NCBI GenBank assembly: GCA_964576115.1
Contig: CAZNUA010000002.1
Coordinates: 85,789-149,788, forward strand
Length of the DNA: 64,000 nucleotides
Origin: an uncultured Gemmatimonadota bacterium
Lineage (GTDB): Bacteria > Blakebacterota > Blakebacteria > Blakebacterales > Blakebacteraceae
Direction of reading: 5' to 3'
Part shown: positions 1 to 64,000 of the stretch, in pieces
How positions within the stretch are numbered: position 1 is the stretch's first letter
How the letters are laid out: every line of letters starts with the position of its first letter
Notes under the pieces: generated by a model
What the model was told of the DNA's origin: nothing
Databases searched by the model: none
What the model saw: only the letters and a program-made list of their open reading frames with translations
Position numbers and translations under genes: made by a program

Positions 1-251
1 CCGCGTTCGTTGCCCACCACCTCGATGTCGCGCCGGCGCACTCCGTGCTTGAAACCGGTGCCCAGACACTTGGCGACCGCTTCCTTGGCGGCGTAACGGG
101 CGGCCAGGGCCTCGGCCGGAACCCCCCGTTCGGCGGCGGCGCGTTCACCCGGTGTGAAGCAGCGCTCGAGGAAACGATCCCCCCACCGCTGGACAGCCCT
201 CTCGACCCGTTCGACCTCGAGCAGATCGATTCCCACTGCTGCCGTTCTCAT
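1..251 (-). CDS. acpS: holo-[acyl-carrier-protein] synthase, 3' end runs off the window
   Basis: Not in the ORF track; manual translation gives MRTAAVGIDLLEVERVERAVQRWGDRFLERCFTPGE...LAARYAAKEAVAKCLGTG, with GID and AAKEAxxKxLGTG motifs. ATGA overlap with the HAD stop. Confidence 0.93.
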   Translation of the reverse strand, partial: MRTAAVGIDLLEVERVERAVQRWGDRFLERCFTPGERAAAERGVPAEALAARYAAKEAVAKCLGTGFKHGVRRRDIEVVGNER

Positions 252-925
252 CCTTCGCTCTCCACGATCGCAATCAGCTCCCGAATGTCGCGTATCTCAT
301 GATCGGCACAGGAGGCGCAGTCATCAAAGACGTTCCCGTAGCTGGCGAAAACGGTCCGCATCCCCAGCCGGGCGGCTCCGACCATGTCGCGTTCGGGCCA
401 ATCCCCGACCATCAGGGCTTCGGAGGGTTCGATCCCGAATTCCTCGAGGGCGCGCCGGAAAGGGGCCGGATCGGGTTTGCGCCGGCCGGTGTCCTCGAAG
501 GTGACCACGGCATCGAAGAGGTGGTGCAGCCCCAGGGCCACGAGCCGGAGCCACGCTTCACGGCGGGGAGCGTCTGTCACCACACCCAATCGCAGGCCGC
601 GCTTGGCCAGGGCGAAGAGCGTGGCCTGGGCGTGAGGATAGAGAACCAGATGGGCTTCCCGGCGGCGGCGATAGGCCAGTACTCCCGAGGCGAGGACTTT
701 GGGGTCGATCTCTCCCTGGATCCGCGTCAAAAAGTCGTCGAAGACCTGCTGATACTCGATTCCCTTTTCCTCATATACCGCCTCGATCCCCGCGACCGTC
801 TCAGCCACCGGCAGATCGAGGCCGGCGTCCACCATGGCCGAGGCGGCGGCCCGGACGGCTTCGTCCTTCATGCGCATGAAGTCGATGAGGGTGTTGTCGA
901 GATCGAAGATGACGGCGCGGATCAT
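248..925 (-). CDS. HAD-superfamily hydrolase (subfamily IA)
   Basis: Motif I FDLDNTL, RKPDP, VGDWPERD. Start trimmed to ATG 925 (MIRAVIF). Confidence 0.9.
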   Translation of the reverse strand: MIRAVIFDLDNTLIDFMRMKDEAVRAAASAMVDAGLDLPVAETVAGIEAVYEEKGIEYQQVFDDFLTRIQGEIDPKVLASGVLAYRRRREAHLVLYPHAQATLFALAKRGLRLGVVTDAPRREAWLRLVALGLHHLFDAVVTFEDTGRRKPDPAPFRRALEEFGIEPSEALMVGDWPERDMVGAARLGMRTVFASYGNVFDDCASCADHEIRDIRELIAIVESEG

Positions 926-966
926 GACGGCGATCCTCTCTGGATCGGAAGTGCTCCCCCGTTTCT

Positions 967-2031
967 TTATCCCCCGCGGTGGCTCCAACCGCCGGCAGAG
1001 ATGGTGCGGGTCGCCCCGGCACCTTCGAGCACGACCGTCGGCTCCCCCCCCTCGACCCGGCCGATGACCGTCAGGGGAACCCCGGACTGCGAATCGTTCC
1101 CGGCCAGCGCCGGATGATCGGGCCCGCAGGTCAGGAGCAGCTCGAATTCCTCGCCCGAATCGAGGGCGTAGAGAACGGCCCCCGCCTCGTCGCCGGTGGG
1201 ATCGAGCCACTCCATGAAGGACCGCAGAGCGGGATGTAGAGGAATATGCGACGCCTCGAGGACGAGCGATACGCCCGAATCGAGAGCCAGGTGCCAGGCC
1301 TCGCTCGACAGACCGTCGGAGATGTCGATCGCCGCGTGCACCTCACCGGCACCGGCCAGCGCCCGCACCGTATCGACCCTCGCCCGGGGCCGCAGGTGCC
1401 GCTCGACCAGCTCCGCGGCCCACCCTCTGCGCGGTGCGTCCGGGCCGCGGGCCAGCAGTTCGACGCCGGCCCGGCTGCCTCCCAGCGATCCCGAGACCAG
1501 GACGAGATCGCCTGGCCGGGCGCCGGAGCGGCGCCAGATTCCGGTCTCGGCCACCTCGCCATAGACAGTGATGGAGATGCTGAGCGGTCCGGGGGTGTCA
1601 ACCACATCTCCGCCCACCACCGCCAGTTGGAGGGCGTCGGCCTCCTCGCGCAGGCCGCGGTAGAGGGCTTCGAGTTTTTCTTCGCCGGTCTCGCGGGGCA
1701 GCTGCAGCGCCACCAGTGCCAGCCGGGGAATCCCTCCCATGGCGCAGACATCGCTGGCGGCCGCCGTCAGGGCCCGGGCTCCGACCGCCTCACCCGGTTC
1801 GTGATCGAAGGCGTGCACTCCCGCCACCATCGTGTCCACCGTCAGGATCCCCGTCAGACCTCCACCGATATCCCACAGGGCGGCATCGTCGCCCAGGCCC
1901 TCCCGCAACCGGGCGGCCACGTCCGTCGGCAGGGGAGCTTCCCCTGCCCCGAGCTCGGCCGCGAGCCGGCCGATCAAACGGAATTCCGGACCAAGGGGAC
2001 CGTCGGGATCGAGTGAGGCATATCGGTTCAC
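967..2031 (-). CDS. thiL: thiamine-monophosphate kinase
   Basis: GDDAA, DTMVAGVH, SDVCAMGG, GGD, DISDGL and GEEFEL motifs. GTG start 2031 overlaps the upstream stop (GTGA). Confidence 0.92.
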   Translation of the reverse strand: MNRYASLDPDGPLGPEFRLIGRLAAELGAGEAPLPTDVAARLREGLGDDAALWDIGGGLTGILTVDTMVAGVHAFDHEPGEAVGARALTAAASDVCAMGGIPRLALVALQLPRETGEEKLEALYRGLREEADALQLAVVGGDVVDTPGPLSISITVYGEVAETGIWRRSGARPGDLVLVSGSLGGSRAGVELLARGPDAPRRGWAAELVERHLRPRARVDTVRALAGAGEVHAAIDISDGLSSEAWHLALDSGVSLVLEASHIPLHPALRSFMEWLDPTGDEAGAVLYALDSGEEFELLLTCGPDHPALAGNDSQSGVPLTVIGRVEGGEPTVVLEGAGATRTISAGGWSHRGG

Positions 2032-3512
2032 GGCCGTTCCCTCCGCTGCCGCCAGTCGAAGCGGGTCAGCCCTCCGGCTGTCGCGAACCACGCCTCGCCG
2101 TCGCGCGGGACCACCCGCCAGACACGTTCGTCGACCAGACCATCGCGTTCAGTATAATAGTGCCAGATACCGGTGGCCCGAATCAGCCGGCGAACGCCCC
2201 GGAACGTCGTCACCCAGAGATTATAGTCGTCAACCGCCAGATCGGTGATCTCCCCCGGCAGGAAGGGGCCCGAAGCCGGCACCGTCAACCACTCCCCGGC
2301 CTCAGGCCGGCCGGCGACGATCCCCCGGGTCGTCCCCCACCAGACCGTGTCGCCCCGGGCGCAGACGGCATCGATCCGCCCGTTCAGCGCCCCCGTCGGG
2401 TGCTCGATGAGATCGAACCGACCCTCCGGCCACGTCCCCCGCCAGACCCAGGCGCCTCCTTCGGTGGCCCACCAGATTGCTCCCGGGGTCGAGGCGAGGT
2501 CGGTGATCCGGTTCGGGCCCAGGAGCGGCAGCAGGGTGATCGAGTCCCCGGCGGCTACGGCGGCCCCACGCATGGTGCCGACCCAGATCCCCCCCGCCCC
2601 GGCAGCCAGGGCGGTGATGCGGGGATCGGGCAGGCCTCGCGGTCCCCGCTGCGTCCAGCGTCCGCGGGCGTCGCGGTGGGCCAGTCCGGCATCGGTCGCC
2701 AGCCAGAGATCGCGATCGGCGAGCACCATGGCACTAACCCGGTCACTGAGCAGTCCGGGTTCATCGAAAGCGAGGGTGTGCTTCCACTCGTCGGTCCTCA
2801 TCCGCCATTCGGTCAGTCCGCCGACGGCCGGCGACAGAGCGTACCCGGCCGCAAGGAGAGTGTCGCCGTCTATCAGCAGGGCCCGGACGTCGGCGTTCCA
2901 GAGGCCCTGCGGCTTCATCTGGAGACGGCGGCTGTTCTCCTCTGCCCGGCCGGTGCCCAGACCCCAGGTGGTGATCCAGAGGTTCCCCTCCCCATCGGTC
3001 CGGCTGTCGGTGATCACGGCGTCGACGCCCAGCGGTCCGGCCAACCGCCCGTCGGGCAGGTACTGCCAGCTCGGGTCGGTATAGAGATTGTCGGGCAGAG
3101 GGACACTGAAGGCTTCGGGGGGCGACGCGGGGAAAGCCGTTCGAACCCGGCCGGTACCAGGTTCGATGGTGACCTGTTCGGCCGCGGTGGCGTAACGGAA
3201 AAGCCCGTTTTCCTGCCGCCAGAGAGCCGTCGCCCGACCTTCGGGCAGGCCGTCGGCCGGAGTCACGGTTACCGCCCACTGCTCGCGCAGGCGGTCGTAG
3301 AAGAGAACCCCCTGCTCGGTCAGTACGCCCACCCAGCGCACACCGGGGATGACATGGCGGGCGAAACGGGTGACGGTGATCGACTCCCACTCGGCCGGAT
3401 CCCAGGTCGTCTGAGCCTCCGCCGGCACAGTCGTCGCACAGAAGACGACCGCGAGCAGTCCGCCCAGCCGCTGGACGCCTCGGCTCGCAGGCGGGTGCGG
3501 GGACGGTCTCAT
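2028..3512 (-). CDS. exported beta-propeller repeat protein (two-component-regulator-propeller-like blades, no kinase domain)
   Basis: Signal peptide-like N-terminus; repeated LWxAT/IWVGT..G and DGL blade motifs. Confidence 0.7.
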   Translation of the reverse strand: MRPSPHPPASRGVQRLGGLLAVVFCATTVPAEAQTTWDPAEWESITVTRFARHVIPGVRWVGVLTEQGVLFYDRLREQWAVTVTPADGLPEGRATALWRQENGLFRYATAAEQVTIEPGTGRVRTAFPASPPEAFSVPLPDNLYTDPSWQYLPDGRLAGPLGVDAVITDSRTDGEGNLWITTWGLGTGRAEENSRRLQMKPQGLWNADVRALLIDGDTLLAAGYALSPAVGGLTEWRMRTDEWKHTLAFDEPGLLSDRVSAMVLADRDLWLATDAGLAHRDARGRWTQRGPRGLPDPRITALAAGAGGIWVGTMRGAAVAAGDSITLLPLLGPNRITDLASTPGAIWWATEGGAWVWRGTWPEGRFDLIEHPTGALNGRIDAVCARGDTVWWGTTRGIVAGRPEAGEWLTVPASGPFLPGEITDLAVDDYNLWVTTFRGVRRLIRATGIWHYYTERDGLVDERVWRVVPRDGEAWFATAGGLTRFDWRQRRERP

Positions 3513-5356
3513 CGTCCGGGGGGCAGGTCGGGTTGCAGGCGCTCGGGTTGAGCCACCGGTGCCAGACCGATCCCGATCATGGCTTCATCCCACCGGTTTT
3601 CAAGGGAACGGACCGTGGCCAGGACATCCCGCCGCAGCTTTCCGACCTCCCCGGGCAGGGGTTGAGCCAGAACCGATTCGATCGCCTCGAGATACCAGAT
3701 CTTCCAGGCGTTGAGGATCTCCTGTTCCAGCAGGCGGTCTCCTGCTCCGCCCTCCAGGTTCGCCCGGGCGGTTTCGATTCCGGCCGACATCCGGGCCACA
3801 GCCCGATCGTACACCAGGGTCAGCAGACGTTCGGCTCCGGCCCGGTCGGCCCGGGCGCTGATCCAGGCGGAGGTTGCAGCCACGAGCGCCGCGGCTGCTA
3901 TCTGTTGAGGATCGAGATGCCCGGGGGTGTCGAGCTGGCTGCGGTAGAGAGGATCGGGGAAATACCAGAGCCGTTGGGCCGGCAGGCCCGCTTCGAGCAG
4001 AACAGTGTGTTCGCTCCCCCCTTCGTAGGGCGTCTCGGCACTCGTCCAGCCGTCGTGCTGCTCGGCGAGGGTGCGGGCGAGTTCCCCGGTGAACAGACTC
4101 AGGTAGTGGCCCGGACAGGGCCAGGGGGGCGGTGCGGCGCCCCAGGGGGTGTGCCAGTCGGGAGGCCGGGTCCAGAGGGCGGCGGGATCGGGATAGCGTT
4201 CGAGCAGCACCTGGCGTTCGGCGGTGTCGGGGCGGGCTCCGACGAGGTGCAGGAGAGTGACCGAGTGCAGGCTGTCGACGACATCGGGCCGGCGTTCGGT
4301 CCAGGCACGCACACTCAATCCGGTGGCTCCGAAGAGGAAGATCATCGAGCGCCGGGGTCGATCCAGGCGGCCCTCGTTCACCGCCGCCAGCAGGGCGTTG
4401 GCGGCCTCAACCAGAGCAGCCGCACCGCTGACATCCGACGCTCCGGGAGCCGGCCCCGAAAAGGGTGCTATGACAGCCACTGCCTCAGAAGCGGCCTCGG
4501 TACCGGGGATGACGGCGATCAGCGTCCGGCTCAGCCTTTCGGTGAGATAAGCGGCTTCGACCTCGGCCCGGACGGGCAGCGAGCCCCCGGCCTGCTCCAG
4601 CGCCGCCTCGAGCCGGAGCGCGTCGCTGACGCTCAGCGTGAAACCGAAGCCTTCCCGTCCCACCGTACCGGCCGGCACCAGTTCGGGGTGTGTGTCGGTT
4701 GCCTGCCAATCCGGGGCCGAAGCACTCACGACCCCGGCCGCCCCGCGTTCGAGGACCGCGGCCCGGTAGATGTCGGTCAGGGAGCGACGTCCGTACACGA
4801 TCGCTCCGTGCACGTCACGCCCCTCGTACTCGGCGGGGAAGGTGCCGTTGCCGAGGTTGAACAGACGGGTCGTGATTCCGCCGGGCGGAGTCGGCCGCGA
4901 GTTCCGGGCCAGGGTCGTGGGAGCGGTGTCGGTATCAGTGACGCACCAGCCGTCCGGTCCGAGCACGTCGAGTCGTCCTCCGATCGGTTGCCAGATATCG
5001 AAGGGGATCGAATCGGCCAGAACCCAGACATAACCGGTCGGGGTGCCGGGTGGTACCGACCCACCCGTCGCGGGGGGAGCCGCGAGAGGGACGAACCCGC
5101 CGGCCGCGAGTCGATCGGCGATCTCGTCGAGGGCCCGATCGTAGCCGGGGGTACCCGGCAGACGTACCAGAGGGGCCAGTTCGTCGACCAGCTCGAGCGC
5201 CCGCTCGCCCGAAATGCGGGGCGCCAGTTCGGCCCCGGTTCGGACGCCGAAGGGGGAACCGCCCGTACAGCCGACGGTCGCCACCGTCAGCATGATCAGG
5301 ACCGCCACGGCAGCCAGTGACGGCACATTGCCAGGAGTGTGGATTGTCATAGGCAT
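3509..5356 (-). CDS. M28-family/PA-domain lipoprotein, probably catalytically degenerate
   Basis: Lipobox-like TVGC; PA-like segment (AVLERGAAGVV); M28-like PGASDVSG, PRRSMIFLF and GGSEH. Start is 5356 or 5350. Confidence 0.7.
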   Translation of the reverse strand: MPMTIHTPGNVPSLAAVAVLIMLTVATVGCTGGSPFGVRTGAELAPRISGERALELVDELAPLVRLPGTPGYDRALDEIADRLAAGGFVPLAAPPATGGSVPPGTPTGYVWVLADSIPFDIWQPIGGRLDVLGPDGWCVTDTDTAPTTLARNSRPTPPGGITTRLFNLGNGTFPAEYEGRDVHGAIVYGRRSLTDIYRAAVLERGAAGVVSASAPDWQATDTHPELVPAGTVGREGFGFTLSVSDALRLEAALEQAGGSLPVRAEVEAAYLTERLSRTLIAVIPGTEAASEAVAVIAPFSGPAPGASDVSGAAALVEAANALLAAVNEGRLDRPRRSMIFLFGATGLSVRAWTERRPDVVDSLHSVTLLHLVGARPDTAERQVLLERYPDPAALWTRPPDWHTPWGAAPPPWPCPGHYLSLFTGELARTLAEQHDGWTSAETPYEGGSEHTVLLEAGLPAQRLWYFPDPLYRSQLDTPGHLDPQQIAAAALVAATSAWISARADRAGAERLLTLVYDRAVARMSAGIETARANLEGGAGDRLLEQEILNAWKIWYLEAIESVLAQPLPGEVGKLRRDVLATVRSLENRWDEAMIGIGLAPVAQPERLQPDLPPGR

Positions 5357-5402
5357 GAACTTGGAATGAGCCGCCGGGGGTGTCAAGACGGGGCTTTCCC
5401 CC

Positions 5403-6476
5403 TTGACCCCCGCCGACGGCTGGTTCTCTTTCATCCTCGACGCACCAGCACCCGCAAGCGCAGAGGAAAAGACACTGGACGATCACCCAACCCACCCCCG
5501 GCCGACCGGGGCCGAGCGGCGACGCGTCCCCTGGTATGCCCTGACTCCGGAGGCCCGGTCGGCGATCCGCCGCCGGAGCTGGAACAGGGCCGTCATTCTC
5601 TTTCTGGCCACCGTGCTCTCCACCTTGTACGTGGGATCCGGTATGAACACAGATGCGTCAGGAGGTCCGGGGAGCCTGCTCGACGGCTGGGTTTTCGCCC
5701 TGCCCCTGCTGGGGATTCTGCTCTGCCACGAATTCGGCCATTACCTGCTGGCGCGTCGCCATGAAGTGGAGGTGTCTCCACCCTACTTCATTCCCTTTCC
5801 CAATCTGCTCGGCACCATGGGGGCTTTCATCGCTTTCCGTTCGCCCATCTACAACCGCCGGCAGCTGCTCGATATCGGCGCCGCCGGACCGCTGGCGGGA
5901 CTGGTACCGAGTATCATCGCCCTGATCGTGGGCTTCGCCCTCTCCCGGACCCTGCCCGAAACCACCGCTACCGGGGGCTTGATTCTGGGGGACAGCTTGC
6001 TGACAGCTGGTCTACAGAGGCTGGTGATCGGTCCGATTCCCGACGGCTATACGGTCTACATCCATCCGGTGGGATTCGCCGGCTGGGTGGGTCTGTTCGT
6101 CACGATGTGGAACCTGCTGCCGATCTGGCAGTTCGACGGCGGGCACATCGCCTATGCCCTCTTCGGCCGGCGCCAGTGGCTGCTCGGCCCCCTCGCCATC
6201 GCCGGTCTCCTGCTCCTGGGCTGGCTGGTGGCGCGCTGGTGGTGGTACGTCCTCGTCTTTCTGGCGATTCTCTTCTTCGTCTATGTTCTGATCGCGCGTC
6301 TTTCAGCCGGCGTGCGCATCCCGCTGACCGATCTGGTCACCCTGAGGTTCCTGCGACATTTTCCGGTCGCCAACGAGGAACCGCTCGACCGGAACCGCCG
6401 GATCATCGGCTGGATCTGCCTGATCGTTTTCGCTCTCTGCTTCATTCCCGATCCGATCCGCGCCATAGGGGCATAG
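5403..6476 (+). CDS. site-2 protease (M50 intramembrane Zn metalloprotease)
   Basis: HEFGH, AGPLAG and NLLPIWQFDGGHI motifs; multiple TM segments. Start uncertain. Confidence 0.9.
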   Translation: MTPADGWFSFILDAPAPASAEEKTLDDHPTHPRPTGAERRRVPWYALTPEARSAIRRRSWNRAVILFLATVLSTLYVGSGMNTDASGGPGSLLDGWVFALPLLGILLCHEFGHYLLARRHEVEVSPPYFIPFPNLLGTMGAFIAFRSPIYNRRQLLDIGAAGPLAGLVPSIIALIVGFALSRTLPETTATGGLILGDSLLTAGLQRLVIGPIPDGYTVYIHPVGFAGWVGLFVTMWNLLPIWQFDGGHIAYALFGRRQWLLGPLAIAGLLLLGWLVARWWWYVLVFLAILFFVYVLIARLSAGVRIPLTDLVTLRFLRHFPVANEEPLDRNRRIIGWICLIVFALCFIPDPIRAIGA

Positions 6477-6485
6477 GACCGGGGA

Positions 6486-7460
6486 TTATTCGGCTGTGTC
6501 CTTGAGCTCCTCGGCCAGACGCGGCAGCACCTCTAGGGCGTTGCCGACGATGCCGTAGTCGGCCACCCCGAAGATCGGCGCCTCGGGATCGCGGTTGATC
6601 GCCACGATGACCTTCGAACGGCTCATCCCCGCCAGGTGCTGCATGGCACCCGAAATCCCGGCCGCGACATAGAGCTGGGGCGTGACCGTTTTGCCGGTCT
6701 GTCCCACCTGCTCGGAATGGGGCCGCCAGCCGGCATCGACGACCGCCCGCGAGGCGCCCAGTTCGGCTTCGAGAGCTTCAGCCACCGCTTCGAGGTGGGG
6801 CCAGTTCTCCGGTCCGCCCATGCCCCGTCCGCCCGAGACGATCCGGTCGGCTTCGGTCAGGTCGACCCGGGCTCCGGCTGCAGCCTCGACCGCCGAGCCC
6901 GTTTCTCCCACCTCGGGCACCTGGATATCGAGGTTCTCCACCTCGGGAGTACTCGTGTGTCCGGCCTCGACCTCGAACGCCTTCGGCCGCACGCTCACCA
7001 CCCCGATCGGAGTCGTGAGCCGCAGCTGCTGATAGATCTTCCCGGCATAGACCGGCCGGGTATAGACGATCCCGTCCTCCCGGGCGTCGAAGTCGGTCAC
7101 CGCTGCAGCCAGTCCGGCCCCGAGGGCGGCGGCGATCCGCGGCGCCAGGTCCTTGCCGCTGCTCGTGGCCGCCAGCACGATCAGGGCCGGGTCGCAGGCC
7201 GTTACGGCGGCCTGGACCGCCGCCAGCCAGGTCGCTCCGGCATAGGCGGCGAACCCTTCGCCGTCGGCGACGTAGACCCGCTCGACACCGTACGCTCCCA
7301 ACCCTTCGGCCTCGCCCGCGATCCCGTTGCCCGCCAGCAGAGCGCAGCAGGGCCCTCCGACGGCATCGGCCAGGCGCCGTCCCGCGCCAGCCGCATCGGC
7401 GGTGACGCCGCGCACGTCGGAGTCCCGTGTTTCCGCTATTATCAAAACACCCTTCGGCAT
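6486..7460 (-). CDS. etfA: electron transfer flavoprotein alpha subunit
   Basis: [35 protein letters not shown] and [10 protein letters not shown]. Confidence 0.96.
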
Positions 7461-7503
7461 GCCCCTGCTCCTTCCTCTCGTTGATCAGTCCCGACTGGGG
7501 CCC

Positions 7504-8256
7504 TCAGATGACTTTCGCTTCTTCCCTGAGCAACCGGACGAGCTCGGGAACGGCTTCGGTTCCCTCGCCGACGATCTTGCCTTCCGGTCGCGGTGGAGGA
7601 AGGGTCAGGGTCACGACCTCGATCCCGGCCTCGCCCGCCTCGGCCGCGATCGCCTCGATGGTCTTCTTCTTGGCCGCCATGATTCCCTTCAGACTGGCAT
7701 AGCGGGGTTCGTTGAGACCCTTCTGGGTCGTCACGACCGCGGGCAGAGCGGCCGAGACCTGCTGCTTGCCGCCCTCGACCTCGCGCGTGATGGTGACGTT
7801 CCCGTCGGCCAGCTCGAGGGTGATGGCCTCGGTCAGACAGGGCCGGTCGAGCAGGGTTGCCAGCATGGGGCCCTGCGCCTGCGTGTCGTCGTCCACCGAC
7901 TGTTTGCCGGTCAGAATCAGATCGGCCTCGACCCCGCCCAGAAAAGCGGCCAGGGCCCGGGCCTGTTGCAGGGGATCGGCGAGCGGAGCCTCGGTCGTGA
8001 GGTGAACCGCTTCATCACACCCCAGCGCGAGACTGTTGCGCAGAGCACTGCTGACAGCCTCGGGGCCGACGGCGACCGCCGTCACTTTTTCGGCCGTGCC
8101 TGCCTCTTTGAGCTGCACGGCTGCTTCGACCGCATACTCGTCATACGGGTTCAGAACGAGGGTGAGATCCTGCTCCTCGATTCCTTTCCCCTCGGCATCG
8201 ATTTTGAGCCGGGTGGCGGTATCGGGCACCTGCGTGATGCATACGAACAGATTCAT
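7504..8256 (-). CDS. etfB: electron transfer flavoprotein beta subunit
   Basis: QVPDT, NPYDEYAVEAA, GKQSVD and NEPRYASLKGIMAAKKK. ATG 8256 has SD GAGGAG. Confidence 0.96.
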   Translation of the reverse strand: MNLFVCITQVPDTATRLKIDAEGKGIEEQDLTLVLNPYDEYAVEAAVQLKEAGTAEKVTAVAVGPEAVSSALRNSLALGCDEAVHLTTEAPLADPLQQARALAAFLGGVEADLILTGKQSVDDDTQAQGPMLATLLDRPCLTEAITLELADGNVTITREVEGGKQQVSAALPAVVTTQKGLNEPRYASLKGIMAAKKKTIEAIAAEAGEAGIEVVTLTLPPPRPEGKIVGEGTEAVPELVRLLREEAKVI

Positions 8257-8435
8257 GACTGCTCCTCGACTGCGATGTGGGTATCTCCCGCCTTCTCGCA
8301 CCCGCTCTCGATCCGCCCGGAGGGGTGCGAAGCGCAGGTACGGTAGCCACGGGCGGGTTCGTTCTCAAGCCGATTCTGAGGCGTTCGTGATGCCCGCTGG
8401 CGGTGGGCGCGAACGAACCGTATTATCTCTGCCTG

Positions 8436-9785
8436 ATGATGCCCTCCACGCACTGTCCGATACGTCCGGGCGGCTCCCGGTGCCGCTCCCTGGCACTCCT
8501 GGCCGTTGCCCTGGCGTTTCCGCTCCAGGCCTCCGCTCAGGGCGTTGTGTCGAGTACGCTCGAGGGTCTGCCGATCCGGCGGATCGTGGTCGAGGGTCTG
8601 ACCCGGATGGACGAAGATGTCGTGCGCCGGCGCCTCGAGCTGCGCGTCGGAGAACCGTGGCGGGCCAAGACGGCGCGGCGCGACGAACAGGCCGTGACCG
8701 GCCTCATGATCTTCTGGTCGGTCCGGATCGTGCCCCGTCCCCTGCCCGACGCCTCAGCCCCCAATGCCGTCGAAGCCGCAGTCATTCTCGAGGAACGCTT
8801 CGGCTGGTTCCTCCTGCCCCAGATGCAATACGAGGAGGAATCGGGCTGGTCCTTCGGCGGCGCCGGCGGTCATTTCAATCTCTTCCGGCGGGGGCACTGG
8901 TTCTACGTCACTCTCCTGGGGGGCGGTTCCCGGTACCTGAGCGCGAGTTTCCGCAACACCTGGAACGGCCCCCATCACGAATCATTCCGCTTCGGCGGAG
9001 CGGCCGTCAGCCTCCACAACCGTCTGTACGATTTCCGGGAAACCGGAGAGCGCCTCAACCTGCAGTTCGGTCGCTGGGTCGGGCGCACCGGCCGGCTGGC
9101 CGGCGGCGCGGCCTGGCGCCGGATCGAAGGGGAAGTCCCCGACTGGGTGCCGGCGACAGCCGGTACCCGTTTCGACCGCAGGCAGCATCTGATGTGGGCC
9201 AGCGTCGGTTTCGATACCACCGATCCGTGGGCCTGGCCCCGTCCGGGCCGGACCACCTCGCTGCACCTCGAAGCCTACGGCGGTCTGCTCGGCGGCGACG
9301 TTCGGGGGTATATGCTCACCGCTACGCACGTGCTGCGGGCACACCTGCTCCCCCGCCTGCTGGCAGCCGGATATGCCCTGGTCCAGATCCAGGACGGGGA
9401 CCGCCCGTTCTGGCGCCTGCTGCCCCTGGGCGGAATGAACAGCTTGCGGGGGTATGAGTTCGGGAACTGGCTGGTCGAGAGGCGCTGGGAGACCAGCCTG
9501 CAGCTGGAGTGGCAGCTGGCTCCGGTCAGAACGCTCGATCTCGGCGCTCTCGGCGATCAGATCGTGGGCCTGGCAGCCGTCATCTTCGGCGAGATGGGGG
9601 CGGGAACGGGCGTCCGGCGCGGCCCCGGTTCCCCTCCCTGGTCACGGAGATCCCCCACGCTGGTCTGCTTCGGCGGCGGGCTGACCTTTTACAGCGCCCT
9701 GCTCGGGACCTTGCGCCTGGAGATCGGCTGGCCGGGTGACGGTGGTCCGCCGGTCATGGGACTTGGTCTGGAACCCAAGTTCTGA
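8436..9785 (+). CDS. Omp85 (BamA/TamA) family outer membrane protein with one POTRA-like domain
   Basis: Signal peptide (ASA-Q); POTRA-like IRRIVVEGLTRMDEDVVRRRL; loop-6-like LGGMNSLRGY; C-terminal Phe. Start uncertain. Confidence 0.8.
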   Translation: MMPSTHCPIRPGGSRCRSLALLAVALAFPLQASAQGVVSSTLEGLPIRRIVVEGLTRMDEDVVRRRLELRVGEPWRAKTARRDEQAVTGLMIFWSVRIVPRPLPDASAPNAVEAAVILEERFGWFLLPQMQYEEESGWSFGGAGGHFNLFRRGHWFYVTLLGGGSRYLSASFRNTWNGPHHESFRFGGAAVSLHNRLYDFRETGERLNLQFGRWVGRTGRLAGGAAWRRIEGEVPDWVPATAGTRFDRRQHLMWASVGFDTTDPWAWPRPGRTTSLHLEAYGGLLGGDVRGYMLTATHVLRAHLLPRLLAAGYALVQIQDGDRPFWRLLPLGGMNSLRGYEFGNWLVERRWETSLQLEWQLAPVRTLDLGALGDQIVGLAAVIFGEMGAGTGVRRGPGSPPWSRRSPTLVCFGGGLTFYSALLGTLRLEIGWPGDGGPPVMGLGLEPKF

Positions 9786-9826
9786 GGCTCACCTCGCCCG
9801 CATCCCGACCTGCCCCACCGACCGGC

Positions 9827-11134
9827 TCAGGCCTGTACAATCCGGGCCTTTGGCTCGGCCACCCCTGACAGAGCATTGCGGGTGTCGATGACGAGCCGGG
9901 CCCGACCGGCCACCAGCTCGTAATCGACTCCGGTATGATCGGCGGCAATGACGACGGCATCATATCCGGCCAGGGTCTCGGCCGTCAGCGGAACCGACGG
10001 CGTTCCCGCCTGTTCCGGGTAGTCTCGTGTGAGGGGAAGTTCGGGAACGAAGGGGTCGTGATAGCTCACCTGTCCTGCCCCATTGTCCCGGAACAGAGAC
10101 ATGAGCCGCAGACCCGGTGATTCCCTGGTGTCGCTGATGTCCCGTTTGTATGCCACCCCCAGAACCAGAATGGCGGCCCCCTCCAGACCGGCCCCCGTCT
10201 CGGCCAGAGCGGCGGCTGTCTTGGCAACCACCCAGGCCGGCATGCCGGTATTGATCTGACCGGCCAGCTCCACGAACTGGGCCGGGAAATCGTACTTCGT
10301 GCGGGCCAGCCAGTACAGGTAGAAAGGATCGATCGGCAGGCAGTGTCCGCCCAGCCCGGGTCCGGGCCAGAAGGGCTGGAAGCCGAAGGGTTTGGTGGCG
10401 GCCGCCGCGATCACTTCCCAGATATCGAGTTCCATACGGTCGGCCAGCATCTTGAGTTCGTTCACCAGGGCGATGTTCACCGCCCGGTAGATGTTCTCGA
10501 GCAGTTTGGCCATTTCGGCCGTCTCGGGGTTCGAGACAGGTATCGTTTCGGGTGTAATCAGGTCATACAGGGCCCGGGCCCGCTCCAGATCCTCGGGACC
10601 GAGCCCGGCCACGATCTTGGGTACCCGGGTGATATCGTGGTTCTCATCGCCGGGATCGACCCGCTCGGGGCTGAACGCCAGAAAGAAGTCCCGCCCGGCT
10701 TCAAGGCCCGACACCTCCTCGAGGATCGGTTTGAGCACCTCACGGGTCGTTCCGGGATAGGTGGTGCTTTCCAGGGACACGAGTTGACCGGCCTGGAGGT
10801 GACGGCCCAGATCCCGGGCTGTCTTCTCCACAAAGGACAGGTCAGGTGTCATGACGTCTGTCAGTGGTGTCGGCACCGCTATGATCACCGCCTCCGCCTC
10901 GAGCATGCTCTCTGTATCGGTCGACAGGGTCACGGAGTCGCCGTCCAGCGCCGCAATACGTGTATCCGGTATGTGCGAGAGATAACTCTTTCCGGCCGCG
11001 AGACTTTCGATCTTGGGGGCCTCTATATCCACCCCGATCACCCCGCAGCCGGCCTCCCGGAAAGCCAGCAGCAGCGGCAGACCGACGTATCCGAGTCCGA
11101 TGACTCCGACAACGGGTTTCCCTGTCCTTTTCAT
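9827..11134 (-). CDS. UDP-sugar 6-dehydrogenase (WbpA/WecC-like)
   Basis: GLGYVG, ESTTYPGTT, SPERVDPG, KLLEN, GGHC (catalytic Cys) and YKRDISDTRESP. Confidence 0.93.
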   Translation of the reverse strand: MKRTGKPVVGVIGLGYVGLPLLLAFREAGCGVIGVDIEAPKIESLAAGKSYLSHIPDTRIAALDGDSVTLSTDTESMLEAEAVIIAVPTPLTDVMTPDLSFVEKTARDLGRHLQAGQLVSLESTTYPGTTREVLKPILEEVSGLEAGRDFFLAFSPERVDPGDENHDITRVPKIVAGLGPEDLERARALYDLITPETIPVSNPETAEMAKLLENIYRAVNIALVNELKMLADRMELDIWEVIAAAATKPFGFQPFWPGPGLGGHCLPIDPFYLYWLARTKYDFPAQFVELAGQINTGMPAWVVAKTAAALAETGAGLEGAAILVLGVAYKRDISDTRESPGLRLMSLFRDNGAGQVSYHDPFVPELPLTRDYPEQAGTPSVPLTAETLAGYDAVVIAADHTGVDYELVAGRARLVIDTRNALSGVAEPKARIVQA

Positions 11135-11943
11135 GGTCCTTGTCCCTGTGTGAGTACATACATCAGGATGCCCCCGGCCACCGCGACATTCAGGGATTCA
11201 ACCCTACCGGCCTGGGGGATCGTCAGGGCTTGACCCCGCCGCTTGAGTTCGGGGCGCACCCCGGAGGCCTCGCTGCCCAGCAGCAGTATCCAGGGCCGGG
11301 AATCCTGTTGCTCGGGCCTGTCCGACCCGCCGGAGACTTCGGCCCGGAAAACCGCCCACTCGTCTTCGGGCAGGATGTCCAGCAGGGCCTCCAGCTCCAC
11401 CCCTGAAAAGAGGCCGGGCAGGGTCAGGATGGTACCCGCCGAGCTGCGGATGACTTTCGGGTTCATCGGATCCACCGTGCCCCGACCGAAGAGAACGGCA
11501 CCGACTGCGAAGGCTCCGGCCGTGCGGACCAGGGTTCCGACATTGCCGGGGTCGGTCACGGCATCGAGGGCCAGGACCGATGTGATCTCCCGATCGTGAA
11601 GATGGGTGCGGATGTCGTCGGGTTCGGTTGCCGCCGGCGGCGCCCAGGACACCAGCGCCAGAAGCCCCGCGGGGGTGACCGTATCGCAGATCTCGGCGCA
11701 CTGGTGCGGTTCGATGGCGTACACATCCACACCGTCCTCCCGGGCCCGCTCGCTCAGGACGGCTGTTTCGGGGCGCCTGGCGGCGTCCGGGGTCAGGGCC
11801 ACGAACGCGACCGGCAGGTCGGCCTGCAGGGCATGCTCCACCGCCCGCAATCCTTCCACCACGACCAGCCCGCGCCGGCGGCGAACCGCCCGATGACGCA
11901 GGCCTCGCAGGAGACGGAGTTTACTGCGGTTCAGCGGTTCCAT
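11131..11943 (-). CDS. TrmH/SpoU family RNA methyltransferase
   Basis: DPGNVGTLVRTA, GSEASGV and ESLNVAVA SPOUT motifs. Confidence 0.93.
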   Translation of the reverse strand: MEPLNRSKLRLLRGLRHRAVRRRRGLVVVEGLRAVEHALQADLPVAFVALTPDAARRPETAVLSERAREDGVDVYAIEPHQCAEICDTVTPAGLLALVSWAPPAATEPDDIRTHLHDREITSVLALDAVTDPGNVGTLVRTAGAFAVGAVLFGRGTVDPMNPKVIRSSAGTILTLPGLFSGVELEALLDILPEDEWAVFRAEVSGGSDRPEQQDSRPWILLLGSEASGVRPELKRRGQALTIPQAGRVESLNVAVAGGILMYVLTQGQGP

Positions 11944-12448
11944 CGCCAGGCGGCTCTATCCCCACCGGGGGAGGTACCTGGGGGGGCCGGGTCAGCCGGA
12001 GATAGAGCAAAGCCCCGAGGGCTCCGAAGCCGGCGAAGAGAACCATGGAGAAGATCGCCGAGAAGAACTGCATGGCCAGCAGGGCCAGACCCTGTTCGGG
12101 CAGATTCTGCAGAAAATCGAGGGTGCCCGGCGGCACGTTATCGGGCAGGTAGCGTTCCAGACGCTCGAAAACGCCGGCCATGGCCGGTCCCAGGAACAGG
12201 CCCCAGAGGATCTCCAGGGTGGAACTCACCAGCCCGGCGAAGGCTCCGGCCAGGGCCCCCGTCACGGCCCCCTCCCCCTCTTTCAGGCTGGCGGTGCGAA
12301 CCACGACCGCCGCCGCGACGGCTCCGGCCACCCAGCCCCACAGGCAGCAGAAACAGTTCAACCAGCCGATCAGGGGAATGGCCGAGGCCAGACCGCCCGC
12401 CAGACCGCCCCAGAAAATCCCGCGTATTCTCTCTTCACTCAAGGCCAT
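11921..12448 (-). CDS. hypothetical membrane protein with CFCC motif
   Basis: About 4 Gly-rich TM helices; LNCFCCLW; overlaps both neighbours. Confidence 0.7.
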   Translation of the reverse strand: MALSEERIRGIFWGGLAGGLASAIPLIGWLNCFCCLWGWVAGAVAAAVVVRTASLKEGEGAVTGALAGAFAGLVSSTLEILWGLFLGPAMAGVFERLERYLPDNVPPGTLDFLQNLPEQGLALLAMQFFSAIFSMVLFAGFGALGALLYLRLTRPPQVPPPVGIEPPGDGTAEPQ

Positions 12449-12905
12449 GATTACATCCCGTCATCGCAAGGGCCAGTGGGGCGGCCGCCGCGACTCCCGT
12501 CAGGGCGCGCAGCGCCGGACCCGTATTCCACACACCCAGGAGGTTCCCCGCGCCGTCAAGGGCCAGCGGCAGGATGAGCAGAAAGGCTGCTCCAGGCACC
12601 CGCCAGCAGAAACCCGCCTGCCTGGCTCCGGCGCCGATCAACGCGACCACGGCCAATCCGGCATAGAAACCAGTGCAGCGGGCACAGACGACCAGGGCCG
12701 TGCCGCCGATCGCGAAGGAGCGCTCCGGGTCCTGATGGCAGAGCGGGCGAAAAGCGAGCCGTACCGCCCGGCTCACGATCGATTCCTCTCCGAGGAGCTG
12801 GGCGATGACGATCAGGAGCAACGGCGCCGCGAGCAGCCCTGCCCAGAAAAGAGGTGACGGGCGCTGCCGTACGACCGCCGGCGATCGATCGTTCGCCCCG
12901 TACAT
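12435..12905 (-). CDS. DUF2085-like membrane protein
   Basis: LCHQDPERSF, CARCTGFY, LDG and RALTG motifs. Start uncertain. Confidence 0.85.
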   Translation of the reverse strand: MYGANDRSPAVVRQRPSPLFWAGLLAAPLLLIVIAQLLGEESIVSRAVRLAFRPLCHQDPERSFAIGGTALVVCARCTGFYAGLAVVALIGAGARQAGFCWRVPGAAFLLILPLALDGAGNLLGVWNTGPALRALTGVAAAAPLALAMTGCNHGLE

Positions 12906-12937
12906 GGCGCGAATTCTAGGCCGGCGCCCGTCGACTG

Positions 12938-13612
12938 TCAACGCACTTCACCGATTTCCGAAACGCACGAAGAGAACTCGTTAGACACAAAGACGTGTGA
13001 ATAGGTGTTATAAAGGGTAAACGCGTGCTCGCCCGCCGGCTCTCTCAGCACCCCCTTCAACCCGTTCCGCTGGGCGGGAGAGTGCCAGAGAAGCAGCACC
13101 GCCCGGGGGCCCAGCAAGGGGAGGAGCCGGGGCAGGAGTGATTCCGGAGGAGCCAGAGCACGAACCGTCAGGCAGGAATAGCGCGCCACCTCTTCGGGAG
13201 CGAGGGACTCGAACCGGGCCCCGATCACATCGACCCGCTCAGAGAGGCCCAGCTCGCGGACAGTACGCTCGAGCCACTCGGCTTTGCGCGTTCGAGATTC
13301 CAGCAGCGAGACCCGACTGTGAGGCCGGGTGATGGCCAGCGGCAGTCCGGGCAGGCCGCCGCCGCTCCCGATATCAAGTATCGTCGCCGTCCCCTCCGTG
13401 GCGGGGGAGAGCAGACCGAGCAGGGAATCAGCCAGGTGACGGATCGGTCCGTCCTCCAGAGTCTTCGGGCTGATGAGATTGATCGTGCCGACGGACATGT
13501 GAAGGAGATCCCAGTACCGGGCCAGGAGATCCAGGGCGGCACTGTCCAGAACGATACCCAGGGGCTGAATTTCGGCCGTCAGAAGGCGGGCAGGCAGAAG
13601 ATCGTGTTTCAC
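12938..13612 (-). CDS. rsmG: 16S rRNA m7G527 methyltransferase (GidB)
   Basis: INLIS, RHLADSL, DIGSGGGLPG, LESRTRKAEWL and TVRAL. GTG start lies inside a parS site. Confidence 0.92.
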   Translation of the reverse strand: MKHDLLPARLLTAEIQPLGIVLDSAALDLLARYWDLLHMSVGTINLISPKTLEDGPIRHLADSLLGLLSPATEGTATILDIGSGGGLPGLPLAITRPHSRVSLLESRTRKAEWLERTVRELGLSERVDVIGARFESLAPEEVARYSCLTVRALAPPESLLPRLLPLLGPRAVLLLWHSPAQRNGLKGVLREPAGEHAFTLYNTYSHVFVSNEFSSCVSEIGEVR

Positions 13613-13620
13613 GTGAAACC
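13605..13620. promoter_or_regulatory. parS: parS site (1 mismatch)
   Basis: TGTTTCACGTGAAACC versus the canonical TGTTTCACGTGAAACA; origin-proximal. Confidence 0.9.
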
Positions 13621-13776
13621 TAGTGCCCTGTCACGCAACACGTGTCGTATTCGAACAGCGCTGCATCCCGACCGGCAGCGTTCTGTCTTCGTTCCGGTCC
13701 GGTAACGTGCCAAGGTCTCATGGTTCCAGGTACCCTGCCGGTGTCTTCTTCCCCCCGACACCGCGGTTCGTGGAGT

Positions 13777-13806
13777 AGTCTACAGATTGTCCTTTTTCGG
13801 ATACAA
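13777..13806 (-). promoter_or_regulatory. candidate sigma70 promoter for rsmG
   Basis: Minus strand reads TTGTAT-N18-TAGACT, between the two parS sites. Confidence 0.4.
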
Positions 13807-13816
13807 TACCGCGCGA

Positions 13817-13832
13817 TGTTTCACGTGAAACA
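13817..13832. promoter_or_regulatory. parS: parS site (perfect)
   Basis: TGTTTCACGTGAAACA, a perfect 16-bp palindrome. Confidence 0.95.
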
Positions 13833-13839
13833 ACGCCCG

Positions 13840-15645
13840 TCAGCGTTTCTTCCTGCCTCCCGGCTTTTGGACTGGACCGCCTTTGCCGGCTTTCTGTCCC
13901 CGGCCGCTTTGTACCGGGGTGCGCCCGTTCGCCGACCCCTTCCCTGACCGGCCGGTTCCCGTGCCTGCGGTTTCGGCTGCCGCGGGACGTTTGTGCACGA
14001 GTTCGGTCTGCACGATGGAGAGAATATTGAAGAGGGTCCAGTACAGGACCAGCCCGGCCGGAAAGCTCTTGAAGAGAAAGAAGAACATGATCGGCATCAG
14101 CAGGGCCATGGTTCTCTGCTGCGGGTTCTTGAGCTGGGCCCGCTGCTGAAGAAGCATGGTCAGACTCATCAACCCCGGCAGGACCATGTAGGGATCTGCC
14201 ATCGACAGGTCGTTGATCCAGAGTACGAAGGGGGCGCCCCGCAACTCGATGGTGGTACGAAAGACAATGAACAGGGCCCAGAAGACCGGCATCTGCAGGA
14301 GAAGGGGAAAGCACCCGCCGAGGGGGTTGACTTTGTTCTCCTTGTAGAGATTCATGATCTTTTTGTTCATCTTCTCCGGGTCGTCCTTGTATTTCTCCCG
14401 GATCTCCTGCATGCGCGGCGTCAGTTCCTGCATGGCATGCATGCTCTCGTACGACTTCCGTGTCAGCGGGAAGACCACGACCTTGACCAGAATGGAGAAG
14501 ACGATGAGGACCAGCCCGTAATTGGGGATGTACCCGTGCAGGAAGGTGAAGAGGATCAAAACGAACTTGCTGATCGGCTTGATGATGCTGAACCCGAAGT
14601 CCATCATTCCTTCGAGACCGACCTCGTACTCACGCAGGATACTGTAATCGATCGGTCCCAGATAGAGCAGGGTACCTATTTCGCTTCCGGCGGTTGTCTC
14701 GATCTCTCGTTCGGCCGCCAGCTGCATGCGCGGTGGACCGTTCTCGCCGGCCTGGCCGCTCATTCTGACGGTCCGGAAGAGCTCGCCCTGCGGGACGAGG
14801 GCGGCGGTGAAATACTTGGTCCGCAAAGCCACCCATTCAACCGATCCGAAGAGCTGCTCCTCGACATGATCCTGCTTCAGGCGGGTTTTCTGCACATCAC
14901 CCCCCTGAGAGCCGTAAAAACCCGAGTACTGGACGTCTTCCCGCCGGGTCTTGTCCGTACTCGTTTCGGTGAAGTTGAGTCCGCCGACCCATAACAACCG
15001 GTAGGCGTCGTTCATGGGGGTGGTGGTGAAACCGGTGAAGGCGTCGTTGATACCCACCGCATACCCGTCACCGTTGAAGGTCAGGCGTCGCACCGCCTGC
15101 CTCTCGTCTGCCACCTCGGCCGACATGACCAGCGTGGTTTCCTCGCCGGGTCCGATTCTGATGGTGTCGGGTGCGTCGCAGGAAAAGACCAGATTCAGAG
15201 CATTGAGCCGTTCTTCTCCGAGCGGGATTTCGAAGACCGGACCCCACGTTCCCGGCGGCAGCATCTGTATCGGCGGCTCATCCTCGCGCTGGTAGTTCCG
15301 CAGCCGCCACTTTTCTATAACCGCACCGCGCGTATTCATGGTCGCCGTATAGAGGGGCGTCACAACCGTCAGCGCCCGGCCGGATCCGGGTATCTGGTCC
15401 ACGCCGGCTTGTTCGGGCTCCGAAGTAGTTGGTTGGATGGGTTCGGTTTCCGTAACATCGTCCCGACTCCAGGCTCCGATGGTATCGGCCGTCACCGCCT
15501 GGGTCATCAGGCTGTCCGGCAGGTCGGTCTGGGGGGGCGGCGGGGGTGTCTCGGTCGGCCCATAGAACCAGCGCATGTAGGTCGGCATGAGCAGCAGGAT
15601 GAGGCCGATGATGACCAGGGCGATGATGGTGCGTTTGTCGTTCAT
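13840..15645 (-). CDS. yidC: membrane protein insertase YidC
   Basis: N-terminal TM and large periplasmic domain; KYFTAAL, LYLGP, NPLGGCFPLLLQMPVF, WINDLS and GLVLYW. Confidence 0.97.
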   Translation of the reverse strand: MNDKRTIIALVIIGLILLLMPTYMRWFYGPTETPPPPPQTDLPDSLMTQAVTADTIGAWSRDDVTETEPIQPTTSEPEQAGVDQIPGSGRALTVVTPLYTATMNTRGAVIEKWRLRNYQREDEPPIQMLPPGTWGPVFEIPLGEERLNALNLVFSCDAPDTIRIGPGEETTLVMSAEVADERQAVRRLTFNGDGYAVGINDAFTGFTTTPMNDAYRLLWVGGLNFTETSTDKTRREDVQYSGFYGSQGGDVQKTRLKQDHVEEQLFGSVEWVALRTKYFTAALVPQGELFRTVRMSGQAGENGPPRMQLAAEREIETTAGSEIGTLLYLGPIDYSILREYEVGLEGMMDFGFSIIKPISKFVLILFTFLHGYIPNYGLVLIVFSILVKVVVFPLTRKSYESMHAMQELTPRMQEIREKYKDDPEKMNKKIMNLYKENKVNPLGGCFPLLLQMPVFWALFIVFRTTIELRGAPFVLWINDLSMADPYMVLPGLMSLTMLLQQRAQLKNPQQRTMALLMPIMFFFLFKSFPAGLVLYWTLFNILSIVQTELVHKRPAAAETAGTGTGRSGKGSANGRTPVQSGRGQKAGKGGPVQKPGGRKKR

Positions 15646-15893
15646 CCGTGTTTCTCGGACTCGGGTACGGGATCATACCCGCCTCGCGACCAGGGGCCGC
15701 ATCGCAGTATGCGCCAGAGACTCAATCCGGTCCCGCGCAGGGGACCGTGTGTTCTCAAGGCCTCGAGGGCATAGGCGGAACAGGTAGGGTAAAAACGGCA
15801 GTGGGATCCGAGCAGGGGTGAAAGGAAGATCTGGTAGGCCCTGAGGGGCAGCTGCAGGACCTTAACGATCCAGTTGCTGTGCCAGGCTCTCAA
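15642..15893 (-). CDS. yidD: membrane protein insertion efficiency factor
   Basis: YQIFLSP, CRFYPTCSAY, RILRC and GGYDPVP. Start put at the in-frame TTG 15893 inside the rnpA 3' end (uncertain). Confidence 0.9.
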   Translation of the reverse strand: MRAWHSNWIVKVLQLPLRAYQIFLSPLLGSHCRFYPTCSAYALEALRTHGPLRGTGLSLWRILRCGPWSRGGYDPVPESEKHG

Positions 15894-16218
15894 AGGAACG
15901 TCTGAGCTGGGAGAAGTCCGCCTCAACGGCGCCCGCCTTTGCGATGATGATGAAGTCACCCGCAGGAAGCCTCTCCCGACCGGTGCGGTATATCTCCCTC
16001 AACCACCGCCTGATCCGGTTTCGCACGACGGCCGTGGGACAGTGGCGACTCACCGTCAGGGCGACCCTGCGTGTGCCCCTCTCCCGTTCCAGGTGATAGC
16101 GGATGACCAGCATCGTGTTCTCGCGGGTATCGCCCCCGGTCATGAGGTTCCCGATTGTCCGGCGCCCCTTGAGACGCTCGGCGCGGGGGAACCGTTCCTT
16201 CCCCCGGCCCGTGCTCAG
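15862..16218 (-). CDS. rnpA: ribonuclease P protein component
   Basis: [13 protein letters not shown] (RNR motif) and DFIIIAK. Start ambiguous: CTG 16218, or GTG 16359/TTG 16374 upstream of rpmH. Confidence 0.9.
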
Positions 16219-16349
16219 ACGCTCAGACGTCGGCGCCCCTTCTTGCGGCGTCGCTTGAGAACGGCCCGACCGCTGCGCGAACTCATCCGGGATCGGAATC
16301 CGTGAGTATTTTTCCGTTTCCGGCGGCTGGGCTGATAAGTCCGTTTCAC
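16215..16349 (-). CDS. rpmH: 50S ribosomal protein L34
   Basis: Not in the ORF track; manual translation [47 protein letters not shown] start with SD-like AGGTGA/GAGG. Confidence 0.97.
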
Positions 16350-16489
16350 CCTTCCTCACCTGTCCTGTCAGCAAGATGGTTCCCTGTGGTGCAAGACGCG
16401 CTAAGATGCCCCTACAAAGCCCCGACCGTCAAGCCCAATCAACCCCCTCCACCACCTGGCCGCAGTCTCTTCCCGGTCTTCCCCGGAAT

Positions 16490-16633
16490 TGTGTATACGG
16501 TTCATTTTTTTCGTGGAAAAGACCTTGACTGCCTCGCGGGAGGTATGATACGTTGGCGCTTCGCACGGCGGTGTGGATAAGTGGATAAGGTGTGGATAAC
16601 CGTGTTGGTGGGGTGTTGACGGGGCCGGGATAA
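16490..16633. promoter_or_regulatory. DnaA-box cluster upstream of dnaA (oriC part 1) with candidate dnaA promoter
   Basis: Perfect TGTGGATAA at 16572-16580 and 16591-16599; 1-mismatch boxes at 16580, 16490 and 16512; TTGACT(16525)-N18-TACGTT with TGn extension. Confidence 0.85.
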
Positions 16634-16732
16634 CTCTCCTGCCTCCGAAGTAACGTAGTGTCGAACCGGGAGTTACAGCAAGGAACCGCTGTTCCCGGAG
16701 AGTGTCACCGCACATCAAGGAGTACCGGTAAC

Positions 16733-18112
16733 GTGGCTCAATCCGCCGATGTCATCTGGTCGAGATGTCTCGACGATCTGTCTGCCCAGCTCCCGGCCCA
16801 GAGCTTCGAAACCTGGTTCAAACCGATCCAGCCCTCCCGACTCGGCGAGGATGAATTCCGGCTGGAGGTGCCGAGTCATTTCTTCGTCAACTGGGTGGAG
16901 CAGCACTACCGGCCGCTTCTGGATCGGATCGTGAAGTCCCGCGCCGGCGAGAACGTCCGGGTTGTCTTCGACATTCAGGAATCCGATCGGGAACAGGACA
17001 ATCCCGCCGCTCACCTGCCGCCCGAGAATCCGCACCCGATGACGACCAGGACCGGCGGTGGCGGTCTTCTCGACCCGGTGGCCCTGAATCCACGGTTCTC
17101 TTTCGACACCTTCGTCATCGGTAACAGTAATCAGTTCGCTCACGCCGCATCGAAGGCTGTTGCCGAAGCTCCGGGAAAAACCGCCTTCAACCCCCTGCTC
17201 GTGTACGGCGGGGTCGGTCTGGGCAAAACCCATTTGCTGCAGGCCATTGCCAGTTATGCCATCCAGAACGGTACCGCCACCCGCGTGAGCTACATTTCGA
17301 GCGAAAAGTTTGTAAGCGATTTCATTACCTCGATCCAGAACAACAAGACTTCCGAATTCAGTTCTCTGTACCGTAATGTGGATCTCCTGCTGGTGGACGA
17401 CATCCAGTTTTTCACCAACAAGGAAAGAACCCAGGAGGAATTTTTTCATACCTTCAACACCCTGCATCAGCGCGGCAAACAGATCGTCCTGACCAGCGAC
17501 CGCCTGCCCCGCGACCTGCCCGGTCTCGAAGAGCGGCTCATCTCCCGCTTTCTCTGGGGGCTCGTGACTGACATCCAGACACCCGACCTCGAGACCCGGG
17601 TCGCCATCCTGCAGAAGAAGGCCGATACCGACGGAGTCGATGTCCCCAACGACGTCCTGCTCTACATTGCCCAGAACATCAAGTCCAACATCCGCGAGCT
17701 GGAGAGTTGTCTGATCAAACTGCTGGCTTTTTCTTCGCTGACCGGTCGCGAGATCACCGTCGATCTGGCCCTCGAAGTACTCCATGATCAGATCGATACA
17801 ACCCGGACCTGGATCACACTCGAATCTCTACAGGAAACCGTCGCCTCCCATTTCAACATCTCGACCGATCTTCTCAAGGCCCGCACCCGGAAAAAAGAAA
17901 TCGTGGTGCCCCGCCAGATCGCAATGTTCCTCTGCAAGCACCTGACCGACAGCAGTCTTAAAACGATCGGCCTGCACTTCGGCGGCCGGGATCACTCCAC
18001 AGTCATTCATGCCTTCCAGACGATCGAGGAGAAACTCTCTACCAATCCTCAGATCAAGAGAGATGTCGATTCCCTTCTCTCCCGTCTGGACGTCGAACTC
18101 GATCTGCCATGA
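16733..18112 (+). CDS. dnaA: chromosomal replication initiator DnaA
   Basis: NPLLVYGGVGLGKTHL, DDIQF, QEEFFHTFN and GGRDHSTV. GTG 16733 follows AAGGAG (alternative start 16658). Confidence 0.98.
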   Translation: MAQSADVIWSRCLDDLSAQLPAQSFETWFKPIQPSRLGEDEFRLEVPSHFFVNWVEQHYRPLLDRIVKSRAGENVRVVFDIQESDREQDNPAAHLPPENPHPMTTRTGGGGLLDPVALNPRFSFDTFVIGNSNQFAHAASKAVAEAPGKTAFNPLLVYGGVGLGKTHLLQAIASYAIQNGTATRVSYISSEKFVSDFITSIQNNKTSEFSSLYRNVDLLLVDDIQFFTNKERTQEEFFHTFNTLHQRGKQIVLTSDRLPRDLPGLEERLISRFLWGLVTDIQTPDLETRVAILQKKADTDGVDVPNDVLLYIAQNIKSNIRELESCLIKLLAFSSLTGREITVDLALEVLHDQIDTTRTWITLESLQETVASHFNISTDLLKARTRKKEIVVPRQIAMFLCKHLTDSSLKTIGLHFGGRDHSTVIHAFQTIEEKLSTNPQIKRDVDSLLSRLDVELDLP

Positions 18113-18453
18113 AAAGCTGGTGATAACCCCCTGACTGGGTGTTGACATCCCCCCGATTCCTGTTCACCCGGCTGTGCTCAACTCCCCCCCGCACGGCCTT
18201 GTTCGGTGAATATGTTGACACGGTGGAAAAGAGGCTCTCTTACCCACCCTGCGGGGCTCATTTTTCCACACTGAAGGGAATTGTTAATTTGCTTTACTGT
18301 AACAATTTAAGAGAAAAATCGCGTCTTGTACCAACTATCCACACTGCTTACTACTATTATGTCTGTTCTCTATATATTTTACGTAGGTTACACCGTCCGG
18401 TAACCGCTCGGTTCCGGTTTCACAGGACTACCTCCTGACGCAGGGAGCAACTG
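18113..18453. promoter_or_regulatory. oriC: oriC unwinding region (DnaA boxes, DnaA-trios, AT-rich DUE)
   Basis: TTTTCCACA 18262-18270; CTATCCACA 18335-18343 followed by TACTACTATTAT 18349-18360 and TATATATTTT. An AT-rich island in a GC-rich genome. Confidence 0.88.
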
Positions 18454-19575
18454 ATGAAGGTCAGACTTTCCCGGGACGATGTCACTGAAGCCCTGTCGAA
18501 CATACAGCAGATCGTACCTCCCAAAACAACTCTTCCCATCCTTTCCAATCTGCTCGTCAAGGCTGGTGACGGCCGACTTTATATTTCGGCCACCGATCTC
18601 GATATCTCGATGAAAACATCCCTCGAAGCCGATGTCCTGGAAGACGGTTTGACAACCATTCCGGCCAGAAAATTTTCCGAGATCGTGAAAGAGTTTCCCC
18701 AGGATGTTTTCCAGCTCGATGAGGCGGATAACAGAATCTCTCTGACCTGCGGGACAGGTCAGTACAAACTGACCGGCATGGACGCCGAGGAATTTCCCAA
18801 ACTTCAGGACACGGTCGAAGGCAACAATGCGACGATCGACGGGGCGGTTCTCAAGAGGATGGTTGCGACAACCTCGTTCGCTGTTTCCAGTGACGAGACC
18901 AGACCGGCCCTGGGGGGTGTTTTGTGGCAGGTCGATGGGGGCGATACACGTATGGTCTCGACCGACGGTCACAGGCTGGCGATCATGTCTCTGACAGGTG
19001 TAATCGGGGGCGGTGAGGGTGAGGTACGGGAGATCATTATTCCCCCGAAGGCTCTGCATCAGATCACCCGTCTGATCTCGGACGGTTTCACGCTGGAAGG
19101 CCTGACGATCGGCGAGAAATACCTTCAGGCAGACCTGCAGGGGACGGTCATTCTCACCAGGCTGATAGACGGTCCCTACCCGAATTACGAACTCGTCATG
19201 CCGAAGGATAACGACAAGCGCCTCCAGGTCGACCGGGACACACTCGAGGCCGCTGTCAGACGAGTAGCAATCCTGAGTAATACCCAGACCCATCAAGTCA
19301 GGTTCGATCTGAGCCAGAACAGCGCCATGCTGAGTGCGGTCAGTCCAGACCTCGGGGCCGAAGCCCGCGAGCAGGTCGAGGTGATGTACGAGGGTGAAGA
19401 GATGTCGGTGGCGTACAACGCCGCCTATCTCCTTGAAATATTCAGGCACCTGCCGAAAGGCGACCTGGAAATGACGCTCAAGACACCGGTCAGTGCCGGC
19501 CTGGTGCGACCAGTCGAGCAGAACGAAGGCGAAGACCTCACCTTCCTGCTTATGCCCCTGCGTCTGAATGAGTGA
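18454..19575 (+). CDS. dnaN: DNA polymerase III beta sliding clamp
   Basis: PILSN, ATDLD, STDGHRL, GPYPNY and LLMPLRL. Confidence 0.97.
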   Translation: MKVRLSRDDVTEALSNIQQIVPPKTTLPILSNLLVKAGDGRLYISATDLDISMKTSLEADVLEDGLTTIPARKFSEIVKEFPQDVFQLDEADNRISLTCGTGQYKLTGMDAEEFPKLQDTVEGNNATIDGAVLKRMVATTSFAVSSDETRPALGGVLWQVDGGDTRMVSTDGHRLAIMSLTGVIGGGEGEVREIIIPPKALHQITRLISDGFTLEGLTIGEKYLQADLQGTVILTRLIDGPYPNYELVMPKDNDKRLQVDRDTLEAAVRRVAILSNTQTHQVRFDLSQNSAMLSAVSPDLGAEAREQVEVMYEGEEMSVAYNAAYLLEIFRHLPKGDLEMTLKTPVSAGLVRPVEQNEGEDLTFLLMPLRLNE

Positions 19576-20727
19576 GGAAGGGGAGACCCGGCAACCGGAA
19601 TCCGTCGTTCTCCGGCATCTCTCGTTTCGATCGTTCCGGAACTACGAGTCGCTCGATCTGGACCTGGACGGTGGTCTGACCCTGGTCGTGGGACCGAACG
19701 GCCAGGGAAAAACGAACCTGATAGAAGGGATCTACTTTCTCTGTCTGGGGCGGTCGTTCCGGGAGCGTCGCGAGAAAAGGATCATCCGGCTCGGTGATGA
19801 GAGGGCCGTGCTCTCCGGCGAATTCGAGGCCAGAGATGACCGGCTGCGCGTTGTCTTCAGGCTGGGGCGGGACGGTTCGAAAGCGGCCAGCCTGGACGGC
19901 ACCGGTCTCGATCGTCTCAGAGATCTCGTTGGTCGGTTTCCCGTCATCGGACTGACTCCCGATGACAGCAACATCGTCGTCGGAGATCCGTCCTCGCGCC
20001 GCCGCTTCATGGATCTGATCCTGGCTCAGACCGGGCGGCCGTACCTGGAAGCGCTACGCGAATATCGGGCCGCTCTGGCACGGCGCAACCGGTGTCTGCG
20101 CGAAGGCCGGCGCTCCCTGGCAGCCGCCTACGACGAAGGCCTGACGATTCAGGCGACGGAGATCAGGAAGAAGCGGGCCGGACTGGTTGGATTCATGCTC
20201 AACCGCGCCCGGGATTACTACCGAGACGTCAGCCGGCAGGGGGAGGCGTTTGACATCGAATACCGCCCCAGCCCCGCCGGTGATCCGGGTGACGAGGCGC
20301 TTGTTGCCGAGACCCTGGACCGCACGCTTGCAGCCGACGAAGAGCGTGGCTATACGGGTGTCGGACCGCACCGGGACGAGCTGGTTCTGCGGGTGCAGGA
20401 CCGGGAGCTGCGCACCTTCGGTTCGCACGGCCAGATCCGGACGGCTCTGGCGGCGCTCAAGCTGTCCGAAGTGGAGTATTTTACGGCCGTGTACGGACGA
20501 AGCCCCCTGCTGGTGATGGATGAGGTGGCTTCTGTTCTCGACGCCGAACGGGCCCTGAATCTGGTCGAGATCGTCACCGACACGACGAACCAGGTTCTCA
20601 TCACCTCCCCCGGCCGGGACATTCCCGAGACACTGGCCGGTCGGGCCGCACGGATCGTCACCGTGAGCAGGGGGGTCGTGGAGCCGGTCCCGGAAAGGAA
20701 CTGCGAACGATCGCGCGGGAGTGAGAG

Positions 20728-20731
<4 letters not shown>
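19568..20731 (+). CDS. recF: DNA replication/repair protein RecF
   Basis: FRNY, GPNGQGKTN, RRRFMD, GPHRDEL, GSHGQ and MDEVASVLD. Confidence 0.95.
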
Positions 20732-22961
<2,230 letters not shown>

Positions 22962-22965
22962 ACCG

Positions 22966-25674
22966 ATGGCAGAACTGCACCGACAGCGAATCGTCCCCGT
23001 GGATATCGAAGAGGAGATGCGCTCCTCGTATATCGACTACTCGATGTCCGTCATCGTGGCCCGGGCCCTGCCCGATGTGCGCGACGGCCTCAAACCGGTC
23101 CACCGGCGCATCCTGTACGGTATGCGCGAACTCGGCCTGCAACCGAACCGGGCCTACCGCAAGAGCGCCCGCCTGGTCGGTGACGTGCTGGGTAAGTACC
23201 ACCCCCACGGCGACTCGGCGGTCTACGATTCGATGGTCCGCATGGCCCAGGATTTCTCGTTGCGTTATCCCCTGGTCGACGGGCAGGGCAACTTCGGATC
23301 GATCGACGGCGACTCGGCCGCGGCGATGCGCTATACCGAGTGCCGCATGGCCCGGATCGCAGCCGAGATGCTGCACGATCTCGACAAGGACACGGTCGAC
23401 TGGAATCCCAACTTCGACGACACCCTCACCGAACCGGAGGTTCTGCCGACCACGATACCCAATCTGCTTCTCAACGGGGCTTCGGGAATCGCAGTCGGCA
23501 TGGCCACCAATATCCCGCCGCACAATCTGGGTGAGGTGGTCGGTGGCCTGATTCATCTCATCGACCATCCCGAGGCCCTGGTCGAGGATCTGATGGAGTT
23601 CATCACCGGTCCGGATTTCCCGACCGGCGGAATCATTTACGGCCGCGACGGCATCCGCGAGGCCTACCGCACCGGGCGGGGCAAGATCATCGTCCGGGCC
23701 CGGATCCATACCGAACCCGTCCGTGACCGGGAGCGGCTCGTCGTCACCGAGATTCCCTACCAGGTCAACAAGTCCCGGCTGCTGGAGAAGATCGCCGAAC
23801 TGGTACGGGACAAAAAAATCGAAGGGATCTCGGATCTGCGCGACGAGTCGGACCGGGAGGGAATGCGCATCGTCATCGAGCTCAAGCGCGACGCGTACAC
23901 CGAGGTCATCATCAACACTCTCTACAAACTCACCTACCTGCAGAGCACGTTCGGGGTGATCAATCTGGCCCTGGTCAACGGTCAGCCGCGGGAACTGAAT
24001 CTGAAAGAGACCCTGAAGGCCTTCCTCGATTTTCGACACGAGGTGGTCGAGCGGCGAACCCGGTTCGACCTGGCCCAGGCCGAGGCCAGAGCCCACATCC
24101 TCGAAGGATTGCGGATCTGTGTCGACAACATCGATGAGATCGTGGCCATCATCAAGAAGGCGAAGGATCCCGAAACGGCGAAAAAGCAGCTGCGCAAGAC
24201 CTTCGATCTTACCGAGGTACAGGCCCAGGCGATTCTCGACATGCGCCTGGCCCGGCTGACCGGTCTGGAGCGGAAAAAGATCGAAGATGAATACCGCGAG
24301 CTGATCGAGAAAATCGCGCACTACAAGGAGGTCCTGGCCAACAAGGGCCTGCGGATGGCGATCGTGCGGGACGAACTCTCCGAGCTCGTCGGAACCTACG
24401 GCGATGAGCGACGAACCGAGATCATCGACAGTGCCGGAGATTTTTCGATCGAGGACCTCATCGCCGAAGAGGATATGGTCATCACCATCTCGCACCAGGG
24501 ATATATCAAGCGGATACCGGTCTCGACCTACCGCCGGCAGGGCCGGGGAGGTAAGGGGATCCGCGGGGTGGGGACCAAAGAGGAGGACTTCATCGAGCGC
24601 CTCTTCATCGCCTCGACCCACTCCTACATCCTCTTTTTCACCGACCGGGGCAAGTGCTACTGGCTCAAGGTCTACGACATTCCCCAGGGCGGACGACTGG
24701 CCAAGGGACGGCCCATCATCAACCTCATCCAGATCGAGAAAGAGGAAACAGTCCGGGCGGTGGTGCCGGTCAGAACCTTCGAGGAGGATCAGTTCGTCGT
24801 CTTCGCCACCCGCCAGGGACTGGTGAAGAAAACGCCGCTGCCCGACTACGGGCATCCTCGCCGTGACGGGATCATCGCCATCGATGTCGTCGAGGGCGAT
24901 TCCCTGGTCGATGCCGATCTGACTGACGGGACCTGCGACATTCTCATCGGCACCCGCAAGGGCAAGGCGATCAGATTCTCCGAGGACGACGTCCGGCCGA
25001 TGGGTCGAAACACACGCGGAGTGAAAGGGATCACCCTGGCCAAGGAGGGAGACGCGGTAGTGGGGATGGTCGTGGTGCGGCGCGAGGGGTGCATCCTGAC
25101 CGTTTCGGAACTCGGCTACGGCAAGCGCTCGCAGATCAGTGATTACCCTGTCCAGAAGCGGGGCGGGCAGGGTGTGCTCACCATGAAGGAATGCGAGCGG
25201 AACGGCGATGTCCTTTCCCTGCGCGAAGTCGTCGATGAAGACGAACTCATGATCATCACCCGCCGGGGGCAGATTATCCGCCAGGCCGCCTCGGGAGTCA
25301 GCGTCATGGGCCGCAACACCCAGGGGGTACGGGTGATGAACATGAGCGAGGGGGATCTGGTCGTGGATGTCACCCGGGTGGCCGAAGAGGATATCAACGG
25401 CACCGCCCTGTCGGACCCGCCGGCTTCGGAGAGCGGCGCGGAGTCGGGAGGTAAACCGGAGACTCCCGAGACGGCAGAATCGGGGGATAACGAGAAGGCG
25501 CCGGAAAAGCCGGTCGCGAAGAAAACAGTAACGAAAAAGAGTGCCGCAAAGAAGACGGGGGCGAAAAAAACGGCCGCGAAGAAGGCCGCGTCAAAAAAGA
25601 CGGCGTCGAAAAAGACATCCGGCAGGAAAACGACGTCGAAAAAGAGCTCCGCGAAGAAACAAACCCGGGAATGA
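22966..25674 (+). CDS. gyrA: DNA gyrase subunit A with acidic then Lys-rich C-terminal tail
   Basis: [22 protein letters not shown], GyrA-box QGRGGKG and pinwheel blades. Confidence 0.98.
25513..25662 (+). repeat. ten degenerate 15-bp units encoding xxKK(T/S) pentapeptides in the GyrA tail
   Basis: [50 protein letters not shown]. Confidence 0.9.
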
Positions 25675-25811
25675 ACCGGGGCGGAACGCACGAACCGCTC
25701 CGGCCGTGATACCCACAGAAGATGTTGACAGACCGGGGGAAAAAGTCCCCGATTGCGCCCCAGGCCCCGTATTCAGGACATTCCCGGACATTTCTCACCC
25801 CGTAGTGCTGG

Positions 25812-25820
25812 TGTGGATAA
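25812..25820. promoter_or_regulatory. perfect DnaA box downstream of gyrA
   Basis: TGTGGATAA, with degenerate boxes nearby (ATACCCACA 25709, TGTTGACAG 25723). Confidence 0.55.
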
Positions 25821-25951
25821 ACGTCCCGACTCCGCAGTGTCAATCGTCCGGCAGACGTGTCCTGTTGACACGGCGGAAAGAGTATGTATGTTGCAGACTG
25901 ACACGACAAGCATGTCCCGTGTCCTTTTTGAACACCACTCAAGGGTGTGTG

Positions 25952-25964
25952 TAAGGGATTGACA
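25952..25964. promoter_or_regulatory. candidate IHF site
   Basis: TAAGGGATTGACA versus YAANNNNYTGATW (1 mismatch), between the putative UAS and the sigma54 site. Confidence 0.55.
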
Positions 25965-26002
25965 GATAATGAGTTGCCTGTATTCGCTGCTGTCTGATAC
26001 GT

Positions 26003-26019
26003 TTGGCACGACATGTGCT
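26003..26019 (+). promoter_or_regulatory. sigma54 (-24/-12) promoter
   Basis: TTGGCACGACATGTGCT; GG at 26005-6 and GC at 26017-8 give the exact spacing; one mismatch to TGGCACG-N4-TTGCW. Confidence 0.75.
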
Positions 26020-26099
26020 CCATTTCTTGGTGTGCCCAGTCGAGGGCCCTCCTGTCGGGGGGTACTCGCAGAAACTACGGGCGGTAAAGGAGCACAACC

Positions 26100-27815
26100 A
26101 TGAAAAGAGCAGCGATCTTGAGTGCGGTCCTGATCCTGGCCCTGCCCGGTCAGACGGCAGGAGCGGCGCCGGCTTTGACCGAAGGTGATTCCGGGGAAGC
26201 TGTCCATCGCCAGGAACCGCGCAAGGTCCGGGGCGACTACCGCATTTCCAGCGAAGATATCCTGCGCAGCGACCTGGTGGTTGAAGAGGGACATCTGACG
26301 GTCGACGGCGAGATCCGCGGCTGGGTGGTGGTCAAGGGAGGCGATGCCATCATCCGGGGAACGGTAGAAGGCGATGTGGTGGTCATCTACGGCAACGTCA
26401 GGGTGTTCGGGGACGGGCTGATCCAGGGCGATGCGGTCAGTATCGAGGGTGATGTCGAAATCCGGGATGCGGGGGTAGTGACCGGCAGCAACATCAGTAC
26501 CAGCCTCTCTGGTCTGCGCCGGCAGGGCAGTGATGTGAGCTGGGCCCGCATTGTCAGGCGGGCCGGCTTCGAGGACCTCACCCGGGAACCGTCCGAATAC
26601 GTACGGCGCGGCTGGGAGCGGGATTGGGAAACCGATCGTCGTGACTGGTACCGGTCCCGCCGCTGGAGTTCCTATGATTTTCTGGAAGACGGGAATTTCC
26701 CGCTCGGCTATTTCACGTACAACCGGGTCGACGGGCTGACCTTCCAGGGCCAGATTTTCAACAGCATGAGGGATTGGGGACCGGCGGCGACCAGCTTCTA
26801 CGGGGGCGTGGGCTATGCTTTCTCGAGCCGAAGGGTCTACTACCGGCTGGGGCTGAATCGCTACTGGCTGCCGGGCTCGCCGCTCGAGATCGGCGGTCTG
26901 GCCTACCGTCAGCTCGAAACAGAGGACGACTGGTACCTGTTTACGAACGAGAACGACCTCTACGCTCTATTCGCCCGGTACGACTTCCGGGATTACTACC
27001 TGGTGGACGGGTGGCAGGTGTACGCACGCTTCCGTCCCATGCGGGAACTGCGGGTGGGGGCCAGGTATGCCCAGGAAAGTGAGGAAACGGTCGAGAAGGT
27101 GACCGATTGGGGGATCTTCAACCGGGACCGGCTCTTCCGCGAGAACGAGTGGGTGACGGCCTGGGATCCCGACCCGTCGCTGAGAGGGTACGATCCGGCC
27201 GACACCGGTGACCTGCACCGCATCGCGTACTTCCTGCGTTACGATCTGGGCCGGCGGCTCTTTCGAACCCGAGGCTTCGGTTTGAGCCTGGACGCCGAAC
27301 TCGAGAAGGTCGAACACCAGGGTCTCGGAAGCGGCGGCGTCTTCTCCTATGACCGTCTCACGGCCATGCTCAGGGGACATCTCAGTCTGAGCCGGATGGA
27401 CCACCTCAGTTTCCGGGTCCGGGCTGCTTCGGCCAAGGTCGAGGATGGTTTCACCATCCCGGTCCAGCACCGGTACTACCTGGGAGGAATCGGTTCGCTG
27501 CGGGGTTACGGCCTGAAGGAATTCACCGGCGATCGGCTCTTCCTGGGCACGGTCGAGTACACCCTGGGCGGGGATTACTGGTCCCCCTTCTTCGATGACT
27601 GGGCCCTCTTCTTCTTCTTCGACTACGGGCTGGCCTGGAACGCGGCGGCCGGGACCGGGCTCTGGACCGATCTCTACCCCGAGGAAGGCATGCGTAGCGC
27701 TGGAGCCGGTATCGCCCCCTTCGGGAGCGAGTTCATGAAGGTCGAGTTCGCCAAGCCGCTCGACGGTGAGACGAAGGACGTCCACTATTACATTCGCCTG
27801 ATGGTCGAGTTTTAG
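26100..27815 (+). CDS. outer membrane protein: bactofilin-like beta-helix repeats fused to an Omp85-like barrel
   Basis: Signal peptide; GxVxGDVVV repeats; YNRVDG; LGGIGSLRGY; C-terminal Phe; SD AAGGAG. Confidence 0.75.
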   Translation: MKRAAILSAVLILALPGQTAGAAPALTEGDSGEAVHRQEPRKVRGDYRISSEDILRSDLVVEEGHLTVDGEIRGWVVVKGGDAIIRGTVEGDVVVIYGNVRVFGDGLIQGDAVSIEGDVEIRDAGVVTGSNISTSLSGLRRQGSDVSWARIVRRAGFEDLTREPSEYVRRGWERDWETDRRDWYRSRRWSSYDFLEDGNFPLGYFTYNRVDGLTFQGQIFNSMRDWGPAATSFYGGVGYAFSSRRVYYRLGLNRYWLPGSPLEIGGLAYRQLETEDDWYLFTNENDLYALFARYDFRDYYLVDGWQVYARFRPMRELRVGARYAQESEETVEKVTDWGIFNRDRLFRENEWVTAWDPDPSLRGYDPADTGDLHRIAYFLRYDLGRRLFRTRGFGLSLDAELEKVEHQGLGSGGVFSYDRLTAMLRGHLSLSRMDHLSFRVRAASAKVEDGFTIPVQHRYYLGGIGSLRGYGLKEFTGDRLFLGTVEYTLGGDYWSPFFDDWALFFFFDYGLAWNAAAGTGLWTDLYPEEGMRSAGAGIAPFGSEFMKVEFAKPLDGETKDVHYYIRLMVEF

Positions 27816-27827
27816 GAGGGTCGCGAG

Positions 27828-28694
27828 ATGACCGATACTCAGCGACAGACCCTGAAAGTCATGGCGGTGACCCTCCTGCTGCTCCTGGTGGCCAGCTCCC
27901 TGCTCTTTGCCGCCCAGCAGGAGCAGGAGCTGACCAAAACTTTCATCCCCGACGCCTCGCGGCCCATGACGGCCCGGATCAGAGGTGATGCCGCCGAGAT
28001 TACCATCAAGGGCCTTCCTCACGGCCGGGAGGGCCGGGCCCGCTACCGCTACGACGGCGAGAAATTCTCGGGCCTGCTGGAATGGGATGCCGAGCGGAAC
28101 CTCTTCGAAGCCGAGGTCGATATGGGAGGCCTGGATTGGGATAGCGATGACGATCATCACCAGTCCGAACTCGAGATCCTGCTCCCACCCCGGGCCCCGG
28201 TCGATCTCGACCTCGATCTCAAGTTCGGGGTTGTTGAACTGGACGGGGAGGAACTCGATCTGAGCGGGTGCGCGATCGATCTCTGGGCGGGGGAGCTCAA
28301 TGCCGATTTCCCGGTCCCGCTCACAAACGTCATGCAGCGCATGACGATCGATGTCAAAATGGGTGAGCTGAACGTGAGGGGACTCGGCAACGTGCCCTTC
28401 GATGTGCTCGACATGAACGGCTTCGCCGGCACCACGCTACTCGACTTTTCCGGATCGGTGGCGATGCGGCGCGAAGTGCGGGTGGACCTGGAGATGGGCG
28501 AGATCGAGATCATCGTACCGGCGGGAATGAAGGTCGAAGCCCGGATTGCCAAGTTCATCGCCGAACTGGATCTGCCTTCGGGCTGGCGGCGGGACGGCCG
28601 GTATGCCTCGACGCCCGACACAAGACGGGGGGACGGGGAACTGTACCTGGATATCCGCGGCGGATTGGGTACGATCACAATAAGAGAACGATAG
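27828..28694 (+). CDS. exported beta-solenoid protein (LiaF-C/toast-rack/DUF4097-like)
   Basis: Signal peptide; repeated xDxxxGExxx units; terminal LDIRGGLGTITIR. Confidence 0.65.
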   Translation: MTDTQRQTLKVMAVTLLLLLVASSLLFAAQQEQELTKTFIPDASRPMTARIRGDAAEITIKGLPHGREGRARYRYDGEKFSGLLEWDAERNLFEAEVDMGGLDWDSDDDHHQSELEILLPPRAPVDLDLDLKFGVVELDGEELDLSGCAIDLWAGELNADFPVPLTNVMQRMTIDVKMGELNVRGLGNVPFDVLDMNGFAGTTLLDFSGSVAMRREVRVDLEMGEIEIIVPAGMKVEARIAKFIAELDLPSGWRRDGRYASTPDTRRGDGELYLDIRGGLGTITIRER

Positions 28695-28715
28695 GTAGAG
28701 AATCATTCGACGCAC

Positions 28716-29411
28716 GTGGGGAGTCGAGTGGGACGCACGCTGGCACTGATATTTCTGGGGCTTCTGGTTCATCCCGGCAGCCTCAAGGCTCAGGGGGAGC
28801 CGGGCGAACCGGCCACGCCTTCTCTGACCTTCGGCGAGATATGGATCGAAGAAGAGGGCCTGCATTTCGCGGTCACGGCCGAGGGTTTCTTCAATGAGGA
28901 GGTCAGGCGGACGATCGAGCAGGGGGGCACGACCGCCCTCGACTTTTCTGTCGAGCTCTACCGCAAGCGTCGCAACTGGTTCGACGCCCGCGTGCGCACC
29001 CTCGACGTTCTTCCCTTCCGGATCTCTTACGACAGCTTTGCCCGACAGTACCTCGTTCTGAGTACCGACATCCGTCTGCGCACCGACGAATACGACCAGG
29101 CCGTGGACCAGTGTACCCGGCTGGCCGATGTCTTTGTCGGGACGCTCAGCGACCTCAGACTCGATCCCGAAGACACCTACTATCTGATTGCCCGGGTACG
29201 CTTTCAGCCGATGGCGGTCGAGACGGTCGACGAAATACGGAACTGGGTCGGCGGTTCGCAGGATCGCAGCCGCCGGCGTGAAACGGGGCAGGAGGGGGGC
29301 GGTGTCGGTTCGCGCCTGGCTCGGGTCCTGGTGAGTGCGGCCGGTTTCGGCGAGACCGAGCTCGAGGCAGAGAGTCCGCATTTCCGCCCCGCCGATCTGC
29401 CGGAGCGTTGA
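28716..29411 (+). CDS. DUF4390-like periplasmic protein
   Basis: Signal peptide; LYRKRRNWFD and ISYDSFARQYLV; directly upstream of an NtrY-type kinase. Confidence 0.75.
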   Translation: MGSRVGRTLALIFLGLLVHPGSLKAQGEPGEPATPSLTFGEIWIEEEGLHFAVTAEGFFNEEVRRTIEQGGTTALDFSVELYRKRRNWFDARVRTLDVLPFRISYDSFARQYLVLSTDIRLRTDEYDQAVDQCTRLADVFVGTLSDLRLDPEDTYYLIARVRFQPMAVETVDEIRNWVGGSQDRSRRRETGQEGGGVGSRLARVLVSAAGFGETELEAESPHFRPADLPER

Positions 29412-29414
29412 GCG

Positions 29415-31085
29415 ATGTCGGGCACCCCCCTGCCGCCGGTCTATACCTTCATCACCTGGACGGCGGTCCTGGCTGTCATTATCACCGCCGTCGTCATCTA
29501 CCGCTGGCGCCGGCCCGACCGCTACAGCCGGTTCCAGCTCAAACTCACCCTGGCCCTGATCCTCTTTGTACTGGTGCCGGCCGTACCCCTGGTGTATGTC
29601 GCCGGAACGGCCGTGGACTGGCTTCGCGGCCTGGTTGTCACCCTGCCCGTCGATGACGCTCTGGAGCAGGGGCTCGGGGTGGTCCGAGACAACCTGAGCA
29701 GTGAAGAAGCGCGGCTTGAGGCCTGGAAAGAGGAACTGCTCGGCGAGGGCGCCGGACCGGCCGCGGGACGGCCCGTACCGCCGCCGGACTTCACGCTGCA
29801 CTGGGTCCGAACCCGGGAGGGGACCTGGGAACTCACCGAACCGGTCTTCCACCGGGCCCGCCGACCCGGAGTACCCGATTCCCTGCTCGATCCCCCACCC
29901 GATCCCCGCCGCGAGTACCCGCAGATCCTGGCTGATGTCGAGTTCACCCTCGAAGAAAGGATTCTCTTCACCTACCGCTCAACCGGGGTCTACATGCTCC
30001 TCTTCCAGCCCCCCGGCACCGAAGACATTCACGCCGCCGGGACCTGGATCAGTCCCGAGATGGTGGAAGCCCGCTACGCCCTGGAGGAGGGACTCGACCG
30101 GTTCAGGGATGTCACCCGGCTGGGAGGGCAGGGAATGCGGGAATTCGTCTGGACCCTGGCCAGCCTCTGGATGGTGCTGCTCGCTCTGGGATCGTTCTTC
30201 GCCGCCCGGCAGCTGGCCCGGGGGGTAAGCGGTCCGGTACTCGAGCTGGCCGAGGGCATGGAAGCCGTGGCGGCCGGAGATCTGACAACCCGGGTCGACA
30301 CCAACAGCCGTGACGAGATGCAGATCCTGGTGAAAAGCTTCAACACCATGACCGACCAGCTCCGCGAAGCCCGGGAGCGGATCATCACAGCCGAGAAACA
30401 GGCGGCCTGGCGCGATGTTGCCCGCCGGATCGCGCACGAGATCAAGAACCCGCTCACACCCATCCAGATCGGTCTGCACCGGGTCAGGAGCCGGATCGAG
30501 GCCGACGAACGCTTTGCCTCCGATGACGCCATTCGCGAGTCTTTTCAGACCATGGCCGAAGAGGTCGAAGCCCTGCGGCGGATGGCGGCGGCTTTCAGCG
30601 AATTTGCCCAGCTTCCGCAGCCGACAATGGCTCCGGGTGACATGGAGGGAGTGGTTCGCGGTGCGGCGGCGCTCTTCTCCGAGGGGCCGACGCGGGTTCG
30701 CCTGGAGACGATTGTGCGGGGACAGATTCCGCCGGTGGAAATGGATGCCGACCTGGTCAAGAGAGCCCTGATCAACCTGATCAAGAACGCGGTCGAAAGT
30801 GTCGAGGAAGCGGGAGGTGGCGGGGTCGATGTCACGCTGGGCATGGAGGGAGCCGAACTCGTGCTCACGGTCCGTGACAGCGGTGTCGGCTTCGAGCCCG
30901 AGGAAGCCGACCGGCTCTTCGATCCGGATTATTCCACCAAGGCCAGGGGTATGGGTCTGGGACTCTCGATGGTCGCCCGGATCGTCGTCGATCACTCCTG
31001 GCGGATCGAAGCGGTCAGCGAGGGAAACGGTCGTGGGGCCGAAATCCGAATCACGATACCGTGTGAGGAGAGGGACGGAGGATGA
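29415..31085 (+). CDS. NtrY-like sensor histidine kinase (TM, HAMP, HisKA, HATPase)
   Basis: AAWRDVARRIAHEIKNPLTPI, NLIKNA, DSGVG and GMGLGL. Confidence 0.93.
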   Translation: MSGTPLPPVYTFITWTAVLAVIITAVVIYRWRRPDRYSRFQLKLTLALILFVLVPAVPLVYVAGTAVDWLRGLVVTLPVDDALEQGLGVVRDNLSSEEARLEAWKEELLGEGAGPAAGRPVPPPDFTLHWVRTREGTWELTEPVFHRARRPGVPDSLLDPPPDPRREYPQILADVEFTLEERILFTYRSTGVYMLLFQPPGTEDIHAAGTWISPEMVEARYALEEGLDRFRDVTRLGGQGMREFVWTLASLWMVLLALGSFFAARQLARGVSGPVLELAEGMEAVAAGDLTTRVDTNSRDEMQILVKSFNTMTDQLREARERIITAEKQAAWRDVARRIAHEIKNPLTPIQIGLHRVRSRIEADERFASDDAIRESFQTMAEEVEALRRMAAAFSEFAQLPQPTMAPGDMEGVVRGAAALFSEGPTRVRLETIVRGQIPPVEMDADLVKRALINLIKNAVESVEEAGGGGVDVTLGMEGAELVLTVRDSGVGFEPEEADRLFDPDYSTKARGMGLGLSMVARIVVDHSWRIEAVSEGNGRGAEIRITIPCEERDGG

Positions 31086-32434
31086 GCGGCCGGATCCTGA
31101 TCATTGATGACGAGGGCGGCATCAGAACCAGCCTTGGCGGGCTGCTTGCGGATGAGGGCTACGAAGTCGTCACGGCTGCTTCGGGTGAAGAGGGTCTGGA
31201 AACCGCCGACCGGAGCCGGCCCGATGTGATCCTGCTCGACATGATCCTGGGAGGAATCGACGGCCTCGAGGTCCTGGCCCGGTTCAAGGAAAGAACCTGC
31301 CGGGCTCCGATCATCATGATGAGCGGGCAGGCGACGCTGGAGGCTGCAGTGCAGGCGACCCGGCTCGGCGCGCTCAACTTTCTGGACAAGCCCCTGGATC
31401 CCGGACGCGTTCTGGCCGAGGTGGCGGCGGGGATGGAGATCGCCCGGCTCCGGGCCGAGAACGAAAGCCTGCGGGCCGAAACCGGAGAGACGCCCCGGAT
31501 GGTGGGTGAATCACGGGCCATGCGGCGCCTGCGCGAGCAGATCCGGAAGGTCGCTCCCACCAACGCCTCGGTTCTCATCCTGGGCGCCAGCGGCACCGGG
31601 AAGGAACTCGTGGCCCGGGCTGTACACGCTCTCAGCAACCGGACGGAGGAGGCCTTTGTCCAGGTCAATTGCGCGGCCATCCCCCGCGAACTCATCGAAA
31701 GCGAACTCTTCGGTTACGAACGGGGGGCCTTCACTGGTGCTGCCGGCCGTCACCGGGGCCGATTCGAGCAGGCTGACGGAGGCAGCATTTTCCTCGATGA
31801 AGTCGCCGACACCAGCGCCGAAGCCCAGGCCCGACTCCTGCGCGTTCTCCAGGAAGGAGAAGTCCAGCGTCTGGGGGGCGAGGAAATCCTGCATGTCGAT
31901 GTGCGGGTCATTGCCGCGACAAACCGCGAACTCGGCCGGCTCATCGAGACCGGCGAATTTCGCGAGGATCTTTTTTACCGCCTGAATGTCATGCCCCTCG
32001 AGGTGCCTATGCTCGACGAGCGGACCGAGGATATCCCGGATCTGGCCCGGGAGTTCATCACTCTTTTCGCCCGTCGGAATGACCGTCGACCGATCGATCT
32101 GCGGCCCGATGCCCTGGCTGTTCTGCAGGACAGCACGTGGCCCGGGAACGTCCGGCAGTTCCGGAACACCATCGAACGACTGATGATCCTGTACGAGGGC
32201 GAGGAAATCGGCGCCGCCGAAGTCCGGGATGTCGTCGAGGGCGTACCCGCATCGGACGATGTCCCTCCTGCCGATGGCGAAGCGAGCCTGCGCGATCTGA
32301 TCGAGGGCTATGAAGAGCGGCTCCTACGCCGGGAACTCGAAGCCGCCGGAGGGGTCATTTCGCGCGTTGCCGAGCGCTTGAACACCGATCGGGCAAATCT
32401 CTACCGGAAACTGAAACGATACGGTTTGAAATGA
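31082..32434 (+). CDS. NtrX/NtrC-family sigma54-dependent response regulator
   Basis: REC domain (IDDE, LLDM); Walker A GASGTGKE; ESELFG; GAFTGA; FLDEV; WPGNVR; Fis-type HTH. Confidence 0.95.
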   Translation: MSGRILIIDDEGGIRTSLGGLLADEGYEVVTAASGEEGLETADRSRPDVILLDMILGGIDGLEVLARFKERTCRAPIIMMSGQATLEAAVQATRLGALNFLDKPLDPGRVLAEVAAGMEIARLRAENESLRAETGETPRMVGESRAMRRLREQIRKVAPTNASVLILGASGTGKELVARAVHALSNRTEEAFVQVNCAAIPRELIESELFGYERGAFTGAAGRHRGRFEQADGGSIFLDEVADTSAEAQARLLRVLQEGEVQRLGGEEILHVDVRVIAATNRELGRLIETGEFREDLFYRLNVMPLEVPMLDERTEDIPDLAREFITLFARRNDRRPIDLRPDALAVLQDSTWPGNVRQFRNTIERLMILYEGEEIGAAEVRDVVEGVPASDDVPPADGEASLRDLIEGYEERLLRRELEAAGGVISRVAERLNTDRANLYRKLKRYGLK

Positions 32435-35400
32435 CCGGCCGCAGGGCCGAGACCCACCCGCCCCTGCTCGGACCGTGGTCCGAGGCGGTCCTGCGCACGA
32501 AGCTGGCTCGGGATCTGCTCGCCCGACTGCGTGAAGGCTCTCGGGCGACCCTGCCGGCGCTACCCGGTTCGCTGGGCACCGTACTGCTGGCGAGCGCCGC
32601 TGACAGACTCGAACGTCCCCTGCTGGCCGTTTTCCCCGAGAGCGATGAGGCCGCCGCCGCCGCGCTCGATTTCGCCACCCTCCTCGGCGAGGAAAGGGTT
32701 GCCTTTCTGCCGCCGATCCCCGCCGCGGCCTATGAGGAATTCACGCCCGACCCGACTCTGATCGTCGAACGACATGACGCCCTGCGCCGCCTGCTGGTTC
32801 CGGGCGCGGCGGCCGGGGTGGTGGTCGCTCCGATCCGGGCGCTGCTCCTGCCGGTTCCGTCTCCCGCAGACCTGCGGCAGTTGTATCTCGAGCTCGCCGT
32901 CGGACGGCGATGTGCTTTGACCTGGCTCGTCGGCTGGCTGGCGGCGGCCGGGTACGAGCGGGAACCGATGGCCCAGAGACCGGGGGAATTTGCGGTCCGG
33001 GGAGGACTGGTGGATATCGTTCCCCCCGGACGGACCCGCGGTCTGCGGATCGAGTACTGGGGCGATGAGATCGAGAGTATCCGCGAATACAGTCTGCGCG
33101 ACCAGCGGTCGATCGGCGGCCAGGGTCAGGCGGAGGTGCCCGCCGCGGCACCCTTCATCATCGACGATGAAACGCGGGTGCGCGCCGCGGGTCGGACGGC
33201 GGAGTTCGCTCCCGACCTGATTGAAAAAACGCCGCTGGGAGCGGTCGGAGCCGAACGCGGCCGTCCTGACGGCCTTTTCTGGTACTACCCCTTCTTTCTG
33301 GAACGGGCAGGGCGGGTAACCGAGCTTCTTCCCGAATCTACCCTCGTGGCCCTCTGGGAACCGGAGCGGATCGAACCGGTCGTGAAAGGCACCGCGGCCG
33401 AGTTCGAGGCGCGGTACGAGGCCAGGGAGGATGCCGGCGGGTGGCCATCCCCCGCCGAACTCGAGCCCGGGGCAGGATTCCTCGACCGGCTCGGCGGGGC
33501 CTATGCCGGAGCCCGCCTGCCGCTGGTGGCACCGCCGGCGGAGGCGATCCTGACCACCAATGCCCGCCCGGCGGGTACCTTCAGCGGTGATTTTCCGGCC
33601 CTGCGCGAAGAGCTTGCCGCCCTGGGCCGGACGGGAATCAGGACCGTCATCCTGGTCGAGGACAGCGGCCAGAAAAAGCGCCTGACCGACCTTCTGATAC
33701 CGGAATCCACCGGACAGAACCCGCCCGAGATCGTGATCGGACAGCTCGAACGCGGCTTTACCTGGCCCGAGGCCGCCCTGGCGGTCTGGCCCGATCACGA
33801 ACTCTTCGGCCGGCCGCGTCGTCCGGCCGTCCGAAGGAGTTTTCCGGGCGAGGCGATCGGGACCTGGCAGGTTCTCTCGGTCGGCGATCATGTGGTGCAC
33901 GTCGACCACGGGATCGGCCGTTTCGAGGGACTCCGCACGATGGAAGTCGACGAACGTGAACACGAACTCCTCGAACTGACCTACGCCGGCAACGACCGTC
34001 TCCTGGTACCGGTCGACCAGCTCTACCGGGTGCGGCGCTATGCCGGAACCGACCCTGATTCGCCGCCGGCCCTTAATACCCTGGGTACGGCCGGGTGGGA
34101 GCGGACGGTAGAGCGAGCCCGGACCGATCTCCTCGAGATGGCGTCCGAGCTGGCCAGGATCTACGCCGTCCGCGAAACCGCGGAGCGCCCGGGTTGGCCG
34201 GCCGACGACCTGATGATGGAGGAACTCGAAGCCGGTTTCCCCTGGACCGAAACTCCCGATCAGGCCCGGGCGGTCGAGGCGGTCAAGCGGGACCTGGAGG
34301 CTGACCGGCCCATGGATCGCCTGATCTGCGGTGATGTGGGGTACGGGAAGACTGAAGTGGCGATCAGGGCGGCACTCAAAGTCATCGAGGGGGGCGGGCA
34401 GGTCGCGGTCCTGGTACCGACCACCGTTCTGGCCCAGCAGCACCTGGAAACCTTCCGCTCGCGGCTCGAGCGGGTGCCGGTCAGAATCGAAATGCTCAGC
34501 CGGTTCCGCACCCCCGTTCAGCAGCGAGGCACCCTGGAGGGGCTTGCTGCCGGCACCACCGATCTGGTGATCGGCACCCATCGGCTGCTTTCGCCCGATG
34601 TCGACTTCGCCCGGCTTGGATTGATCGTCATCGACGAGGAACACCGCTTCGGTGTCCGGGCCAAGGAGAAACTGCGGGCGCTGCGAGCCCGGGTGGATGT
34701 ACTCAGCATGACGGCCACACCGATTCCACGCACGCTGCACATGTCGCTCTCCGGCCTGCGGGACATTTCGATCATCACGACCCCGCCGGAAGACCGCCTG
34801 CCGGTTCACACCGAGGTCGTGACCTTCGATGAAGAGCTGATCGAAACAGCTATTCGGCGGGAAAGGGAGCGGGGTGGGCAGGTCTTCTTCGTCCATAACC
34901 GGGTCCGGTCGATCGAAGCGGTGGCGCAACTGCTGGCCCGGCTGGTTCCCGAGGCCCGGATCGAGATCGGCCACGGACAGATGAGCGAGCGCCGCCTCGA
35001 GCGGGTCATGCTGGAATTCACTGCCGGTGCGGTCGACGTGCTGGTCTCGACCATGATCATCGAGTCGGGGCTCGATCTGCCCAATGCGAACACCCTCATC
35101 GTCAACCGGGCCGACCGTCTCGGTCTGGCTCAGCTCTACCAGCTGCGCGGTCGGGTGGGCCGTTCCAATCTGCGGGCCCGGGCCTATTTCATGGTGCCCC
35201 GCGGGCGCACCCTCGGCCCCGATGCCCGCAGTCGCCTGCGGGCCCTGCGCGAATATACCGACCTCGGGGCCGGACTGGAGCTGGCCCTGAGAGATCTCGA
35301 GATCCGGGGGACGGGCAACCTCCTCGGACCGCAGCAGCACGGGCATATCGCCGCCGTGGGTCTGGATCTGTACCAGCAGATGCTCGACGAGGCGATCGCC

Positions 35401-35940
35401 GAAATACGCGGCAGCCCCGGCACCACGAGGATCCCGCCCCGGGTCGAGATCGATGCCGAAGCTCTGCTCCCCGAAAGCTATATTCCCGTTCCCTCGGCCC
35501 GGATCGCCCTCTATCGCCGGGCGGTCGAGGCCCGCACCCTCGACGAGCTGGGAGAGGTGGCGAACGAACTGACCGACCGTTTCGGACCGCCGCCGCCTGC
35601 GGCCCGGGCCTTTCTCGAGGTCGCCGTGCTGCGCTGGATTGGCACGGAACTCGGTCTCGATTCGCTGGTCGTAGAGAGGAACCGGCTTCTGGCCCGGTTC
35701 CGTACCGGGGTCACACTCGATCCCGACCAGTGGGAAGAGCTGCTGGAGCGCCTGGGTGAGGCGGCCCGATTCCGCGGTCGGGATCCTCTGACCTGTGAGC
35801 TGGCGCTGACGTCGACCGGGGCCGCCGAGCGCCTCGCCGAGGCCAGAAACTTCTTGCTGACGGAAGACGAAGCGGAATACGTTACGGAATTCATGTCGGG
35901 AAGCAAATCAGCCGAGGGGGCGCAACATGGGCAGAGGTGA
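32431..35940 (+). CDS. mfd: transcription-repair coupling factor
   Basis: VRGGLVD, CarD-like VVHVDHGIG, GDVGYGKT, DEEHRFG, TATPIPRT and QLRGRVGR. Confidence 0.97.
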   Translation: MTGRRAETHPPLLGPWSEAVLRTKLARDLLARLREGSRATLPALPGSLGTVLLASAADRLERPLLAVFPESDEAAAAALDFATLLGEERVAFLPPIPAAAYEEFTPDPTLIVERHDALRRLLVPGAAAGVVVAPIRALLLPVPSPADLRQLYLELAVGRRCALTWLVGWLAAAGYEREPMAQRPGEFAVRGGLVDIVPPGRTRGLRIEYWGDEIESIREYSLRDQRSIGGQGQAEVPAAAPFIIDDETRVRAAGRTAEFAPDLIEKTPLGAVGAERGRPDGLFWYYPFFLERAGRVTELLPESTLVALWEPERIEPVVKGTAAEFEARYEAREDAGGWPSPAELEPGAGFLDRLGGAYAGARLPLVAPPAEAILTTNARPAGTFSGDFPALREELAALGRTGIRTVILVEDSGQKKRLTDLLIPESTGQNPPEIVIGQLERGFTWPEAALAVWPDHELFGRPRRPAVRRSFPGEAIGTWQVLSVGDHVVHVDHGIGRFEGLRTMEVDEREHELLELTYAGNDRLLVPVDQLYRVRRYAGTDPDSPPALNTLGTAGWERTVERARTDLLEMASELARIYAVRETAERPGWPADDLMMEELEAGFPWTETPDQARAVEAVKRDLEADRPMDRLICGDVGYGKTEVAIRAALKVIEGGGQVAVLVPTTVLAQQHLETFRSRLERVPVRIEMLSRFRTPVQQRGTLEGLAAGTTDLVIGTHRLLSPDVDFARLGLIVIDEEHRFGVRAKEKLRALRARVDVLSMTATPIPRTLHMSLSGLRDISIITTPPEDRLPVHTEVVTFDEELIETAIRRERERGGQVFFVHNRVRSIEAVAQLLARLVPEARIEIGHGQMSERRLERVMLEFTAGAVDVLVSTMIIESGLDLPNANTLIVNRADRLGLAQLYQLRGRVGRSNLRARAYFMVPRGRTLGPDARSRLRALREYTDLGAGLELALRDLEIRGTGNLLGPQQHGHIAAVGLDLYQQMLDEAIAEIRGSPGTTRIPPRVEIDAEALLPESYIPVPSARIALYRRAVEARTLDELGEVANELTDRFGPPPPAARAFLEVAVLRWIGTELGLDSLVVERNRLLARFRTGVTLDPDQWEELLERLGEAARFRGRDPLTCELALTSTGAAERLAEARNFLLTEDEAEYVTEFMSGSKSAEGAQHGQR

Positions 35941-37678
35941 GGGAGCGTACAGTCGGGGCAGGGCCGCTCTGCTGGCAATCCTCGGTCTGGGAACGGCCGT
36001 GGTCGCAGCCTGTTCGGGATCCGATTGGGATGAAGGGGGAGTTGTTGCGCGAGTCAACGGTCGTGAGATTACCATGGCACGTTTTCAGGAGTTCTACATG
36101 CCACCGCAGACCCCGATCCGGGGTGCCGAAGAGGTCATGCAGGAACTCAACGAGCGTCTCGACCAACTGATAGGATATGTACTCATCGAAGAGGCCGGCC
36201 GTGAAATAGGCCTTCTGAAAGACGAGGGATACCGCCAGCGGAAGCACCTTTTCGAGATCGACATCCTCAACCGTCTCTACCAGCAGAAGATGATCGCCGA
36301 GCGGGTTACGGTCGACGATCGAGACGTCCAGGAGATCCTCGATCGCTCGGCCAACGAACGGCATTTCCAGCACATCCTCGTGGTCACTGCCGAAGCCGCC
36401 GAGGACGTCAAAGCGCGCCTGCTGGCCGGCGACGACTGGGGTGATCTGGCGGTGGAATACTCCCACGACGACGAGGCGGCCATCAACCGGGGTGACCTTG
36501 GCTGGCTCACTTGGGGCCGTATGCCCCTCTCGCTCTATCCCGAGCTGCAGGAGGTTGCTTTCCGGATCCCGGAGGGCTCGTGGGAGGGCCCGATCAGGCA
36601 GGGCAGCGAGTACCATTTCATCAAGGTTCTCGAGGACCGGACCAGGGCCGCGGGCTCGGCCGGTGAAGAATGGGCCGCAGCTCGAGCCCTCGTCTATGAT
36701 ACAAATCTGCGCCAGGCCGAGCAGTCTTTCACCGACGAGGTCTGGCGCGAAGGGGAGTGTGCCCTGAATGCCGATCAGTTCATCTGGTTGCTCGAACAGA
36801 TTCAGGAATCCTTTACAACCCAGCCGGCCTTCAACGCCGTACCCGTCCTCACTCGGGAGGACAACCGCCGGGTCATCATCTCATCGAGGCACGGGGACTA
36901 TACCGCCCGCGTTCTGCTCGACCGACTGGCCCTGCTCAATCCTCAGGAACGCGACAACGCGGTGACGGTCGACGAGTGGCGAAGCCGGTTCATCGGTTGG
37001 GTAATGAACGATCGTGTCGCCGAGATGGCCCGGGACGAGAAGCTCCACCGGACGCGTGAATTCAGCATCCGGATGCGCAACTACGTCGAGAGCTACCTCT
37101 ACTCGACCATGGTGAACAATATCCGGTCCAGCGTGGGGGCACCCACCGACGAGCAGGTCGAGGCCTACTACAACAACCATCCCGCGGAATTCAACCTGCC
37201 CGAACGGCGCCGTTTCGTCGAGATCCTCGTCGCCACCCGGGCCGAAGCCGATGATATCCTGCAGCAGGCCCGGGCCGGCACCGATATGCGCCAGCTGGCG
37301 TACCACAATACCCTCCGGGAAGGATTCCGCGAGAACTTCGGACAGTTCCATCCGATCAGTCGCGGGGAATTCGGCGCTCTGGGTGAAGCCGTTTTCGCAA
37401 CCCCGCTGGACGAGATCGGTCCGATCGTCGAGACTCCTCTGGGTTTCAGTGTTTTTCAGGTTACAGCGATCTATCCTCCCGAACAGCGTCAACTCGAAGA
37501 TATCCGGGATAATCTCGCCCGCCAGCTCCACAATATGGCGCGAACCCAGGTCATGGAGTCCTTCACCGAAAATGCCTGGCGGGAAGCGAGGATCACCAAG
37601 GATATGGACCACCTGCGTGAATATGCTGTGCAGGTCGCCCGGGCGACCAGGGCAGCGGCGGACTCGACCGGTGGGTAA
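35927..37678 (+). CDS. parvulin-type peptidyl-prolyl isomerase lipoprotein (two rotamase domains)
   Basis: Lipobox VAAC; HILV, LAVEYS and RGDLGW; second domain with ETPLGF. Confidence 0.85.
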   Translation: MGRGEGAYSRGRAALLAILGLGTAVVAACSGSDWDEGGVVARVNGREITMARFQEFYMPPQTPIRGAEEVMQELNERLDQLIGYVLIEEAGREIGLLKDEGYRQRKHLFEIDILNRLYQQKMIAERVTVDDRDVQEILDRSANERHFQHILVVTAEAAEDVKARLLAGDDWGDLAVEYSHDDEAAINRGDLGWLTWGRMPLSLYPELQEVAFRIPEGSWEGPIRQGSEYHFIKVLEDRTRAAGSAGEEWAAARALVYDTNLRQAEQSFTDEVWREGECALNADQFIWLLEQIQESFTTQPAFNAVPVLTREDNRRVIISSRHGDYTARVLLDRLALLNPQERDNAVTVDEWRSRFIGWVMNDRVAEMARDEKLHRTREFSIRMRNYVESYLYSTMVNNIRSSVGAPTDEQVEAYYNNHPAEFNLPERRRFVEILVATRAEADDILQQARAGTDMRQLAYHNTLREGFRENFGQFHPISRGEFGALGEAVFATPLDEIGPIVETPLGFSVFQVTAIYPPEQRQLEDIRDNLARQLHNMARTQVMESFTENAWREARITKDMDHLREYAVQVARATRAAADSTGG

Positions 37679-37708
37679 ATTCGCCACAGAGAACGGGTGG
37701 AATCCAAC

Positions 37709-38566
37709 ATGACACCCCGACAACCCTGCCTCAGCCTGGCCGGCGGCATTACGATCGCTCTACTGATCACAGGCTGCACCCCAGCCGAGACCGAACCGGT
37801 CATCGCCCAGGTGGGCGATGTCACCCTGACCCTTTCGACACTCCATGAACTGGTTCCGGAACAGACTCTGAGCCGGGCGACCAGGGACGAGTTCACCGCC
37901 TATGTCAACCAGTGGGTCCGGCAGGAGCTTCTCTGCCAGGCGGCCGAGGAGATGGGTTACGGGACCGACGCCCGGGTGGAGCAGCGTGTGATCGAAGCCC
38001 GCCGCAGTATCATGGTCGACACCTTTCTCGAGGACGAGCTCGATCTGACACCCTTTCTTTCGGAGGAAGAGATCACCTCCTACTATCAGAGCAATATCGA
38101 GAGCTTCGTCCGTGAAGAAGAAGAAGTCCGGGCGGTTCTGCTCTGGTTCGACACCGAAGCGGAGGCTGCCCGGGTGCGGTCCGCCGTCGCGGCCGGGAAC
38201 ACACCGGCCGAAGTCGCCGCCGACACCTCGTTTCACATCGTCGCCGCCGATCTCGATCTCGACTACATGACCCGGCACGAACTCGGCGAAGAGCTCGGCG
38301 ACATCGTCTTCGCCCAGCGGGCGGGAACCCTCTCCCAGCCGCTGCGGGTCGGGGACAGCGTCGTCATCATCCAGATCCTCGACCGGCAGGAAGCCGGCCA
38401 GACGCGGACTCTCGAGGAGGTGCGGGACGAGATCGTCATGCGGCAGACATCCAATCTGTGGGATATGAAACTGGACGAGTTGCTGACCCGACTGCTCGAA
38501 GAGGCCGACGTGTCTATCAATATCCAGGCTGGATACGAAGCCCTGGGACGGGGGCGGGAAAGATGA
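37709..38566 (+). CDS. PrsA/parvulin-like foldase lipoprotein
   Basis: Lipobox ITGC; VIAQVGD; degenerate rotamase domain. Confidence 0.75.
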   Translation: MTPRQPCLSLAGGITIALLITGCTPAETEPVIAQVGDVTLTLSTLHELVPEQTLSRATRDEFTAYVNQWVRQELLCQAAEEMGYGTDARVEQRVIEARRSIMVDTFLEDELDLTPFLSEEEITSYYQSNIESFVREEEEVRAVLLWFDTEAEAARVRSAVAAGNTPAEVAADTSFHIVAADLDLDYMTRHELGEELGDIVFAQRAGTLSQPLRVGDSVVIIQILDRQEAGQTRTLEEVRDEIVMRQTSNLWDMKLDELLTRLLEEADVSINIQAGYEALGRGRER

Positions 38567-39876
38567 ACAGAACGGCGAAAGAACTCTTTCTGGCAGTGGT
38601 TCTCCTGGCGGCCCTGACTCCTGCGGGCCGGGCTCAGCAGCTGCAGGGGGAACGGTTTGCCCTGGACTCGATCGCGGCGATCGTGGGGTCGGAGATCATT
38701 CTGCGAAGCGAGATCGATCTGCAGCTCTATATCGAAACCCAGAGCCGCGGTATCGCTCTCGAGACTCTTTCCGAAGCGCAGATCGACACCATGCGCCGGG
38801 GCATCCTCGACAACCTCATCAACCAGAAAGTCATTGTGGCCCGGGCCGTGCGCGACTCGATCGTGGTTTCCCGCAGCGAGGTGGATACGGCCGTCGATCA
38901 GTGGCTGGCACAGATCAAGCAGAGCATGGGAGGTGAGGCGGCTTTCCAGGCTCAGCTGGCAGCCGAGAATATGACCGAACGGGATCTGCGCGAACGCCGC
39001 TGGGAAATGGCTCAGGACGAGCTGCTCCGCAGTCGGCTCTTCCAGCAGATCGGTATCCGGATGAGTCCGGTCTCGCGCCGGGAGGGAGAAGCCTATCTGC
39101 AGGAGAACGCCGCTGCTCTGATGCCGTTGCGGATGATCTTCCTGGCCGCCCCGCCCGAAGCAGAACTCGATTCCCTGGCCCATGCCCGGGCTCGCGAAGT
39201 GCGTCGCCGGATTGTCGAAGGAGGGGAAGAATTCGGGGCCATCGCCCGGACCGAATCGGCTGACGGGGGGAGCGGTGCGGCCGGGGGCGACCTGGGCGAA
39301 GCACCCCGCGGCACATATGTGGCAACGATCGACTCCACTGTCTGGAATACCCCCGTCGGCGAAGTATCGGCACCCGTCCGCAGCCAGTTCGGGTGGCACC
39401 TGGTGCAGGTCACCGCCCGCGACAGCACCGCTGCCCGCGCCCGCCACATCCTGATCGGTCTCCAGGCCGACCAGGCCCTGGCCAGCAGCATCGACGAAGT
39501 CGAGCGGGCCCTGGCCGAGGGGGAATCCTTCGGCACGCTCATCACGCGCCACAGCCAGGCCCCGGAAAGCGAGCAGAACGAAGGTTTTTTCGCCGTCCTG
39601 CCCGAGCAGACCACCCCGCAGGAGAGCAATCTGCCGGCCGAATGGATCAACGAGCTGAGACAGTTGATCCCGGGTGATTGGGCCGGACCGTGGGAGTCTC
39701 CCGAAGGAGTGTTCTTCTTCGAGCGCCTGCCCATGGATGGGGATACCATCCAGCTCATCCTGCGGGTCGATTTCGCCCGGGTCGAAGCCTACATCCAGCG
39801 CCAGCGGCAGATCGCCCAGATCGAGGAATTCGTCTCCGAACTTCGCAGCGAGACCTATATCGAGATCAAACCGTGA
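38563..39876 (+). CDS. surA: SurA-like periplasmic chaperone/PPIase
   Basis: DSIAAIVGSEIILRSE N-terminus; GGDLG, SQFGWHLV and ARHILI; precedes pdxA. Confidence 0.8.
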   Translation: MNRTAKELFLAVVLLAALTPAGRAQQLQGERFALDSIAAIVGSEIILRSEIDLQLYIETQSRGIALETLSEAQIDTMRRGILDNLINQKVIVARAVRDSIVVSRSEVDTAVDQWLAQIKQSMGGEAAFQAQLAAENMTERDLRERRWEMAQDELLRSRLFQQIGIRMSPVSRREGEAYLQENAAALMPLRMIFLAAPPEAELDSLAHARAREVRRRIVEGGEEFGAIARTESADGGSGAAGGDLGEAPRGTYVATIDSTVWNTPVGEVSAPVRSQFGWHLVQVTARDSTAARARHILIGLQADQALASSIDEVERALAEGESFGTLITRHSQAPESEQNEGFFAVLPEQTTPQESNLPAEWINELRQLIPGDWAGPWESPEGVFFFERLPMDGDTIQLILRVDFARVEAYIQRQRQIAQIEEFVSELRSETYIEIKP

Positions 39877-40871
39877 CCGCGGAAAGCGCCCGGCGTCTCG
39901 TCATCACCCCGGGCGATCCCGCGGGGATCGGACCCGAGGTCGTTCTGCGGGCTCTGCCCGAACTGATCGGGGAAACCGGCGCGAGCCTCAGCCTGGTCGG
40001 CCCCGAACGGCTCTGGGAAGCAGCGGCCGAGAGGCTGGGGCTTCCGAGTCCGCTCGGAGAGGGAATCGAGTGCGTACCGATCGAAGAATCGGGACGTTTC
40101 AACGACGAGTTGATCGAGCACCTGCTCTTCTCGGGCCGGGTCTCGACGGACAGTGCGGCCCTGGCCCTGGCTGCCCTCGAAACGGGCGAAGCCGTCGCCC
40201 GCTCAAGTCCGGCCGATACGGCGATCGTGACCGGCCCGGTACACAAGGGGGCCCTGCATACCCTCGGCTTCACCGAACCGGGCCAGACGGAGTGGTTTGC
40301 CCACCGCTGCGGTGCCGAACCGCTGATGATGCTCATCGGGGGACGTCTGCGGGCAGCCGTTCTCACGACCCACCTGCCTCTGCGCGAGGTAGCCGCAGCC
40401 CTGAACCGCGACCTCGTACGGGCGAAGCTGACCATTCTCGACGACGCCCTGCGCCGGCTGTTCGGGCTCTCCGAACCCCGGATCGCTCTGCTGGCGCTCA
40501 ATCCGCACGGGGGCCAGGCGGCCGAAGAGGGGGAGGAAGAAAAATTGATCCTGCGGCCGGCGGTCGAAGAAGCCCGGGCAGCGGGAATCGGTGCGGCGGG
40601 ACCGTTCAGCGCCGATGCCTTCTTTGGACGACGGGCCTGGGAGAAATACGATGCCGTCCTGGCGCCTTACCACGACCAGGGACTCATCCCGGTCAAGATC
40701 GAAGCGGCGGGAGCGGGGGTGAACCTCACCCTCGGTCTGCCGATCATCCGTACCTCCCCCGACCACGGCACCGCCTTCGATATCGCCGGCCGGGGCCAAG
40801 CCGATGCCCGGGCCACGATCGCTGCCGGCCGGCTGGCGGCCGCGCTTCTGCGAGGAGAAGGAGCCGTCTGA
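39873..40871 (+). CDS. pdxA: 4-hydroxythreonine-4-phosphate dehydrogenase
   Basis: GDPAGIGPE, TTHLPL, NPH, YHDQG and RTSPDHGTAFDIAG. GTG start overlaps the surA stop. Confidence 0.95.
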   Translation: MTAESARRLVITPGDPAGIGPEVVLRALPELIGETGASLSLVGPERLWEAAAERLGLPSPLGEGIECVPIEESGRFNDELIEHLLFSGRVSTDSAALALAALETGEAVARSSPADTAIVTGPVHKGALHTLGFTEPGQTEWFAHRCGAEPLMMLIGGRLRAAVLTTHLPLREVAAALNRDLVRAKLTILDDALRRLFGLSEPRIALLALNPHGGQAAEEGEEEKLILRPAVEEARAAGIGAAGPFSADAFFGRRAWEKYDAVLAPYHDQGLIPVKIEAAGAGVNLTLGLPIIRTSPDHGTAFDIAGRGQADARATIAAGRLAAALLRGEGAV

Positions 40872-40961
40872 GACCCGCTTCCCGGTTCGCCTGTCGGCGG
40901 ACCGGATTCCTTTATAGTATCATCGGGTTACTGTCTCCCCACCCCCGGGCGGGAGAAGGTC

Positions 40962-41635
<674 letters not shown>

Positions 41636-41639
<4 letters not shown>

Positions 41640-42490
41640 GAGTGGCCTACGCCGTGGCCGAAGCTTTCCGCTCGATGCGGCGCATACCCCTGATGACCAG
41701 TGTGGCGGTGGGCACCATCATGCTCTCCCTGCTGGTCTTCGGTCTCTTCGTCCTGGTGACCTACAACGTCCGGGCGGCTCTGGGCGAGATCCGCTCGCGG
41801 GTCGATGTCGAAGCTTTTCTGACCGATGAGGTACAGGATCAGGAGCTGGCCCTGCTCCGCGGCCGGGTGGCGAGCCTGCCGGGGGTCGAGAGCGTACAGT
41901 ACATCAGCAAAGAGCAGGCCCGGGAGCGCTTCATCGCCGATTACGGCGACTCGCTGCTGACCCTGCTGGATGAAAATCCCCTGCCGGCTTCCCTGCTGAT
42001 CTACCTCGTCGAAGAGCGGCGGACTGCCGAGGGAGCCGAGAGCGTCGCCCGGACGGTACACGGGATGGCGGGGGTGAGCGACGTGGCCTCGGGGCGCGGC
42101 TGGGTCGGGGAATTCGACCGGCTGGTGGTGGCTCTGACGGCGATCTCGATCCTGATCGGGCTGGTGGTCGCCCTGGCCAGCGTCTTCGTCATCAGCAATA
42201 CCGTCAAACTCACGGTCTGGGCCCGTCGGGAAGCAATTGCGATCATGAAGCTGGTCGGTGCCACCGATGCCTTCGTCAAACTGCCCTTTTTCATCGAGGG
42301 CACCCTGCAGGGCCTGACCGGCGGCATTCTGGCTCTGGGAATACTCTACGCCCTCTACGGCTACCTGCTTCCCGGTCTGGCCGGGATTCTCTTCCTGCCG
42401 CCGGCGGTCTGCGGCGGTCTGGTGCTCATGGGCGCCCTGCTCGGCGGGATCGGCAGCCAGGTCAGCCTGAAGCAGTTTCTGGAGGTCTAG
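41636..42490 (+). CDS. ftsX: cell division permease FtsX
   Basis: 4-TM layout; NPLPAS; NTVKLT..RRE.I.IMKLVGAT...PF..EG. Confidence 0.93.
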
Positions 42491-42523
42491 TGTCATGTCA
42501 TGTGACAGGAAACGGGGATCCCG

Positions 42524-43777
42524 GTGACCCGCGCCTGGTGCAGATGCCGTTTCCTCCCGCTCACCGTCGGGCTCGCGTTCGTGATCCTGACTGCAATCGT
42601 GGTCCGGGTCGCGAGCCAGGAACCTCCGGTCGGGGTGACCGAACTCGAACGGCGTATCGGGGAGTTGCGCCAGCAGATCGACGAGGCCGAAGCCCGTATC
42701 ACCCGGCTGCGGGCCGATGAGGAAAGCCAGACCGAACTGCTCGAACAGCTCGGGCAGCAGATCTCGGCCGCCGAACAGCTCATCAACGCTCTGACCCGGC
42801 AGATCAGAGCCCGCTCGACCGAAGCCGACCGGTTGCGTCGCGAAATCGAGGCCCTGGGAGGTGAGATCGACCGGCTGCAGGAGGTCGTCGCCGCCTATAT
42901 CGTCGGGCTCTACACCCACGGCCGTCGCCGCCTGGTGCAGACCGTCCTCGAGGGAGGCCGTTTCAACGATATGATCCGCCGGCTCAAGGGAGTATCGATC
43001 ATTGCCCGTCGCCAGAGCGAGGACGTCGAGCGGCTCGGCCGGGTCCGGGCCGATCGGGTGGAGATGAACCGGCAGATCACCCGTACCCTGCGCCAGCTCG
43101 AGGAAAGCCGTACAGCCCAGCACCGTACTCGCACCGATCTGCAGACCGCCCGGGCCGAAGCCGAAGAGATCCTGACGGTTATCCGCCAGGATCAGGAACA
43201 GACCCGGACTCTGATGCAGCGGCAGCAGGCCGAACTGGCCGAGCTGATCCAGCGACTCCAGGCTGAACAGGAACGTCTGCGGCGCCAGGGGCGAGCGGCT
43301 TCGGGACCCATCGGCGGGTTCCCCGACATGCGGGGGCGCCTGCCCTGGCCGCTCTCGAGCCCCCGGGGCCGCGGTGAAATCGTCCTCGGTTTCGGCCGCC
43401 ATGTCGGTCGCGACCGGACGGTAACCCATAATCCGGGAATCGATATCCTGGCTCCTCCCGGATCCGATGCCAGCATCGTCGCCACCCACAACGGGATCGT
43501 CATCCATATCGGCTGGATGACCTTCCTGGGAACCATCATCGTGCTCGACCACGGTGACGGCTACGCCACCGTCTACACTAACGCCACCGACCCGAATCCG
43601 GCGGTCGGCGAGTGGGTGGGGGCCGGCTTCCCGATGGCCCTGCTGGGAACCGATATGACGCCGGCCAGCGGCGAGATCGAAGCCCTGAGCGGCATCACCC
43701 AGCCTCGCCTGCTGCGCTTCATCATCTACAGCGCCGGAGACGCGGTGGATCCAGCTCCCTGGCTGGGAGGGTACTGA
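42524..43777 (+). CDS. envC: EnvC-like coiled-coil protein with degenerate M23 domain
   Basis: Long coiled coil; GRLPWP; NPGID and VYTN lack the Zn-binding His residues; follows ftsEX. Confidence 0.85.
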   Translation: MTRAWCRCRFLPLTVGLAFVILTAIVVRVASQEPPVGVTELERRIGELRQQIDEAEARITRLRADEESQTELLEQLGQQISAAEQLINALTRQIRARSTEADRLRREIEALGGEIDRLQEVVAAYIVGLYTHGRRRLVQTVLEGGRFNDMIRRLKGVSIIARRQSEDVERLGRVRADRVEMNRQITRTLRQLEESRTAQHRTRTDLQTARAEAEEILTVIRQDQEQTRTLMQRQQAELAELIQRLQAEQERLRRQGRAASGPIGGFPDMRGRLPWPLSSPRGRGEIVLGFGRHVGRDRTVTHNPGIDILAPPGSDASIVATHNGIVIHIGWMTFLGTIIVLDHGDGYATVYTNATDPNPAVGEWVGAGFPMALLGTDMTPASGEIEALSGITQPRLLRFIIYSAGDAVDPAPWLGGY

Positions 43778-44943
43778 TGGCCGCCGGCCGGTTCCTGGAT
43801 CACGAACGTCCCCGGACCCTGCTCGAGAACGTCCTGCGAGCCGGTACCATGCCGCCGGCCTGGCTCTTCACCGGGCCGCACGGGGTCGGTAAAGAAGAAG
43901 CGGCGCTGGAGATGGCCATGGCCGTAAACTGCACCGCTTCTCTGCCCGGTCCCGGTCTCGACCTCTTCACCGCCCCGGCGGCGGAGGTGACCGAGCCGGG
44001 CCGGACCGGCGGAACCGAGCCGGGAGAGTACCGCCTCGGCGGTTGCCGGGTCTGTTCGAGCTGCGCCCGGATTGCGCGTTATGTCCATCCCGATGTCATC
44101 GTCCGCCTGCCCCTGCCGGCTACCAGGGGTAACCCGACACAGCCCTCGGATCCCAGCGAGGCTCTGGCCTTCAAGGCCGCCCATCCCTACCGCGATCCGG
44201 TCGTCACGGGGGGCAACCTGGCCATCCGGATCGCCGATGTGCGGGATGTCATCGCCAAACTCGGCCTGGCGCCGGTAGAGGGCGAGCGGCGGGTGGTCAT
44301 CTTCCGTGAAGCCGAGCTGATGACCGACGAGGCGCAGAACGCCCTGCTCAAATCGCTCGAGGAACCGCCGACCCACACGCTTTTCGTGCTCACCACCGAC
44401 CGGCCGCAGCGCCTGCTGCCCACCATCCGCTCGCGCTGCCGCACGGTATATTTCGGCCCCCTGAGCGCCGACGTCATCGCCGGGTGGCTGCGGGAGCGGG
44501 GGGTCGACAGCGAACTCGAGCACCTGCCGGCCCTGGCTCGGGGGAGCCTCAAACGGGCGCTGGATATCGCCGGGGGGCAGATTCCCGGGCGCAGCGAAGC
44601 CCTGCAGCTGCTCGAGTGGGCAGCGGCCGGAGAGCGGGTCAAGGCGTTGCGCTGGTCGGCCGAACAGACATTCCGGAGCGGGCAGGGAGCCCAGACAGTC
44701 GCCCGCGAGGTCGTGGCCGAACTGCTGAGCCTGATCCGCGATGTTGCTGCGTTGCAGAGCGGCGAAGAGGCCCTGCAGAATCCCGATCAGGCGGAATTGC
44801 TGCACCGGATGGCCGCCGCCCTCCCGCCCGAAGCCGGGCAGAAAGCCCTGGCTGTGACCCTGCAGGCATGCGGTGAGGTTGACAGCTTCGTCAATCTGGC
44901 CTTGATTTACGCCAGTCTCTACGAGGCGATCAGCCCCGCATGA
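43777..44943 (+). CDS. holB: DNA polymerase III delta' subunit
   Basis: GPHGVGK, CRVCSSC, HPD, QNALLKSLEEP and PTIRSRC. Confidence 0.92.
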   Translation: MAAGRFLDHERPRTLLENVLRAGTMPPAWLFTGPHGVGKEEAALEMAMAVNCTASLPGPGLDLFTAPAAEVTEPGRTGGTEPGEYRLGGCRVCSSCARIARYVHPDVIVRLPLPATRGNPTQPSDPSEALAFKAAHPYRDPVVTGGNLAIRIADVRDVIAKLGLAPVEGERRVVIFREAELMTDEAQNALLKSLEEPPTHTLFVLTTDRPQRLLPTIRSRCRTVYFGPLSADVIAGWLRERGVDSELEHLPALARGSLKRALDIAGGQIPGRSEALQLLEWAAAGERVKALRWSAEQTFRSGQGAQTVAREVVAELLSLIRDVAALQSGEEALQNPDQAELLHRMAAALPPEAGQKALAVTLQACGEVDSFVNLALIYASLYEAISPA

Positions 44944-44958
44944 CCATCATTCTCGACC

Positions 44959-46536
44959 GTGGTGCGCACTGTGGACACTGATGCAACCGGACGCTTTTAC
45001 GTCACGACGCCGATCTACTACGTCAACGGCACGCCTCATATCGGCCATGCCTATACGACCATCCTGGCCGATGTGCTGACCAGGTACCACCGCCTGTTCG
45101 GCGAGAGCACCTGGTTCCTGACCGGGACCGACGAGCACGGTCTCAAGGTTCAACAGGCGGCCGAGGCCGCGGGCATGGAGCCGAAGGCCTACTGCGACTC
45201 GATGGTGGGACGGTTCGTCGCGCTCTGGGACACCCTGCACATCCGCTACGATCGCTTTATCCGGACCACCGATCCCGACCACGTGGCCTGCGTGCAGGAA
45301 ATCCTGAAGCAGCTCTATGATGCCGGCGAGATCTACTCCGCGTCCTATCAGGGGTGGTACTGCGTGCCCGACGAACGGTTCTGGACCGAGAAGGACCTGG
45401 TCGACGGCAACTGCCCCGACTGCGGCCGGCCGGTGATCGAACTCGAGGAGGAGAACTATTTCTTCCGGATGAGCGCCTATCGGGAGTGGCTGATCGAACA
45501 CATAGAAGCCGAACCGGATTTCATCTTTCCCGAAAGCCGGCGCAACGAGGTTCTCGGCTTCCTGCGCCAGGGTCTGGGGGATCTGTGCATCAGCCGGCCG
45601 AAAAGCCGCCTGGAGTGGGGCATTCCGCTCCCCTTCGACCCCGAGTATGTGACCTACGTCTGGTTCGATGCCCTCCTGAACTACATCACAGCGGTCCGCG
45701 AGATTTCCCCCCCCGAGGGTGAAACGGCATGGTGGCCGGCCGACCTGCACCTTATCGGCAAAGACATCGTCACCACTCACTGCGTCTACTGGCCGACCAT
45801 GCTCCGGGCGGCCGGCCTGCCGCTGCCCCGGCGCATAGCCGCTCACGGCTGGTGGCTGGTGGAAGAGGAGAAGATGTCGAAGAGCCGGGGGAATGTGGTC
45901 CGGCCGCTCGAGCTGGCCGAGCGTTACGGGATCGACGCTTTCCGTTTCTTCCTCATGCGCGAGATGACGGTGGGGCTCGACCGCTCCTTCAGCGAGGTCG
46001 ATCTCATCCAGCGCTACAACAGCGATCTGGCCAACGATCTCGGCAACGCCCTGAACCGGGTCACCACCATGATCGGTCGCTACCGGTCGGGACAGCTTCC
46101 CGCTCCGGCCGAATCGGGAGCCGAGGAAGACGAGCTCGAGAAAGTCGCGATCCGCACGACCGACCGGGTCCGCAGGGAAATCGAAGAACTCGCCCTTGCG
46201 GCCGCCCTGGACGAGATCATGACGCTGGTGCGGGCCGTTAACCGCTACCTCGAGAGTCGGGCGCCATGGCAGCTGGCCCGGGATGAAGCAGCGGCCGCTC
46301 TTCTGGATACCGTCCTCTATACCTCGGCCGAAGCCCTCCGACTGGCCGGCACCCTGCTCGAGCCGGTCATGCCGACCCGTATGGCGACTCTGCTCGAACA
46401 GCTCGGTTCGGCCCCGGCCGAGGGCGAGGATTTCGTCTCCCGCACGCGCTGGGGGAGTCTGACTCCCGGTACCGCGGTTCCGGGCGGAGAGGGTCTCTTC
46501 CCGCGCCTGGAGATGCCCGAGGAGCTGGCCGGTTGA
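44959..46536 (+). CDS. metG: methionyl-tRNA synthetase, short form without the C-terminal tRNA-binding domain
   Basis: TTPIYYVN, HIGH, GTDEHG, YVWFDAL and KMSKS. Confidence 0.97.
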   Translation: MVRTVDTDATGRFYVTTPIYYVNGTPHIGHAYTTILADVLTRYHRLFGESTWFLTGTDEHGLKVQQAAEAAGMEPKAYCDSMVGRFVALWDTLHIRYDRFIRTTDPDHVACVQEILKQLYDAGEIYSASYQGWYCVPDERFWTEKDLVDGNCPDCGRPVIELEEENYFFRMSAYREWLIEHIEAEPDFIFPESRRNEVLGFLRQGLGDLCISRPKSRLEWGIPLPFDPEYVTYVWFDALLNYITAVREISPPEGETAWWPADLHLIGKDIVTTHCVYWPTMLRAAGLPLPRRIAAHGWWLVEEEKMSKSRGNVVRPLELAERYGIDAFRFFLMREMTVGLDRSFSEVDLIQRYNSDLANDLGNALNRVTTMIGRYRSGQLPAPAESGAEEDELEKVAIRTTDRVRREIEELALAAALDEIMTLVRAVNRYLESRAPWQLARDEAAAALLDTVLYTSAEALRLAGTLLEPVMPTRMATLLEQLGSAPAEGEDFVSRTRWGSLTPGTAVPGGEGLFPRLEMPEELAG

Positions 46537-47318
46537 CATTCGTCGATACCCATGCCCACCTCTGGTGGGAAGATTTCGATCCCGATCGCGAAGCGGTCCT
46601 TACCCGGGCCCGATCGGCCGGCGTGGCGGCGATCCTCAACCTGGGCACCGATCTCGAAACCAGCCGGGCCGCCGTGGCCCTGGCTGAATCCTCCGATCTC
46701 TGCTGGGCTGCAGTGGGCTTCCATCCCAACGATGCCGACGCCTGGGCGGACGATCCCGAAGCGGCACGAGGCGCCCTCATCGAATTGACCGCTCATCCCC
46801 GCGTGGTGGCGATCGGCGAGAGCGGCCTCGATTTCTACCGCGACCGGGTGGGGGCCGAACGGCAGCAAGCTGCTCTCGAGGCGCACTTCGCGCTGGCCCG
46901 CACAACCTCCCTGCCGATCATCCTGCACAACCGGGAGGCCTCGACCGAACTGCAGTCGTCGCTCGAACAACTCGACGAGGGCGTGACCGCGATCCTGCAT
47001 TGCTTCACCGGCCCGGCGGCCTTCGGGAACTGGGCGATCGAGCGGGGGCACTATCTCGGTCTGGGTGGTGTCTTCACCTTCCCCTCGAGCGATCTGCGCG
47101 CCGTCGTCGGGCAGTGGAATCCCGACCATCTGTTGCTCGAAACCGACGCCCCTTTCCTCGCCCCCGTTCCCCATCGCGGTCAGCGGAACGAACCGGCCTT
47201 CGTGGTCGATACCGCCCGGGCCGTGGCTGCAGCGCTCGGGATGGAGCTGGACAAACTGGCCGCGCTGACAAGCGCCAATGCCCGGCGGGTTCTGGGGCTG
47301 CCGTCCGAAGTGTCATGA
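46533..47318 (+). CDS. tatD: TatD family hydrolase
   Basis: DTHAH, GFHP, IGESGLD, LHNR, LHCF and ETDAPFL. TTG start. Confidence 0.95.
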   Translation: MTFVDTHAHLWWEDFDPDREAVLTRARSAGVAAILNLGTDLETSRAAVALAESSDLCWAAVGFHPNDADAWADDPEAARGALIELTAHPRVVAIGESGLDFYRDRVGAERQQAALEAHFALARTTSLPIILHNREASTELQSSLEQLDEGVTAILHCFTGPAAFGNWAIERGHYLGLGGVFTFPSSDLRAVVGQWNPDHLLLETDAPFLAPVPHRGQRNEPAFVVDTARAVAAALGMELDKLAALTSANARRVLGLPSEVS

Positions 47319-48127
47319 GCGCCCGGCGCCCGCCCCCCCTCGGGCAGCACTTCCTGCATGACCGGGCTGTGGCCCGCAGGATCGTCGAGGCGCTCGAGCC
47401 CGGGGATGCGGCAGTCCTCGAGATCGGCCCGGGACGGGGTATCCTGACCGAAAATCTGGCCGGTCGCTGCCGGCGCCTGGTGGCGGTCGAGATAGACACG
47501 GGCCTGGTCGACGCCCTGCGTGCGAACCCGGCTCTGGCCGGGGTCGAGATCGTGAGCGGCGATATTCTCAACCGTCCCCTGCCCGACTGGATCCCCGGCG
47601 AGAGCGAACCCTTTTTGCTGATCGGCAACCTGCCCTATGCGATCACCGCTCCGATCCTCTTTGCGTACTGCGCTGCGGCCGGGCGTATCGAGCGGGCTGT
47701 TCTGATGATGCAGCGGGAGGTGGCCCGGCGCGTGACGGCCCCGCCGGGAAGCCGGACCTACGGTGTCGTGAGTGTCGCGTCCGCCCTGGTAGCCGAGCGC
47801 GAGATGCTGTTCACGCTCGGTACCGGCGCTTTCTCGCCCCCCCCGCGGGTGGAATCGGCGGTGGTACGTTTCCGGCGACTCGCCGAACCTCTCACCGCCC
47901 GCCCCGGTACGCCCGGCTTCGACCGGGTCATGCGGGTGGTCCGCGCCGCCTTCAGCCAGCGCCGCAAGAAACTGCGCAACAGCCTGGCGGCCGGACTCGA
48001 GCTTCGAGAGAGTACCGAACAGGCAATCGCCGCAGCCGGACTCGACCTCGACCGGCGGGCCGAAACGCTCTCACCCGAGGAGTTCTGTACCCTCGCGGCT
48101 GTGATCGAGGCATCCGGGGGTGTATGA
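47315..48127 (+). CDS. rsmA: 16S rRNA dimethyltransferase KsgA
   Basis: LGQHFL, EIGPGRG, NLPY, QREVARR, PPPRVES and RRKKLRN. Confidence 0.95.
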   Translation: MSARRPPPLGQHFLHDRAVARRIVEALEPGDAAVLEIGPGRGILTENLAGRCRRLVAVEIDTGLVDALRANPALAGVEIVSGDILNRPLPDWIPGESEPFLLIGNLPYAITAPILFAYCAAAGRIERAVLMMQREVARRVTAPPGSRTYGVVSVASALVAEREMLFTLGTGAFSPPPRVESAVVRFRRLAEPLTARPGTPGFDRVMRVVRAAFSQRRKKLRNSLAAGLELRESTEQAIAAAGLDLDRRAETLSPEEFCTLAAVIEASGGV

Positions 48128-48159
48128 TGACTGGTCCTTTCCGGTAAAGGAGTACAACC

Positions 48160-49269
48160 ATGTCCGGACTATCCGGTTCGATTGCGGACGCCTGGAAAGC
48201 CCCCCGGTTGGGTTTGAGCGGGAAGAAGATGTGGGTTGTCCTGCGCTCGCTGCTGCTGGCCCTGCCCGCTTTCGTGATCCCCGCCTATGCCGCCTGGTAT
48301 CACTCCGGCTATGCCCCGCTCCCGGTCTGGAACCTCTACCGGTTCTTCCCGCCGCCCCCGCCCAGTACGGAGCTGGGAGCCAACCTGCTCTGGAACGGCG
48401 GTTGTGTGCTGGCCCTGTTCATTGTTCTCATCGGTGCCACCGGCGTAGCCCGGATCACCTACCGGCAGTTCAAAGGTGACAATTTCTACGGCCGGACCGA
48501 GGGGTGGCGCTTTGCTCTGGCCCACGGGCGCAACACCCTGGGAGCCCCGTTCATCATCGGCCTGCTGCTGCTCCTGACGGTCGGGCTGCTGGCACTCCTG
48601 GGTGCCGTCGCTGCGATCCCGGCCGCCGGACCGATCGTGCTGGCCCTTTCCCTGGTACCGGCCTTCTTCCTGGCCCTGTTCGGGATCTATCTCCTGCTCG
48701 CTCTGGGAGTGAGTTTCCTCTACGCCCCGGCCATTGTCGGCTGTACCGGCGAAGACGCCATCGAAGGGGCGATCCAGACCTTCAGCCTGCTCTGGACAAT
48801 CCCGTGGCGCACGGCCGTGACGACCGGCGCCGCGATCTTCTCGACCGCCATCGCCGGGTGGGTTCTGGTGACGGGGGCTCTGATCGCCTGGTCGCTGATG
48901 CGCTCGATCGCCGGCGGGGTCATGGGAAGTGTGTGGAACACCATCGAGGTGGGAGCTCTGACGTACCTGCCCTTTACGGATGTCATGACCGGGGCGCGGT
49001 ACGGCCTGTGGCCCGAGCCGCTGGTCGATCTGCTGCCGACGGCGACCATGATGGCGCCGCAGCCGCAGGGGTTGGAGGCCCTGGCCGCCTTCCTGGCCGG
49101 AATCGCCCTCCTGCTGGTGCTGGGGGTTTTACTGGCCTACCTGCTCAGCAGCCTGTTCAGCGGTCTGACAGCCGGCTGGCTGGTCCTGCGGCGGAACAAG
49201 GACGGCGAGGACCTGCTTGCCTGGCAGGACGATATCGACCTGCTCGAGGACGCGGAACCGGCTGCATGA
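48160..49269 (+). CDS. hypothetical multi-pass membrane protein
   Basis: SD AAGGAG; about 6-7 hydrophobic segments; stop overlaps the rdgB start. Confidence 0.75.
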   Translation: MSGLSGSIADAWKAPRLGLSGKKMWVVLRSLLLALPAFVIPAYAAWYHSGYAPLPVWNLYRFFPPPPPSTELGANLLWNGGCVLALFIVLIGATGVARITYRQFKGDNFYGRTEGWRFALAHGRNTLGAPFIIGLLLLLTVGLLALLGAVAAIPAAGPIVLALSLVPAFFLALFGIYLLLALGVSFLYAPAIVGCTGEDAIEGAIQTFSLLWTIPWRTAVTTGAAIFSTAIAGWVLVTGALIAWSLMRSIAGGVMGSVWNTIEVGALTYLPFTDVMTGARYGLWPEPLVDLLPTATMMAPQPQGLEALAAFLAGIALLLVLGVLLAYLLSSLFSGLTAGWLVLRRNKDGEDLLAWQDDIDLLEDAEPAA

Positions 49270-49889
49270 ACGGACTGCCGACCGTCATCCTGGCCACCGG
49301 GAACCAGAACAAGGCCGAAGAGATCCGGTCGCTGCTCGCCGATGTGCCGGTCACGATCCTCTCCCTGGCCGACCTGGGGCTCAAACTCGACATCGAAGAG
49401 AGCGGCGCCAGCTATACCGAGAACGCATTACTCAAGGCGCGTACCGCCGCCGCTGCCGCCGGTCGGGCGGCCATGGCCGACGATTCAGGACTCGAGGTGA
49501 CGGCCCTGGACGGAGCGCCCGGTATCATCAGCTCGCGCTTCGCCGGGGCCGAGGCGACCGACCGGGAGAACAACGCCCTGCTCCTGCGCCGCCTGGCCGA
49601 GGTGCCCGATCCGCACCGCACCGCCCGATTTGTCTGCACCGCGGTCCTGGTCGGTCCCGGGACGACCTCGGGCGAGGAGATCGTCTGCACCGGGGAGTGG
49701 CACGGAACGATCACGCACGAGATGCGCGGGGAGACCGGCTTCGGGTACGATCCCCTCTTCCTGATCCCCGACGAGGGTCGGACGGTGGCCGAACTGGGCC
49801 CGGCCTACAAACAGCAGCACTCGCACCGGTCCCGGGCGTTCCGGGCGCTGGCGCCGTATCTGGAGGCTTTGTACCGGCCGGAGCAGTGA
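49266..49889 (+). CDS. rdgB: non-canonical purine NTP pyrophosphatase
   Basis: ATGNQNK, ENALLKA, ADDSGL, GFGYDPLF and SHR. Confidence 0.95.
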   Translation: MNGLPTVILATGNQNKAEEIRSLLADVPVTILSLADLGLKLDIEESGASYTENALLKARTAAAAAGRAAMADDSGLEVTALDGAPGIISSRFAGAEATDRENNALLLRRLAEVPDPHRTARFVCTAVLVGPGTTSGEEIVCTGEWHGTITHEMRGETGFGYDPLFLIPDEGRTVAELGPAYKQQHSHRSRAFRALAPYLEALYRPEQ

Positions 49890-49911
49890 CTACATTGACC
49901 GCCTGAGATTC

Positions 49912-49988
49912 CGGGGCGTGGCGCAGTCCGGTAGCGCACCTGCTTTGGGAGCAGGACGTCGCCGGTTCAAATCCGGCCGCCCCGACCA
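49912..49988 (+). tRNA. tRNA-Pro(TGG)
   Basis: Acceptor CGGGGCG/CGCCCCG; anticodon arm CCTGC-TTTGGGA-GCAGG; GTTCAAATC; CCA end. Confidence 0.97.
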
Positions 49989-50008
49989 GTTTCTCCCCGC
50001 CGCCGGTT

Positions 50009-50644
50009 CTATTTCCAGATGCGGTTTCCGAGCCAGGCGCCCAGGGTGCTCAGACCGGTGAAGGCGGCGAACCCCCGCCAGTCGTACAGCTCGTTCAGGT
50101 GGGTCCAGTAGGCCATACCGGCCAGGCCGCCGGCCAGCGACGTCAGGTAGGTTTTGAGGAAATCGCCTTTCATCGGGCTGATGTTCCGTACACCGCGGGT
50201 GGCGAAGAGGGGAGTGAGTCCGTTGTAGAACAGGACGTTGTAGACCACCTCGCCGTTGATGATTCGATCGCGCTCGTTGGACCCTTCGTTCCAGAGCCAG
50301 TTGGCCTTGCTGAAGTCGGTGTGGTAGTGCGTGATCATATCGGCGCACCAGCCGTAAAACATACCGATCACCGAGCCGAGCCAGGCCCGGCCCAGCTCCC
50401 AGTCCCCGCGACGCCACTGATACGGGGCGCCCGGAACTCCGGACCCGGTCCCGAGGGCGGGCCGGAGTATACCGCCCGGCCGGGAGTTGCGAGCCGCCAG
50501 GGCGAGCGGTCCGTACGCAGCCGCCTGCAGACCGACCGTCACCGAGGTCTGCGGAACGGTCGGCCCGATTGCGGTCTGGGCCGAAAGAGAACAGGGAAGG
50601 GCCAGGAGAAGCAGCAGGCTACAGAATAGACGCAGGGTTCTCAT
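50009..50644 (-). CDS. hypothetical exported/membrane protein
   Basis: Signal peptide (SLSA-Q); hydrophobic C-terminal segments; convergent with tRNA-Pro. Confidence 0.6.
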   Translation of the reverse strand: MRTLRLFCSLLLLLALPCSLSAQTAIGPTVPQTSVTVGLQAAAYGPLALAARNSRPGGILRPALGTGSGVPGAPYQWRRGDWELGRAWLGSVIGMFYGWCADMITHYHTDFSKANWLWNEGSNERDRIINGEVVYNVLFYNGLTPLFATRGVRNISPMKGDFLKTYLTSLAGGLAGMAYWTHLNELYDWRGFAAFTGLSTLGAWLGNRIWK

Positions 50645-50922
50645 CAGACGCGGTTCCCTCCACTCAGAGAGTGCTTCGGACCACAGGAAAAACGCAACCG
50701 GGACCGAGGTGTTTACAGATTAGGGAGCGAGGACGTTTCCTGCAAGAGGGTGCTGAACCCTATCGGCCCGGATATCATGGTTGCACCGGGACGACCGGTA
50801 TGACATTTTTTATTTTCTGTCTCTTCCTGGTGTGGATCGCCGGAAGCCGTCGGAATGCGGTCCGACGCATTGCCGGCGCCCGCGAGCCCGGCGCGAGCAG
50901 AGAGGCGTGTGCGGAGTACCCG

Positions 50923-51000
50923 GCGCCTGTAGCTCAGTCTGGATAGAGCAGTGGACTTCTAATCCACCGGTCGCAGGTTCAAATCCTGCCAGGCGCGCCA
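50923..51000 (+). tRNA. tRNA-Arg(TCT)
   Basis: GCGCCTG/CAGGCGC; GTGGA-CTTCTAA-TCCAC; CCA end. Confidence 0.97.
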
Positions 51001-51013
51001 TTGCATGGTGCAC

Positions 51014-51091
51014 GGAGAGAGTAGCTCAGGCGGTTAGAGCACCAGGTTGTGGCCCTGGGGGTCGGGGGTTCAAATCCCCTCTCTCTCCCCA
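51014..51091 (+). tRNA. tRNA-His(GTG)
   Basis: G-1:C73; GAGAGAG/CTCTCTC; CCAGG-TTGTGGC-CCTGG; CCA end. Confidence 0.96.
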
Positions 51092-51097
51092 TACAAC

Positions 51098-51172
51098 GTC
51101 CCCATCGTCCAGTGGTCAGGACACCGGGCTTTCAATCCGGAAACGGGGGTTCAATTCCCCCTGGGGACACCA
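51098..51172 (+). tRNA. tRNA-Glu(TTC)
   Basis: GTCCCCA/TGGGGAC; CCGGG-CTTTCAA-TCCGG; CCA end. Confidence 0.96.
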
Positions 51173-51189
51173 ACAACAACCTACCCACC

Positions 51190-51217
51190 CCCCGCCCGTA
51201 CCGGGCGGGGTTCGTCT
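51190..51217 (+). terminator. GC hairpin after the tRNA cluster (weak U tail)
   Basis: CCCCGCCCG-TAC-CGGGCGGGG followed by TTCGTCT. Confidence 0.45.
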
Positions 51218-51235
51218 CAAGAAGAAGGAACCGGT

Positions 51236-52357
51236 ATGCCTGTTACTCCTGAAGACGTTCTCAAAACCCTGTCGGCCATCAGGGATCCCGACCTCGGCAA
51301 AGATATCGTCACCCTCGGATTCGTGAAGGATCTCGCCATCGACGAGGGCCGGGTTTCTTTCACCATCGAACTCACCACTCCCGCCTGTCCGGCCAAGGAG
51401 ACTTTTCAGGAGACAGCGACCGAACTCGTCGGTGCCCTCGAGGGAGTCGAGGAGGTCGATGTCACAATGACCTCCCGGGCACCTCAGCCCCATCGGCCTC
51501 CCGACACACCGCCGGACATCCTCCCCGAGGTGGCCCACATCATCGCCGTCGCGAGCGGCAAGGGCGGGGTCGGCAAATCCACCGTGGCGGCCAATCTGGC
51601 CCTGGCCCTGGCTGCCGATGGAGCCCGGGTCGGTCTGCTCGACGCCGATATCTACGGGCCGAGCCAGCCGATCATGTTCGGGCTCAAGGAACAGCCCCAG
51701 GCAACCGCCGACCGCAAGATCCTCCCGCTCGAGAAGTACGGCCTCAAGCTGATGTCGCTCGGGTTTATCGCCGATGAGCGGATGCCGGTGATCTGGCGCG
51801 GTCCCCTGGTCGGCAAGATGGTCCAGGAGTTCCTGGCCAATGTCGAGTGGGGGGAACTCGATTACCTCATCGTGGACCTGCCCCCGGGAACCGGTGACGC
51901 CCAGCTGACCCTGGTACAGAGTGCACCTCTCTCGGGAGCGGTCATCGTGACGACCCCCCAGGAAGTCGCCCTGGAAGATGTCGTGCGGGCGCTGAGGATG
52001 TTTCAGCGGGTCAATGTACACATCCTGGGCCTGGTCGAGAACATGGCCTATTTCATCTGCGACGAGTGCGGGAAGCGGCATGACATTTTCTCCTCCGGAG
52101 GCGGCCGGGCGGCAGCTGAAGATCTCGGGATTCCCTTCGTGGGCGAAATCCCCCTCGAGGCTGCGGTCTGCGAGGGAGGAGACGCCGGTACCCCTGCGGT
52201 CGCCGCCGATCCCGGATCGGCGGTCGCCGCGGCTTTTACCGAGATCGCCCGGTCGGTTGCCGCCAACACGAGCATCGCGACCATGAAAGAGAATGTCAGC
52301 CAGCGCGAGCTGGCCGACATTTCGGATAAACGACGGGAGACGGAAGAGGATTCATGA
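51236..52357 (+). CDS. mrp: Mrp/ApbC Fe-S cluster carrier ATPase with DUF59 N-domain
   Basis: DPDLGKDIV, TTPACP, GKGGVGKST, DADIYGPS, DLPPGTGD and ENM..CDEC. Confidence 0.95.
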   Translation: MPVTPEDVLKTLSAIRDPDLGKDIVTLGFVKDLAIDEGRVSFTIELTTPACPAKETFQETATELVGALEGVEEVDVTMTSRAPQPHRPPDTPPDILPEVAHIIAVASGKGGVGKSTVAANLALALAADGARVGLLDADIYGPSQPIMFGLKEQPQATADRKILPLEKYGLKLMSLGFIADERMPVIWRGPLVGKMVQEFLANVEWGELDYLIVDLPPGTGDAQLTLVQSAPLSGAVIVTTPQEVALEDVVRALRMFQRVNVHILGLVENMAYFICDECGKRHDIFSSGGGRAAAEDLGIPFVGEIPLEAAVCEGGDAGTPAVAADPGSAVAAAFTEIARSVAANTSIATMKENVSQRELADISDKRRETEEDS

Positions 52358-53256
52358 GCCTGCTTGACAAGACTCTCATCACCCTCATGCCGTTGGTTCC
52401 CCAGCCGATTGTGGGCTATTTTTCCCGCCCCTATATCGCCGGGGCGGATCTGGTCGACGGGATCGCGAAAACGCGCCAGCTGATCGAGGAAGGCTGTATC
52501 GCTACGCTCGACGTCCTGGGGGAGGAGGTTGCAAATCGCGCGGAGACGGAATTCTTCACAGAGCAGTACCTGATTGCTCTTGACCGGATCGAGGCCGAAA
52601 AAATCGAGTGCAACATCTCGATCAAGGCGACCGCCATCGGTCTGACCATCGATTCCGAACTCTGTGAAAACAACCTGCGGCGGGTACTGACCCGGGCCCG
52701 CGAACTGAACAACTTCGTCCGGATCGACATGGAAGATTCGAGCGTGACGACGGCCACGCTCGATCTCTACCGGAAACTGCGGGACGAGTTCGACAATACC
52801 GGCATCGTGCTGCAGTCATACATGAAGCGCAGTCTGGACGACATCGCCGAGCTCGTTCGGCTGCAGGTCAATGTCCGGGTCTGCAAGGGAATCTACGTCG
52901 AGCCCCCCGAAATCGCCTACAAGGACCCCCAGCGCATCCGGGACAACTTCATGGAGATGGTCGAGAACCTGTTCGGGGCCGGCTGTTATGTCGGGATCGC
53001 AACCCACGACCGGCAGCTGGTGGAACGCTCGATCGAGCTGGTGCGCCGGCTCGGTCTCGGACCCGAAGACTACGAGTTCCAGATGCTCCTCGGGGTCACT
53101 CCCGCCCTGCGCCGCGAGATCCTCGCCGACGGGCACCGCATGCGCGTCTACGTGCCCTTCGGAGAGCAGTGGTACGCGTACAGCATGCGTCGGCTCAAAG
53201 AGAACCCGGCCGTAGCCGGGCATATCTTCCGGGCCATCTTCAAAACCAAGGCGTAA
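52354..53256 (+). CDS. monofunctional proline dehydrogenase
   Basis: DVLGE, RIDME, RVCKGIY, IATHD, EFQMLLG, YVPFG and RRLKE. Confidence 0.93.
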   Translation: MSLLDKTLITLMPLVPQPIVGYFSRPYIAGADLVDGIAKTRQLIEEGCIATLDVLGEEVANRAETEFFTEQYLIALDRIEAEKIECNISIKATAIGLTIDSELCENNLRRVLTRARELNNFVRIDMEDSSVTTATLDLYRKLRDEFDNTGIVLQSYMKRSLDDIAELVRLQVNVRVCKGIYVEPPEIAYKDPQRIRDNFMEMVENLFGAGCYVGIATHDRQLVERSIELVRRLGLGPEDYEFQMLLGVTPALRREILADGHRMRVYVPFGEQWYAYSMRRLKENPAVAGHIFRAIFKTKA

Positions 53257-53411
53257 CCGGCGCTGCGGCACCTGCCGCCGCAGGGTGAATTTGCGGTAAA
53301 GGAAACCGATCGGAAAACGTCTTACTCTGCAGACAGTGAACGGGTGGTGGAGAAAGGGTGTAGACGAACCGATCGGGAGCGCAACGGGGGTGGAGGAAAT
53401 GATATCCGGAC

Positions 53412-53441
53412 TTGACGCCGGACCCCCCCGATGCCTAGCCT
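53412..53441 (+). promoter_or_regulatory. candidate sigma70 promoter for the TPR gene
   Basis: TTGACG-N18-TAGCCT. Confidence 0.45.
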
Positions 53442-53542
53442 AAAGGGTCGGTTTTCGACCGGTACAAGGATGCAACGAGCGGATCCCGACGGGGATCTCA
53501 ACCAGGCACCCCGATCAGAGTGACATTCGGGAGGAATGCGGT

Positions 53543-54457
53543 ATGAAGCGTACCATTCTCATGGCGTCCGCCCTCGCGCTCCTGTTGCCGGCCGTTGTGA
53601 CGGCACGGGCCCAGGCACAGCAGATCGAGAATCCCGAGGCGGCGCGCAAGTTCAATGAGGGGAAGAATCTCTTCCAGCAGGGACAGTACGACGAAGCCTT
53701 GCAATTGCTGCTCGAATCCGCCGAGCTGGAAGCGGGCAACTATCGGGCGCACTACATGCTCGGCCTCACCTTCTCGAGGCTCCGTCAATACGATGAAGCT
53801 CTGGCGCAGCATGAGGCGGCCGTTCGGTTCAATCCGAATTACTACCTGGTCTACTACGCCATGGGCAACATCTACGGTTCGGTGAAGAACGATCCCGAAA
53901 AGGCGATCGAGAACTACGTTCAGGCCGGGGAGGTCTCCGAGAACGTCGGACAGCCCTACTGGAGGGCTTTCTTCAACCTCGGGACAACGTATTTCGAACT
54001 CGAGCGGTGGGATGAAGCCCTGCAGGCCTACAGCAAGGTCGCCCAGTACCAGCCGGTGAACGAGAATTCCTATGAGATGATGGGTCGCATTTACGTCGAG
54101 AAAGGCGATTACCAGAATGCCATGATGCGGTTCCAGCAGGCTGCCGAGCGCAAGCCGACCTGGTACGAGCCGCACTTCTACATGGCCAATGTCCTGAACC
54201 GGATGGGGAATTACGATCAGGCGATCGACGCAGCCGACCAGGCCCTCGAACTCATGCCGGGCAACGGCGGTGCCCTCTATGAAAAGGGCATGGCCCTGAA
54301 GAGCAAACAGCAGTGGGATGCGGCCGTCGAAGTCATGCGCGAGGCGGCCCGCGATCCCCAGTGGCGGCAGATGGCCGAACATCAGATCGAACTGATTCAG
54401 AACCGGGACGCCTACGTCGACATACCCCCCGACACCACGATCCCGCCGGGATTCTGA
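53543..54457 (+). CDS. exported tetratricopeptide repeat protein
   Basis: Signal peptide (AQA-Q); about 7 TPR-like units; SD GGAGG. Confidence 0.9.
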   Translation: MKRTILMASALALLLPAVVTARAQAQQIENPEAARKFNEGKNLFQQGQYDEALQLLLESAELEAGNYRAHYMLGLTFSRLRQYDEALAQHEAAVRFNPNYYLVYYAMGNIYGSVKNDPEKAIENYVQAGEVSENVGQPYWRAFFNLGTTYFELERWDEALQAYSKVAQYQPVNENSYEMMGRIYVEKGDYQNAMMRFQQAAERKPTWYEPHFYMANVLNRMGNYDQAIDAADQALELMPGNGGALYEKGMALKSKQQWDAAVEVMREAARDPQWRQMAEHQIELIQNRDAYVDIPPDTTIPPGF

Positions 54458-54485
54458 AACCGGGCAGACCACGAAGCAACACAGC

Positions 54486-54512
54486 AAGGGCGGTCGAGAG
54501 ACCGCCCTTTTT
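54486..54512 (+). terminator. intrinsic terminator
   Basis: AAGGGCGGTC-GAGA-GACCGCCCTT then TTT, between convergent genes. Confidence 0.85.
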
Positions 54513-54546
54513 CCAACTACTCCCCGATATCCCGCACTCGTGTGCC

Positions 54547-56205
54547 CTACTCCCGGATGTCCTCCGGACCGGTGATATAAAGCATCGGCTCGGCCTTCAG
54601 GTCGATCGACCGGCCCTGTTCCAGGGCCGACCCGTCTGAGGCGAAAAGAACCCGGACGATCGGCCGGAGCGGGTAGCCCCGGTTGATCTCCTGGACCTTG
54701 CAGACCTCCCCGGTATTGAGACGGACATAGGAGCCGATCGGGAAGACGCTGACCTCATCGATGAAAGCCTTGACCATCTCGCTCGGGAAGAGCTGTCCCC
54801 CCAGGCGGATGAGCTGCTGCAGAACATTGAAGGGGATCATCCGGTCGCGGAAGGGCCGCATGTGAGTCAGGGCTTCATAGGTATCGCATAGACCGATGAT
54901 AACGGCATAGGGATGGATATCGTTGCCGGATATAGCCTCGGGATACCCCGAACCGTCATGGCGTTCGTGCTCCTGGTACACCACATCGGGCAGCCAGGGG
55001 TAGGCACCGGCATAGGTCTGCAGGATCTGTCGCCCGAAGGCGGGATGCTGCTTGATCTGTGAATAGCCGGCCTGGTCGAGCTTGCCCTGGCGGGTGATGA
55101 GCCCTTCCGGGAGCTGGGTCATGCCGATGTCGTGCACGGCTGCGGCCAGGGTGAGTTCGAAGAGCTTGCGCTCGTCGTAGGCGCGCCCCATACCCAACCG
55201 GGCGGCCAGAAGGGTGACGTTGACCATGTGGGTGGCCAGGTAACGGTCGGCGTCATGGAAATCGGGCGTTCGGCTGATGACCTGCAGGCAGATGTCCCGT
55301 GATTCCCGAAGCCGGGCCAGCAGATTCTCGACGATTCCGGTGACCTCCCCGAGGGGGGGATTGGACCGGCTGCGGTGGCCGGAGATGAAGCGGTGAAGCA
55401 CCTCGGCCGTCTGATCGTACAGCTGCTCGCGGGCGGCAACCGCCTGACCTGTTTCCCCGGCCGGGATTGCCGGATCTGCCTGAGTCTCGGTGAGATCGGG
55501 AATGACCGGCCTCTTGATTCCGGCGGGAGGCTCAGAGGGCACCATCTCGGCCAGACGGGCCGCACTGCCGGAAGCGGACTCGGGAACCGGTTCTTCCCGC
55601 CCGGCCGGGGGCTCCGGTTCGGGAGCCGGCGGGGAAGGAGGAGCCTGTGTGGGAGGCGTCTCGCGAACCGGTGGCGGTGGGGGGGGTGAGGGGGGTGCCG
55701 CTTCGGGGAAGAGGGTACCGCCCATGTTGTCCGGCGCACCGGCTTCGCTCTCGACGATCGGGCCGGAGAGAGCACGGACGGCTTCGAGCAGATCTTCCTG
55801 CGAAACCGGCCGGGTGAAGATACGCAGACCGGGGATGCCGGAGAAGAACTCGGCGGTGTCGCGATCGGGAACGATCGCGATCGCCCGGACCGGTCCGGAT
55901 AGCGCCAGCTCGTCGATGAAAGCGCGGGCTCCCTCGAGATCGCCGTCGATGACAGGGATCACCCGACCGGCCGCCCTGATCAGTCCGAGGGCTTCTTCGA
56001 AAGACTGAAAGTGACGCATGCGGAATCCGCGCACCTCGACCGCCCGGCGGACGTCGGTCACGACCTCGGCGCTGGTGGTGACGATGAGGATCTCCGGCAG
56101 GGTTTCTCCAGCCGGTCTCTTCTGTTCCCGGACGGGGCGGCGCCCGTCCTCCGGGCCGATGGCGTTACTCAGCCTGACCATGAGACGTTTCCTCCGCGGA
56201 CGCAT
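54547..56205 (-). CDS. HD-GYP domain protein with N-terminal pseudo-receiver and Pro-rich linker
   Basis: HMVNV, HDIG, EHERHDGSGYP and RPFR. Start uncertain. Confidence 0.88.
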   Translation of the reverse strand: MRPRRKRLMVRLSNAIGPEDGRRPVREQKRPAGETLPEILIVTTSAEVVTDVRRAVEVRGFRMRHFQSFEEALGLIRAAGRVIPVIDGDLEGARAFIDELALSGPVRAIAIVPDRDTAEFFSGIPGLRIFTRPVSQEDLLEAVRALSGPIVESEAGAPDNMGGTLFPEAAPPSPPPPPPVRETPPTQAPPSPPAPEPEPPAGREEPVPESASGSAARLAEMVPSEPPAGIKRPVIPDLTETQADPAIPAGETGQAVAAREQLYDQTAEVLHRFISGHRSRSNPPLGEVTGIVENLLARLRESRDICLQVISRTPDFHDADRYLATHMVNVTLLAARLGMGRAYDERKLFELTLAAAVHDIGMTQLPEGLITRQGKLDQAGYSQIKQHPAFGRQILQTYAGAYPWLPDVVYQEHERHDGSGYPEAISGNDIHPYAVIIGLCDTYEALTHMRPFRDRMIPFNVLQQLIRLGGQLFPSEMVKAFIDEVSVFPIGSYVRLNTGEVCKVQEINRGYPLRPIVRVLFASDGSALEQGRSIDLKAEPMLYITGPEDIRE

Positions 56206-57325
56206 TCCGTCGCTCCATGAAGAGCATGAAACGGCCGATGATGATCAGTATGACCGCGCCCTGGATAAGAGACAGGATTGTCAGCAATCCCGATTCAGTC
56301 TCCAGGGTAATGGCGCTCAGAGCAAGGACTACCGTAATAATACAGAGAAAGAGAACGGTATCGAAACGGTTCAGTCCCAGCTTCAGGAGCCGGTGGTGAA
56401 TGTGATCGCGACCGGTGTATTCGATCCACTCCCGGAAAGTACGTATGCGGCCGTCGGCGATCCGGGTGATGGTGATGAAGGTGGTGTCGAAGATCGGAAC
56501 TCCGAGAACGAGCAGGGGAATGGCGATCTGAACCGCCATCGTATCTGAGGGCGTACCCCACTGGCCGACGATCGCGATCGCGGCCAGGGCAAACCCGAGC
56601 ATCGTGGCTCCGGCGTCGCCGAGAAAGGCCGAGGCGGGCCGGGGACGGAAGTTATAGGGCAGGAAACCGGTGCAGGCTCCCCCCAGAGCGGCACAGAGCA
56701 GCAGGAAGGAATACTGACCTGTGTGGATTCCGATCAGACCGAAAGCCACCGCGGCCGTGATCGTCAAACTGGACGCCAGACCGTCGATCCCATCGAGGAA
56801 GTTGACGGCATTGGCCAGCCCGATCAGCCAGAGAGCGGTGATGATGTATTCCAGAATATCGCCCCACCAGAAATCAGGCAGGAAGGTGATGTGAGTGCCG
56901 AGAGCGATGACGATAGCGGCTGCGGCGACCTGCACGCAGAGTTTGAGCCAGGCCGGCAGTTCGAATTTGTCGTCGAGTACCCCGACAACGAGTAACAGGC
57001 CCAGAGCGTATGTAATGGCCGGCACGGTATCGGACGTGTTGGGGTACACCAGAATCACGACCAGGAAACCCAGATAGACGGCGACGCCTCCGACCAGGGG
57101 TACGGCTCCCCGGTGATGCTTGCGTTCGTCGGGGCGGTCGAGCAGATCGATCCGGTGGGCGAGCCGTCCCAGGATCGGAACCACCGCGGCGGTGACGAGA
57201 GCGCCGAGGGTGAAAGGACCTCCCCACTCGAGCCAGGGGGGCATGGCCAGGCGGGGTTTGAGGTACAGAAAGAGACCGATCCCGATCAGGGCCAGAATGG
57301 TGGCGGTGATCTGACGTCGGTTCAC
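56165..57325 (-). CDS. WecA/TagO-like undecaprenyl-phosphate HexNAc-1-P transferase
   Basis: RKHH..VPLVGG, GVLDD, NAVNFLDGIDGL, FLGDAG and HIHH. Confidence 0.92.
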   Translation of the reverse strand: MNRRQITATILALIGIGLFLYLKPRLAMPPWLEWGGPFTLGALVTAAVVPILGRLAHRIDLLDRPDERKHHRGAVPLVGGVAVYLGFLVVILVYPNTSDTVPAITYALGLLLVVGVLDDKFELPAWLKLCVQVAAAAIVIALGTHITFLPDFWWGDILEYIITALWLIGLANAVNFLDGIDGLASSLTITAAVAFGLIGIHTGQYSFLLLCAALGGACTGFLPYNFRPRPASAFLGDAGATMLGFALAAIAIVGQWGTPSDTMAVQIAIPLLVLGVPIFDTTFITITRIADGRIRTFREWIEYTGRDHIHHRLLKLGLNRFDTVLFLCIITVVLALSAITLETESGLLTILSLIQGAVILIIIGRFMLFMERRNASAEETSHGQAE

Positions 57326-58413
57326 GGCATGATTCCCTGCGTGCGGGCGTCAGCCAGGGTGTCGAGGACCCGCGCCTGTTCGGCTGCAGTCAGGGTCGGG
57401 TAGATCGGCAGGCTCACCAGACGCCGCCAGGCCCGCTCCGCTTCGGGGAGCGGGGCGGCCCCGGTCAGACGGTCGAGGGTGACCGGCACGGGTCGCCGGC
57501 AGTGTACACCGGCTTTTTCACAGAAAGCCAGGAGTTCGTCTACCTCACCACCGGCCCAGCAGAGATAGCGGAAGTACGATGGCCGGCACCCGGGGTCGAT
57601 CGCGATCGGGGTCAGACCGAGGGCGGGGACGGTCTCATCGTAGCGCTGAGCGACAGTGCTCCGGGCCGATGTAAATTCCTCCAGACGTTCGAACTGAACC
57701 CGGGCCAGGGCAGCCTGCAGATCGCTCATCTTGAAATTGAAGCGGCGGGCCGGGGTCGACTTGCCGTCGTAATCGCGCCGGTCGCGTGCGACAGCGAGCA
57801 CCTCGGTGCTGTGAGCCGCCATCAGGCCGCCCTCGCCGGCACAGAGCATCTTGGTGGCATAGAAGGAAAGCACGGCGGCTTCGCCGGTCGAGCCGACCGC
57901 GCGGTCTTTGTACCGGGCGCCCACACTGCCGGCGCAGTCCTCGATGACGATCGGAGCTCTTTTGCACCAGGACCCGGCCTCGAGGGGATAGCCCCAGGGA
58001 TGAACCAGGATAACGGCATCGACTGAACCGGGTTCGAGCGCCTCGGGAGCGGGAGCGAGGCTGCCGGGAGCGCAGTCGAGCAGGACCGGTTCGGCCCCGG
58101 CCCACTGCACCGCATGCAGTACGGCACTGCAGGTGAAAGCAGGAATCGCGACCCGCTTGCCCTCGGTCAGCCCGAGGGCGATCAGGGTCAGGAGCAGGGC
58201 CTGGGAGCCCGACCCGGTCGCCACCGCCCCCGGGGTGCCGAAGTGAGCCGTGGCCAGCTCTTCGAGAGCCGCCACCTGCGGACCGGCACCGGGGTGCCCG
58301 GCGTCCAGCACGGCCAGAAGAGCCTCGCGCTCGCGCTCACCCAGGGTCGGCCGGGAGTGCGGGACGATCTCAGATATTGATGAGGAGACGCTGGCTGACG
58401 AATCCTTCGGCAT
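57322..58413 (-). CDS. DegT/DnrJ/EryC1/StrS PLP-dependent sugar aminotransferase
   Basis: IEDCA, SFYATKMLCAGEGG (PLP Lys), NFKMSDLQAAL and SLPIYP. Confidence 0.92.
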   Translation of the reverse strand: MPKDSSASVSSSISEIVPHSRPTLGEREREALLAVLDAGHPGAGPQVAALEELATAHFGTPGAVATGSGSQALLLTLIALGLTEGKRVAIPAFTCSAVLHAVQWAGAEPVLLDCAPGSLAPAPEALEPGSVDAVILVHPWGYPLEAGSWCKRAPIVIEDCAGSVGARYKDRAVGSTGEAAVLSFYATKMLCAGEGGLMAAHSTEVLAVARDRRDYDGKSTPARRFNFKMSDLQAALARVQFERLEEFTSARSTVAQRYDETVPALGLTPIAIDPGCRPSYFRYLCWAGGEVDELLAFCEKAGVHCRRPVPVTLDRLTGAAPLPEAERAWRRLVSLPIYPTLTAAEQARVLDTLADARTQGIMP

Positions 58414-59005
58414 GCCTCACCCTTGCCTGGATCCCCCGGAAGGTCGCGGCACTCAGGGCCATATCGATGATGCTGGTGGCCTCGATATGGGTTTTGGTGA
58501 TCTGCGAGGCGTGAGCCCGGAGGAGATCCATCTTGTCTTCGAGGACGGAGGAAATGTCGACGTAGACGTGGGGATTGAAGTTCTGCGAAGTCGGCCCCTC
58601 ATAGAACAGGAAATTGGGGATATATCGGGTGGCCGAAAGGGTGCAGGCGGTCAGGTTGCGGTGATCCTGGTGGGTGTCGTCGCGCCAGTGGGTGAAAATG
58701 AAGCGGGGCCGCACCTTGCCGATGATACTTTCGAGTTCGCTGATCAGGTCCTGGCTCAGAGGGATCTGGGTGTCGGTGTATTCGCCCCAGAAGAGATCTG
58801 AGGCCCCGATCAGTTCGGCGCTGCGGGCCATTTCGCGAACCCGTTCGTTCCCGTCTCCGCCATAGGATCCGCGGGTGGCGATGTAGAGGAAGACCCGGTG
58901 TCCGGCCCGGGTGTATTTGAGCAGCGTTCCGCCGCAGCCGTACTCGATGTCGTCGGGATGCGATCCGATGGCCAGGATATCAGTGCCCTTCTCCAGGGGT
59001 TCCAT
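58370..59005 (-). CDS. PIG-L/LmbE family deacetylase
   Basis: HPDDIEYGCGG and DTHQDH motifs; HASQ. Confidence 0.92.
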   Translation of the reverse strand: MEPLEKGTDILAIGSHPDDIEYGCGGTLLKYTRAGHRVFLYIATRGSYGGDGNERVREMARSAELIGASDLFWGEYTDTQIPLSQDLISELESIIGKVRPRFIFTHWRDDTHQDHRNLTACTLSATRYIPNFLFYEGPTSQNFNPHVYVDISSVLEDKMDLLRAHASQITKTHIEATSIIDMALSAATFRGIQARVRHAEGFVSQRLLINI

Positions 59006-59027
59006 GCTCTCGTCCCTCCGCTCCTTC

Positions 59028-59510
59028 CTATCGGCGATTGGCGGTCCGCAAGACGTCGAGCGCGTCCGATCCGCAGTTGCATAGTAGGTCGACCGCCGAC
59101 ATGGCAGGCAGAAAGTCCCCGAACGGCTGATCGTAGACGGGGTGGGTGAAATCGTGCACGATCACCTCGATCCCGGCCTCCTGCCAGCGCTCCATGTCCA
59201 TGTANNNNNNNNNNNNNNNNNNNNNNNNNNNNNNNNNNNNNNNNNNNNNNNNNNNNNNNNNNNNNNNNNNNNNNNNNNNNNNNNNNNNNNNNNNNNNNNN
59301 NNNNACCTCGCTGATGAGCTGGCCGAAGCTGTGCTGCACGGGTACCGTCACCCAGGTCGATCCCCGATCGGTCTTGAAGCGGTTCCGGTTCTGCCACTCC
59401 CCCTTCTTGAACTGTACCGAATCGAGCAGGACGAAGGCATCGGCTCGATCCATCTTGTCGAAGTACCCCGCCCACGGCAGGTACTGCGGCTGGTGGGCGG
59501 TCACGATCAC
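59028..59510 (-). CDS. WbqC family protein interrupted by an assembly gap
   Basis: HQPQYLPW.GYF.K, QNRNR, Y.Q..G.F and SAVDLL; N run at 59205-59304. Confidence 0.88.
   Translation of the reverse strand: MIVTAHQPQYLPWAGYFDKMDRADAFVLLDSVQFKKGEWQNRNRFKTDRGSTWVTVPVQHSFGQLISEXXXXXXXXXXXXXXXXXXXXXXXXXXXXXXXXXXYMDMERWQEAGIEVIVHDFTHPVYDQPFGDFLPAMSAVDLLCNCGSDALDVLRTANRR
59205..59304. other. scaffold gap (100 N, true size unknown)
   Basis: Run of N. Confidence 0.99.
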
Positions 59511-61021
59511 GGCTGCGTTCCTTTGGCGTTCATAGCAGTACCGTAGCGCACAAAGATCGGGTTGGAAATCACGTGGTGTGCCTGCGAGTGGACCAGCAGG
59601 CGGTACCAGGCGGCTGTCTCGCTCTCTTCCGGACCGAAATCGGTGAACTCCAGACTGACGGGGGGCACAAGTTCGCGGTCGATGACGACCTCACCGGAAC
59701 GGATCAGGCGCACCCGGAGCAGAGGCGGTTCGGAACCGGTGAAGGAGACTCCGGCCCGAACTGCAACCGCGCCGGATGTCGACAGAGTGCCGCCCGAACC
59801 CGCCCGCTTCTCACCGGCTGTAGCCTCGAAGGTCTCTAGACGCAGGTGCCCGCCGGGAAGGGCGGCGAGCAGGGCGTAACCCCGCCCCGTTCTGAGAGCC
59901 TCGAGCAGAGCCCCGGGGGTGCGGTCGGGAGCCAGCACGACACTCAGAACACCATCCACCCGCTTGGCGTTTTTCACTTCGATCTGCTCGGGGTAGTGCA
60001 GAGCCAGTTCGCCCCAGCCCCAGACCGGATCGTCCCTGTGTCCGGCCAGATAATCGGCCAGGGCTCGATCCCACTCCCGGCCGGGCTCCCGGGCGGTCGA
60101 GGTAGCCGGGTAGAGCGACCCGAACGCGTCGTAGCCGGTGGTTTCGACCAGAACCTGCGGGTGGGGATCGGTGTGAATCAGACCCCAGGAGTAGGGGTGA
60201 TCGTCGACCGCTTCGATCTGTGTCCACAGAGAAAAACCGCCCCGGGCCCGGACGGAATCGATCAGGGCCTGGTAGGCTTCGGTCGGGGTCGAATCGCGGT
60301 ACACCGGAAAGGGCTGGGGCGGCGGCGGCCCCGAGTGGATGAGCAGGAGTACCGGAACGGCCAGCACCGCGGCCCAGACCCGGTTCCTGTTCCGCAGGGC
60401 GAACAGAGAGAGAAGAAGGAAAATGATGAGCGTCGCCAGCCACGGGACATCGCGGACCGACTCAACAGGCAGGCGGCGCAATCCCGTGACAGGCAGGCGG
60501 GCGTAATCGTCGGCTGAGGGCAGACCGAGGACCAGGATGTTGCGCTGCCAGTCCCACATCGTGAGATTGCCCTTCCAGGGCGCGCCCGTCCAGCGGTAGT
60601 AGGGCGCCACTTCGGCGCCCGCCATCAGGGTGACCTCGGGCACGGCGGCATCGAGTTCGGCTACCCGTCGGAAGTACCGCTGGATTCCGAAGGTGCGTAT
60701 CGAGGTCTCGCGCCGACGGTAATTCCAGATCCGCCTGATGACCGGGGGAGCCCACTGCCAGTCGGTCAGGAGCTGCTCGGTCAGGATGACGGCGTCGATG
60801 TCGCGCGCGGCGGCGGCTTGCTGCAGTCGCACGCCCATCCTGAGGCCGCCCGCCAGATCGGCATGGGAGTGCAGCAGTACCCGCCACTGCCGTTCCTCCG
60901 GCTGACCGGCCTGAGCCCGCACGGGAGCCGAAAAGACGCTGCAAACGACCAGAAGGCCAGTGAAAAGGATGATCGGTGTGCGAGTCGGGGCAGGTGCCGG
61001 AGCGTTTGCCAGGGAAGCCAC
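59507..61021 (-). CDS. PHP-fold-like membrane-associated protein
   Basis: Signal-like segment; LHSH, ILTEQ and GAEV; internal TM hairpin; C-terminal SNPIFV. Start uncertain (61021, 61078 or 61105). Confidence 0.65.
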   Translation of the reverse strand: MASLANAPAPAPTRTPIILFTGLLVVCSVFSAPVRAQAGQPEERQWRVLLHSHADLAGGLRMGVRLQQAAAARDIDAVILTEQLLTDWQWAPPVIRRIWNYRRRETSIRTFGIQRYFRRVAELDAAVPEVTLMAGAEVAPYYRWTGAPWKGNLTMWDWQRNILVLGLPSADDYARLPVTGLRRLPVESVRDVPWLATLIIFLLLSLFALRNRNRVWAAVLAVPVLLLIHSGPPPPQPFPVYRDSTPTEAYQALIDSVRARGGFSLWTQIEAVDDHPYSWGLIHTDPHPQVLVETTGYDAFGSLYPATSTAREPGREWDRALADYLAGHRDDPVWGWGELALHYPEQIEVKNAKRVDGVLSVVLAPDRTPGALLEALRTGRGYALLAALPGGHLRLETFEATAGEKRAGSGGTLSTSGAVAVRAGVSFTGSEPPLLRVRLIRSGEVVIDRELVPPVSLEFTDFGPEESETAAWYRLLVHSQAHHVISNPIFVRYGTAMNAKGTQP

Positions 61022-61028
61022 CGGAGTA

Positions 61029-61835
61029 TTAATACTCCCCCTCCAGGGTGCGGGATACGTCGTAGATGACCATTTCATCGACGGATTCGACTTTACGGGA
61101 AGCACCGAGGAGCAGGGCCAGGTTGCATATGTTGTTGATGCGCCGGGGGATACCGCCGCTCAGATCGTGAATCAGTTCGAAAGCGCGCGGGGTGAAGACA
61201 TCGTTCGAACTCCCGGCCGTACGGACCCGGTGCAGCACGTAATCGGCGGTATCGGTCTCGCTGAAAGGGCCGAGGTGAGCCCGCATCGCCAGGCGCTGGG
61301 CCAGGGGCTTGTTAATATCTACTTTCAGACCGAGTTCGGGCTGACCGACCAGGAAGAGGTTGACCAGCGTCTTGCCTTCATACTGGTAGTTGAGCAGCAT
61401 CCGGATTTCTTCGAAGGTCTCCTTGCGCTCGATGATATGTGCCTCGTCGATGATCAGGATGGTGTACTTGCCGTCGCGGTGGTTGTTGGTCAGGGCGTCC
61501 TCCAGGGTCTGGACGACGTCGGCTTTGTGGGTCGGAACGGTGGTCAGACCCATTTTGATCAGAATCATGCGCAGCAGTTCGAGATCGTCGAGCTGGGGAT
61601 GAGAAACGAGAACGAAGCGGAAATTGGCGTTGTCGAGACGTGTTTTCAGAAGATTGATGACCAGGGTTTTGCCGCACCCGAAAACACCGGTCAGCAAGGC
61701 CGCTCCCATGTCGTTCTGCACGCAGAAGAGCATCCGGCTGAGGGTTTCCTCGTGCTGGGGGGAATGGTAATAGAAATCGGGATCGGGGGTATTCTTGAAG
61801 GGCATCCGATCCATGCCCCAGTGTTCCAGGTACAT
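61029..61835 (-). CDS. stand-alone ExeA-family AAA+ ATPase
   Basis: MYLEHWG...PF..TPDP.F.Y, GVFGCGKT, IIDEAH, GQPEL and SGGIPRRIN. Confidence 0.92.
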   Translation of the reverse strand: MYLEHWGMDRMPFKNTPDPDFYYHSPQHEETLSRMLFCVQNDMGAALLTGVFGCGKTLVINLLKTRLDNANFRFVLVSHPQLDDLELLRMILIKMGLTTVPTHKADVVQTLEDALTNNHRDGKYTILIIDEAHIIERKETFEEIRMLLNYQYEGKTLVNLFLVGQPELGLKVDINKPLAQRLAMRAHLGPFSETDTADYVLHRVRTAGSSNDVFTPRAFELIHDLSGGIPRRINNICNLALLLGASRKVESVDEMVIYDVSRTLEGEY

Positions 61836-62037
61836 CGGGCTGGTCCCTTTCTGGATGTCTGTCCCGGCAGAGGTCCGGCGATAGTCGCCCGGTTTCGTGA
61901 ATAGTAAGGGAAGAGACCGTACCGATGCCAGCGTCTTGTGGTCGGGGATGAAGGTAAAGCGGGCTGGCCAATGCCTGCTTGTGGCCGCTTCGACCCCCGC
62001 GTATGCTGCTCGGGTAACGGGATTCGGGGAGCAATCC

Positions 62038-63285
62038 ATGCCGGCACGACTTCTCGTCGTCGAACGACATTTCCCCTACAGCGGGGGAGCACGCACCGAG
62101 AGCTTTGTTGCGCTCTGGCCTGCAATGGGGTGGCAGGTACGGGTGCTGACACGCGATCCCCCTTCCACTCCCTTCCCACTCGACGAAGTCATGGCCGGGA
62201 TACCGGCCGGGGTGGAGATCGAGCGTGTGACTGCCCGCCGACCGGGCGAGGGTTCCGGTCTGATGCCCCCCCGGCTCCGGCGCGGTCTCTACCGTCTGGC
62301 GAACCGGCCCCTGCCCGGGAACGAGTGGATCGGGCCGGCTCTCGATGCATCTCTTACCGATGCCGGCGCTGCTCGCCCCAACCTCATCTACTCCTCGAGT
62401 CCGCCCGAGAGCGCTCACGAGATAGCTCTCCACCTTCGTGACCTGTGGGGTATCCCCTGGGTGATGGACGTGCGTGACCTCTTTACCCAGTACCGGGGCC
62501 GTTTCAGCGCCCTGACACCCCTGCACGCCGCCTGGGCCCGCCGTCTCGAGGCGCGATGGTACGCACGCTGCAACCGGCTGATTGTGAACACCGAGCACCA
62601 TCTCGAGCGGCTCCGCGAGAGGTTCGCAATCCGCGACGGGAACACCATCGTCATCCCCAACGGTTTCCGAGAAGATGACCGGCGCCATGCCGACCGACCG
62701 CTCCTGCCTGGTCCGATCAGCCGGGACCGGCCATTGAGGATCGGGTACCTGGGGGTGCTGTCGAAACCGGCCAACGCCTGGCAGGCGACCCTCGATGGCT
62801 TGGCCCGCGTATCATCGCTGGAGCGTCCAATCCTGCTGGAAATCTGGGGGCGCCCCGAGCCCGAGGTCACGCGGGTTGCAGAAACTCTCGGTCTGGCCAA
62901 CAGCGTATCCTTTCGTACCCCGCAGCCTCACGGCAAAGCGATGGAGGAAGTGGCGACCTGTGATTGTCTGCTGGTGACTACTGCCTCCACCCACGGCCAC
63001 CTGGTGCCCCAGAAACTCTACAACTACCTGGCTCTGGAACGGTGGGTCGCAGCTCTGGCGCCGGCCGGGTCGATGGTCGCGCGGGTCGTCGAGATGACCG
63101 GTGCCGGTGAAGTGGCCGAGCCCGATGCCGCCGGAGCGGCCCGTCTGCTCGAACACATGCAGGACCGGATCGATGCCGGGCAGATGCAGCCACCGATTGA
63201 TCGGACCGCCATCGAGACATACTCGCGCACCGTCCATGCCCGGCGACTATCCGAGGTATTCCACGAGGTTCTCGGCAATGGCTGA
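62038..63285 (+). CDS. glycosyltransferase, GT-B/GT4-like
   Basis: SSPPES.H, WVMDVRD, IPNGF and PQKLYNYL. Confidence 0.85.
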   Translation: MPARLLVVERHFPYSGGARTESFVALWPAMGWQVRVLTRDPPSTPFPLDEVMAGIPAGVEIERVTARRPGEGSGLMPPRLRRGLYRLANRPLPGNEWIGPALDASLTDAGAARPNLIYSSSPPESAHEIALHLRDLWGIPWVMDVRDLFTQYRGRFSALTPLHAAWARRLEARWYARCNRLIVNTEHHLERLRERFAIRDGNTIVIPNGFREDDRRHADRPLLPGPISRDRPLRIGYLGVLSKPANAWQATLDGLARVSSLERPILLEIWGRPEPEVTRVAETLGLANSVSFRTPQPHGKAMEEVATCDCLLVTTASTHGHLVPQKLYNYLALERWVAALAPAGSMVARVVEMTGAGEVAEPDAAGAARLLEHMQDRIDAGQMQPPIDRTAIETYSRTVHARRLSEVFHEVLGNG

Positions 63286-64000
63286 GCCCCTGACCGTTCT
63301 CTTCATCGCCCGGGCGGTCACCATCCATGCCCGGCGCTGGATCGGGGCTGTCGCCGAGCGGGGAGTCCGCTGCCTTCTGGCGGCGGTGACGTCACCCGGG
63401 GAGCCCGAGAGGATAGAAGGTGCTGAGACGGTCGCGGTCCTCCCCGTCCGGGGAATCCGTCATCCCGCCTACCTGCCACGATTCCTGGCCAATACTCTCC
63501 GTCTGCGCCGGGCGATCGACCGCACCCGACCGGCTGTGGTGCATGCCCATTTCGTCGAGGACTGCGGTTGGCTGGGAGCCTTTTCCGGCTATCATCCATG
63601 GGGAGTTACAGCATGGGGTTCGGATCTGCTCGTTCTCCCCGATCGTTCGCGTCTCGGGGTGGGGCGTCGACTGACCCGGACGGCCCTGCGGCGGGCCGAT
63701 TTCCTCACCGCTCCGAGCCAGGCCCTGCTGGAGGCGGCCGATCGGCAGGGTCTGAGGTCGGGCCTGGGAACCCACCTCTTATGGGGCGTGGACCGGGGCC
63801 GTTTTCATCCCGATCTGGATCCGGCTCCTTTCCGTTCCCGGTTGAGGATTCCCGACGGTGTCCCCCTCGTTCTCTCCCCGCGGCGGATGGAGGGGCTGTA
63901 CCATATTGTGGACATCCTCGATGCCTGGGAGAGACTCCGCGCCGCCGGAGGACCGCGGTCGGTATTGGCTCTGGCCACCGACGGCGGTTCGCTCGAGCCC
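63278..64000 (+). CDS. GT4 glycosyltransferase, truncated by the window end
   Basis: Not in the ORF track; manual translation MAEPLTVLFIARAVTIHARRW...VVHAHF...TAWGSDLL...WGVDRGRF. Confidence 0.85.
   Translation, partial: MAEPLTVLFIARAVTIHARRWIGAVAERGVRCLLAAVTSPGEPERIEGAETVAVLPVRGIRHPAYLPRFLANTLRLRRAIDRTRPAVVHAHFVEDCGWLGAFSGYHPWGVTAWGSDLLVLPDRSRLGVGRRLTRTALRRADFLTAPSQALLEAADRQGLRSGLGTHLLWGVDRGRFHPDLDPAPFRSRLRIPDGVPLVLSPRRMEGLYHIVDILDAWERLRAAGGPRSVLALATDGGSLEP

Follow-up and report, generated by a model that had tools for sequence, protein, structure and literature searches.

The five genes at positions 26,100 to 32,434 of the 64,000-nucleotide stretch of DNA that we analyzed (the window, from an uncultured bacterium of a small candidate phylum) are best explained, in our judgement with moderate confidence, as a three-component system resembling PlrP-PlrS-PlrR of Bordetella, whose conserved direct target is the operon of an outer-membrane barrel gene and a toastrack gene and which activates itself in the host phylum. 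The direct observations are the gene content and spacing, the folds, the linkage across phyla, and a promoter and palindrome conserved ahead of the first gene. The likely role of the five-gene system is to monitor or remodel the cell envelope, and its physiological theme would be the state of the outer membrane or of the envelope.

The genes form a single tight co-directional block on the forward strand: gene 1 (26100-27815, 571 aa), gene 2 (27828-28694, 288 aa), gene 3 (28716-29411, 231 aa), gene 4 (29415-31085, 556 aa) and gene 5 (31082-32434, 450 aa). Gaps of 12, 21 and 3 bp separate genes 1 to 4, genes 4 and 5 overlap by 4 bp, and in both gene number and spacing the ORF listing agrees exactly with the original prediction. 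Within the block we found no intergenic terminator and no sigma-70-like or sigma-54-like promoter, including the internal promoter that had been named as a possible split between the first two genes and the rest. The arrangement suggests that one transcript spans all five genes. The first gene after gene 5 is mfd (32431-35940, 1169 aa, identified with Pfam), which the original prediction omitted, and pdxA is placed between the SurA and FtsEX genes. Sigma-54-driven read-through into the SurA/PPIase and FtsEX genes had been proposed, but mfd and pdxA intervene and nothing in the data points to read-through; the SurA and FtsEX genes do not accompany the module in other phyla.

Genes 3 to 5 provide the parts of a three-component system. 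Gene 3 encodes an exported, PlrP-like DUF4390 protein (PF14334, 55.1 bits against a Pfam cut-off of 27) with a signal-peptide-like N-terminus and a conserved C-terminal extension; its C-terminal motif G-V-G-S-R-L-A-R..S-A-A-G-F-G-E is common to Gemmatimonadota and KSB1-like homologues. Gene 5 encodes a REC / AAA+ (GAFTGA) / HTH_8 sigma-54 enhancer-binding protein, with Pfam matches to Response_reg, Sigma54_activat (237.2 bits) and HTH_8 and the GAFTGA motif in its translation. Its best NCBIfam match is NtrX at 424.8 bits, below the cut-off of 600, with NtrC at 414.8 bits; to our knowledge, NtrX-type regulators are generally without GAFTGA. The host genome has one Sigma54_DBD match (212.6 bits) for rpoN. 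The identities given earlier to gene 1 (an outer-membrane fusion protein), gene 3 (DUF4390-like) and gene 5 (a sigma-54 regulator) are borne out.

Gene 4 encodes a sensor histidine kinase that has three transmembrane helices and, at residues 65-243, a periplasmic domain about 180 aa long, with HAMP, HisKA and HATPase_c domains by Pfam. HAMP (267-318) directly adjoins HisKA (332-400), leaving no room for a PAS domain, and Pfam gave no PAS match in this protein. We rejected NtrY membership because PAS is absent; of the original label ‘NtrY-like kinase’, the HAMP histidine kinase stands and the NtrY part is loose. No NtrY model appeared among the 25 listed of 78 NCBIfam matches, the best of those listed being LIC_11548 (198 bits, below its cut-off of 750). 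The sensor domain is restricted to the lineage: a search of 5.8 billion proteins returned 17, each at least 44% identical. Its predicted model (pLDDT 81.3) runs helix, beta-sheet, helix and gave no Foldseek match at E <= 0.001, the best weak matches being PAS (0.018), CHASE4 (0.051) and dCache (0.065). VIA-align placed the WalK sensor domain at Z 6.3 (rmsd 5.4, 109 aligned) and LuxQ at Z 6.0, both in the noise range, in a list made up mostly of long helices.

Wolber et al. (J Bacteriol 2026, PMC13001219) describe PlrP-PlrS-PlrR as a two-component system of the NtrYX family that has a DUF4390 protein as third component, and report genetics in which the DUF4390 protein controls the NtrY-family kinase via the periplasmic domain of the kinase. 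In both systems the gene for an exported DUF4390 protein lies directly 5’ of that for a membrane histidine kinase combining a periplasmic domain with HAMP, a REC-AAA+-HTH_8 regulator follows the kinase, and the junctions are tight or overlapping. The module was originally called undescribed, which no longer applies to its DUF4390-kinase-regulator part now that the Bordetella system is published (PMC13001219). The two also differ. PlrS/NtrY has a periplasmic PDC domain followed by HAMP, PAS, HisKA and HATPase, whereas gene 4 lacks PAS and has a lineage-specific sensor domain; gene 5 carries GAFTGA, and the block is preceded by a conserved sigma-54 promoter; no rsmB lies upstream here, where an Omp85-like barrel gene and a toastrack gene are found instead; and the host lineage is outside Proteobacteria. 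Since the kinase is without PAS and its sensor domain is not demonstrably PDC-like, the PlrP mechanism is transferred by analogy, and on that analogy the DUF4390 protein would act on the kinase.

The two genes at the 5’-end of the block encode predicted envelope proteins. Gene 1 comprises a signal peptide, a bactofilin-like beta-helix at about residues 40-160 and a POTRA-less Omp85/DUF5686-like barrel at about residues 200-571. Pfam matched it to Omp85 (PF01103, 38.2 bits, cut-off 24) with an additional DUF5686-like match, and all 32 members of the barrel family match both models; DUF5686, an uncharacterised family, is the next-closest Pfam model after Omp85. No POTRA match was obtained in any of the 32 members at E <= 0.01, and the same tool picked up a true POTRA-Omp85 protein in locus L090. 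A profile of gene 1 searched against the PDB returned TamA (4.4e-5), BamA (0.025) and the bactofilin 6RIA (0.17). Bactofilin (PF04519) is matched by 12 of the 32 family members (best 2.2e-13); the gene 1 protein itself had no such match at E <= 0.01, and an Atlas structural lead connects its N-domain to bactofilin (TM 0.68). Gene 1 shares with the Omp85 superfamily (BamA, TamA, TpsB, type Vd PlpD) a soluble N-terminal domain ahead of a C-terminal Omp85 barrel, but differs in that its family is without POTRA and has an N-domain that is bactofilin-like, CBM48-like or absent.

Gene 2 gave a Pfam LiaF-like_C match of 26.1 bits, just below the cut-off of 29, and 27 of the 28 members of its family match this model. 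Its predicted structure (pLDDT 91.9) has a helix at residues 3-29 and is all-beta thereafter, and Foldseek matched it to the toastrack prototype 4QRK (E 3.9e-14), to 4OPW (2.9e-4) and also to 3PET, 3LYC and 3JX8; 4QRK and 4OPW are among the toastrack examples in PMC11237479. By this model, gene 2 is an N-terminal signal or anchor helix followed by an exported toastrack (LiaF-C/DUF4097-type) beta-helix, and because the model matches 4QRK the earlier description as an exported beta-solenoid holds. The helix at 3-29 makes it possible that the N-terminus is an uncleaved anchor. The toastrack is argued to be generally intracellular in PMC11237479, unlike gene 2 with its export signal or anchor. Export signals are found in the translations of genes 1, 2 and 3. 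The liaIH-liaGFSR operon of Bacillus subtilis is a self-activated envelope-stress operon in which toastrack-domain genes likewise lie upstream of the kinase and regulator genes, and the block studied here would share this operon logic if it is self-activated. The differences are that the 4-TM LiaI-LiaF-TM domain of LiaF is missing from gene 2 (no Pfam match to this four-helix domain, and a model with a single N-terminal helix), that LiaR is not a sigma-54 activator, and that the Lia system has neither outer membrane nor barrel.

The region upstream of gene 1 carries a sigma-54 -24/-12 promoter, TGGCACGACATGTGCT (26004..26019, forward strand; TGGCAC-N5-GTGCT), about 95 nt before the gene, and a ribosome-binding site AAGGAG (26087..26092, forward strand) 7 nt before the ATG, the columns of which are invariant or near-invariant. 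The sigma-54 motif was present upstream of gene 1 in 10/10 host-phylum loci, with its GG and GC columns invariant in the upstream alignment. Such motifs are scarce, with just 56 genome-wide in 2 x 3.96 Mb, and the one preceding gene 1 is the sole one on the host contig. A candidate activator-binding site (UAS), the palindrome GTGTCCTGTTGACAC (25857..25871), precedes the -24 element by 147 nt, and nine of the ten host-phylum loci have a GTGT-N5-9-ACAC palindrome 115-147 nt ahead of the sigma-54 motif. The strict palindrome GTGTC-N5-GACAC recurs in the distant loci L045, L073 and L074, where it lies in the interval from the activator gene to the barrel gene, with a background of 27 matches in 572,828 nt. 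The alignment of nine upstream regions revealed a second conserved box, consensus TGTTGCAGAnTGACAACA (25889..25908), perhaps another site for the activator. Conservation of the promoter and palindrome marks genes 1 and 2 as regulated output, and we infer from these elements a putative operon subject to autoregulation, with the palindrome as the candidate site bound by the gene 5 protein.

A sigma-70-like match, TTGACA-16-TATGTT (25865..25892, forward strand), overlaps the palindrome, so the conserved block could be a promoter instead of a binding site. It is the only such match in 25500-41500, where shuffled sequences lead one to expect 2.1, and is thus not significant alone; in the upstream alignment TTGACA is conserved and the -10 hexamer is not. 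The match may be a basal promoter or merely part of the binding site. At glnAp1/glnAp2 of E. coli, a sigma-70-like promoter overlaps the NtrC sites ahead of a sigma-54 promoter. Both regions place a sigma-70-like promoter (here a candidate) over activator sites about 110-150 nt before the sigma-54 promoter, and in both the downstream operon includes kinase and activator genes; the gene content is unrelated, and here the -10 hexamer of the sigma-70-like match is not conserved. Of 46 distant loci, 18 have a relaxed sigma-54 motif ahead of the barrel gene; the background is 31 matches over 1.15 million positions in the same loci, these matches included. The activator-barrel junction of Gemmatimonadota is usually tight, with a relaxed sigma-54-like motif there in 7/19 loci and upstream of the kinase in 1/18, indicating that this cis-logic is not universal.

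Linkage of the barrel with DUF4390, kinase and activator is not a matter of local chance. We gathered DUF4390 loci through a Pfam-family search of Gemmatimonadota genomes, and all 21 examined have the order kinase-activator-barrel-DUF4390, three of them truncated by contig ends partway through it. The toastrack was missing in 20/20 Gemmatimonadota cassettes. The barrel gene adjoins the toastrack family in 21 of the 39 distant loci whose downstream sequence is long enough; a search with the window's own protein yielded 20. The order in KSB1-like genomes is activator-promoter-barrel-toastrack, and DUF4390 is missing from these barrel clusters; in three KSB1-like genomes it lies between glmM and ppx, distant from any kinase, which indicates that DUF4390 is not necessarily an accessory of a kinase. 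These three genomes are exceptions to the rule given in PMC13001219, by which homologues of plrP invariably lie together with ntrYX. Among the loci examined, all five families occur together in the host phylum only. Of the five genes, those for the barrel, DUF4390, kinase and activator were seen together in Gemmatimonadota, and of the first two genes it is the barrel, not the toastrack, that is linked to the DUF4390-kinase-regulator set there. In the activator tree, one clade (SH-aLRT 98) unites nine barrel-adjacent distant activators, seven gene 5 orthologues and one host-genome paralogue, and 13 of the 14 other activators of the host genome fall outside it. In other phyla the gene after the barrel-toastrack pair encodes a protein of about 570 aa. 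Neither this protein nor the extra DUF4097 gene of other loci had a homologue in the host genome by tblastn. The ORF at 39674-41257 (527 aa, no Pfam match) was a candidate homologue of the 570-aa protein but showed no similarity to it; the true gene at this position is pdxA, in a different frame.

In the reading that we favor, the exported DUF4390 protein would modulate the kinase, with its lineage-specific periplasmic sensor domain, from the periplasm. The phosphorylated gene 5 activator would then bind GTGTC-N5-GACAC about 145 nt upstream of the -24/-12 promoter and switch on the barrel gene (gene 1) and the toastrack gene (gene 2). With genes 3-5 placed behind genes 1-2 in one putative unit in the host phylum, the system would activate itself.

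The flow of information might instead run from the outer membrane inwards, the barrel sensing the outer membrane and signalling through the toastrack and/or DUF4390 to the kinase, with genes 1-3 as input and not merely output; we regard such a trans-envelope relay as unlikely. The adjacency of the barrel and DUF4390 genes in all 21 Gemmatimonadota loci argues for it, as does the placing of DUF4390 after the barrel gene instead of before the kinase gene, a hint that barrel and DUF4390 are partners. The barrel, toastrack and DUF4390 proteins all have export signals, and toastrack proteins accompany envelope-stress two-component systems (PMC11237479). The conserved promoter, however, marks genes 1-2 as regulated targets, and with the toastrack missing from the Gemmatimonadota cassettes and DUF4390 from the KSB1-like clusters, no single relay chain is conserved. 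A relay is compatible with the self-activating three-component system as a feedback loop, as LiaF is for LiaS. In a further reading, which we consider unlikely, the barrel and DUF4390 would together watch over the outer membrane as a surveillance device. The barrel would normally retain DUF4390, or have it threaded inside, and would let it go once outer-membrane assembly is disturbed. Freed DUF4390 could reach the periplasmic domain of the kinase and shift its kinase/phosphatase balance, and the sigma-54 activator could then raise the levels of barrel, toastrack and sensor.

It is quite doubtful that genes 1 and 2 form an export pair of the two-partner or autotransporter type, in which the barrel exports or displays its own N-terminal helix and/or the toastrack at the surface and the two-component system sets only the timing. 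An Omp85 barrel adjoining a beta-helix protein mirrors TpsB/TpsA, 3 of the 32 barrel-family members additionally match ShlB/FhaC, and the Atlas model of residues 40-136 of gene 1 shows likeness to autotransporter and AIDA passengers (TM 0.60-0.64), which is a lead only. Other phyla have CBM48 in place of the N-domain or have lost it, as would be expected for a passenger, and extra DUF4097 genes follow the barrel-toastrack pair in many loci. Against these stand the lack of POTRA throughout the barrel family, the lack of a TPS domain in gene 2 by Pfam, and the predicted helix by which the toastrack may stay anchored. Far less probable is that genes 1-2 are ordinary envelope genes that happen to neighbour a two-component system in control of other genes, such as those for nitrogen or redox in classical NtrYX. 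The genes from gyrB to tatD are all co-directional housekeeping genes, so adjacency within the host phylum alone means little; the linkage of the same families in differing gene orders in other phyla argues strongly against mere neighbourhood, as do the single clade of activators and the conserved promoter and palindrome.

Our literature searches covered DUF4390, DUF5686, NtrYX with Omp85, and bactofilin with Omp85, and yielded no description, and thus no studied example, of the barrel linkage. No paper was found on bactofilin together with Omp85, and the searches on DUF5686 and on NtrYX with the outer membrane and Omp85 returned only unrelated literature, as judged from the listings. DUF4390 was shown genetically to be a third component of NtrYX only recently, and in Proteobacteria only. 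In the system described here, as in Gemmatimonadota, it goes together with an Omp85 barrel lacking POTRA and with an apparently genuine sigma-54 output. This supplies the domain with specific partners that can be put to the test. Regulon prediction and reporter assays can start from the promoter and palindrome, both of which are conserved. The surveillance device, if true, would represent RcsF/BamA-like logic built from unrelated parts and common to several little-studied diderm phyla, and would offer a general mechanism for DUF4390/PlrP. The findings point to an envelope-sensing circuit in phyla that are without any studied one.

The coordinates of the original prediction all matched ORFs on the + strand, and its spacing was reproduced: gaps of 12, 21 and 3 bp, then an overlap of 4 bp. 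Gene 1 (26100-27815, +; 571 aa) matched Omp85 in Pfam at 38.2 bits (cut-off 24) with DUF5686 sub-threshold, gene 2 (27828-28694, +; 288 aa) matched LiaF-like_C at 26.1 bits (cut-off 29), and gene 3 (28716-29411, +; 231 aa) matched DUF4390 at 55.1 bits (cut-off 27). Gene 4 (29415-31085, +; 556 aa) carries HAMP, HisKA and HATPase_c, and gene 5 (31082-32434, +; 450 aa) carries Response_reg, Sigma54_activat (237 bits) and HTH_8. Neither terminator-like intergenic sites nor promoter-like internal sites were found within the five-gene block. The upstream flank consists of the housekeeping genes gyrB and gyrA, and the downstream flank reads, in order, mfd, two PPIase genes, surA, pdxA, ftsE, ftsX, an M23 peptidase gene, holB, metG and tatD; the SurA/PPIase and FtsEX genes had been predicted there, with mfd and pdxA left out. 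The mfd gene (32431-35940) overlaps gene 5 by 4 bp and is overlapped by the next PPIase gene, an activator-mfd-PPIase order that is kept across the phylum and was not seen beside the module in other phyla. Further downstream, pdxA (39678-40871; PdxA 280.9 bits) forms the classical surA-pdxA pair; the longest ORF there, 39674-41257 (527 aa, no Pfam match), is in another frame and is probably spurious, pdxA being the real gene.

The 425-bp spacer between gyrA and gene 1 contains a putative -24/-12 sigma-54 promoter at 26004-26019 (TGGCACGACATGTGCT). This motif was present upstream of gene 1 in all ten loci of the phylum, with invariant GG and GC columns, and such motifs numbered 56 on both strands of the 3.96-Mb genome, in which a single rpoN and 15 strong activator genes were found. 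In 9/10 phylum loci a palindrome, GTGTCCTGTTGACAC in the window (25857-25871), precedes the promoter by 115-147 nt. It is overlapped by a sigma-70-like match, TTGACA-16-TATGTT (25865-25892), the sole such match in 25500-41500, whose -10 hexamer is not conserved. The same spacer holds a DnaA-box-like word at 25812-25820 (TGTGGATAA), kept as one or two copies in eight of the ten phylum loci, which could point either to regulation by DnaA or to the remains of an origin region close to gyrBA. Elsewhere in the genome, only one other sigma-54 motif has such a palindrome: at about 69167 of contig C15 (- strand; locus L093), with the matching GTGTCCGAATGACAC ~150 nt upstream, it precedes genes for a SAM hydroxide adenosyltransferase and an Asp/Glu racemase. 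This site could be a second target of the gene 5 activator.

Every genome that we compared was a MAG, the window's own being in 144 contigs, and genes in the relatives were called by simple ORF rules. The GTDB phylum has only 10 species genomes. Gene 2 was present in all ten and in 1 of the 31 other genomes sampled, and DUF4390 was found in nine of the ten, the relevant contig of the remaining genome being only 1616 bp; these counts include kin, which are not independent. The complete gyrA / genes 1-5 / mfd block was visible in six relatives, and two further contigs stop inside gene 4. Synteny of the block within the phylum alone says little, because all of its surroundings are syntenic too. 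One relative (locus L026, 10520-10840) has a ~350-bp insert between genes 2 and 3, flanked by ~35-bp inverted repeats, that looks like a MITE-type element. In another relative (L013 2736-4292, the same as L027 8001-9557), the gene 1 match is broken over three frames, either by frameshifting of the gene or by an assembly error.

Omp85 and DUF5686 were matched in each of the 32 collected members of the gene 1 family and Bactofilin in 12 of them, and POTRA matches were found in none of the 32. Compared with structures, the orthologue profile of gene 1 matched TamA (4.4e-5) and BamA (0.025), and its residues 69-160 weakly matched the bactofilin 6RIA (0.17). In the ESM Atlas, the model covering residues 40-142 is similar to bactofilin (TM 0.68) and also to autotransporter passengers; we take this modelled likeness as a lead only. 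Residues 72-137 of gene 1, in its beta-helix part, share 41% identity with a segment of a different gene located ~13 kb ahead of the window (contig C2 72254-72451). The AlphaFold model of gene 2 (pLDDT 91.9) has a single N-terminal helix followed by an all-beta part, and matches the prototypes 4QRK (E 3.9e-14) and 4OPW, both given as examples of the toastrack domain in the PSP survey that defined it and tied it to Lia/Psp systems (PMC11237479). LiaF-like_C was matched by 27 of 28 members of the gene 2 family. In gene 4, HAMP directly adjoins HisKA, so a PAS domain is lacking. Only 17 proteins among 5.8 billion are related to the periplasmic domain of gene 4, each at least 44% identical; the domain was modelled (pLDDT 81.3) as helix / sheet / helix and is only weakly similar to sensors of the PAS, Cache and CHASE4 types. 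The translation of gene 5 includes GAFTGA, and its top-ranking NCBIfam model was NtrX at 424.8 bits, below the cut-off of 600.

Scanning for the barrel in one genome per species gave 55 loci, of which 46 were outside the phylum; KSB1, Calditrichota, Zhuqueibacterota, Bacteroidota-type MAGs and Gemmatimonadota were among the sources. A gene 2-family gene followed within 3.5 kb on the same strand at 21 of the 39 barrel loci whose downstream sequence reached 1.5 kb or more, and an activator lay directly upstream at 9 of the 40 whose upstream sequence reached 1.8 kb or more, both counts coming from profiles built with many of the very sequences that were scored; 20 of the 21 toastrack neighbours came up in tblastn with the window's protein as query. 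In a quick, unrooted tree of 30 activators, the nine barrel-adjacent ones, seven gene 5 orthologues and one paralogue from the window's genome formed a clade (SH-aLRT 98), with the other 13 activators of that genome outside it. A sigma-54 motif preceded the barrel at 18/46 distant loci with the first base relaxed and at 11 of the 32 tested with a stricter pattern, against a background of 31 matches in 1,145,656 positions that counts in the loci's own matches. The strict palindrome GTGTC-N5-GACAC was found 115-126 nt before the promoter at three distant loci (L045, L073 and L074), each with an adjoining activator, and looser forms at seven more (background 27 loose and 5 strict per 572,828 nt). 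Other barrel contexts included ECF sigma factor, anti-sigma factor and DUF4097 genes (L030, L063) and a hybrid kinase with a VanZ-LamG protein (L031, L032, L042); in Bacteroidota the barrel is solitary (e.g. L043). In eight loci (L034 11140-12873, L046 10314-12053, L048 5550-7274, L050 6342-8048, L051 11279-12985, L054 10136-11848, L059 4937-6637 and L075 11081-12787) the barrel-toastrack(-DUF4097) genes are followed by a recurring ~570-aa protein that matches nothing in Pfam, and no homologue of this protein was found in the window's genome.

At each of the four distant loci with kinase-activator-barrel, our custom profile placed a DUF4390 gene after the barrel; Pfam DUF4390 scored 57.4, 38.7 and 34.8 bits at three, above the cut-off, and 20.3 bits, below it, at the fourth. 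PF14334 was matched in 51 of the 121 genomes of Gemmatimonadota, above the cut-off in 29, a tally that takes in one genome flagged unpublished. We examined 20 of the 23 best-scoring places there, leaving out G041, which was examined separately, G102, which is unpublished, and G072. The barrel was directly 5' of DUF4390 at 20/20 loci (21/21 with G041), the activator 5' of the barrel at 19/20 and the kinase 5' of the activator at 18/20, the misses being contig ends; none of the 20 cassettes had a toastrack gene. Promoter evidence in Gemmatimonadota is weak, with a relaxed sigma-54 motif at 7/19 activator-barrel junctions and 1/18 upstream of the kinase. In three KSB1-like genomes with activator-barrel-toastrack, DUF4390 (L089 5966-6691, L090 9503-10198, L091 9181-9849) is flanked by a glmM-like gene and ppx and has no kinase in its vicinity, a placement that conflicts with the published claim of invariable plrP-ntrYX colocalisation (PMC13001219). 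The full conserved string there reads glmM-like / DUF4390 / ppx-gppA / TPR-AhpC / FG-GAP, and a further Omp85 gene follows after a few genes.

PlrP, an exported DUF4390 protein, was reported in 2026 on genetic evidence as a third component of the NtrYX-family PlrSR system in Bordetella; its authors propose that it restrains the phosphatase activity of the kinase via the kinase periplasmic PDC domain, and report rsmB-plrP-plrSR colocalisation for beta- and gamma-proteobacteria (PMC13001219). According to the same paper, mature PlrP is almost entirely DUF4390 domain. Gene 3 continues beyond the Pfam domain in a C-terminal extension (residues ~178-231, window 29250-29408) with the motif GVGSRLAR..SAAGFGE, which is common to the DUF4390 proteins of the phylum, Gemmatimonadota and the KSB1-like genomes.

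The original prediction presented the module as a candidate undescribed system. Genes 3-5 are a three-component core of a known kind, as the account of PlrP-PlrSR indicates (PMC13001219), and this part of the description does not hold; the barrel linkage does, no description of it having been found in the literature searched, with 'Omp85' and 'bactofilin' absent from the main text of PMC11237479. Not described in the papers found is the joining of this core to a POTRA-less Omp85 barrel, across phyla and in varying gene orders. Nor do they describe its predicted, truly sigma-54-dependent output, with a conserved promoter and palindrome before the barrel gene, or the arrangement in the window's phylum, where a toastrack gene is inserted and the whole set is fused into what is probably one self-activating operon. 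To judge by the cis-elements, genes 1-2, which may also pass information back to the kinase as in the relay of the original prediction, would be the regulated output of the system.
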